NCBI GenBank assembly: GCA_017484065.1
Contig: JAFUTX010000013.1
Coordinates: forward strand, 85,137-117,136
Reading direction: 5' to 3'
From: Bacilli bacterium
Lineage (GTDB): Bacteria; Bacillota_I; Bacilli_A; RF39; UBA660
DNA: 32,000 bases
Shown here: positions 1 to 32,000 of the stretch, one piece after another
Layout of the letters: each line of letters opens with the position of its first letter
How positions within the stretch are numbered: position 1 is the stretch's first letter
Notes under the pieces: generated by a model
The model's input: only the letters and a program-made list of their open reading frames with translations
Databases searched by the model: none
What the model was told of the DNA's origin: nothing
Made by a program: the position numbers and the translations under genes

Positions 1-634
1 TTAATTTATCATCTAATGCTATTACTTCTAATTCTACATTAATATCCTTAATTAACTTATTAGCACGGTTAATAGCATTAATTTCTTGCATATATTCTAA
101 CTTTTTATCGAATGACAATGGAATAAAATTAGTAATAACATCTGTTAAAAGATTTATATCATTAATACCATTAATTGAATTTAGAATACTATTAGATATA
201 TCTGAAGAAGATTTAATATATTGATTTAATACTTGTAATAACTTTTTAGTTTTAGCAGATACTTCTATTTCATCATATTTAGGAAGTTCTACTTCTATAA
301 GTTTCGAAAACAAAATATTTTTATTATCTTCTAAAGCTACATATTTATCTACTACGATTCTTTTTAAACCACGAACAGTTATGGCAATCATGCCATTAGG
401 TAGCTCTATTTTACTCTTAACTTTTCCTATTACTCCAACATTTGGTAAATCATCTTCATCTGGTTCTTCTTCCATTGGATCTTTAGGACATACAAATAAT
501 ATTTTACCATTATATTCTTTTAATGATTTAGCTAAAGCCTTTTTACTAAAATCATTATCTAATTCAATCTTTATCTCTTGATTAGGAAGTAAAACTAAGT
601 CTTTTAAAAGTAAGACAGGTAGTATATAATCCAT
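1..634 (-). CDS. lon: Lon protease (LonA-type), N-terminal substrate-binding domain; 5' part only, the gene runs off the left edge
   Basis: Absent from the ORF track because there is no stop inside the window. My translation from the ATG at 634-632 gives MDYILPVLLLKDLVLLPNQEIKIELDNDFSKKALAKSLKEYNGKILFVCPKDP...GVIGKVKSKIELPNGMIAITVRGLKRIVV, the typical LON N-domain pattern. A GGGAGG Shine-Dalgarno sits at 644-649. The frame stays open to position 1. Confidence 0.7.
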   Translation of the reverse strand, partial: MDYILPVLLLKDLVLLPNQEIKIELDNDFSKKALAKSLKEYNGKILFVCPKDPMEEEPDEDDLPNVGVIGKVKSKIELPNGMIAITVRGLKRIVVDKYVALEDNKNILFSKLIEVELPKYDEIEVSAKTKKLLQVLNQYIKSSSDISNSILNSINGINDINLLTDVITNFIPLSFDKKLEYMQEINAINRANKLIKDINVELEVIALDDKL

Positions 635-680
635 AAGTTGAAACCTCCCTTGATTTGATAAAAGTTATTATAATTAGAAA

Positions 681-701
681 AAAGCATTTTGTAAATGCTT
701 T
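681..701. terminator. Rho-independent terminator hairpin, usable on both strands
   Basis: AAAGCATTT-tgt-AAATGCTTT stem-loop flanked by A and T runs. It lies just downstream of the stop of the 758..2314 gene. Confidence 0.6.
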
Positions 702-757
702 TTATTGTTTTTTAAAAAAATTGATAAACTAAAGCTTACCAATTTTTAAATTTTATC

Positions 758-2314
758 TTATACACTTAAAGTATACGGATTAGAACTTGTTCCTGCTCCG
801 CCTGTTATTTGTACTGTTGATTTTAGATATAGGGCTGGGCGAACCGCATTTGTCTGATCAACGGTGTTATAACCGTATTCGACTTCACCGTAGTCCCTTA
901 AACTAGCTGCATTATTTACAGTTTCAGAATATGGCGACAAAAACCATTCTATAATGAATTCTTTATTAAAAATCCAACTAGCTCCACGACAATAAAGATT
1001 AGGCGAAGTATAAGCGATTCCTTCTATAGATAAACATCCTGCTCCATATGGATCTGTTCCTCCTGTGCCTGTGGCAGCACCAGTTGCCGCTCCTGATGTT
1101 ACATAGTTTGTTGAATATCCATAATCACTTGGATACATTAATGCTATATTACTTGTTACACTTGTTGGATTTCCGCTATATACATTATTACTTCTCTCTC
1201 CAATATAATATCCACTTGTTGGTGCATTAACATCACTTGGATATCCTAAATACCATGTTGCTGTATCTATTAAGTTTTTATTACTTAAACTATTATAATA
1301 TGTTCCATTTAAATATTCATTTAATGTTGCATGTTCCCAGTTGTTTTCATTATATGTTGTGGTTTGTACTGAACTAGCATTTGCAGTATCTAACTCATTT
1401 AATCTTACTATTTTATTTTCATTCTTTAGTAGATTATTACTTACTCCACTTGCTGATGTATCATTCCACTCCATAAAATCTGCAAGAGGTTCTGCTCTCA
1501 TTATCTTAACTCTTGTTGCAGTTGCTCCTCCTACAGTTCCTCCTGATACATTATTCATTACTCCGATGATTCTCCATAACTCTCCATTAAAAGATACATA
1601 GTTATCCGGATCTGCTCCTACATATCTTAAGTTGTTATCAACTGTTCCATCATAGTATAATGTATCATCATTTGCTGCTAGATTTGTTATATATGTTGTT
1701 GCTAATGTTCCTGATGGTGCTGGTGCTGTTGTATTATATGCGCTTATTGTTATCTTTCCACTATAACTCTTATTCATTTGAGTTGATGGTGCGTACTTAT
1801 CTAACCATAATCTTAAGCGATATGTTACTGTATATCCACTTTGTCCATTTGGTGCAAGTATTCCATCTGTTAATGCTCTTGCATCATCTGCTACATTATT
1901 TGCTAATACTTGTGTTCCAGTTTCATATTCTGTTATTAATTTTACTGGATTACTATCTAATACTGCATCTATACTTGATAATGCTATTCTATTTGCATTA
2001 CTATTAGCTAGTATTAAACTTTCTAGATTTACTGTATATGCTACATATCCACTACATCTATTTGTGATTGTGAATTGATAACCTTCTGAAGACATTCCTT
2101 CTTCATCACTTATTGGATAAGTCTTTTGTAGTTTTACTCCTGTTTTACCCACTTCTGTATCTGTTAAGCTTAAACTTAAACATGTTGTTCCAACTATATT
2201 TTCATCTGTTTGGGTTTGTGTTGTAGTCCAGTATGCGTATGATCCCCCTACTACTAGTAATACTACTAATACTATAGCTGCTATTACATAGTACTTTCTT
2301 TTGTTATTTTCCAT
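758..2314 (-). CDS. Secreted or cell-surface protein with a SipW-cognate (TasA/camelysin-type) signal peptide; function unknown
   Basis: The N-terminus is MENNKRKYYVIAAIVLVVLLVVGGSYAYWTTTQ: a basic stretch, a hydrophobic helix, then GG-S-YAYW-T, which matches the G-[TS]-[FY]-A-[YF]-[FW]-[ST] end of SipW-dependent signal peptides. AGGAGG RBS upstream. The C-terminus carries a ...VRPALYLK... motif. The remainder was not recognised. Confidence 0.6.
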   Translation of the reverse strand: MENNKRKYYVIAAIVLVVLLVVGGSYAYWTTTQTQTDENIVGTTCLSLSLTDTEVGKTGVKLQKTYPISDEEGMSSEGYQFTITNRCSGYVAYTVNLESLILANSNANRIALSSIDAVLDSNPVKLITEYETGTQVLANNVADDARALTDGILAPNGQSGYTVTYRLRLWLDKYAPSTQMNKSYSGKITISAYNTTAPAPSGTLATTYITNLAANDDTLYYDGTVDNNLRYVGADPDNYVSFNGELWRIIGVMNNVSGGTVGGATATRVKIMRAEPLADFMEWNDTSASGVSNNLLKNENKIVRLNELDTANASSVQTTTYNENNWEHATLNEYLNGTYYNSLSNKNLIDTATWYLGYPSDVNAPTSGYYIGERSNNVYSGNPTSVTSNIALMYPSDYGYSTNYVTSGAATGAATGTGGTDPYGAGCLSIEGIAYTSPNLYCRGASWIFNKEFIIEWFLSPYSETVNNAASLRDYGEVEYGYNTVDQTNAVRPALYLKSTVQITGGAGTSSNPYTLSV

Positions 2315-2375
2315 AGGACTTTCCTCCTATACTAAAGTCTTGGCAAATTAGTTCGTTATTTACTACTAATTTTTG

Positions 2376-2385
2376 CCCCCCCCCC
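2376..2385 (-). repeat. Homopolymeric C10 tract (G10 on the coding strand) in the leader/promoter region of the 758..2314 gene
   Basis: Counted directly: ttttgCCCCCCCCCCgaaac. It lies 62-71 nt upstream of the ATG at 2314 and is enclosed by the inverted repeat GTTCGTT (2351-2357) / AACGAAC (2388-2394). Confidence 0.9.
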
Positions 2386-2474
2386 GAAACGAACAAATGT
2401 ATTCATTAAATTCACCTCTCTATAGTAGAAATACACATTATCTCTACCTCTATCTTGTTCTATTTTAGTTTATC

Positions 2475-2531
2475 AAAAAAAACTCAAGAATTCAATAATA
2501 ATCTTGAGTGTTTTTACAATATTTTACTATT
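2475..2531. repeat. Direct repeat copy 1 (terminator hairpin plus flank), downstream of the Fic gene
   Basis: The 49 nt at 2483-2531 (ctcaagaattcaataataatcttgagtgtttttacaatattttactatt) are identical to 3630-3678, and both are preceded by an A-run. The repeat contains the hairpin CTCAAGA-N13-TCTTGAG with A8 and T5 flanks, a bidirectional terminator. Confidence 0.9.
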
Positions 2532-3534
2532 ATATCTTATAATACATTTGATTTTTACTAGTGGGCTTATCAGGAATTGTTAATGCAACAACTCCTTCTT
2601 TTACAGCTGGATCAAGATAAACTGATCTTAAAGTTTCTTTAGATTTAATTCCTAATTTATTCATTATTTCATTTGCAGTTAGTGGAACATTGTATTCCAT
2701 AACATCGAGTAATTTATTGATATTTATTCCTATTTCAGTTATTGTAACAGAACTTGTTTTAATTGTTTCAGCTAATACTTCATCAATCATTTTTAACATA
2801 AACTCAACAAATTCAGTTGAATTTCCATTTTGATTACAATTATTAATAGATTTATAATAATCATTTTGGTATTTATGAATTATTGATTCAAGAGGAAGAT
2901 ATTCAAATAATCCTTTCCATTTAGATAATATAATATTTTGCCATAGCCTTACAGTTCTACCATTACCATCGCTAAAAGGATGAATAAATACAAATTCGTA
3001 ATGAAAAACAGATGATAATATTAATGGATGAATTTTTTCATTATTTTTTTTCATCCAAGCAAATAATTGCTTCATTAATTCATCTACTTGTTCAGGCGGT
3101 GGGCAAAAATGAATACAATTACCTTTTTCATCAAAGACACCTTCATTACCTTTTCTAAATTTTCCAGAATCATTAACAGTTAAATATGTCATAACTCCGT
3201 GCACTTTTTTTAAATCTTTTATAGAATAAGCATCGACACTATTAATCATTTCATATGCATTATAAGCATTTTTTACATCTTGTATTTCTTTTTGAGGACC
3301 TATAACTGTTCTTCCTGCTATTACATCTTTAACTTGTCCTAATGATAAAGAATTTGCTTCTATGGCTAAAGAAGAGTGAATAGATTTAATTCTACTATTT
3401 CTTCTTAATACTGGCATTTTATTAAAGTTAGTATAACTATCAAGTTTACCAATTTTCTCCATTATGCTAGAAACATAATCTAATATTTTATTGGTAATTG
3501 TATATGGTGGTTCGTAAAGATCCATTGAAATCAC
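2530..3534 (-). CDS. Fic family protein (AMPylase-type Fido domain) with a C-terminal winged-helix-like tail
   Basis: The canonical Fic motif HPFSDGNGRTVRLW matches HPFx[DE]GN[GK]R. An N-terminal SLAIEAN resembles the [ST]xxxE[GN] inhibitory helix, with A in the last position. Confidence 0.85.
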   Translation of the reverse strand: MISMDLYEPPYTITNKILDYVSSIMEKIGKLDSYTNFNKMPVLRRNSRIKSIHSSLAIEANSLSLGQVKDVIAGRTVIGPQKEIQDVKNAYNAYEMINSVDAYSIKDLKKVHGVMTYLTVNDSGKFRKGNEGVFDEKGNCIHFCPPPEQVDELMKQLFAWMKKNNEKIHPLILSSVFHYEFVFIHPFSDGNGRTVRLWQNIILSKWKGLFEYLPLESIIHKYQNDYYKSINNCNQNGNSTEFVEFMLKMIDEVLAETIKTSSVTITEIGININKLLDVMEYNVPLTANEIMNKLGIKSKETLRSVYLDPAVKEGVVALTIPDKPTSKNQMYYKI

Positions 3535-3586
3535 CTCTATTTCTTATGTACTTATTATACTAAAAATTTAAATTATTATCAATACA

Positions 3587-3619
3587 TCTTACTTAAATCT
3601 TGCTTAAATCTTACTTAAT
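3587..3619. repeat. Three tandem 11-bp repeats upstream of the Fic gene
   Basis: TCTTACTTAAA / TCTTGCTTAAA / TCTTACTTAAT in direct succession, 53-85 nt upstream of the Fic start codon. Confidence 0.8.
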
Positions 3620-3620
3620 T

Positions 3621-3678
3621 AAAAAAACACTCAAGAATTCAATAATAATCTTGAGTGTTTTTACAATATTTTACTATT
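3621..3678. repeat. Direct repeat copy 2 (terminator hairpin plus flank), downstream of the small ORF and recD2
   Basis: Identical 49 nt to copy 1, with stem CACTCAAGA / TCTTGAGTG. The right end of the repeat overlaps the last codon and stop of the 3674..3838 ORF. Confidence 0.9.
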
Positions 3679-3838
3679 GCATATTATTTGATTTAAGCAT
3701 ATCATTAGCTTCATCAATCATAGTACCGATTAATTTATCAGCTTTTTTCTTAGTACTTTTATTAGTTAAGATATAAGTGGCCATACCAGTAGCTCCTGCT
3801 ACTAACATAGTAGCCATCATTTTTTTCATCATACTCAT
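3674..3838 (-). CDS. Small (54 aa) hypothetical membrane-associated protein
   Basis: Below the ORF-track size cutoff. My translation is MSMMKKMMATMLVAGATGMATYILTNKSTKKKADKLIGTMIDEANDMLKSNNMQ*, with an AAGGA RBS upstream. It has one hydrophobic segment followed by an amphipathic tail. Confidence 0.45.
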   Translation of the reverse strand: MSMMKKMMATMLVAGATGMATYILTNKSTKKKADKLIGTMIDEANDMLKSNNMQ

Positions 3839-3870
3839 TTTATCACATCCTTATTAGTAGTATGAGCAGT

Positions 3871-6081
3871 TTATAAAGTATTATACAATAATTCCTTTAG
3901 AGAAGTTTTACGCATTTTACTATAATTATTATTAATTGCCATAACAAACGAGTTAATTTCTCCGATTAAAACTAAACTCTTTTTAGCACGACTTACACCT
4001 GTATATAGTAATTTATTATATAACATTTTAGAATAGTTCTTACTAATTGGCATTATTACATGAGCAAATTCACTACCTTGACTTTTATGAATAGTAATAG
4101 CATATGCATGTTTAATCATTGATAAATCTTCTTTATTATATTCAACATAATTACCTTCAAAATCAATAAGTACTTTATCTTTTTCTTTATTATTCTTTTT
4201 ATATATTATTTGTTTAATATAACCAATATCTCCATTAAAGACATTACAATCAGGATTATTAACAAGTTGTAATACTTTATCATTAATTCGATATGTAATA
4301 TCACCATATTTTATTTCTTTTGTATCTATACTAGGAGGATTAAAAATATTTTGCAATAAAACATTTAAACTATCTATACCATTTTCTCCTTTATACATTG
4401 GAGCAAGTATTTGTATTTCGTTATCTTTAATACCCTTTTCAATAGATCTTTCACAGATTTGTTTAATAAATTCTTTAATCGCTGAAGAACTAGTATTTAT
4501 AAAATTATAATCATCTTTCTTTTCTAAGAAATCATCTGATAAATCACATTCTTTAATTTCTTTGGCCAAATAAGGTATATAAGAATTATTACTTTGACGA
4601 TAAATACGATTTAAAGGTATATATTCAAACTTCTTTGATTCAATTAAATCATTTAATATAAGACCTGGTCCTACACTTGGTAGTTGGAAAGAATCTCCTA
4701 CTATTACTAATTGAACATCACTATATATTCCTTTAAGTAATGCATCAAATAAATTAATATCAATCATACTAAATTCATCAACAATAATTAACTTATGATG
4801 ATTTCTATTATATTCATTTACTCCAAAATCATCAGTATCTTTATTCCATTTTAAATAACGATGTAAAGTCATTGCCCCAAGTCCTGTAGACATTGATAAC
4901 TTCTTACTAGCACGACCAGTCGGAGCAAGTAAGGCTATTTTAGTATTAATATCATATAAAGATAATTTATTCATTTTAATATATAATTTAACAATAGCAT
5001 TAACTATAGTAGTTTTACCCGTACCAGGTCCTCCACTTATAATAGTAATACGATTTTCTAAAGCTTTTTTAATAGCATCTTTTTGTTCAGAGTTATATTC
5101 TACTTTAGCATTGTATTCTACTTCATCTATTAATGCTTCAAAGTTCTTTATTTCTTTCTTTGGATAATCATTAATTAAAGCTAAAGCCCCTACTATATCT
5201 TTCTCTTTCATATAGTATTCCGTTAAATAGATTTGATTATCTATCCTTACTACATGACCAAGACTCTCTAGTCTATTTAAAACTACTTCTAATTCTTCAC
5301 TAGCTAAATATATCCTAAACTCAGTTTGTAATGTAGAATTAATTTCTTCTAAATAATAATAAGTATCACCAAATTTATTACTTAGTCTTTTCATACTCTC
5401 TATAATACAAGCATTTAATCTAACAATTGAAGTAGCATCTAAATTATTCATTAAATATAAGTTATCTAACTTAGTAAAATCAATAACATCACTAAATACA
5501 TATAGATTTTCTTCTAAATACATCATCGTTTTATCTTTATATTTTTGATATATACTAGTACTCTCTTTTATTGAAAAGCCAAATTTTTTTAAAGCTATTA
5601 AAGTATCATCACTACTACTATTTTTTATTATTGATTCATATATTTTTTTAGCTTTACTCTCACTAATACCTGGTACCATAAGTAAGTTATTATAATTGTC
5701 TTTAATTAAATCAATAGCTTTTACTCCTAAAGTATCAACTATACTAATAGCAGTTTTTTCACCACACCCTTTGATTAATGAACTAGATAAAAATTCGATT
5801 ACAGCATCTTCGGTAGTTAATTCTTGTTTTTCATAATTATTTACTTTATATTGTTTACCATATCTTTCATGAACTACATAATCACCATATAAAAGATAAC
5901 TCTCCTCTGTATTATAATCAACAAAGTTACCTGTAATAGTTATAGATTTATTTACATGGTCTTTTAAGTTTTCATCATTTGTTTCTTTAATACGAAATAG
6001 CGCAACTAAATAACCATTATCACTATTGTAGTAAATTGTATCACCTATCTTACCTTTTATATAGTTCATAATAATCACCAA
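3871..6081 (-). CDS. recD2: RecD2-type (YrrC-like) SF1B ATP-dependent DNA helicase
   Basis: Walker A is ISGGPGTGKTT and Walker B-like is IIVDEFSM. The QLPSVGPG, RQ and TIHKSQGSE motifs, the size and the N-terminal OB/HhH region are typical of RecD2. The true start is probably the ATG at 6069 (MNYIKGK, GGTGA RBS), not the TTG at 6081. Confidence 0.85.
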   Translation of the reverse strand: MVIIMNYIKGKIGDTIYYNSDNGYLVALFRIKETNDENLKDHVNKSITITGNFVDYNTEESYLLYGDYVVHERYGKQYKVNNYEKQELTTEDAVIEFLSSSLIKGCGEKTAISIVDTLGVKAIDLIKDNYNNLLMVPGISESKAKKIYESIIKNSSSDDTLIALKKFGFSIKESTSIYQKYKDKTMMYLEENLYVFSDVIDFTKLDNLYLMNNLDATSIVRLNACIIESMKRLSNKFGDTYYYLEEINSTLQTEFRIYLASEELEVVLNRLESLGHVVRIDNQIYLTEYYMKEKDIVGALALINDYPKKEIKNFEALIDEVEYNAKVEYNSEQKDAIKKALENRITIISGGPGTGKTTIVNAIVKLYIKMNKLSLYDINTKIALLAPTGRASKKLSMSTGLGAMTLHRYLKWNKDTDDFGVNEYNRNHHKLIIVDEFSMIDINLFDALLKGIYSDVQLVIVGDSFQLPSVGPGLILNDLIESKKFEYIPLNRIYRQSNNSYIPYLAKEIKECDLSDDFLEKKDDYNFINTSSSAIKEFIKQICERSIEKGIKDNEIQILAPMYKGENGIDSLNVLLQNIFNPPSIDTKEIKYGDITYRINDKVLQLVNNPDCNVFNGDIGYIKQIIYKKNNKEKDKVLIDFEGNYVEYNKEDLSMIKHAYAITIHKSQGSEFAHVIMPISKNYSKMLYNKLLYTGVSRAKKSLVLIGEINSFVMAINNNYSKMRKTSLKELLYNTL

Positions 6082-6254
6082 TAATTATAATATCACAAAT
6101 AGTTAATTAATAACAACGTCTTTTATTGTATAGTAAAGTAATTTTTTATTATTAAAATAATAGATATTTAATGATTATTTTATTACAATATTTTTTTGTA
6201 AAGTGATTTAGTATTAATTGTAAACTTAAATCTTTTCTGTTAAAATTATAATAG

Positions 6255-7523
6255 GTGATTAGCGTGATAGATAGTTATTTAATAGAATATATTAATGAAT
6301 TAAAGAATAAAAAAGATGTAAATGATATTATCAAAACAATTGAAAAAATATTAGATAAAAAAAGTATAAATAATTTAGATAAGTATTCTAAAGAGGCCCT
6401 TTCACTATCTATGGAAAAGATGATAGTAACTTACATAGAAAAATCATGTATATTAGCTAATAGTTTATCTTATTGGGAAAGATTAAAAAATATTGCTCCA
6501 ATTATGGATAATAATCCTAATTTATTAAAAAGATATATTTATCCATTTTTACATAATCGTATAGAAGTAAGTAATTCAAAGAATATTGACGAAATAAATA
6601 ATTTTTATAATTCTAAAATAAATGATGTAATTCTAAAAGAAAAATTAAGCAAAGAAAAACTAGAAGAATTTAAGAATAAAATTAATGAATTAATACATAA
6701 ACAAATGAAAGTATTAAATAGTAAAACCGGTAAACAAATAGCAACAGCTAGTATAGCTGCTACTTTAGGTATCAGTGCCGTTTCAGCAATTGCTAAAGGA
6801 GATAATGGCTTAGATACTGAAGATATTATTATAGAAGAGACAATTGAACCGCAAGATGAAGTAATTACCGATTTTATAATAGAAGATACAACTGAGCCAG
6901 CAACAGTTGAAGAAACTACAACTGAATTAACAACTACTACAACTACCAAACAAATTACAGAAGCTAGTACAGAAGAAATAAAACAAAATATTAATGATAT
7001 TGATATAGGAGATCTCATTACCAATACTGGAAAACTAACTTATTATAATAGTGATAATAATATAATGGAAGGTGGTCCTAAGGATAGATACGAAAAGCTA
7101 CTTGAAGATGGCAAAGTTGCTATAAAACATCATCAAGTATTTGATGATGATGGTAATCTATTATATGAATATAGTTGGTTAAATGACCATAGTGTTATAT
7201 ATATTGATGCATATTATCTAGATAATAATGGTAATAAAATAAGAACAGATAATTATGGTAATAATAATTTCTTTTATGTTTGTGATAATGGTGGTGGCCT
7301 TGATGATTATCAAGTTGATATTTGGGTTGATGCCAGTGCAAATGAACTTAATTATGGTAAGTATGGTAGTTATGATATAGATACAGATAATCCTAAATCT
7401 ACTAAGGCATATGTAAATATTTATTTAGTTGCAGAAAATGTTTCTTGGGATGAATACGTTGCACATTTTAGAGACAAAACTAAAGAAGAAGTTTACAATT
7501 ATTTACAAGCAAAAACAAGATGA
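6255..7523 (+). CDS. Membrane-anchored protein with a Thr/Glu-rich linker and a possible C-terminal 3D (MltA/RlpA-like) domain
   Basis: The TM segment is IATASIAATLGISAVSAIA and the linker is TTELTTTTTTKQ. The C-terminal CDNGGGLDDYQVDIWVD resembles the Asp-rich 3D-domain motif. The start is GTG and uncertain. Confidence 0.45.
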   Translation: MISVIDSYLIEYINELKNKKDVNDIIKTIEKILDKKSINNLDKYSKEALSLSMEKMIVTYIEKSCILANSLSYWERLKNIAPIMDNNPNLLKRYIYPFLHNRIEVSNSKNIDEINNFYNSKINDVILKEKLSKEKLEEFKNKINELIHKQMKVLNSKTGKQIATASIAATLGISAVSAIAKGDNGLDTEDIIIEETIEPQDEVITDFIIEDTTEPATVEETTTELTTTTTTKQITEASTEEIKQNINDIDIGDLITNTGKLTYYNSDNNIMEGGPKDRYEKLLEDGKVAIKHHQVFDDDGNLLYEYSWLNDHSVIYIDAYYLDNNGNKIRTDNYGNNNFFYVCDNGGGLDDYQVDIWVDASANELNYGKYGSYDIDTDNPKSTKAYVNIYLVAENVSWDEYVAHFRDKTKEEVYNYLQAKTR

Positions 7524-7539
7524 AATTCCATCTTGTTTT
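7512..7539. terminator. Bidirectional terminator between convergent genes
   Basis: AAAACAAGATG-aaattc-CATCTTGTTTT, an 11-bp perfect stem overlapping the stop of the 6255..7523 gene. Confidence 0.7.
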
Positions 7540-7540
7540 A

Positions 7541-8872
7541 TTATGCTCTTTCTAACTTGCAAGTATAACCTTTAGTAGTATAGTATGTTCTAATACTAGC
7601 TAATGATGTTGGAAATGTTGAACCGTATTCACTATCTAGCGTACTACTAGTTAAACTATTTTCATAAGTTAATTCATAATTACTATCATTAAATTTAGGA
7701 ATACCTTCATAATTATTATATTTATATGATTTATCATTTTCATAATTACTTTTAATTATTAAATAATTAGAATCTTTAACAAATTTAATACTTTTAACTC
7801 TTTTGGCCATTTTAGAATATGTATAATTAGCTTGTAAACCTATTTTATCAATATTACTTATTACATAATCACTATTAGATGTATCATCTTTACTACAAGT
7901 TAGATATGATACTGGAGCAGAACCACTAACTACTAATTTACCAGTTACATCAGTTTTATTTCCAGCCTCATCACTTACAGTTATGCTTATTTCGTAAGTA
8001 CCTTCAGCATTGGTATTATTTGTTACATCACTTTTAGTGTATTCAAAACTACATTCACTAGCATCATCACAACTATCAATGAAATCTTCAATTTTGTATG
8101 TTCCACCAATATAAGTAGTAACTTCTTTAGTTGTTACTTTAGGTGCAGTTGTATCTGCCACTTTAACACTACCAGTTTTACTTACTTCACCACATTTAAC
8201 TGTATATTCATATATACCTTCTTTTTTTATATCTACTTTTGATAAATCCACAGTACAACTACTAGCTGATATGTTAGAAACAGTAGCATATTTTTCAACA
8301 GTTGTATCAAGTGTACTACCAAGTTCTAAGTCTACAGTTTTAGCATCTATAGTTACTGGTGCAACTTTATTACCAGCTAATCTTAAATAGAAGAATAATC
8401 CTCCACCAATTATTAAACAAACTATTATCAAAATTATTACTAATGTACCAGTTTTTTTCTTCTTTTTTTGAGGAGGTTCTGGTGCAACAGTTGGTTGATT
8501 ATAATTATTAAAACCATTATTCGGATTTTGATTCATCCCATTATCCATATTATATCCATTACCATATGCATTGTTTGGATAATACATTTGTGAATTGTCC
8601 ATATTTTGCATATTATTATTATTTTGATCAAGATTTAGTTCTTGTTCAAAATTAGACAAATTTACTGTATTCATTGGATTTTGATTAGTATTTTGGACAA
8701 ATGGATTTAAATTAGATAAATCATTGTTATAATTCATACCATTATTCATGTTATTGGTCATATTATTATCTAAGCTATCAATACCATTTTGATTATTATT
8801 TAAATCATTATTCATATCATTACCCTCTTTATTATATAAATTAATTATATTAGTTTTTCTAATAAATTGCAA
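7541..8872 (-). CDS. Single-pass membrane protein with an Asn/Gln-rich cytoplasmic N-terminus and extracellular Ig-like repeats
   Basis: Low-complexity N/Q/M region, then KKKKK plus the TM helix LVIILIIVCLIIGGGLFFYL. Two segments follow with the D-T-x-P ... G-x-Y ... D-x-A-G-N pattern of bacterial Ig-like domains. The probable start is the ATG at 8815 (M20), preceded by GAGGG. Confidence 0.5.
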   Translation of the reverse strand: MQFIRKTNIINLYNKEGNDMNNDLNNNQNGIDSLDNNMTNNMNNGMNYNNDLSNLNPFVQNTNQNPMNTVNLSNFEQELNLDQNNNNMQNMDNSQMYYPNNAYGNGYNMDNGMNQNPNNGFNNYNQPTVAPEPPQKKKKKTGTLVIILIIVCLIIGGGLFFYLRLAGNKVAPVTIDAKTVDLELGSTLDTTVEKYATVSNISASSCTVDLSKVDIKKEGIYEYTVKCGEVSKTGSVKVADTTAPKVTTKEVTTYIGGTYKIEDFIDSCDDASECSFEYTKSDVTNNTNAEGTYEISITVSDEAGNKTDVTGKLVVSGSAPVSYLTCSKDDTSNSDYVISNIDKIGLQANYTYSKMAKRVKSIKFVKDSNYLIIKSNYENDKSYKYNNYEGIPKFNDSNYELTYENSLTSSTLDSEYGSTFPTSLASIRTYYTTKGYTCKLERA

Positions 8873-8890
8873 TATATAAAGAGAAAATAA

Positions 8891-10246
8891 TTACGTTCTT
8901 TTAGATAGCTCTACTACTTTACGCCAAAGCAACGGTCCTACTACACCATTAACGTCAAATCCATAATCTTGTTGAAGTTTAAATACTGACTTTTCAGTTA
9001 ATTCATCAAATGTTCCATTAACTCTTACTCCCGGAATAGATTTATCAAACTTACATATAGCTAATAAAAATTTTTGAAATCTTTTGATATCTGCTCCACT
9101 CATTCCTCTAACTAAAAAGTAATCTGGATATAACTCATTTACATAATCTTTATATTCACTTGGAAAAGACTTTAATATTTCATTATAAGCTTTTTTTAAT
9201 ATTTGCCAATCAACATAAGTAAATACTCCTGTTACAGGTAAACCATATTTTGATTGAAAAGCCTTAACCATAGTAATTGTATTATTATTATAAATAGAGT
9301 TTGTTTGAAGTCTGGGAATATCTGGGTCTAAAAATGATATAGCATCTAAATAATAATGAACGTATTGTACTTCAATACCAGTATCACCATAATCTAATCT
9401 ATCAGTATAAAGAAAAGTTACTTCATCTTCGTTTAGGCCTTCGCTATATAAATCACCTAGTTTTTTGACACTATTATATACATATTTAATCTTATACCAA
9501 GTACCTTTATCAACAGTACCAGTTATAGGTAAACTAAATATTTCTTGAAACTTTTTAACAGCATTAACAGTTTCTTCATCATAGATACCTAAAGTAGTTT
9601 TAATATCAGGTATAGCTGGATAATTTTTTCTAATTCTTTTTAAATCTCTTTGAATAGCAAGTACAGGATTACCAGCTGAACCTAACCCAACTGGAGAACC
9701 AGGATAACCTTCTGTAGTATCTCCTACTGGGGCATCATATTTTATAGATATATCTTTACCATAGTAGTTTTGCAATATTTGAAGTGGTGTTTTGCCTTGA
9801 TTAGCAAGTGTTACACACCCCCATTGACTTAGACCAGCACAAGTAGTAACTCGACCATCACAATAAGTTGTAAAATATGGTTGAACTTGATTACCTTTAA
9901 CAACATAATTATCAAAAATATCATCAACTATAACTGAAATATTTTCGTAAACAGATCGATTTTCAACATATTTTTGATCATAAGCAGGCGACGATGTTAT
10001 GTCAAAGTTATAGCCTTTAGAACGATACCATTCATTATAGATTCTATTCATAGCAAAAGAAATTATTGCATAAATATTTGCTATTAAAGCATTTTTAGGC
10101 CATGTCGGATAAAGTTCATTAGAAGCTACATTAGCTATATAATCAGTAAATGGAACTGTAATATTTCTCGCAGCTTCATCAGGTTTACCTAAGTGAACAG
10201 TAATATTATTTGGAACTATTGGATACCTAACGGCCATTAAAACCAC
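8891..10246 (-). CDS. SleC-like spore cortex-lytic enzyme body (catalytic region plus several PG_binding_1 repeats), lacking the N-terminal prodomain
   Basis: ITVHLGKPDEAARNITVPFTDYIANVASNELYPTWPKNALIANIYAIISFAMNRIYNEWYRSKGYNFDITSSPAYDQ matches my recollection of the conserved core of clostridial SleC. Peptidoglycan-binding repeats follow (e.g. GDTGIEVQYVHYYL, GMSGADIKRFQKFL). The probable start is the ATG at 10237, preceded by AGGTGG. Confidence 0.6.
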   Translation of the reverse strand: MVLMAVRYPIVPNNITVHLGKPDEAARNITVPFTDYIANVASNELYPTWPKNALIANIYAIISFAMNRIYNEWYRSKGYNFDITSSPAYDQKYVENRSVYENISVIVDDIFDNYVVKGNQVQPYFTTYCDGRVTTCAGLSQWGCVTLANQGKTPLQILQNYYGKDISIKYDAPVGDTTEGYPGSPVGLGSAGNPVLAIQRDLKRIRKNYPAIPDIKTTLGIYDEETVNAVKKFQEIFSLPITGTVDKGTWYKIKYVYNSVKKLGDLYSEGLNEDEVTFLYTDRLDYGDTGIEVQYVHYYLDAISFLDPDIPRLQTNSIYNNNTITMVKAFQSKYGLPVTGVFTYVDWQILKKAYNEILKSFPSEYKDYVNELYPDYFLVRGMSGADIKRFQKFLLAICKFDKSIPGVRVNGTFDELTEKSVFKLQQDYGFDVNGVVGPLLWRKVVELSKRT

Positions 10247-10649
10247 CTACATTTAAATCAACTTTAGGTACTACACTAATGTTTTGAACTACACATATAT
10301 CTTCATAAATATTTACTTTATAAAAAGTATCAATATTATCAGGAACATATTTGGCTTCTATATCATACTTAGCAGCATTAGGTGCATCTAAGTTATCAGG
10401 ATTTAATTTAGGCGCTGGCAAGTTTATGTTTTCAACTACCCCAGATTCATTAGTTAAACCATCATAAAAGATTATTTTAGAATTTTCATAAACAGTACTA
10501 ACTATTATTTCCATCCCTTTAACTGGTACAGCTTGGTTAGCAGCAAATGCCCTAACTCGAAGCATTCCTTCACTTGGATTATCCTTTAAATAATCTTGAT
10601 ATATTTTAGAATTTAAAAATTCTTGATCTTTAATATAATAAGTATTCAT
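10227..10649 (-). CDS. SleC N-terminal prodomain-like protein (carboxypeptidase-regulatory-like beta fold) encoded as a separate ORF
   Basis: EGMLRVRAFAANQAVPVKGMEIIVS...SGVVENINLPAP resembles the start of clostridial pro-SleC as I remember it. Its stop overlaps the downstream SleC-like ORF. Confidence 0.5.
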   Translation of the reverse strand: MNTYYIKDQEFLNSKIYQDYLKDNPSEGMLRVRAFAANQAVPVKGMEIIVSTVYENSKIIFYDGLTNESGVVENINLPAPKLNPDNLDAPNAAKYDIEAKYVPDNIDTFYKVNIYEDICVVQNISVVPKVDLNVGGFNGR

Positions 10650-10660
10650 ACAATCCCCCT

Positions 10661-11566
10661 TTAAATTTTTAATACTTGCCCTATACTTAGATTATTGCTA
10701 GTTAAGTTATTCTTTCTTTTAATATTATCCACAGTAGTATTATACTTTTTAGCTATTAAGTATAAAGAATCACCTTTTTTTACCGTATAAGTTATAGTTG
10801 TACTACTATTATTACTTGGTATTTTTAACTCTTGACCGATACTTAAAATATTACTCTTTAAATTATTAGTATTAATAATATCATTAACACTTACATTATA
10901 TTTTTGACTTATACTATATAAGCTATCTCCTCTTTTTACTACATAAGTTACAGTATTAGTTGGACTAGATATATCAGGAATATAATCTTCACCAAAACAT
11001 TCTTCTACTTCCATAGTTACTCCACTTGGAATACGAATCTTTAGCTGTTGACCTATATTTAAAATATTACTAGTTAAAGAATTATCTTGAATTAATGTAT
11101 CAACACTTATATTGTTATTCTTAGCTATTGAGTACAGTGAATCTCCTTTTTTTACTGTATAATTAGAATACTGTGGTAATACTATTTCTTCTTCTGGTGT
11201 ATACATCTCTGGTATTCTTAATACTTGTCCTATGCTTAAATTAGTACTTTTTAAATAATTTAAATCAATTATTTTTTGTACTGTTGTACCATACTTGCTT
11301 GCTATCTTATATAGACTATCACCACTTTTTACTGTATACATAAACATTGTATCTGGATTAGTAGCAGATTTAGTGGGTATAGTAAGTACTCTTCCTACTT
11401 GTAAATTACTACCATAAATATTATTAAGTTCAGCAAGTTCTGTAACTGATACACCAAACTGATTACTTATCCCATATAAAGTATCGCCACTTTTTACAGT
11501 ATATGTTTGATTTATTTTTATCACCTCTCTATCAAACAATATGCAAAAAAGATAAGATATAACCAA
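10661..11566 (-). CDS. Protein with five LysM peptidoglycan-binding repeats
   Basis: Five copies of Y-[TV]-V-K-x-G-D-[ST]-L-Y-x-I-[AS]...L-x-[IV]-G-Q-x-L-[KRT]-I-P. The start codon is uncertain; the first ~15 aa of the track ORF look non-native. Confidence 0.8.
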   Translation of the reverse strand: MVISYLFCILFDREVIKINQTYTVKSGDTLYGISNQFGVSVTELAELNNIYGSNLQVGRVLTIPTKSATNPDTMFMYTVKSGDSLYKIASKYGTTVQKIIDLNYLKSTNLSIGQVLRIPEMYTPEEEIVLPQYSNYTVKKGDSLYSIAKNNNISVDTLIQDNSLTSNILNIGQQLKIRIPSGVTMEVEECFGEDYIPDISSPTNTVTYVVKRGDSLYSISQKYNVSVNDIINTNNLKSNILSIGQELKIPSNNSSTTITYTVKKGDSLYLIAKKYNTTVDNIKRKNNLTSNNLSIGQVLKI

Positions 11567-11568
11567 TC

Positions 11569-12702
11569 TTATCTTAATTTTTTATCAAAACTATTCAATT
11601 CATATATTTCATTTAATAGCTTATTGTTACCCTTAGTATACTCATTTAACTTAATATGAATATTATTATCTAACTCATAAGGCAAACTTGTTATATTGAT
11701 ATTATCAAAAACATGCTCTAGTCTTCTATAACTTCTTAATAATTTATCAGATAGATTCCTTTGAATTTCTTCGTGTTTATTAGTAAGTATATGTAATTCG
11801 TTATTTAGTTTCTCAACCTCGTAACCTTTTTTCTTCAATAATTCAATTTTATAAATATAACTTATTTCTTTAGCGTTATATCTAACCGGCAAAAAATTAG
11901 GAACAATTATATCGCTAATATTTTCTTTTTCTAATAAAGATAGTAGATAAGTAAGTACTACTAATGCTGAAGGACTTATTCCAGTTAAATTTTCTGGATA
12001 CTCAACATTATCTATATTATCTTCTTTATCAAAATTTTCATTAACTTTAAATAATTTTCGATGTATTTTCTTTTGATAATTATAAACTTCTTCATTTATA
12101 ATGTTCTTTTCTTTCATTTGTTGAATAGCATAAATATATGCCTTATTTTCATAAATACCAAATCTTATTACTGGATAATTATAATATAGATTATTATTAG
12201 TACAACGCATATATAAAGCATAAGGAGTTTCTTCATATATTGGTTCTTCTTTTAAACATACTTCTACATCACTATCTAAAACAGAACTATAGCCAATACT
12301 TTGATAATTATTTAACTCTAAAAAATTAGGTTTATCTAAAAATGCTGTATATCTTTTTATATAAGGAATTGGATTTTTAAAATCATCTTCTGTAGCATTA
12401 TTCCATAAAAGTGTTAAGATAGTCTTATTAAAATCATCCTCTTTATCTATTTTATCTTTATAAAACACTTTGGCTCTTTCGTAATACTCCATTAAAGTTT
12501 CATCAAATAAAGATTTATTATTAATAAACAAAGTAGGAATAAATAAAGAATTGTTTTTAGACATTTCTTCATCTATTTTATATAGCATTTTGCCTTCAAC
12601 TACAGTTTTAAATAAAACATTATACATCATATTACAATCTACTCTGCCAAAGCTAGCATCTTTAGCCACCTCATTATAAAATACATTTAATATATCGTTC
12701 AT
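11569..12702 (-). CDS. Hypothetical protein (377 aa), no domain recognised
   Basis: Long intact ORF packed between its neighbours (2 nt and 20 nt gaps). No recognisable motif. Confidence 0.5.
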   Translation of the reverse strand: MNDILNVFYNEVAKDASFGRVDCNMMYNVLFKTVVEGKMLYKIDEEMSKNNSLFIPTLFINNKSLFDETLMEYYERAKVFYKDKIDKEDDFNKTILTLLWNNATEDDFKNPIPYIKRYTAFLDKPNFLELNNYQSIGYSSVLDSDVEVCLKEEPIYEETPYALYMRCTNNNLYYNYPVIRFGIYENKAYIYAIQQMKEKNIINEEVYNYQKKIHRKLFKVNENFDKEDNIDNVEYPENLTGISPSALVVLTYLLSLLEKENISDIIVPNFLPVRYNAKEISYIYKIELLKKKGYEVEKLNNELHILTNKHEEIQRNLSDKLLRSYRRLEHVFDNINITSLPYELDNNIHIKLNEYTKGNNKLLNEIYELNSFDKKLR

Positions 12703-12722
12703 ATTATTTCCTCTAAAATAAT

Positions 12723-13379
12723 TTATTTTTTTACTCTTTCAAGCTTTTTTTGGTTAACCAAGCTATTGTACTTATATTCTGCCATATCAGCATCACATCT
12801 TAAAAAGCATGCCATTTGTCTATAATAATCAGCATATGTACCATTTTTTTCTTCTACTGCATCAGCTTTTTCTTCATATTTTTCACTTTTTTCAAATAAA
12901 TATAATGCTCTTAAAGAATTGAAACCTCTCATATTTTTATTTCTTCGTATTACTTCTTCTAAATATTTTTTTATGTATTCTGGTTTGCTAACTTCTTCTA
13001 CATTATAATCTCTTACTTTTATTTCAGGCACTTTTTTTTCTAGCAATAACTCAAACCATGCTGCAACTATATGCCTATGGCAAAACTTAGTATTATCTTC
13101 ATAACAAAGTAATATAGAATTTTCAAGTTCTTCATATACATCTTTAGGATCTAATTTAGCCAAAACTTGTTTATAGTATTCATTTATATAATATTTATTA
13201 TTTTCTTCTTCAGATATTTTTCCAATATTTTCATGCCATACTTTCCAAAAAGATAGTTTTGGTGCTAATTTAGGATAACAATTTCCTTTATAATTGACAT
13301 CTTTACCACGGTTACCTGATATTGAATAAGTAAAATTTTTATTAGATTGACATTCTTCATAACTACTTGTACAAATCAT
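12723..13379 (-). CDS. Hypothetical protein, possibly DUF488-like
   Basis: The pattern Y..LAPK..FW..W ... Y...Y...L..LD...V...L....ILLCYED....CHRHIVAAWFE resembles DUF488-type proteins. This is recollection only. Confidence 0.35.
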   Translation of the reverse strand: MICTSSYEECQSNKNFTYSISGNRGKDVNYKGNCYPKLAPKLSFWKVWHENIGKISEEENNKYYINEYYKQVLAKLDPKDVYEELENSILLCYEDNTKFCHRHIVAAWFELLLEKKVPEIKVRDYNVEEVSKPEYIKKYLEEVIRRNKNMRGFNSLRALYLFEKSEKYEEKADAVEEKNGTYADYYRQMACFLRCDADMAEYKYNSLVNQKKLERVKK

Positions 13380-13498
13380 TTTATTCCTCCTATATTTATC
13401 CCCATTTATTCTTTATAAAATATATTATATCACATATTGATATCTTTTGGCTTTTTTTAATTTAATTGTTATAATAGAACATAGAAAGAAGGAAAAAC

Positions 13499-14131
13499 AT
13501 GAAAATAGCAATAATAAATGAAAATAGTCAAGCAAGTAAAAATAGTATTATAGTAAACAGTTTAAAAAAAGTTATTAAAGATAATGATAAAATAATAAAT
13601 ATAGGTATGTTTAATAATGACGATAAGAGTCTAACTTATGTAGAAAATGGTTTAATGGCCGCAGTACTGCTTAATACAGGTATGGCAGATTTTATAATAA
13701 CTGGCTGTGGTACAGGTAGTGGTGCTATGCTTGCTTTAAATAGTTTCCCAGGTGTATTTTGTGGACTTATTACTGATCCGTTAGATGCTTATCTTTTTAG
13801 TCAAATAAATGGAGGTAACGCTATAAGTATTCCTTATGCCAAAGGTTTTGGTTGGGGAAGCGAACTACAACTTGAATATATTTTTGAAAAACTATTTAAA
13901 GATGAATTTGGTGGAGGCTATCCAATTGAAAGAAAAGAACCTGAGCAAAGAAATGCTAAAATACTAGCTGATATAAAAAATAAAACAACTAGAAATATGA
14001 TAGATATTTTAAAAGACATTGATGATGAAATGGTTAAACAAGTTTTTGATAGAGAATCATTTAAAAATATACTACATACTTGCAATAATTCGGAAATAAA
14101 GGAATATTTAGAACAAAAAATTAATGAGTGA
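13499..14131 (+). CDS. RpiB/LacA/LacB family sugar-phosphate isomerase (long form)
   Basis: MKIAIINENSQ...ITGCGTGSGAMLALNSFPGV matches the conserved C-G-[TS]-G-x-G active-site loop. GAAGGA RBS upstream. Confidence 0.7.
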   Translation: MKIAIINENSQASKNSIIVNSLKKVIKDNDKIINIGMFNNDDKSLTYVENGLMAAVLLNTGMADFIITGCGTGSGAMLALNSFPGVFCGLITDPLDAYLFSQINGGNAISIPYAKGFGWGSELQLEYIFEKLFKDEFGGGYPIERKEPEQRNAKILADIKNKTTRNMIDILKDIDDEMVKQVFDRESFKNILHTCNNSEIKEYLEQKINE

Positions 14132-14167
14132 TTATATTAAAGTGTCCTAAAAAGGGTTCACTTCAAA

Positions 14168-15424
14168 TCACTCATTTTTTAATAAATTATTTATTGCAAT
14201 TAGTACACCCAACTTACCATATTCATATGTAAGTGCTCCTTGTTGATAAGCAATAAATGGTTCTCTTAATGGTCCATCACATGATAATTCAATACTTGAC
14301 CCTTGATTAAATGATCCACTCGCCATTATAACTTTATCATCATAGCCAGGCATTGGGCTAGGTATTGGTGAAACAAATGAATCAATAGCTGAGCCATATT
14401 GAATACCCTCGACATATTTTATTAGATCATCGCTATTACCAAATATGATGTTTTGAACTATATCTACTCTCTCGCTATTATACTTAGGTTCAATTTGGTA
14501 ATTTAACTTTTCTAATATCGCACTTGTAAAGACTGCTGTTTTTAGTGCACTTGCAACAACACTTGGTGCAAAGTATAAACCTTGTAAGATACTTTTATTA
14601 ATACCCAAAGTCGGTCCAACTTCTACTCCTTCTCCAGGAAGGGTTAATCTTTCACCACAAAGTTCTATTAAATCTTTTTTGCCAACTATATATGCTCCAT
14701 TAGGAGCAATACCTGCTCCTAAATTTTTAATTAACGAACCTACTGTGATATCTGCTCCTACTTCACTAGGTTCCGTAGTTGTAACAAATTCACAATAACA
14801 ATTATCAACCATCACTATAATATTTTTATCTATACTTTTAATTAATTTAATAACTTTTTCTACTTTTTCTATACTAATACTTTTTCTAGTAGAATAGCCT
14901 TTGCTTCTTTGAATTTCTATTAATTTAACTTTATTATGTTTTAAATATTCCTCTATTTTTTGATAATCAAAATCATCATTTACTAAATCTATTTGATCAT
15001 ACTTTATCCCAAATGCTTTTAGTGATGATGGGTTATTTTTAATGCCTATTACTTCATGTAACGTATCATATGGTAAACCACTAATACTAAGTAGTGTATC
15101 ACTTGGACGCAATATAGCAAAAAGTGCAGTCGATAAAGCGTGTGATCCAGACACAAATTGATTTCTTACTAAAGCTGCTTCTGTTTTAAATATATCACAA
15201 TATACTTTTTCAATAACATCTCTACCTAAATCACCATAACCATATCCTGTAGTTGAATTAAAATGATTTTCACTTACTTTATTATTTCTAAAAGCATTTA
15301 ATACTTTAATACTATTATTTAAACATATATCATCTATTTTTTTAAATTCATCCTGTATTTCCAATTCGCAAACATTTGCTAAATCAAAAATTTTATTGTC
15401 AATGTTATTCATTATTAACCCCAC
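14168..15424 (-). CDS. YnbB-like PLP-dependent enzyme (aluminium-resistance / methionine gamma-lyase-like family)
   Basis: The N-terminal ...VLNAFRNNKVSENHFNSTTGYGYGDLGRDVIEKVY... and the overall length are typical of this family. Confidence 0.65.
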   Translation of the reverse strand: MGLIMNNIDNKIFDLANVCELEIQDEFKKIDDICLNNSIKVLNAFRNNKVSENHFNSTTGYGYGDLGRDVIEKVYCDIFKTEAALVRNQFVSGSHALSTALFAILRPSDTLLSISGLPYDTLHEVIGIKNNPSSLKAFGIKYDQIDLVNDDFDYQKIEEYLKHNKVKLIEIQRSKGYSTRKSISIEKVEKVIKLIKSIDKNIIVMVDNCYCEFVTTTEPSEVGADITVGSLIKNLGAGIAPNGAYIVGKKDLIELCGERLTLPGEGVEVGPTLGINKSILQGLYFAPSVVASALKTAVFTSAILEKLNYQIEPKYNSERVDIVQNIIFGNSDDLIKYVEGIQYGSAIDSFVSPIPSPMPGYDDKVIMASGSFNQGSSIELSCDGPLREPFIAYQQGALTYEYGKLGVLIAINNLLKNE

Positions 15425-16145
15425 CGTCTACTCTTATAATAGTACCATTAATATAGCTTGCTTCATCACTAGCTAAAAAACGTATTACTTTAGCTATTTC
15501 AGCTGGCTGTGCAAACCTATTTAATAATATTTTTTTACATTCGTTGCTAATATATTCTTTATCTAATTCTTTATTCATTGAAGTATTAACCCATCCAGGT
15601 GCCACTGTATTAACATTTACATATGGAGCATATGCCTTAGCTAGATTTTTAGTTAAAGATATAACTCCCGCTTTACTAGCATCATAATCTAGACTATAAA
15701 CGTATTCTGTATCTATAGCATTAGTTGAAGATATATTTATTATCTTACCACTTTGTTGTTCTAACAATATTTTACCTACTGCTTTACTAACCAAAAACAT
15801 ACCAACTAGATTAACTTCTAATATTTTTAAGAAATTATCTTTTGTTTTATCTTCTAATGTAGTATCTATAGCAATACCAGCATTATTTACAAGTACATCT
15901 ACCCTATTAAATTTAGTAATTACTTTATCTACCATTCTTTTTACTTCTTCTTCATTACTAACATCTGCCTTCACACATAAACATTCTGTATTAAAATCTT
16001 GTTCTATTTGTCTTGCTAAATTTTTAGCTTCTTCTGCACTTTGATTATAATTAATAACTATATTATAACCAGATGCAGCAAATTCTTTAGCAGTAGCAGC
16101 ACCAATCCCTCTACTAGCTCCTGTTATTAATGCAACTTTCTTCAT
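15405..16145 (-). CDS. Short-chain dehydrogenase/reductase, FabG-like
   Basis: TGASRGIG cofactor motif, NNAG, and catalytic S...YxxxK (YDASKAG). It overlaps the downstream gene by 20 nt. Confidence 0.8.
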   Translation of the reverse strand: MKKVALITGASRGIGAATAKEFAASGYNIVINYNQSAEEAKNLARQIEQDFNTECLCVKADVSNEEEVKRMVDKVITKFNRVDVLVNNAGIAIDTTLEDKTKDNFLKILEVNLVGMFLVSKAVGKILLEQQSGKIINISSTNAIDTEYVYSLDYDASKAGVISLTKNLAKAYAPYVNVNTVAPGWVNTSMNKELDKEYISNECKKILLNRFAQPAEIAKVIRFLASDEASYINGTIIRVDGGVNNE

Positions 16146-16224
16146 TCAAACATCACCTAAAAAGATTATAGCAAAATAAAAGAAATTTACAAGTAAACTT
16201 CCTTTAAATTAATCTTTATTACAA

Positions 16225-17055
16225 TTATTGTTCTATTTTTATATCTTTACCATTTGATAATACAGTTATACTTCCATCACTAGTTAAATAATACTTAATA
16301 TTATATTTGTTTAGCATCTCTACGGTTTCATCCTCACAACCTTCTTCTTTTGAACAAGTCATAACGGCATATTTAATATTTTTAGTTTCTAATAGATTAT
16401 CTAATCTTTTTAAATAATTACCATGATAAGGCACCTTCAAGAAGTCATATTCTTCATTATTATTATTTAAAAAGTCCTTAATACGAGCATTCTGTGCATC
16501 CCCCATAAATAAATATTTATTATCTTTATATTTAATAGTTGTTATTAATGAAGAGTTATTGCTTTCATTACTATCATAAATTTCATCTGGTCCATTAACC
16601 ACAATTTCTAAATCAGATAAAGATATTTCATAATCACCTGATATAGTAATTGGATCAATGTTTTTATTTTTTAGAGAAGTTAAATAATTATTATAATATT
16701 CACTTTCTTTAGGATAATTACTTTGTAGAACATTGTCTACTTCAATACTATCAATAATCTTAGATGCACTTCCTACATGATCTTTATCAAAATGAGTTAT
16801 TATTAAATAATCTAACTTAGTTATATTATTCTTTTTAAAATAATTTATAATATCTTTACTTAAATTTTGTTCTCCTGTATCAATCATCATATATTTATCA
16901 TTTTTACTTATCAAAATAGCATCAGCCTTACCAGCATTAAAGAAATATATTCTTAAATCATATGATTCATCCACACTTCTACTAGCATATAAGAAAATTA
17001 ATAAAGCTACTAATAAAGCAATTATTATTACTATAATTATTTTATCACTTTTCAT
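16225..17055 (-). CDS. Membrane-anchored MBL-fold metallo-hydrolase (ComEC C-terminal-domain-like)
   Basis: N-terminal TM helix, then NAGKADAILI...MIDTG...ITHFDKDHVG (HxHxDH variant) and a late PYHG motif. Confidence 0.65.
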   Translation of the reverse strand: MKSDKIIIVIIIALLVALLIFLYASRSVDESYDLRIYFFNAGKADAILISKNDKYMMIDTGEQNLSKDIINYFKKNNITKLDYLIITHFDKDHVGSASKIIDSIEVDNVLQSNYPKESEYYNNYLTSLKNKNIDPITISGDYEISLSDLEIVVNGPDEIYDSNESNNSSLITTIKYKDNKYLFMGDAQNARIKDFLNNNNEEYDFLKVPYHGNYLKRLDNLLETKNIKYAVMTCSKEEGCEDETVEMLNKYNIKYYLTSDGSITVLSNGKDIKIEQ

Positions 17056-17160
17056 ATTTCATCATTCCAAACTAATTAAATTTTTATAATTATAACATGT
17101 ATTTTATTACTAACAAAGAATTTTTAACTTAATATAGGTAATAATATTAATGGTGATTAA

Positions 17161-17901
17161 ATGAATATTTTTACTAACAGAACTGATCTTTATTTTGAAA
17201 AGAAAAATTTAAAGTATCTACATGATAATATTAGTTTACATAAAGAAATAGAAAATAATTATTTATACCATACTATTTACTTTCCTAATAGTTTCAACAG
17301 CAAAAACCTAATAAATATATTAAAAAATGAATTAATCTTTTTTATCAATAATTGTGATATACATAATTTTAGTCATATACTAGTAGTTGGGTTAGGTAAC
17401 AAATTGCACACCGCTGATAGTGTTGGTCCAGAAGTATTAAAATATTTAAATATAACTAGTCATTTAAATCTTTTTAATATAGATAACAAAATAAAAATAT
17501 CTGCTATTGAACCAGGTGTATTATCTACTACTGGAATACCTACTGATAAAATAGTAAAGAGCATAGCGGATAAAATAAAGCCAGATTTACTAATATTAAT
17601 AGATGCCTATGTAACTAATAACATTGACAATTTAAACCATACCATTGAAATTACTAATGAAGGAATTATACCTGGAAGTGGTATTAAAGGAATAAATAAT
17701 GCCATTAATAAAGAAATACTAAATATACCTACTATATCTATAGGTGTACCTACTGCAATTGAAATTAAGCTTAATTCCAAGAAAAAAGATAATGAATTTA
17801 CTTATTTATTATCAACTAATAGTATTGATTCTTATATATCTAACATAAGTAGAATAATAGCTTATAGTTTAAATGAAACATTTAATAATTTTAATGCATG
17901 A
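17161..17901 (+). CDS. gpr: GPR endopeptidase (spore germination protease), compact form
   Basis: RTDL near the N-terminus, then VVGLGNKLHTADSVGPEV, ISAIEPGVLSTTGIPT, IKPDLLILIDA, ITNEGIIPGSGI and ISIGVPTAIE. All are in the order of the A25 peptidase family. Confidence 0.75.
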   Translation: MNIFTNRTDLYFEKKNLKYLHDNISLHKEIENNYLYHTIYFPNSFNSKNLINILKNELIFFINNCDIHNFSHILVVGLGNKLHTADSVGPEVLKYLNITSHLNLFNIDNKIKISAIEPGVLSTTGIPTDKIVKSIADKIKPDLLILIDAYVTNNIDNLNHTIEITNEGIIPGSGIKGINNAINKEILNIPTISIGVPTAIEIKLNSKKKDNEFTYLLSTNSIDSYISNISRIIAYSLNETFNNFNA

Positions 17902-18817
17902 TAATTTTATCGACATCGTTTAATATTGATGCCTTTACTGATTTATCTTTTAATAAGTTTAACGATGACTTTCTATAGCCTATGTGATTAACACTATTAC
18001 CAGAGTGATATATTTTATTTCTATCAAGAATAAAATATCTATCATTAAATGTATCATCATAATATATAGTTAAGTTATTATAATCTTTATTATATTTATC
18101 TATATCTAATTTAGTTAGTTTAGTATTCTGACCTGTAATTAGTTTAACATCACATTTTAAGTTTTTTATCATATCTAAAATAGTTTTATCAGTATATCTA
18201 TCTATTATTATCAACTCATTTTTAGTCATACTAAAAATATCTATGATTAAGGAATGAGCATCATATATCTTACCATCAAAATATATTTCATTTATTTCTT
18301 TATTTTCTTCTAGCTTCTTTAATGATTTTTCTAACAAATTTATTCTAATAGTATTCTTTCTAATGTTATTATGGTCTTCTAGTATTAAGTTAGTAATATT
18401 TTGATGTTCTAGCAAGTTATTTGAAATATAATGTCTCATTGCTACAAATGCATCCATTATCTTGATACTAACTTCTTCTGCAACTTCAGTATTTAATATA
18501 GTAGCAAGCATAGCAACACCTTGTTCAGTAAAGGCATATGGTAAATATTTAATATGTTGTCCCCTTTTATTTCCATTAATGTTTAAGGTTTCAAATTGAA
18601 ACCTTAAACATTCTTTACATTCTTCTTCTGTTAATTGAAACATAAATCTTTCTGGAAATCTTTTAATATGTCTTTTAACTGCGAGATTTATAGATTTTGT
18701 TCCGTTCTTACATTTATAAAGATAGGCTAAGTCACTATCTAACATAACTTGTTTGCCTCTTATTTCATAAATCATATCTTCAATCTTTAATTCTTCATTT
18801 AATGCTAATTCATTCAT
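17891..18817 (-). CDS. ORF6N (KilA-N-related) domain protein with a conserved C-terminal domain
   Basis: IYEIRGKQVMLDSDLAYLYKCKNGTKSINLAVKRHIKRFPERFMFQLTEEE...LPYAFTEQGVAMLATIL is a typical ORF6N domain. The C-terminal ...NDRYFILDRNKIYHSGNSVNHIG is typical of full-length members. Confidence 0.75.
   Translation of the reverse strand: MNELALNEELKIEDMIYEIRGKQVMLDSDLAYLYKCKNGTKSINLAVKRHIKRFPERFMFQLTEEECKECLRFQFETLNINGNKRGQHIKYLPYAFTEQGVAMLATILNTEVAEEVSIKIMDAFVAMRHYISNNLLEHQNITNLILEDHNNIRKNTIRINLLEKSLKKLEENKEINEIYFDGKIYDAHSLIIDIFSMTKNELIIIDRYTDKTILDMIKNLKCDVKLITGQNTKLTKLDIDKYNKDYNNLTIYYDDTFNDRYFILDRNKIYHSGNSVNHIGYRKSSLNLLKDKSVKASILNDVDKIIMH
18580..18610. repeat. 31-nt perfect palindrome inside the ORF6N coding sequence
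   Basis: TGTTTAAGGTTTCAA-A-TTGAAACCTTAAACA. The arms were verified as exact reverse complements. It encodes CLRFQFETLNI. Confidence 0.9.
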
Positions 18818-18835
18818 ACCAAAACCTCCGAATAA

Positions 18836-19396
18836 TTATTTATTATTATCATGATTTAATACCATGTTATTTATATTTTTTTGCTCTATTAAATTATTAC
18901 TTATATAATGCCTCATTGCTACAAATGCATCCATTATTTTGATACTAATTTGAGTAGCAACACTAGTTTTGAGAATTGTTGCAAGCATGGCAACTCATTG
19001 CTCAGTAAATACTCTTGGATTATTATATTTACCACCTATTCTATCTATTTCTCTTTTTTGGTCAAAAATTTTGACCAAAAGACTTTTGGATTCATTATCA
19101 GTTAATTTCCAAGAAAATTGTTCAGTAAATACTCTTGGATTACTCCTTGACATATTACTATAATTTGTGGTCAATTTTTTTGACCGCAAATCGTTTAGTT
19201 CATTATCAGTTAATCTCCAAGAAAATCTTTCTGGAAATTTATCTGAATTGTTTTTTACTGCTTGATTAATAACTTTCGTTCCATTCTTACATTTATAAAG
19301 GAAAGCTAAGTCACTATCTAACATAACTTGTTTACCTCTTATTTCGAAAATCATATCTTCAATCTTTAATTCTTCATTTAATGCTAATTCATTAAT
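18836..19396 (-). pseudogene. Decayed partial tandem copy of the ORF6N gene (N-terminal two thirds only)
   Basis: About 65 nt spanning the RBS and first codons are near-identical to the intact gene, but ATG has become ATT at 19394-19396. There is an in-frame TGA at 18995-18997 where the intact copy has Gly (TEQ*VAMLATIL versus TEQGVAMLATIL). The FSW[RK]LTDNE...NPRVFTEQ unit is duplicated internally. The C-terminal domain is missing. Confidence 0.75.
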
Positions 19397-19464
19397 ACCA
19401 AAACCTCCGATTACTCTAAGTAATAATAATATATCATATCGAACATGTGTACGTCAATAATAAT

Positions 19465-20778
19465 TTAATTCTTATAATTAAAGTTAATACCAGTATAATA
19501 ATGTTTTAGTATTTGTTCATAGTTATACCCATGATTGGCGTAACCATTAGCTCCATATTGACTTAACCCAACTCCATGACCATAGCCAAAAGTAGTAATA
19601 TTTATCCCTTCATCTACCTTTTGAATTATAAAGTCTGCACTTCTAAGACCTAGTCTATTTCTAATATCTACTCCTCTAAATTCTTGATTATCAATTTTAA
19701 TAGTACCAACTCTATTCCCACTAGTTCTAGTTAATACATTAAATTCAGTATTACTACTTATATCCATATTCAATTTACTTGATACTTCTTCATAAGTCAT
19801 AAATACATCTTTTTGATAAGATTTATTACTACTATCATATATGCTTTCTACTGGGATTAAATATGGCTCACCACCACTCCACACGTTAGAGGCATCTTCA
19901 GTCATACCATTACTAGTTGAATGATATACAGCATCAATAATACTACCATTATAAGTTAAGTATATTCCCTTTGTGCTATCAACGCACTCCTTTATTTTAT
20001 TATAATATTTATCGTAATTACTTCCCCACATACCCTTTAGCTCATTACTATCCTTAAATGATTGAGTTGATTCATCAGCAGTTAATGTTTTGTTTCGTTC
20101 TAATGCTTTTAAAGTATATGTTCTAGCAATAATTGCTTGTGATTTTAAAGCTTCTATATTAAAAGAAGCTGGCATTTCTGCACCCACTACACCTATTAAG
20201 TATTCTTCTAGTTCTAAATTAAGAATAGTACCATTTTTTCTTTTAATAGTTACATACGTATTATTCTCAATTGTTTCGTTTTCTTTAACTTCATTTACTT
20301 CTATACTTTGTTCTGTATCATTATTTTCGTTAACTATAATACTCTTTTTAGGTAATTCATAAGTTTTATTATTCTTTACTACTATATCATCTTGATTATT
20401 TTCTACTACTACTTCTTCATTTAATTCTTCTACTACTTCTAAAGGTTGTTCTTCATAAGTAGTTAAATATAAATCATCACTCCATACTAAAGAATAACTA
20501 TTATTAGGTATTATATTACTATTAGTTTCATTTAATTTTAAATCTTTACCTGCTAATAACAATGTTCCTAAAAGAAATCCACCTAAAACTATTTTTATTT
20601 TATTACCTTTAAATTTAATATTATTATCTTTAATGAAATTATCTACTATTTCTTTTAATTTATTCTTTTTAACTTTACTTTTTAACTTAGCAAATTCGTT
20701 ATCTAAACTTATATATAGAACTAAATTATCTTCATTATTAATTTCTACTATATCATAATCATAAATCATATAATCCAC
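19465..20778 (-). CDS. spoIID: Stage II sporulation protein D (SpoIID lytic transglycosylase)
   Basis: LEEYLIGVVGAEMPASFNIEALKSQAIIARTY, YHSTSNGMTEDASNVW and GHGVGLSQYGANGYA are the SpoIID/LytB hallmarks. An N-terminal TM anchor is present. Confidence 0.85.
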   Translation of the reverse strand: MDYMIYDYDIVEINNEDNLVLYISLDNEFAKLKSKVKKNKLKEIVDNFIKDNNIKFKGNKIKIVLGGFLLGTLLLAGKDLKLNETNSNIIPNNSYSLVWSDDLYLTTYEEQPLEVVEELNEEVVVENNQDDIVVKNNKTYELPKKSIIVNENNDTEQSIEVNEVKENETIENNTYVTIKRKNGTILNLELEEYLIGVVGAEMPASFNIEALKSQAIIARTYTLKALERNKTLTADESTQSFKDSNELKGMWGSNYDKYYNKIKECVDSTKGIYLTYNGSIIDAVYHSTSNGMTEDASNVWSGGEPYLIPVESIYDSSNKSYQKDVFMTYEEVSSKLNMDISSNTEFNVLTRTSGNRVGTIKIDNQEFRGVDIRNRLGLRSADFIIQKVDEGINITTFGYGHGVGLSQYGANGYANHGYNYEQILKHYYTGINFNYKN

Positions 20779-20814
20779 CTACAATTATGATTTACTAAAA
20801 ATAATTCTTTATGT

Positions 20815-20844
20815 AAAAAAAAATTCATTTTTTTATAAATGAAT
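20815..20844 (-). terminator. Putative rho-independent terminator after the 151-aa ORF
   Basis: On the minus strand, ATTCATTT-ataaaa-AAATGAAT is followed by U9. The stem is weak and mostly A:T. Confidence 0.45.
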
Positions 20845-20855
20845 CTTTTAATTAT

Positions 20856-21311
20856 TTACCTACTATAACCTTTCTCGTTTTCTTGCGTCTCAAAATAATT
20901 CATTCTATTAATCATGTTATTCATATTTCTTTCCATGACTTCCCTTTGAATTTCTACTTCGATAGTTTCTAATTGATTATAAAATTTATCTTCTTTTTCT
21001 TTAGATAAAAATTCATTGTACTTAGTACCAACTATACTTTTTAATCTAGCTATTTCATCTAAGACAATACCAGTACCACCACTTGTTTCATCTTCATCAT
21101 TTAAAATAATTAATGTTTTGTTTAAAATACTATGTAAACTACGATTAAACTTATTAGTTAAAATATTATCTATTAAATAAGAATCGAATACACTTACTTT
21201 TTTTACATCCAAATTTCTTATTCGAGGCGTAAAAGTATAACATTTATTATCATTATTAATAACTACATTTTCATATTCTGAATCTACTTTTTTTAATAAA
21301 TAACTTTTCAT
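20856..21311 (-). CDS. Hypothetical protein (151 aa)
   Basis: Intact ORF immediately downstream of trmD. It is not ribosomal protein L19 and no motif was recognised. Confidence 0.45.
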   Translation of the reverse strand: MKSYLLKKVDSEYENVVINNDNKCYTFTPRIRNLDVKKVSVFDSYLIDNILTNKFNRSLHSILNKTLIILNDEDETSGGTGIVLDEIARLKSIVGTKYNEFLSKEKEDKFYNQLETIEVEIQREVMERNMNNMINRMNYFETQENEKGYSR

Positions 21312-21318
21312 AATCCAC

Positions 21319-22002
21319 CTACTTCATTAAATCTGGTCTAACTTCTTTAGTTTTTTTTATACTCTCTTGATAACGATACTCTGCTATCTTTTTATGATCA
21401 CCATTAACTAATACTTCTGGTACTTCCATTCCATTATAAACTCTTGGTTTAGTATATGTAGGATAATCTAAAAGATAAGTACCATTCATAACATCTTCCC
21501 TAAAAGAATCTTCAATATGACTTTGTTCATTTATTACACCTGGAATCAACCTTGTAATAGAATCAACTAATACCATGGCTGGAATCTCTCCACCTGTTAA
21601 AACATAATCACCAATACTAATTTGATAATCAGCTAATGAGGTAATTCTTTCATCAAATCCTTCATAATGCCCACATATTATTATCAAATGTTTTTCTTCA
21701 CTTAACAAATATGCATCTTTTTGTTTGTATGGCTTACCACTGGGAGTTAGTAAAATAACTTTAGAATCTTTAGTTTTAATAGCACTTACAGCATCAAAAA
21801 TTGGTTGGCAGGTTAATACCATACCTGCTCCTCCTCCATATGGTGTATCATCTACTTTGCCATGTGGATCTTTAGAATACTTTCTAAAATCAATTATTTC
21901 AATGTCTATCTTTTTATTTTCAATAGCTCGTTTAATAATTGATTCTGTAAATACTCCTTCAAACATATTAGGAAATAATGTTAAAATACTTATCTTCATC
22001 AT
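21319..22002 (-). CDS. trmD: tRNA (guanine37-N1)-methyltransferase
   Basis: ISILTLFPNMFEG, DDTPYGGGAGMVL, ICGHYEGFDERI and SIGDYVLTGGEIPAMVLVDSI are canonical TrmD motifs. It has an ATGA overlap with rimM. Confidence 0.9.
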   Translation of the reverse strand: MMKISILTLFPNMFEGVFTESIIKRAIENKKIDIEIIDFRKYSKDPHGKVDDTPYGGGAGMVLTCQPIFDAVSAIKTKDSKVILLTPSGKPYKQKDAYLLSEEKHLIIICGHYEGFDERITSLADYQISIGDYVLTGGEIPAMVLVDSITRLIPGVINEQSHIEDSFREDVMNGTYLLDYPTYTKPRVYNGMEVPEVLVNGDHKKIAEYRYQESIKKTKEVRPDLMK

Positions 22003-22487
22003 ATTAGCCCTTCAATATTTTCTACTTCAATTATTTTTTCATTTAAATTAACTTTTTTTATAAAATGTTCATTAAGAGGAATATAATATTCTTTAGCATC
22101 CTCAATCTTTAATAAAACATTGCCATTATTATACATCACATCTTTAACTTTTCCTAGAGTTTTTAAATTATTTTTAATATTTAATCCAATTAAATCCTGA
22201 TATAGATATTCATCCTCTAATAACCCTAAGTCATCTCTATTAACATAGACATTCATACCTTTATATTTTAATACTTCATTTATATTAGTATAGTTATTTA
22301 ATGTAATCATTTCAAAGTTTTTATGATGTCTATAACTATTAATAGTTTCTTTTACTTTATTATCTCCAATATAAATATCTTTATCTTTAACAAATACTTT
22401 ATTTTTATATTCAAAATTACTTATTATTTTAACTTCACCTTTAATACCATGAGTATTAACTAACTTACCGACATAAATATAATCCAT
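21999..22487 (-). CDS. rimM: 16S rRNA processing protein RimM
   Basis: VGKLVNTHGIKGEVKI at the N-terminus, the size, and the position directly upstream of trmD. Confidence 0.85.
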   Translation of the reverse strand: MDYIYVGKLVNTHGIKGEVKIISNFEYKNKVFVKDKDIYIGDNKVKETINSYRHHKNFEMITLNNYTNINEVLKYKGMNVYVNRDDLGLLEDEYLYQDLIGLNIKNNLKTLGKVKDVMYNNGNVLLKIEDAKEYYIPLNEHFIKKVNLNEKIIEVENIEGLI

Positions 22488-22489
22488 AA

Positions 22490-23206
22490 TTACCTACCTA
22501 CATACATTAAAATACTTGCTGCTACTGCAGCGTTTAAACTTTCACACTTATCATTTATAGGAATATTGATAAATTCATCACACATATCTTTAACCATAGC
22601 GCTCATCCCATTACCTTCATTGCCAATAACTATTGCTATATTTTCATATTTAGTTAAGATATCCGCTTCTACGCCATTGTCTACATCTGTTCCAAAAATA
22701 GTATAACCTTTTAGTTTAAGTTCTGGAATAATCTTAGATAAATCTCTTTTAATAATATTAATATTAAATATCATACCTTCACTAGATCGTATTACTTTAT
22801 CATTATATAAATCTACAGTATTATTACCTAAGATAATAGTATCAAAATTAAATGCTACTGCACTACGAATTATCGTTCCTAAATTACCTGGATCTTGTAA
22901 CGAATCAAGAATTAAAACCTTACCAAAAGCATCTTTTTCTACTTGTTTATTACATACACAAGCAATATCACTTATAGTTACTTGGTTAGATATTTTTTTC
23001 ATAATCTCTTCTGTTACTATAAACTCTGGTATATCACTATTTATTTCTTTTAAAGTAATTATTTCTTTAGCTACTCCATTTTTAATAGCTTCATTAACTA
23101 AATGATCGCCTTCAACTAAATAAGTATTACTCTCATCTCGATATTTTTTATTATTTAGTTTAACCCAATTCTTAACTCTATCATTATTAATTGAATTTAT
23201 TTCCAT
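22490..23206 (-). CDS. TrmH/SpoU family RNA 2'-O-methyltransferase
   Basis: LDSLQDPGNLGTIIRSA, IVIGNEGNGMS and ESLNAAVAASILMY are the three SpoU motifs. Confidence 0.8.
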   Translation of the reverse strand: MEINSINNDRVKNWVKLNNKKYRDESNTYLVEGDHLVNEAIKNGVAKEIITLKEINSDIPEFIVTEEIMKKISNQVTISDIACVCNKQVEKDAFGKVLILDSLQDPGNLGTIIRSAVAFNFDTIILGNNTVDLYNDKVIRSSEGMIFNINIIKRDLSKIIPELKLKGYTIFGTDVDNGVEADILTKYENIAIVIGNEGNGMSAMVKDMCDEFINIPINDKCESLNAAVAASILMYVGR

Positions 23207-23892
23207 TAATCTCTCAACTCTTTTCTAGCTTGCTTATAATTAGGATAATACTCACCAACTAGCTCCCAAAACTTTTCACCATGATTAGCATGATAAAAAT
23301 GACTAAGTTCATGAATGATTACATAATCTAATAAATGAATCTTCTTTTTTAATAATTCTGTATTTAAAGTAATTGTATTATTGCCTCTATTACATACGCC
23401 CCAACGAGTACTCATACGTCTAAATTTTAAACTAAACTTAGGAACTTTTAAAAAGTTTTCTACACATCTATTAACTTCACTAGTAAATATTCTTATAACT
23501 TCATTCTTATAAAATTTATTTAACATTTTATCATCTTTAGTATAAATAAAATTATTATCAAAATATATTTCTTTAACACTATTATCATAAATTACAGTAT
23601 AACTATTACCTAAATACCAAAAATCTTGTTCTTTTAAATTTTTTTCTAATGCCTTTCGATGCATTTTACTTATAGCTTCAATATTATCATCAATTAACTT
23701 TTTAATTTGTCTACTACTACATAAATGATGACAAGTTACATATAGTTTTAAATCATCTTTAAAACGAAAATATATATTTTTATTATTCTTTTTAATTATT
23801 ACTACTTCTACTTCTTGATTGTTTAACTCTATAGTCATAAGCTTCACATCCATATTAAGTGTAGCATAAAATGATTCAAAAAAAAATACCAT
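23206..23892 (-). CDS. YgjP-like (DUF45 / M48-related) zinc metallopeptidase
   Basis: RWGVCN... followed by IIHELSHFYHANHGEKFWELV (HExxH). The likely start is the internal MTIELNN at about 23838. Its stop overlaps the downstream start by 1 nt (TAATG). Confidence 0.7.
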   Translation of the reverse strand: MVFFFESFYATLNMDVKLMTIELNNQEVEVVIIKKNNKNIYFRFKDDLKLYVTCHHLCSSRQIKKLIDDNIEAISKMHRKALEKNLKEQDFWYLGNSYTVIYDNSVKEIYFDNNFIYTKDDKMLNKFYKNEVIRIFTSEVNRCVENFLKVPKFSLKFRRMSTRWGVCNRGNNTITLNTELLKKKIHLLDYVIIHELSHFYHANHGEKFWELVGEYYPNYKQARKELRD

Positions 23893-23903
23893 TAATCAGG
23901 TAT

Positions 23904-24317
23904 TTATTTAGTTTTATTTTGTTTTTTCAATAAATCACGTATTTCTTCTAATAAAGCAATATCTTCTGCTTTTTTAGTTTCTTCTTCTTTTTTCTCTTCT
24001 TTTTCAAGTTTTTTCTTAGCTGCTTCAGTTAATCTATTAACAAATTTAACTACCGCAAAGATACAAGCTGCAACTATTAGAAAATCAATGATACTTTGAA
24101 TGAATGCTCCATAAGCTATTCTAGCATCTTTAATAGTAATACTTAAACCAGAGAAATCTTTACCACCTAGTAATAGACCAACAATTGGCATTAAAATATT
24201 ATTAACTAAAGATGTAACGATACTAGAAAAAGCACCTCCGACAATAACACCAACTGCTAAATCCATAACATTTCCACGTGATATAAATTCTTTAAATTCA
24301 TTAATCATTTTTTTCAT
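23904..24317 (-). CDS. mscL: Large-conductance mechanosensitive channel
   Basis: [40 protein letters not shown] is the conserved MscL N-terminus and TM1. The size fits. Confidence 0.9.
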
Positions 24318-24388
24318 AAATATTAACTCCTTTCAACAATAATATAATACCAATTTATTAAGTAATTTGTAAAGAAAAAGTAATTCTA

Positions 24389-26350
24389 CTATTTATTATT
24401 AATGTAATTAATAAGTACATCTACTACTTTTTCTACTCCTATACTGTCCACATTAAGAGATATATCATAATTACTTCCCCAATCTATTCCTGTATAGTTT
24501 TCATAGTATTTTTTTCTTTCTTTATTAGTCTTATTAATAACTCTTTTAGCTTTATCTTTATCTAAATGGTAATATTTAATACCTCTATTAATCTTATCTT
24601 CTAAATTAGAATATAAAAATACTTTAATTACATTTTTGTTATCTTTTAAAATATAATCACTACATCTACCTACTATTACACAAGGTTGTTTAGCTAAATT
24701 TTCTATTACCTTAGTGTTAGCTTCAAATAATAAGTTATCATTTTGATAAAAGTTTTTCTTTTCTTCAATTTCTTTGACATATTCAGGAGCAAAACCACTC
24801 TTTTTAGCATCTAACATTATTATTTCTTTATCATATATTGGAATATTTAATTTACTAGCTAATAACTTACCAACATATCTGCCACCAGAGCCGTATTCAC
24901 GAGCAATAGTGATAACGTAATTAGTTAGAGGTTGACCACTTACTTCTTTTGAATTTAATTCTATCTTTTCTTCTTTTACATTTAATTTCTTATATTCTGA
25001 TGAAAAAATAAAACATACTACTATAAAACATATAGTATCTGCAGCTATACCTGCATATAAAGCTCCATATAAACCATAAATATGACATAATACTATTGAT
25101 AATGGAATAAATAAAATTATTTGCCTAGTAAATGATACTAAAGTTGATTTAACAACATTACCTAGTGATTGAATTACGATTGAGCATGTCATTTCAAATG
25201 CATTCAAGAAACAAACTCCTAAGAATATTCTAGAACAGGCAATTCCAAATTTTAAAAATAAATCATAATTAACATCACTTTTACTAATAAATAGATTAAT
25301 TAGTACTTGTGGACATATTTGTAATATTAAATTAAAGATTATTCCAATAGTAAAATTAATTATTAATACTAGTTTTAATGTTTCCTTAACTCTTTTTAAA
25401 TTCCTAGCTCCATAATTATATCCAATAATAGGTTGAGCTCCTATAGATATACCTAATACAGCAGATACATAAAAACTATTTAATTTACTTATAACACCAT
25501 AAACTGATAATGGAATATCACTACCATAAATACTACTAGCACCATATTTAGTCATTAAATTATTCATAACAATAAATAAAGCCATTACTGTCATTTGAGT
25601 AATAAAACTTGATAAACCTAAACCTACTGATTTTAATACTTCTTTAGTTAATTTATAATCACTTTTATTTATTTTAACAGATTTAAATTTTCTTAAATAT
25701 AGTATAGCTATAATAAATGATATTATTTGACCAATAATAGTAGCATATGCTCCACCCGCTACACCCCAATTAAATTTAAAAATAAATATAGGGTCTAGTA
25801 CTAAATTAATTACTGCTCCTATACATAGGAAAAACATCGCATATCTAGGTGAACCATCACTACGAATAATACTAGATAAACCAGTATAAACAATCATAAA
25901 TGGGGCACCAAGTAGAATAATTCTTCCATAAGTAATAGCACTATCATAAACATTTGGGGTAGAACCAAATAGTTTTATTAATGCAGGTAATAACAACTCA
26001 CCTATAATGGCAACAACTATAGCACTAATAAATAATAAAGTGATTGATGAAGCTACACTCTTACTAGCCTCTTCTTTTTTCCCTTCACCAAGTCTTAAAC
26101 TTAAATTAGCTGCTGAACCATTGCCAATTAAACCTGCTACTGCATTACAAATAATTACAATCGGAAATATAACATTAGTAGCAGCATTACCAATAGTTCC
26201 TACTCCTTTACCAATAAAAATTTGATCTACTATATTATATACTGAATTAATTAACATACTTATTATACAAGGAATAGAAAATGCTAATAATAATTTACTT
26301 ATTTTTTCTTTTCCTAAATCTAACTTTTTCAAAAACATCACTCCTAACAA
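24389..26350 (-). CDS. MATE-family efflux transporter fused to a C-terminal cytidylate-kinase-like (Cytidylate_kin2-type) domain
   Basis: The first ~450 aa are polytopic and MATE-like (SIPCIISMLINSVYNIVDQIFIG...). The last ~190 aa start ITIAREYGSGGRYVGKLLASKLNIPIYDKEII and end ...RKKYYENYTGIDWG, the signature of the stand-alone cytidylate-kinase-like family. The start codon is ambiguous (26350, 26338 or 26332). Confidence 0.65.
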   Translation of the reverse strand: MLGVMFLKKLDLGKEKISKLLLAFSIPCIISMLINSVYNIVDQIFIGKGVGTIGNAATNVIFPIVIICNAVAGLIGNGSAANLSLRLGEGKKEEASKSVASSITLLFISAIVVAIIGELLLPALIKLFGSTPNVYDSAITYGRIILLGAPFMIVYTGLSSIIRSDGSPRYAMFFLCIGAVINLVLDPIFIFKFNWGVAGGAYATIIGQIISFIIAILYLRKFKSVKINKSDYKLTKEVLKSVGLGLSSFITQMTVMALFIVMNNLMTKYGASSIYGSDIPLSVYGVISKLNSFYVSAVLGISIGAQPIIGYNYGARNLKRVKETLKLVLIINFTIGIIFNLILQICPQVLINLFISKSDVNYDLFLKFGIACSRIFLGVCFLNAFEMTCSIVIQSLGNVVKSTLVSFTRQIILFIPLSIVLCHIYGLYGALYAGIAADTICFIVVCFIFSSEYKKLNVKEEKIELNSKEVSGQPLTNYVITIAREYGSGGRYVGKLLASKLNIPIYDKEIIMLDAKKSGFAPEYVKEIEEKKNFYQNDNLLFEANTKVIENLAKQPCVIVGRCSDYILKDNKNVIKVFLYSNLEDKINRGIKYYHLDKDKAKRVINKTNKERKKYYENYTGIDWGSNYDISLNVDSIGVEKVVDVLINYINNK

Positions 26351-26480
26351 AAAAATAACATAAATCCAATTAGCTTGGATTTACGTTATAATTAACCACT
26401 CAGCAGTTAAAATTTTAACATAGAAATTCCTTTATTGTCAAAGCTTTTTTATTCTATCTTTCATATATTCATTTTCCCTA

Positions 26481-26699
26481 TTACCATTCAACCTTCTCTG
26501 GATAATCATTATAATGCAAATCATCTAATGAGCAATTCTTTTCTTTACATATTTTTTCTATATCTATTTTCATTTTTAAATAATCTTCGTAATCGTAATA
26601 ATTATATATAGCATCCATAATATGCATAATTTCGTACAAAAAGTGCATATTTTTATTGATATTTTCGTACATTTTGTACGAATTTTGTGCTTCCTTCAT
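26481..26699 (-). CDS. Small hypothetical protein (72 aa)
   Basis: ORF only, with no recognisable motif. A hairpin AAATCCAA-N5-TTGGATTT lies at 26362-26382 downstream. Confidence 0.3.
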   Translation of the reverse strand: MKEAQNSYKMYENINKNMHFLYEIMHIMDAIYNYYDYEDYLKMKIDIEKICKEKNCSLDDLHYNDYPEKVEW

Positions 26700-26808
26700 A
26701 TTCTACACTTTCTTCTACATTAAAACTATCACTATTTTTACCATAATAAAAGAAAAGTAAAGTATTAACTTTAACTTCCCACTAAATTGCAAAGAGCCAC
26801 AACTTTTT

Positions 26809-27801
26809 TTATCTATTAACGTAATAGGAAGGCTTTAATATTTTCTTTAAAGATTTTCCCACTTCTTCAACATCACCATTTTTTATTTGAGCTGCTCCTG
26901 CAGTAATGTTACCTCCACCACCTAAATTTTGCATTATTGGCTCCACGTTAACTTTTCCTTTACTTCTAGCGCTAACTCCTACAATATCATCTGATAATCT
27001 GCCAATTACAAAAGCCGCATCAGTATCAAATTTCAATGCTTCATCAGCAGCTTTAGCCAATTCTTCTTTTTCATATTCAACATCTTTATTAGCTACAATT
27101 AAAGCATAAGTATATTTAAGTAATTCTATTTCACTTACTAATGAATGGACTCTTTTATAACTTTCTAAATCTTCTGTAAACCAATTAGAAACAGTAGCCA
27201 TATCTGCTCCACAGCACATTAGCTTAGATACTACTTCCATAGTATTTGATGAAGCATTTTTCACAAATTTAGATGTATCTAAATAGATTCCTGCAAGTAA
27301 ATAGTTGGCGACATTTTGAGGTATTTTAATTTTACATTCATTTAATAATCTAAATACTATTTCTGAAGCCGATGACATTGATGAATCAATATATAAACTA
27401 TTTGTTTCTACAGTATTTTTATCAGGCTCATGGTGATCAATTATTAAAGTTTTATCTTTATTTGTAATCATATCATCAACACTAATTAAGTATTTCTTAT
27501 TAACATCAGTTAATACAAATAAATCTTCTGGTGTATATATCTTGCTATACTTATCTTTATTTATTATATTGAAATCTGCTTTTGCATCATCCATAATAAT
27601 TTTACATCCACGTTCCATTATATAAGGTGGATCATTTACAATTATTTGGGAATTCTTTTTATATTTGCTCCCAACAAGTGACAAAGCAATTGCAGAAGCT
27701 ATAGCATCAAAATCCACTTTATTATGTGGAACAATAATCATTTTTTCTGATTCTTGTATTTTCTTTTCTAAGTCTGTTTTTAAATCCTTAATATTAATCA
27801 T
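26809..27801 (-). CDS. DHH-family phosphoesterase (NrnA-like)
   Basis: It has DFDAIAS, the DHH motif (IIDHHEPD) and a DHHA1-type GGGGNITAGAAQ, where N replaces the usual H. Confidence 0.7.
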   Translation of the reverse strand: MINIKDLKTDLEKKIQESEKMIIVPHNKVDFDAIASAIALSLVGSKYKKNSQIIVNDPPYIMERGCKIIMDDAKADFNIINKDKYSKIYTPEDLFVLTDVNKKYLISVDDMITNKDKTLIIDHHEPDKNTVETNSLYIDSSMSSASEIVFRLLNECKIKIPQNVANYLLAGIYLDTSKFVKNASSNTMEVVSKLMCCGADMATVSNWFTEDLESYKRVHSLVSEIELLKYTYALIVANKDVEYEKEELAKAADEALKFDTDAAFVIGRLSDDIVGVSARSKGKVNVEPIMQNLGGGGNITAGAAQIKNGDVEEVGKSLKKILKPSYYVNR

Positions 27802-27980
27802 AAATAATTAATACCTTCTTCCTTGAAAAAGATTATACACTATTTTAAAATAAAAACAACATTAATTGTAAATAATGTGTAAAACATTAAGATTTAACTA
27901 TAAAGCATAGAAAATGATAAGCACACTAATACTATATAAACGATTTTCTTTAATGACTACCATTTTCTATCTAATAATAC

Positions 27981-28009
27981 AAAAAAAACAGACTACTACT
28001 AGTAATCTG
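27981..28009 (-). terminator. Rho-independent terminator closing the DGR operon
   Basis: On the minus strand, CAGATTACT-agt-AGTAGTCTG (9-bp stem, one mismatch) is followed by U8. Confidence 0.6.
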
Positions 28010-28031
28010 TATATAATCATCTATTATATTG

Positions 28032-28340
28032 CTATTTAATAGTTTTTTTTATAACTGCACTTAATAACACTTCATTAATCAAAATTTTTTTCTTATATAA
28101 TAAGTAATTATTATTTTGATAATTATTACTTTCTATGATTTCTAAGCCATCTAATAACAGATAAGAGATATTTTTTTCTTTAATTCTACTTATATCATTG
28201 CTTAAATATAAAAAAATCTTTTTATCTAGATAACATGATACTACCTTTTTATCATAATATATTAAAATTAGCTTACTAGGATACATTTTTTTTAAAAATT
28301 TATATCTATTTTCTAAACTCATCAAACCACTTATTTTCAA
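28032..28340 (-). CDS. Small ORF with weak MutS-domain-I-like N-terminus, downstream of the DGR RT
   Basis: LENRYKFLKKMYPSKLILIYYDKKVVSCYLDKKIFLYL parallels the MutS N-terminus (Y..lK..yPd.lLlfr.GdFYE.f..DA). It is also similar to the 31629..32000 ORF (IKEKNISYLLLDGLEII versus LEEKKIHYQIILNDEEI). It overlaps the RT stop by 35 nt. Confidence 0.4.
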   Translation of the reverse strand: MKISGLMSLENRYKFLKKMYPSKLILIYYDKKVVSCYLDKKIFLYLSNDISRIKEKNISYLLLDGLEIIESNNYQNNNYLLYKKKILINEVLLSAVIKKTIK

Positions 28341-28682
28341 CTAATCTTTTAATATAAGTACTATTACCATATCTATAATTATTAATGTAAGACGCCATAC
28401 TACAAAAAGCTTGTTCAAAACTTATATAGTGATGTTTATATAACCAAGCGTTTTCTTTAATTTTCTTTTTTATATTTTTTTTATTCTTTTGACAAATATT
28501 TATAATAGTCTTTTTATTTATAACTCTAAATCTATATCCTAAAAATACAAATCCTTCTTTATTAGTTACTATCATAGTTTTTTTAGGATTTAATACTAAC
28601 ATATACTTTGTTTCTAATTCATATTTAATGTAATTATAGGCATCAATTAATTTTTGCTTATCAGGGTGAATTAAAATAAAGT
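28306..28682 (-). CDS. DGR reverse transcriptase, exon 2 (second and third bases of the split Asp codon through the stop)
   Basis: After removing the intron, G (30597) plus AC (28682-28681) gives GAC (Asp). The protein then reads YIRYMDD-FILIHPDKQKLIDAYNYIKYELETKYMLVLNPKKTMIV..GFVFLGYRF, i.e. RT motifs 5-7. The first 8 codons of the track ORF (28683-28707, GTG start) lie in intron domain VI and are not coding. Confidence 0.8.
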
Positions 28683-28685
28683 ATC

Positions 28686-28754
28686 GAGTAGAAATATGTG
28701 TTACCACATATAACCCTCACAGATCCGTACGTGCAGCTTTCCCGCATACGGCTC
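28686..28754 (-). ncRNA. Group II intron catalytic domains V and VI
   Basis: Domain V matches the near-universal GAGCCGUAU...ACGUACGG consensus. In domain VI, AUAUGUG-GUAA-CACAUAU forms the upper stem and GAGGG/CU(A)CUC the lower stem, with the branch A bulged. Confidence 0.85.
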
Positions 28755-28786
28755 TTCATAACATAGTATTTATTCTTCAAATTGCT

Positions 28787-30082
28787 TTATATTGAATATA
28801 TTTTAATTTTAATATGTGGCTTTGGAATATTATAGTATTTTGTCATTTGTAAAAATTCTTCCCAATTATAACTCTTTCTTTGACTTCTTCTATTTATCCA
28901 TTTAAATAGTATATGTAAACTTTCGTAATAGAATTTTCTAATCATATGATAATTGTCGCTGATACCATAATAGTTATAGTAACCAATTAGTTTCTTTCTA
29001 TATGTAATCATTATCGTTTCTAATGTTTCATTTCTATTCTCTTTACACCAATCGTTAAATTCTGTTAGTTTCTTTCTAAATTTCTTACTTGACGTTTTAC
29101 GCTTTACACGAAACTTTCCATTTTTACTTTTACTACAATAATGAGTAAATCCCAAGAATTCAAATGTATCTGGTTTATTACTTTTACAATTCTGTATTGC
29201 AAATCTTCCAAAGCTTAACAATCTAGTTTTATCTTCTGCCAGCTCTAAATCCGCCTGTTTTAATCTATTTGGTAAAAGTTTTTCATAAAATATCTTTGCC
29301 ACACTTTCATATTGGAAGCAACAAATAAAGTCATCTGCATAATTTATTATACTCATGAAACCTCCATATTTAACTTTAACAAAATCTTCGAACCACTTTA
29401 TTAAAGTATAATACATATAAATATTTGCTAGTACTGGACTTAATATAGAACCTTGTGGTGTTCCATATTCTCCAATATAAAATTTATTATTTTCTAATAT
29501 ACCTGCCCTTAAGAATTTTCTTACAAGTTTTAATATATTTTTATCATTAATATGTAGTTCTAAACATTTTATTAGTTTGTCATGATTGATATTATCAAAG
29601 AACCCTTTTATATCTGCTTCGACTACAAAATTTGTAAAGTGTCCTTCAATATCAATTACTATTTGCTTTAATGCTTGATGACAATTTTTATTAGGTCTAA
29701 AACCAAACATATTGTCTGGAAATTTAGGTTCATATATTGCTTCAATTAGTTTCTTTAGTGCTAATTGAACTATTTTGTCTTCAAAATTCGCAATAGCTAA
29801 ACCTCTAACTTTTCCATTAGATTTTGGTATATCAACTTTTCGTGCCGGGCTTGGTTTGTAGCTTTTATTCTTTAGTTTTGTAACTAAAATATTGATATTC
29901 TCCTCAAGATTTAAACTATATTCTTCTTTTGTAATACTATCTATTCCAACTGCTTTATTACCATCTAATTCTTTAAAACATTCATTTAATAGTTCTTTAT
30001 TAATTAAGTGGTATATCGAGCTAAATATTTCTTTTGGTCTTTCTTTTGCAATTTGGTTTATTCTTGCTATTTTACTTGTCAT
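28787..30082 (-). CDS. Group II intron-encoded protein (reverse transcriptase plus maturase/X domain, no obvious endonuclease domain)
   Basis: It has ...GNKAVGIDSITKEEY..., PKSNGKVRGLAI, ADIKGFFDNINHDKL, TPQGSILSPVLANIYM, NYADDFICCF and FLGFTHY, plus a C-terminal maturase-like region (YYNYYGISDNY). These are typical IEP motifs. Confidence 0.9.
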   Translation of the reverse strand: MTSKIARINQIAKERPKEIFSSIYHLINKELLNECFKELDGNKAVGIDSITKEEYSLNLEENINILVTKLKNKSYKPSPARKVDIPKSNGKVRGLAIANFEDKIVQLALKKLIEAIYEPKFPDNMFGFRPNKNCHQALKQIVIDIEGHFTNFVVEADIKGFFDNINHDKLIKCLELHINDKNILKLVRKFLRAGILENNKFYIGEYGTPQGSILSPVLANIYMYYTLIKWFEDFVKVKYGGFMSIINYADDFICCFQYESVAKIFYEKLLPNRLKQADLELAEDKTRLLSFGRFAIQNCKSNKPDTFEFLGFTHYCSKSKNGKFRVKRKTSSKKFRKKLTEFNDWCKENRNETLETIMITYRKKLIGYYNYYGISDNYHMIRKFYYESLHILFKWINRRSQRKSYNWEEFLQMTKYYNIPKPHIKIKIYSI

Positions 30083-30596
30083 TATTTCTTCACTCCTTGT
30101 ATAGTGATAATGTTTGCAATAACTAAGAGCTATGTTATGTGAACCCCTTCCCTACATTGCATTTATTGATGCAATATCAAAGGTACTATGAGTTCATCTG
30201 ACTACCTATATTTCATTTGATATATTTATTTATTATTTTATCATACTCTGTACCAATTGGCTCACTGCCCACTTTTGGAATAAGAGAAAATATAGGTTCT
30301 CACTGTTCATCGAATAAACATTGTATATCATGATTAGGTCTTTCAGACTCCGCAAGAGTTTAATAATACTACCCATATTGTATTATTAAATGTAGTATTC
30401 CACTTGGATGACAGCATCTACACTCTTGAAATATAACGATACATTTCGAAGCTCAATACTAACCCTAATACCTAACTGTCTACGCTTAATTATAAATGTT
30501 ACCATTTATAACCCAAGACTCGCTACTAGATGTGGCGGGTACCACTTTCTAGGTAGGATTTCCACCTACTAATTTATTCGACCTACACAGTCGCAC

Positions 30597-31305
30597 CATC
30601 CATATATCTAATATAATATGGAATGTTAAGCTTATGAACAATATCATAATCTAGTTTATATAAATAAAAAATAGCTAAAAATTGGCTTGTCATATTACCT
30701 ATGGGTAAGCCTTTGCCTTTTTCATATAAAGGTAATTCTACATTATAGTTTTTCATTATTCTTTTAATATTATTATTGATATACTCTTGATTAGTAGTAT
30801 CAATTATTGTATTTAAAACGTGGGCTTCTTCAGTTTTTAATTTTTCACTTAACAACGATTTTAATACTTTGTGATCAATTGAATAAAAATACTTAGATAT
30901 ATCTAATTTTAAAATATAGAATTTATCAAATTTTTTGCACTTTTCTAAATATTTTTTTATTTTCAATCTTCCATAATCAGTCCCCATATTCTTCCTGGTA
31001 GCTATATTTCTATCTATTAAATATTTTTCTAACTTTTCTATTAGAATCTTATTAGCTATATAATGATTAATAATTTTATCTTTGATATTTAAAGACATTA
31101 TTACCCGACATTTTGGTTCAAATACAATAAATATATTATATAAACAACGATAACTTGAATTAAAATTTTTTAAAGCATTGCAAACATCAATTAAATTTTG
31201 CATATGATATTTTTCAAATTGATATAATTTACGTTTATTTTTAGTGTTTGGCATTATAGCATTTTCATAAATTCTTATAACATCACTAAGTAACACATTA
31301 TTCAT
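30597..31305 (-). CDS. DGR reverse transcriptase, exon 1 (Met1 through the first Asp of YMDD plus the first base of the second Asp codon)
   Basis: VFEPKCRVIMSLNIKDKIINHYI, NIATRKNMGTDYG, YILKLDISKYFYSIDHKVL and GLPIGNMTSQFLAIFYL (the [LIV]GxxxSQ signature that distinguishes DGR RTs), then YIRYMD. The track ORF continues ...GATV* only because it reads into the intron. Confidence 0.8.
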
Positions 31306-31651
31306 TATTTTTTATCCATTTATATATCATTTTTTTTATTTCTAACAAATAATTACATTTGTTTTCACATTGCTTGTTAGATATATATTTTTTATTATGT
31401 AAATATTCTAAATAAAAATCTAACATAGATACTTGAGTTAAAACTATCTTTTGGTAAGTTTCCATCTCCTTACCCTTATACATATTAGCTAAATATAAAA
31501 ATTCTAATAATTCATTTGATCTTTCAAATAATTGTTCTTTTATATGTCTTTCTTTATTAGGTATATTAACAACTAGTTCATCTAAAGAAAAAATAAATTT
31601 TTTTACAGATACTGCAATATAAAACTCTTTATTCATTAGCAACAACCTCAA
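31298..31651 (-). CDS. avd: Avd-like four-helix-bundle protein (DGR accessory variability determinant / 23S-IVS protein family)
   Basis: It is 117 aa and predicted all-helical. The pattern ...NIPNKERHIKEQLFERSNELLEFLYLAN...VSMLDFYLEYLHNKKYISNKQ...LLEIKKMIYKWIKN matches the family pattern (P-K-x-E-[RK] ... [AI]N ... K-x-[IL]-S-x-K-Q ... W-x-K). An 8-nt overlap with the RT start is the usual avd-RT coupling. Confidence 0.7.
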   Translation of the reverse strand: MRLLLMNKEFYIAVSVKKFIFSLDELVVNIPNKERHIKEQLFERSNELLEFLYLANMYKGKEMETYQKIVLTQVSMLDFYLEYLHNKKYISNKQCENKCNYLLEIKKMIYKWIKNNE

Positions 31652-32000
31652 TGTAATTAACTATTTTATCAATTTTTTCTTCATTTAAGTTTTCAATTTT
31701 CTTTATTAATATATCTATGTTTCTATTTTTGTCTCTTGCAATTAAAGCATCATTTAATGTGTTATTATAGTGATTAATTCCCTTTTTAAAATTAATTTCT
31801 TCATCATTAAGAATAATTTGATAATGTATCTTCTTTTCTTCTAAAATAGTTAAAACTTTATTTTGTGCTGATATTGGAAATCCAACCCTACGATTTATTA
31901 TTCTATAACCAAATAAATACCATAAAATAACAGCATCATCATCAAATACTTGATAGAATTTACCAACTTTTCTAATGACTAAAATATTTGCTTTTTTCAT
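31629..32000 (-). CDS. Stand-alone MutS mismatch-binding-domain-I-like protein (DGR accessory, MSL-type)
   Basis: NILVIRKVGKFYQVFDDDAVILWYLFGYRI...VGFPISAQNKVLTILEEKKIHYQII parallels MutS domain I (lLffrmGDFYElFfeDA...l.itLT....pmaGvP.ha...yl.kLv..G.kvaIceQ). The ATG occupies the last three bases of the window, so an upstream extension cannot be excluded. It overlaps avd by 23 nt. Confidence 0.6.
   Translation of the reverse strand: MKKANILVIRKVGKFYQVFDDDAVILWYLFGYRIINRRVGFPISAQNKVLTILEEKKIHYQIILNDEEINFKKGINHYNNTLNDALIARDKNRNIDILIKKIENLNEEKIDKIVNYIEVVANE

Follow-up and report, generated by a model that had tools for sequence, protein, structure and literature searches.

The diversity-generating retroelement (DGR) of Bordetella phage BPP-1 (bRT-Avd, TR, Sp RNA, Mtd) is arranged at one locus in the order avd-TR-Sp-brt, with neither an MSL gene nor an intron. 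The Bordetella spacer (Sp), as Handa et al. reportedly found, binds bRT-Avd. DGRs of another kind, the MSL-containing 'Architecture D' (Wu et al. 2018, NAR, PMC5758913), are chromosomal rather than phage-borne and join a MutS-domain-I-like gene (MSL), already published as a DGR accessory gene, with avd and a DGR-type reverse transcriptase (RT). Incomplete DGR loci proposed to be served in trans have been described in Thiohalocapsa PB-PSB1 (Dore et al. 2024, PNAS, PMC10907252), and a Treponema DGR has remote targets (PMC5758913).

In this report, we analyse positions 28032-32000 of a 32,000-nt stretch of DNA (hereafter the window). Like Architecture D (PMC5758913), this region combines a MutS-domain-I-like gene with avd and a DGR-type RT in a chromosomal setting; in contrast to it, the RT is split by an intron, no template repeat (TR) is adjacent, another MSL-like ORF, the smaller of the two, comes after the RT, and the pI of MSL is 9.0 against the reported 7.2 +/- 1.7. 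The likeness to BPP-1 extends to the RT match (8ub7), the Avd partner, adenine-specific mismatches between TR and variable repeat (VR), and a structured RNA that adjoins the TR on its 3' side, where Bordetella has Sp, whereas TR and spacer precede MSL in the relatives of this locus and lie on another contig in this genome. Dispersal of DGR components in one genome, with loci lacking RT or TR proposed to be served in trans, is shared with Thiohalocapsa and Treponema; in those cases, however, complete DGRs are also present and transposons explain the disruption (PMC10907252, PMC5758913), whereas here the only RT cassette seen has no TR and the only TR seen has no RT. The intron has the attributes of bacterial group II introns (RF02005, RF00029, TIGR04416), namely 5' GUGCG, 3' AU, D1-D6, an IEP in domain IV and EBS1-IBS1 pairing, but unlike the others it resides in the RT of another retroelement, within the codons of the catalytic motif, a home for which a literature search returned no report.

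We regard 28032-32000 as a genuine DGR of the known MSL architecture that is unusual in two respects: an intron interrupts its RT, and its cassette is physically split. Its current activity is putative. With a probability of roughly 0.6, this stretch represents the enzyme half of an MSL-type chromosomal DGR in uncultured low-GC gut Bacilli (ruminant-gut MAG, IJ574_), carrying a group II intron in its RT, and the RNA half (TR and spacer), on another contig of the same MAG, would be used in trans.

Four overlapping genes form the cassette

On the minus strand, 28032-32000 holds MSL, avd, the RT and a small MSL-like ORF as one cassette followed by a terminator, with overlaps of, in order, 8, 8 and 17 nt; all four ORFs are intact and family-typical in length. 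The ORFs, motifs and terminator reported in a sequence-only reading of this DNA are all present on the minus strand.

MSL (IJ574_02410; 31629-32000, minus strand; 123 aa) was assigned by family profile and conserved position, the gene being kept at the same place in the cassette in 72 relatives. Its proposed kinship with MutS domain I holds at the family level, since Pfam MutS_I is matched by 17 of 21 family members (best E 4.4e-6), and falls slightly short for the window protein itself (E 0.0017; 19.0 bits, just below the 20.6 cut-off). Compared with MSH6 domain I, the family profile gave E 0.19, with GKFY..DA...GFPE aligned, and a single-sequence structure model of MSL reached pLDDT 40. The avd gene (31298-31636, minus strand) encodes 112 aa from an ATG, or 117 aa from an upstream TTG, and shares 8 nt with the MSL stop and 8 nt with the RT start; the product has a pI of 8.7. 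Its top family matches are both under the curated cut-offs (Pfam bAvd, E 5.2e-6, 27.3 versus 40 bits; NCBIfam DivGenRetAVD, E 2.4e-8, 34.2 versus 80 bits), and the earlier Avd assignment is weak though probably right; size and position are conserved, and the orthologue in the closest relative with context (L092) has a precomputed PF22296 (bAvd) match.

After the RT lies a small conserved ORF on the minus strand (28032-28322 from an ATG, 96 aa, or to 28340 from a TTG, 102 aa), which the sequence-only reading had not counted as a member of the cassette. Homologues are present in most of 51 candidate ORFs downstream of the relatives' RT, a few of these candidates being spurious read-throughs of the TR. 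A Pfam search with this ORF gave no family, and hhalign pointed to a distant likeness to the MSL family (probability 92%, E 7e-7). An intrinsic-terminator-like hairpin with a 10-bp stem and then T8 (27988-28010, minus strand) closes the cassette.

A group II intron interrupts the YMDD motif of the RT

As called, the RT ORF reads into an intron and ends ...YMDGATV*, and the full RT is readable only after intron removal. Exon 1 (30597-31305, minus strand) covers residues 1-236 plus one base of the D237 codon, reads ...RYMD at its end and contains the motifs FEPKCR, LDISKYFYSIDH and IGNMTSQ; exon 2 (28306-28682, minus strand) completes D237 and continues FILIHPDK... to the stop. The intervening intron (28683-30596, minus strand; 1914 nt, GTGCGAC...CTCGAT) thus splits the second Asp codon of YMDD behind its first base. 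Its D1-D4 match RF02005 over the full length of the model (30338-30562; 139.9 bits, E 4e-40, 1-225 of 225), its D5-D6 match RF00029 (28683-28756; 53.3 bits, 1-77 of 77), and its termini, GTGCG...GAT, are of the group II type (5' GUGYG, 3' AY). EBS1 (CATCCA, intron position 187) pairs with IBS1 (TGGATG), the last 6 nt of exon 1. Within the intron, a 431-aa RT/maturase (28787-30082, minus strand) matches NCBIfam TIGR04416 (E 2.9e-98; 329 bits versus the cut-off of 300), Pfam RVT_1 (E 2e-34) and GIIM (E 7e-4). An identical maturase is found on 8 contigs, only in the present context and with no copy elsewhere, and the empty intron site, TTAGATATATGGATG, is identical in 21 of the 57 RT sites found in related loci. 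Because its ribozyme domains are complete, its maturase intact and EBS1/IBS1 paired, the intron is predicted to splice.

When the intron is taken out precisely and in frame, the predicted ligation product encodes an RT of full length; its junction, RYMD/DFILIH, equals the family consensus RYMDDFILIH. The spliced RT (361 aa) aligns end to end with uninterrupted homologues of ~360 aa at 48-61% identity and 94-100% coverage, and retains all 69 alignment columns that are invariant in 18 homologues. Among PDB entries, Bordetella bRT is the closest match (8ub7, E 5e-22, versus E 4e-8 for a group II maturase). Together with the motif IGNMTSQ, of the [LIV]GxxxSQ type, this grouping with DGR RTs bears out the earlier identification of a DGR core; homologues colinear with this RT sit in loci with TR/VR pairs.

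Related loci carry a TR and a structured spacer RNA

Gut Bacilli MAGs very commonly carry this cassette family, and we compared 80 related genome loci, 79 of which were examined for layout and 77 scanned with a spacer profile. Clean A-biased TR/VR pairs occur in 41 of the 80. The relatives' layout is target-VR, TR, MSL, avd, RT, and that of L092 is canonical; the TR lies upstream of MSL in 59 of the 79 loci, at a median distance of 191 nt, and just after the RT in 10. Of the 77 relatives scanned, 59 have a structured spacer RNA of ~130 nt after the TR. The fold of this RNA comprises 25 pairs, 23 of them with compensatory changes, and the paired fraction of cells is 94.9%, compared with 70.7% for shuffles and 39-46% with the partners slid; on this comparative evidence, we take the spacer RNA structure to be real. 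Both sequence and fold are absent from Rfam and are family-specific. In L009 the TR-spacer lies on the opposite strand, where L021 has a second copy of it; it is kilobases away from the cassette in L006 and L012 and is lacking in L049, while L028 has only a weak TR/VR-like match. Judged from such arrangements, the TR-spacer behaves as a separable module in the relatives.

A TR/VR pair lies on another contig of the same MAG

Searched in both orientations, the entire window and the 258 nt upstream of MSL yielded neither a TR nor any A-biased repeat pair. The earlier statement that neither template nor variable repeat was visible therefore stands for the TR and for any A-biased pair, and needs amending for a VR-like gene end at ~828-937, outside the 27.8-32.0 kb to which that search was limited and within a target-family gene (758-2314) that it overlooked. 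This gene, IJ574_02240 (minus strand; 518 aa), is a DGR-target-family paralogue that has a membrane anchor at the N-terminus and, as its sole Pfam family, a DUF6273 domain (E 2e-6). It is 68% identical to IJ574_04515, the carrier of a verified VR described below, the C-terminal ends being common to both, and it bears the C-terminal family signature W.LSP...AVRPALYLKS..GG.GTSSNPY.L. An AlphaFold model of the 518-aa protein has pLDDT 76.9, and a whole-chain Foldseek search gave no CLec match (top hit 9qa6, E 2e-4). A profile of the relatives' TRs matches the window once only, at 828-863 (E 0.015), and the 3' end of the VR-like segment (about 828-937, minus strand), ACAAATGCGGTTCGCCCAGCC, closely matches the TR ends of relatives. 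A cognate TR for this segment was not found, and it does not match the TR described next, against which it shows indels and non-A mismatches.

A repeat-pair search beyond the window, the course advised in the sequence-only reading, yielded an A-biased TR/VR pair in the same MAG, as assigned by binning (L090). At L090, the VR spans 6371-6485 and the TR 6657-6770, directly after IJ574_04515, and the VR encodes residues ~23-60 from the C-terminus of this protein. Twenty of the 40 TR adenines show A-to-N changes in the VR, and there are 3 other differences (one G>T, one C>T and one indel). The spacer profile matches L090 at E 2.6e-20, with all conserved spacer helices kept; the nearest relative of the RT is not specifically the one whose TR and spacer most resemble those of L090. 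Gene calls show no RT within 5 kb on either side of the L090 TR, and neither junction, that of the cassette or that of the TR/VR locus, bears a visible IS element.

The upstream end of the cassette

Past position 32000, 258 nt could be recovered, and all ten public contigs end within them, at 95, 207 or 258 nt upstream of the MSL start depending on the assembly. The 258 nt are AT-rich with three terminator-like hairpins, a 12-bp terminator-like hairpin ending 34 nt before the MSL start; the family spacer profile found no homology to the conserved post-TR spacer RNA in them, and no sigma-70-like promoter was seen. Because a hairpin precedes MSL and the 258 nt hold no promoter-like site, expression of the cassette is uncertain.

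The break of every public contig so close to MSL would fit a conventional DGR with its own TR, spacer and target just past the contig end (>258 nt from MSL), the L090 TR being an additional one. Many relatives' contigs likewise break at or near the TR (those of L023 and L055 start inside it), and the VR-like gene in the window has no known TR. As the contigs end within 258 nt and the TR-to-MSL distance exceeds this in 18 of 59 relatives, reaching 535 nt, a second TR could lie just beyond the break. We nevertheless consider this explanation unlikely. Part of the TR falls within 258 nt in the other 41 of the 59, yet the 258 nt seen here hold no counterpart of the family spacer; a near-identical second TR-spacer should also break L090, whereas 6 contigs read straight through that locus; and poor coverage of AT-rich hairpins fits the differing contig ends as well as a repeat does. 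The sequence-only reading had placed the TR and target most likely upstream, beyond position 32000. Both the 258 nt, which contain no TR or spacer, and the same-family TR/VR pair, which has no RT nearby and belongs to a different contig from the same sample and MAG, count against that expectation.

Discussion

The sequence-only reading had also raised the alternative of a TR-less remnant. In such a decaying or silenced element, a rearrangement would have parted the enzyme genes from the TR-spacer, intron and terminator would stop the RT, and the A-to-N changes in IJ574_04515 would record past activity. The hairpin before MSL, the missing promoter-like site and an RT frame that stays closed without splicing are compatible with this, as are the diverged VR of the window paralogue, without a TR, and the lack of VR variation among the available assemblies, in which each target's protein is identical in all carrying contigs (5-6 each, from few samples). 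We retain this alternative as a rival and judge it improbable: the four ORFs are intact and overlapping, the 69 invariant RT columns are kept, the intron should splice, 40 adenines remain in the TR, the spacer has lost none of its conserved helices, and other relatives hold intact RT cassettes with a distant, inverted or absent TR-spacer. Least credible is a binning artefact, in which the TR/VR contig would come from another related organism in the same sample and the halves would not form one system; placement of both contigs in one genome does rest on binning and a shared sample, without physical linkage, and several related strains of so common a family could co-occur, but both contigs belong to the ERZ27256836 assembly and to one NCBI MAG (prefix IJ574_), their GC contents are 25.0% and 25.8%, the TR/VR locus recurs in a second sample (L091, SAMN15829962), the target paralogues are 68% identical with shared C-terminal ends, and each half is missing precisely the parts present in the other, the break falling at the same ancestral point between spacer and MSL.

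We therefore return to an enzyme half and an RNA half on separate contigs of one MAG. The group II intron would be spliced out of the mRNA, allowing the RT to be made; RT-Avd, probably with the MSL proteins, would then bind the TR-spacer RNA in trans, and the adenine-mutagenised cDNA made from it would replace the VR of IJ574_04515. The paralogue at 758-2314 would be a former or an independent target rather than a current one of the L090 TR. More tentatively, and with less confidence than we place in the split itself, the DGR may be naturally bipartite, with MSL-avd-RT-MSL2 and the TR-spacer plus target as separate loci working in trans and with production of the RT dependent on intron splicing. 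If this were so, one retroelement would gate another.

Results

Four tightly packed open reading frames (ORFs) lie on the minus strand at 28032-32000: the MutS-domain-I-like accessory gene MSL (IJ574_02410; 31629-32000, 123 aa), avd (31298-31636, 112 aa), a reverse transcriptase (RT) gene in two pieces, and a small ORF of 96-102 aa that ends at 28032 and is followed by a terminator-like hairpin with a T8 tail (28010-27988). The 5' RT-like piece starts at 31305 and closes after ...RYMDGATV, and the 3' piece is a 133-aa ORF that begins within RT-like sequence. Joining 30597 to 28682, with an intron removed, gives a 361-aa protein reading ...IRYMD followed by DFILIHPDK..., and in the predicted RT mRNA the exon-exon junction is ...ATATGGATG joined to ACTTTATTT.... 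The spliced RT has more than 3000 homologues, the best 120 of which are uninterrupted proteins of 352-380 aa with 47-61% identity over 94-100% of the query. In an alignment with 18 homologues, the junction is exactly the family consensus RYMDDFILIH, and all 69 invariant columns are retained. Its best match among solved structures is the DGR RT of the Bordetella phage (8ub7, E 5e-22); a group II maturase (4e-8) and a Cas6-RT-Cas1 (4e-6) rank far behind, which bears out the suspected placement. Judged by sequence, the spliced protein is thus a diversity-generating retroelement (DGR) reverse transcriptase, and the IGNMTSQ motif is present as the sequence-only reading had quoted it. P0001, the closest RT (61% identity), was considered as a second RT of the same genome and rejected, since it comes from another sample.

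The accessory genes are more divergent. The top family matches of the 112-aa ORF are those proper to an Avd protein, bAvd (E 5e-6) and DivGenRetAVD (E 2.4e-8), though both lie below curated thresholds. The 123-aa ORF matches Pfam MutS_I just under the cut-off (E 0.0017), and the same family is matched by 17 of 21 MSL orthologues from related loci (best 4.4e-6); in a profile of these orthologues, GKFY..DA...GFPE is aligned to domain I of MSH6 (E 0.19). A protein search with MSL returned only the MSL protein itself, and its single-sequence AlphaFold model has a pLDDT of 40, too low for use. MSL, short for 'MutS-like', has been described as an accessory gene of DGRs and is the defining gene of their 'Architecture D' (PMC5758913). 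The small ORF 3' of the RT is kept in most of 51 candidate downstream ORFs taken from relatives and is a distant relative of MSL by hhalign (probability 92%, E 7e-7); its profile had no match in the PDB. The DGR core proposed from the sequence is therefore confirmed, with this small MSL-like ORF added, as a cassette of four genes and not three.

Between the two RT pieces lies a 1914-nt group II intron on the minus strand, running from 30596 (GTGCGAC) to 28683 (CTCGAT). The Rfam model of domains D1-D4 is matched over its full length at 30338-30562 (139.9 bits, E 4e-40), domains D5-D6 are found at 28683-28756, and the intron encodes a 431-aa RT/maturase (TIGR04416, 329 bits against a curated cut-off of 300). 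CATCCA at intron position 187 is the complement of TGGATG, the last six bases of exon 1, and forms an EBS1-IBS1 pairing with it; with these elements in place, the intron is complete and should be able to splice. At the corresponding empty site of uninterrupted relatives, 21 of 57 RT sites in related loci read exactly TTAGATATATGGATG and then A(T/C)TTT, so that the recognition sequence of the intron is the conserved R-Y-M-D-D coding stretch of the RT family. An identical maturase was found only at this insertion site. No other intron-split RT was seen among 80 related loci, which is a weak negative because that set was selected for contiguous matches, and the literature searched contained no report of a DGR RT with a group II intron in it.

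These 80 loci, obtained by scanning the RT alignment against species-representative genomes, all belong to metagenome-assembled genomes (MAGs) of uncultured gut 'Bacilli', 'Tenericutes' or 'Mycoplasma sp. CAG:611' type. Clean pairs of template repeat (TR) and variable repeat (VR), with 9-25 adenine mismatches and few others, were found in 41 of them. The usual order is target gene with VR, TR, spacer, MSL, avd, RT and small ORF, and it is seen in L092, the closest relative with context (RT 58% identical). Among the 79 loci examined for layout, the TR precedes MSL in 59, its end 137-535 nt from the MSL start (median 191); in 10 it lies 18-199 nt 3' of the RT, and in 7 it is more distant, inverted or not visible. 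The RT cassette of L049 is intact, yet neither a TR nor a spacer occurs within about 9 kb upstream or 3 kb downstream of it; L028 shows a weak TR/VR-like match only (8847-8915) and lacks a spacer; the spacer of L021 is duplicated, with one copy on each strand (3965-4132 and 7691-7845); and the TR-spacer of L009 is on the opposite strand (4676-4929). Eight tandem TR-like units directly follow the RT gene in L016 (2253-3983) and L018 (11111-13045), and these could be template arrays or a repeated lectin-like coding region.

A structured RNA of roughly 130 nt is conserved immediately 3' of the TR; its alignment (A7) comprises L090 (6760-6909), a contig of the same sample and MAG, and 48 related loci. 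Three helical regions surround an invariant single-stranded ATAAAGGACAAAGATTATCC and a TACG loop, the invariant core being ACA...TC...TACG. Compensatory changes occur in 23 of 25 predicted pairs, and 94.9% of cells are paired; column shuffles give 70.7%, with none of 500 attaining the observed figure, and sliding the partners gives 39-46%. No Rfam family matches this spacer, and the post-TR RNA is a feature of this DGR family that appears to have gone undescribed so far.

The sequence-only reading had judged that the missing TR and target gene most likely lie upstream, beyond position 32000. The window matches ENA contig k141_429574 with 1 mismatch in 10.7 kb. Past the MSL start, this contig continues for 207 nt, another scaffold for 258 nt and a Logan contig for 95 nt; of the ten public contigs that carry the MSL protein (exact-protein look-ups, one with a short flank), no contig reaches farther than 258 nt. 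The source samples, from ruminants, are BioSamples SAMN15829952 and SAMN15829962 (runs SRR12529357 and SRR12529340). A JGI metagenome scan with a 24-mer from this upstream stretch (L004, 1-258) gave no match, and BLAST of the stretch against the window and all loci gave low-complexity matches only. The 258 nt gained are AT-rich and contain three terminator-like hairpins, one with a 12-bp stem and T-run ending 34 nt before the MSL ATG; no promoter-like site was found in them, nor any TR with the TR profile, and the spacer profile matches only from the ribosome-binding site onward, missing the conserved RNA. Part of the TR would fall within 258 nt of MSL in 41 of the 59 relatives with an upstream TR, and none is visible here, so that the canonical arrangement is unlikely; a further TR hidden beyond the contig end is a rather unlikely alternative.

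Within the window, a diagonal scan that rewarded matches and tolerated mismatches only at adenines of one copy (direct-orientation pairs, mutable base on either strand) gave no candidate in the window plus the 258 nt besides a gene duplication at 18.3-19.4 kb, and a BLAST-based test that included inverted orientation found none. The direct repeats at 18.3-19.4 kb (83% over 215 nt) were rejected as TR/VR since their mismatches are not adenine-specific; they are the 5' parts of duplicated ORF6N-type genes, one copy of which is fragmented. The intact ORF6N/KilA-N-like gene lies at 17891-18817 and its broken paralogue upstream comprises ORFs 18836-18988 and 18995-19354, owing to which 75-83% direct repeats at 18366-19413 mimic a repeat pair. 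Two other repeats were noted in the window. Within ORF 10661-11566, a unit of about 134 nt is present in four tandem copies (10665-11347) that are 66-70% identical, have a spacing of 156-216 nt and probably reflect a repeated protein domain; a 66-nt hairpin-containing sequence (ACTCAAGA...TCTTGAGT) occurs at 2475-2540 and 3622-3687 with 94% identity, one copy 3' of a Fic-family gene and the other 3' of a RecD2-like helicase gene. A 653-aa ORF at 24389-26350 joins a MATE efflux domain to a cytidylate-kinase-like domain (precomputed Pfam MatE and Cytidylate_kin2).

A profile of 38 relatives' TRs has a single weak match in the window (828-863, minus strand, E 0.015), at the 3' end of IJ574_02240 (758-2314, minus strand, 518 aa). 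This protein has an N-terminal membrane anchor, a DUF6273 domain and a C-terminus reading ...WFLSPYSETVNNAASLRDYGEVEYGYNTVDQTNAVRPALYLKS...GGAGTSSNPYTLSV, an architecture shared with verified targets of relatives; whole-chain Foldseek of its model gave no lectin-fold match. A target-type gene is thus present in the window after all, and its VR-like segment (828-937) shares the strand of the RT at a distance of 29 kb; the earlier view that neither TR nor VR was to be seen there stands for the TR and for any A-biased pair only. No partner TR for this segment was found. An 86% relative of the target, P0123, which sits on short contigs, was rejected as an adjacent target: the samples are other ones and the surroundings differ, with SpoIIIAH lying downstream and a TR lacking.

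A search with the window target brought up at least nine paralogues that share its MAG prefix (P0121, P0124, P0126, P0130, P0139, P0144, P0150, P0152 and P0226). The family combines anchor, DUF6273 and VR-like C-terminus in a small low-GC genome; one member has a dockerin domain, and a TR is known for just one. The closest paralogue, IJ574_04515 (68% identity), is found on k141_201666 from the same ENA sample, on the L091 scaffold from another sample and on further contigs; six contigs carrying it were read, the longest in the 0.2-1 Mb class. On L090, its 3' end includes a VR (6371-6485), and a TR lies about 100 nt 3' of its stop (6657-6770; TR profile 64.6 bits, E 9e-20). Half of the TR adenines (20 of 40) are replaced in the VR, by T in 9 cases, G in 8 and C in 3, and apart from these the two repeats differ only by a G>T, a C>T and a single indel; an A-biased pair is therefore present on a contig binned into the same MAG. 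The spacer RNA directly follows this TR with all helices (E 2.6e-20), and beyond it are a hairpin and genes for glycosyltransferases; a TR-spacer transcript would be expected to end near L090 6940. In the 5 kb to each side of the TR, no gene is called as an RT, and by coordinates the TR is at least 17 kb from either contig end. Both loci lose their homology to the ancestral layout at one common point, which lies after the spacer RNA and before the MSL ribosome-binding site. The VR-like segment of the window misfits the L090 TR (a 9-nt deletion, a 6-nt insertion and non-adenine mismatches), and the L090 TR/spacer is about 70% identical to many loci, which makes a test for special closeness to the RT's nearest relative uninformative. 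In this 25% GC genome, a GC-rich 12-bp hairpin (L090 6562-6592) begins 10 nt past the stop of the verified target, and a comparable one follows the target in L030; in contrast, nothing but an AT-rich terminator lies 3' of the window paralogue.

Discussion

DGRs are usually detected, and experimentally studied, as single loci in which the TR adjoins the RT. Here both halves, a complete enzyme cassette and a complete TR-spacer RNA gene beside a VR with the adenine signature, are assigned to one MAG, and we favor, with a probability of roughly 60%, a split DGR capable of acting in trans. The cassette would be transcribed and its intron removed with the help of the maturase; RT, Avd and probably both MSL-like proteins would assemble on the TR-spacer RNA from the other locus; and adenine-mutagenised cDNA would be synthesised and replace the VR of IJ574_04515. 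Action in trans is plausible because avd-TR-brt is functional from a plasmid in Bordetella (PMC5758913), because incomplete DGR loci of Thiohalocapsa have been proposed to be served in trans (PMC10907252), and because the TR-spacer module of relatives lies sometimes on the opposite strand and sometimes kilobases from the RT.

Against current activity stand the terminator before MSL, with no promoter-like site there, and a VR that does not vary among the few assemblies. A silent remnant would account for these, and we consider it rather improbable. That the two halves were brought into one MAG by a binning artefact is very improbable. The element belongs to the DGR family and to the MSL architecture and is not a new kind of system. 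It differs from described DGR cases in an RT interrupted by an intron, in physically separate enzyme and RNA modules and in a second MSL-like ORF; the definition of a DGR is unchanged, and the element is a variant that may be active.

With its site in the YMDD codons, the intron is a neat example of one mobile retroelement that homes into the best-conserved stretch of the RT of another, and it could couple hypermutation to intron splicing. The spacer is a candidate RT-Avd binding and priming element, and as such a concrete one in a very abundant DGR family of gut Bacilli. If an enzyme cassette is maintained at a distance from its TR-spacer RNA, systems of this type would escape surveys based on single loci, and it would be through the conserved spacer structure that the RT-Avd complex must locate its RNA in trans.

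Follow-up and report, generated by a model that had tools for sequence, protein, structure and literature searches.

The window, which is the whole 32,000-nucleotide stretch of DNA analysed here, contains a 1914-nt group II intron on the minus strand (30596→28683) inside one 361-aa reverse transcriptase (RT) gene that is probably of the DGR type. The features of the locus are as follows.

28032..28340, minus strand: small ORF after the RT, 102 aa, a regular member of the cassette family (conservation)
28306..28682, minus strand: exon 2 of the RT, in which AC completes the Asp codon and FILIH... continues through the thumb domain to the stop (joined-exon alignment)
28683..30596, minus strand: group II intron, 1914 nt, 5´ GUGCG ... 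3´ CUACUCGAU (sequence and Rfam)
28683..28756, minus strand: intron domains V and VI, with domain V from 28754 (GAGCCGUAUG...) and the branch-point A at 28689 (RF00029)
28787..30082, minus strand: intron-encoded RT/maturase in domain IV, 431 aa, with a YADD box and without an En domain (TIGR04416, PF00078)
30338..30562, minus strand: ribozyme core of domains I-IV (Rfam RF02005, full model)
30405..30410, minus strand: EBS1 CAUCCA, pairs with IBS1 (compensatory changes in L099 and L111)
30438..30442, minus strand: EBS2 GUAUC, pairs with IBS2 (compensatory changes in L111 and L099)
30597..30602, minus strand: IBS1 UGGAUG, made of UG of the Met codon, GAU of the first Asp codon and G of the second Asp codon (pairing)
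30604..30608, minus strand: IBS2 GAUAU, made of nucleotides 2 and 3 of the Arg codon plus the Tyr codon (pairing)
30597..31305, minus strand: exon 1 of the probable DGR-type RT, 236 codons plus nucleotide 1 of the second YMDD Asp codon (PF00078 on the spliced protein; LPIGNMTSQ)
31298..31651, minus strand: Avd-like accessory gene that encodes 117 aa and overlaps the start of the RT (NF033474 and PF22296, both below cutoff; synteny)
31629..32000, minus strand: MutS-domain-I-like (MSL) accessory gene, 123 aa (PF01624, E 0.0017, below threshold; synteny)

Exon 1 ends with ...TAT ATG GAT G at position 30597 and is followed directly by GTGCG (30596-30592), and the intron terminates with CTACTCGAT at 28683; the resulting termini, GUGCG and ...CGAU, agree with the group II consensus of 5´ GUGYG and 3´ AY. 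The Rfam model RF02005 (group-II-D1D4-6) is matched over its full length (positions 1-225 of 225) with 139.9 bits (gathering score 49, E 4.3e-40), which provides the domain I-IV architecture, and RF00029 (domains V/VI) is matched as a full model at 28756-28683 with 53.3 bits (gathering score 40). Group II introns have a domain V of 34 nt with an AGC triad and a domain VI with a bulged branch-point A; here the A at 28689 is unpaired in the RF00029 alignment, and nine pairs of domains V and VI carry compensatory changes among the seven related copies compared. The ORF of the intron-encoded protein (IEP) is located between the D1-D4 match and domain V, the position of domain IV. With the Rfam and NCBIfam matches above the curated thresholds and the covariation of domains V and VI, the element is a group II intron. 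Its boundaries, length, GUGCG start and bulged A are found at the positions given by the original prediction, its sense orientation relative to the RT gene holds, and the Rfam scan proposed there returns both models above their gathering scores, including the 5´ region as group II domains I-IV (30562-30338).

The intron interrupts the RT gene within the second Asp codon of YMDD, directly after the first nucleotide of that codon. Joining of the exons gives 1086 nt in frame, which encode 361 aa with ...YIRYMDD/FILIH; the predicted ligated-exon junction is TATATGGATG followed by ACTTTATT, and the same junction, as read across the joined exons, is ...AGATATATGGATG followed by ACTTTATTTTAATT. When the spliced protein is aligned with 14 uninterrupted homologues (48-61 % identity, about 360 aa), RYMDDF is invariant and no gap occurs at the join. 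The two ORF fragments are therefore one gene with a restored motif, and the gapless alignment at YMDD/F that had been anticipated is observed. In the unspliced reading, translation enters the intron and stops after ...YMDGATV. Automatic annotation had been expected to call this RT a pseudogene; in the public record, MBR1413506.1 and MBR1413504.1 are instead each labelled 'hypothetical protein'. Independent assemblies of several samples show this interrupted arrangement again, at 99.6-100 % identity, and between-sample copies this similar are uninformative for a selection test by polymorphism.

EBS1 and IBS1 form 6 bp and EBS2 and IBS2 form 5 bp, which amounts to a perfect pairing with the Arg-Tyr-Met-Asp codons. 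Both pairings covary in two relatives at other targets: L111 has the EBS2 segment AAUUC with exon GAAUU and EBS1 CAUACC with exon GGUAUG, while L099 has GCCAA with UUGGU and CGGAUA with UAUCCG, respectively. This covariation bears out the EBS1 that had been placed at 30405-30410. A search of related genomes for the empty site, also suggested originally, finds AGATATATGGATGAT in the uninterrupted homologues L006-L013; L014 has a one-base difference at IBS2 (CGT Arg codon) that is shared with the intron-bearing L018 and L097.

The IEP ORF (30082-28787) matches TIGR04416 with 329.2 bits (cutoff 300), PF00078, and PF08388 weakly, so that the predicted 431-aa RT/maturase with a YADD box is indeed intact, and a profile search detects no HNH domain in its 431 aa. 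A PDB sequence search with the IEP returns LtrA (IIA) and the E.r. IIC maturase with similar E-values, and is thus not decisive for the class, for which D, E, F and CL are candidates. Class C (IIC), which has no EBS2 and inserts after terminator stem-loops or attC, is ruled out by the covarying EBS2/IBS2 and by the coding-sequence site without a terminator.

The assignment of the host to the DGR-type RTs, already made in the original prediction, is supported at the sequence level by the SQ motif, the Avd-like and MSL neighbours, the TR/VR pairs of homologues and the cassette synteny. LPIGNMTSQ in exon 1 fits (I/V/L)GxxxSQ, which in domain 4 is a criterion of the DGR clade of RTs (PMC3521204), and its residues are invariant in the homologue alignment. 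The Avd-like and MSL genes lie directly upstream of the RT, and MSL has been described as a DGR accessory gene (PMC5758913). Both give sub-threshold profile scores (for the Avd-like gene, NF033474 with 34 bits against a cutoff of 80 and PF22296 with 27 bits against a cutoff of 40), but both are syntenic with counterparts in confirmed DGRs: the Avd-like gene with bAvd matches in L008 and L101, and the MSL gene with homologues in L006, L008, L011, L014, L017 and L101, the last of which matches PF01624. The whole cassette is syntenic with homologues carrying TR/VR, and homologues at 52–54 % identity have TR/VR that differ at adenines (found in L011 and L014). Repeat searches detect no TR/VR belonging to this cassette in the last 8 kb or the whole window, and none is present in any of the contigs retrieved through the IEP, DHH and MSL proteins, which end 96-258 nt upstream of the MSL gene. 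The extra 258 nt upstream of MSL are AT-rich, with one hairpin and no TR. The window's DGR could be incomplete, with its own TR/VR and target gene located beyond the available contigs. TR/VR mismatches of other intron-bearing hosts fall almost only at TR A (12 of 13 in L017, 11 of 11 in L018, 19 of 20 in L020 and 12 of 13 in L021), and adenine-specific pairs are also found in the intron-bearing L101 and L098; these hosts are real DGRs.

At least 10 DGR RT genes, with mutual identities of 31–55 %, carry introns at this one phosphodiester. The introns themselves are 81–99 % identical in nucleotides; some of these intron identities may be inflated since the intron is a metagenome repeat of which assemblers may collapse copies or join exons chimerically, with the junctions unaffected. 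L017-L021 from GTDB genomes, L097 and L098 from JGI metagenomes, and L101 and L104 from ENA share the junction ...TAYATGGATG^GTGCGACTGTGTAGG ... CTACTCGAT^AY. Every locus that includes the 3´ junction (all but L018) regains its second Asp codon at the join, and exon 2 beyond it is open at the intron-bearing loci except L021, in which it is truncated; that of L101 is about 96 aa. RYMDGATV is also the end of the short exon-1 fragments in ten additional clusters. Intron divergence (1-19 % nt) and host RT divergence (45-69 % aa) are uncorrelated. The window copy and L017 share 89 % of intron nucleotides with hosts of 35-38 % amino acid identity, L019 and L021 share 99 % with hosts of 33-36 %, and an IEP of identical protein sequence resides in two different host RT genes. 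Similar introns at the same site of divergent hosts indicate repeated homing and not co-inheritance, and this discordance lends indirect support to intron mobility. Another intron lineage, ORF-less, of the Rfam D1D4-5 type and 722 nt long, uses this site in L121 and L122, and the same intron family as in the window is also found at non-RT sites (L100, L099). The invaded DGRs may be partly decaying, as illustrated by the truncated exon 2 of L021. No close intron copy is found in an annotated phage collection or in an annotated plasmid collection, the matches in the latter reaching no more than 66-70 % and being confined to parts of the IEP, and IMG/VR contains no exact match to the 5´ 20-mer of the intron.

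The anatomy, the in-frame restoration, the compensatory guide/target pairing, the recurrence at one site and the discordant divergence are brought together in the following reading: the element is very probably a mobile En-minus group II intron with EBS1/EBS2 guides, which entered a DGR RT gene in the sense strand by retrohoming and whose lineage homes to (R)YMD/D DNA. Through EBS2 and EBS1, the intron RNA would base-pair with 5´-GAUAU-A-UGGAUG^A, a 13-nt target that would be kept constant by the catalytic motif and AT-rich codon usage. Given such constancy, most low-GC bacterial DGR RT genes would offer an empty site that the host cannot mutate away, and a short RNA-guided target of this kind would explain the host range in AT-rich Bacillota-type genomes. 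Retrohoming may be primed at replication forks, the route used by En-minus introns (PMC4424553). Unspliced mRNA would yield a 240-aa product (...YMDGATV and a stop) in which both the second catalytic Asp and the thumb are missing, so that a functional DGR RT would require maturase-assisted splicing. Such splicing, which presumably takes place in vivo, would restore the RT ORF exactly and would need the maturase function of the IEP, not its polymerase activity; the DGR of an intron-bearing host would then probably remain active.

It is unlikely that the insertion is instead a dead end, with the RT inactivated, the intron no longer splicing, the DGR in decay and the exons intact because the insertion is recent. 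The truncated exon 2 of L021, the window cassette without a visible TR/VR and the annotation of the pieces as separate hypothetical proteins would fit such a course. However, the ribozyme retains every hallmark, the IEP ORF is intact, and exon 2 remains open for about 125 codons in 21 % G+C sequence here and in L017, L019, L020 and L098 (about 96 aa in L101), and in the window it is alignable with homologues up to the C-terminus. We give little credence to a bolder version of the homing reading, in which the catalytic YxDD codons of DGR RTs are a dedicated group II intron niche, with convergence of at least two ribozyme lineages on the same phosphodiester, and in which intron and DGR are functionally coupled, for example by maturase-dependent splicing as a conditional switch that limits costly hypermutation, or by an En-less intron that exploits DGR cDNA, the Avd machinery, or the mobility of DGR-bearing phages or other elements.

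That the intron has been co-opted as a regulatory gate, with DGR mutagenesis on only when the maturase is active and the intron kept for the benefit of the host, appears improbable, and 'gating' of the DGR by the intron is speculation. RT production is impossible without splicing, every sampled allele in the species bears the intron, and the best uninterrupted match among 5.8 billion proteins is only 61 % identical, as a gate would have it; nothing in this pattern, however, separates it from ordinary selfish persistence, and no regulatory element or conditional feature was found. Horizontal movement among unrelated DGR RT genes and to the non-RT sites of L100 and L099 is the behaviour of a parasite, and homing of one lineage to this site in many DGR RT genes makes a selfish element likelier than a regulatory one. 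Ancient vertical inheritance, by which one old insertion into the RT of an ancestral DGR was followed by co-divergence of intron and host, would account for the identical position in all hosts but is very improbable and already contradicted, since intron divergence is far smaller than and uncorrelated with host divergence, two hosts share an identical-protein IEP and many close uninterrupted homologues have the empty site. A chimeric join that placed an unrelated intron contig between RT fragments has a negligible probability: the sequence does come from a metagenome-assembled genome, and chimeras of exons are on record (in L106, exon 1 and exon 2 stem from different hosts), but the codon-exact junctions recur in independent assemblies (MEGAHIT, Logan unitigs, NCBI MAG).

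The retrohoming intron favoured here belongs to a known kind of element, group II introns, whose DGR RT target is, as far as found, undescribed. The group II intron Ll.LtrB interrupts the relaxase gene ltrB on conjugative elements of Lactococcus lactis. Like Ll.LtrB, which is cited as the standard example (PMC4424553), the window intron is a bacterial group II intron with an IEP that lies in sense orientation in a gene which is conserved and belongs to a mobile or accessory element, the host-gene function would be tied to maturase-assisted splicing, and the target is recognised via EBS1 and EBS2. In contrast to LtrA, which has an En domain, the window IEP is without one, and the host is itself an RT, the site is the catalytic YMDD box and one lineage occupies 10 or more divergent host genes. 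Active-site motifs of polymerases can harbour inteins or group I introns. Group II introns are known from housekeeping genes, including recA of Geobacillus kaustophilus, the groEL operon of Azotobacter and cyanobacterial genes (PMC4424553). These insertions likewise occupy the most conserved codons, in which a target has no freedom to drift and any imprecise loss destroys the gene, but their target families differ from the DGR RT. According to the account of Dai & Zimmerly (2003) in PMC4424553, group II introns of the archaeon Methanosarcina have their homing sites in further group II introns, including the ORFs of these, and form twintrons. As far as that account goes, both cases are a retroelement within a retroelement, for which homing into a related RT-encoding element provides a perpetual site; the Methanosarcina hosts are selfish with no cellular function at stake, whereas the DGR host is domesticated and beneficial and its RT would be restored by splicing. 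The cassette itself resembles the Architecture D DGRs with MSL accessory genes (Wu et al. 2018, PMC5758913) in its MSL-like and Avd-like genes, its RT with the SQ motif and the homologue order of target-VR, TR, MSL, avd and RT; it differs in the intron-split RT, the extra conserved small ORF after the RT, and its own TR/VR lying beyond the retrieved contigs.

The literature searched, including Wu 2018, Schillinger 2012, Roux 2021, myRT 2021, a 2021 RT review and a 2025 paper on group II introns in phages, makes no mention of introns in DGR RT genes. The view that this case has no described precedent stands in that no published report was found, but the case is not a one-off, because the same site is occupied in at least 10 DGR RT genes. 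It reveals a parasite-host link between two retroelement families that is so far undescribed as far as found, in which a selfish intron lineage and a second, independent one appear to use the active-site codons of domesticated DGR RTs as a homing site. DGR-finding pipelines and annotation rely on an intact RT ORF, and such cassettes would consequently be missed or called broken. The GAUAU-A-UGGAUG^A target predicts which DGRs are susceptible, and the locus is a naturally occurring system whose DGR mutagenesis is expected to require RNA splicing.

The 32,000-nt window comes from an uncultured 'Bacilli bacterium' MAG with 26 % G+C. Its minus-strand ORF at 31305-30583 ends ...Y-I-R-Y-M-D-G-A-T-V-stop. 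The last base of exon 1 is 30597, after ...TAT ATG GAT G, and the next sequence is GTGCGACTGTGTAG. Three features follow:

30562-30338, minus strand: group II domains D1-D4 (full-length model, Rfam RF02005, 139.9 bits, E 4e-40)
30082-28787, minus strand: intron-encoded RT/maturase (IEP) ORF, 431 aa, between the D1-D4 and V/VI matches (TIGR04416, equivalog model for group II RT/maturases: 329 bits, cutoff 300 bits)
28756-28683, minus strand: domain V/VI (Rfam RF00029, 53.3 bits)

The Rfam domain V/VI alignment sets the consensus branch-point A at 28689 and the last intron base at 28683. The intron is 28683-30596 (1914 nt); its excision joins G and AC into an Asp codon, and the conceptually spliced ORF of 361 aa reads ...YYIRYMDDFILIHPDK.... 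By all testable features this is a group II intron inside a DGR-type RT gene, as originally predicted, with the Rfam domains, an intact IEP and a codon-exact join all found. The IEP contains YADD, and profile searches detect no HNH/En domain in its 431 aa, which suggests class D, E, F or a CL minority and would imply replication-fork-primed retrohoming (PMC4424553). Class IIC is excluded by the presence of both EBS1 and EBS2.

The window locus recurs in independent assemblies from several samples with 99.6-100 % identity, which rules out an assembly artefact. It is flanked by chromosomal housekeeping genes, among them DHH phosphoesterase, mscL, rimM and trmD. The MAG annotation lists both exon pieces as hypothetical proteins, not as the pseudogene that had been anticipated. 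In a 653-aa ORF (24389-26350, minus strand), a MatE efflux domain is joined to a cytidylate-kinase-like one (Pfam, contig gene table). The window also holds other repeats, none of them intron-related (10664-11339, 18366-19413 and 2475-2540 / 3622-3687): a 127-nt unit present four times, two families of 167-215-nt repeats, and one 66-nt pair with 94 % identity and an internal inverted repeat, CTCAAGAATT...AATCTTGAG.

The spliced RT has 3223 matches at E ≤ 1e-10 among 5.8 billion proteins, and the best 120 of these are uninterrupted, about 350-380 aa long and cover 94-100 % of the query. Aligned with 14 uninterrupted homologues, the join is gapless and RYMDDF is invariant, which confirms the expected fit to intron-less DGR RTs. 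LPIGNMTSQ corresponds to the (I/V/L)GxxxSQ signature, a criterion for DGR RTs (PMC3521204). Two candidate accessory genes precede the RT:

directly upstream of the RT: Avd-like gene, 117 aa (best matches are DGR Avd models, below threshold)
upstream of the RT: MutS-like (MSL-like) gene, 123 aa (weak MutS-domain-I match)

The 123-aa gene matches the 'MSL' accessory gene described for DGR Architecture D (PMC5758913). Two uninterrupted homologues on long contigs (L011 and L014, RT 52-54 % identity) have their elements arranged as target gene-VR, TR, MSL, avd, RT, small ORF, and their TR/VR mismatches lie almost only at TR adenines (15/15 and 14/16). By the testable criteria, the window host is a DGR-type RT. 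The corresponding small ORF in the window (28032-28340, minus strand, 102 aa) also follows the RT in L006 and L008, is weakly conserved, carries N-x-Y-x-F-x-K-x-x-Y near its N-terminus, and could represent an accessory gene, so far undescribed, in this cassette family. Upstream of the MSL gene, all assemblies of the locus break after another 96-258 nt (L001:1-207, L016:1-258), as a TR/VR repeat or hypervariable region just beyond would lead one to expect; the 258 nt contain a hairpin, GTAGTAACCAAA...TTTGGTTACTAC, and then a T-run.

The window EBS1 is CAUCCA (30410-30405, in the Rfam-aligned EBS1 loop), against CGUCCA in most relatives; either sequence pairs with UGGAUG, the last six exon bases. 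EBS2, GUAUC (30442-30438), lies 27 nt upstream of EBS1 and pairs with GAUAU at exon -12 to -8. Relatives at other targets carry compensatory changes at homologous alignment positions, which support both assignments and uphold the EBS1/IBS1 pairing first proposed at 30405-30410:

L099, relative at another target: exon UUGGU-G-UAUCCG, EBS1 CGGAUA, EBS2 GCCAA
L111-L120, relatives in a Bro-N-like gene (IEP 65 % identical): exon GAAUU-U-GGUAUG, EBS1 CAUACC, EBS2 AAUUC

With these pairings, the guide reads aGA-UAU-AUG-GAU-G^A, or Arg-Tyr-Met-Asp-Asp. The empty site AGATATATGGATGAT occurs in uninterrupted homologues L006-L013, and CGTTATATGGATGAT in L014 is the CGT-Arg variant also found in intron-bearing L018 and L097. 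An ectopic copy, L100, keeps the IBS1 match alone. The L111-L120 sister intron (IEP P0189) lies at ...GAATTTTGGTATG^CAAGAGAAC and appears likewise to home into coding sequence. The YADD-coding stretch of the window IEP itself, TATGCAGATGACTTTATTT (29310-29341, minus strand), shares GATGACTTTATTT with the homing site; its mismatches, at IBS2 and at positions -5 and -6 of IBS1, would protect it from self-targeting.

Scanned for IEP relatives, the GTDB species-representative genomes yield five close loci (L017-L021, IEP 68-89 % identical). At each of them, the reading frame of a DGR-type RT ends ...TAYATGGATG, and GTGCGACTGTGTAGGTCGAA follows directly. The 3´ junction is held by four (L017, L019-L021; the L018 contig stops inside the intron), where CTACTCGAT and then AY restore the second Asp codon. 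The identical junction is present in two JGI metagenome contigs (L097, L098) and in ENA/Logan contigs L101-L110 (IEP 76 % identical), among which one protein-identical IEP is found with two distinct alleles of the host RT. Short fragments of exon 1 that end RYMDGATV form ten more clusters. TR/VR mismatches fall at TR adenines in L017 (12/13), L018 (11/11), L020 (19/20) and L021 (12/13), and adenine-specific pairs are also found in L101 and L098; these intron-bearing hosts are true DGRs.

Most pairs of host RTs share only 31-55 % identity, against 81-99 % nucleotide identity for the introns (window versus L017, intron 89 %, host 35-38 %; L019 versus L021, 99 % and 33-36 %). Such a mismatch in divergence rules out one ancient insertion followed by co-divergence and indicates repeated horizontal homing. 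Because the intron is repeated in metagenomes, copies may be collapsed, or exons cross-joined, during assembly; the junction evidence and cross-project comparisons are independent of this. One contig, L106, looks chimeric, with exon 1 of one host RT allele and exon 2 of another around a shared intron (compare L101, L104); it arose either by recombination within the intron or by chimeric assembly. No close intron copy is found in annotated phage or plasmid collections.

Two exon-1 fragments (contigs L121, L122) end ...DGATRF or ...DGATRS rather than ...DGATV and lead into a second ribozyme:

L121:551-1272 and L122:162-743: group II ribozyme (Rfam RF02004, D1D4-5; 156 and 111 bits)

Its 5´ and domain V sequences differ from those of the window lineage, and in DGR-type RT genes it occupies the same phosphodiester within the YxDD box, the same codon being split after ...GATG. 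The L121 intron is ORF-less (722 nt); its host has YQDD (TAC CAA GAT G^AT), followed in exon 2 by D-FLLFHPSKKYL. Candidate EBS1 sequences are CAUCUU in L121, matching AAGAUG, and CGUCCA in L122, for UGGAUG. Because close relatives in IMG/VR occupy unrelated genes, its presence at YxDD looks like independent retargeting. RYQDD replaces RYMDD in a DGR-like RT sub-family with IGNxxSQ (the L121 host and P0276, P0291, P0304, P0314, P0320-P0330). Among the IMG/VR relatives, four viral contigs (L124, L125, L127, L128) have a small membrane-protein gene interrupted at ...GVINL(L/M)EGYGNDN^, apparently a further homing site within a conserved motif.

The data are best read as ordinary selfish group II intron biology directed at an unusual, recurrent target: the intron would persist through precise splicing-out and would spread with the catalytic codons serving, in many DGRs, as a landing site that is conserved and immutable. 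The unspliced RT product stops four codons into the intron; it follows that, as predicted, the DGR RT would be producible from spliced mRNA only. That splicing modulates DGR mutagenesis is less likely, with no specific support and a parasite-like intron distribution. Loss of function of the window copy is disfavoured. In its favour, no TR/VR is seen for this cassette, either in the window, which stops at the MSL start codon, or in the retrievable contigs, which all end 96-258 nt farther upstream, and exon 2 is truncated in one host (L021). Against it, the window ribozyme and IEP are intact, and exon 2 stays long and open in very AT-rich DNA in the window and most other hosts.

Three known systems come closest: Ll.LtrB in the relaxase gene, where a mobile-element gene needs splicing to function; archaeal introns whose homing targets are other group II introns; and introns or inteins in conserved motifs of housekeeping genes. 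Full-text literature searches, together with the main DGR surveys, an RT review and a 2025 phage group II intron survey, turned up no description of a group II intron within a DGR RT gene. The intron is of a known kind, and its recurrent DGR RT target appears to be previously undescribed, a finding with practical consequences for DGR detection and of relevance to retroelement specialists.
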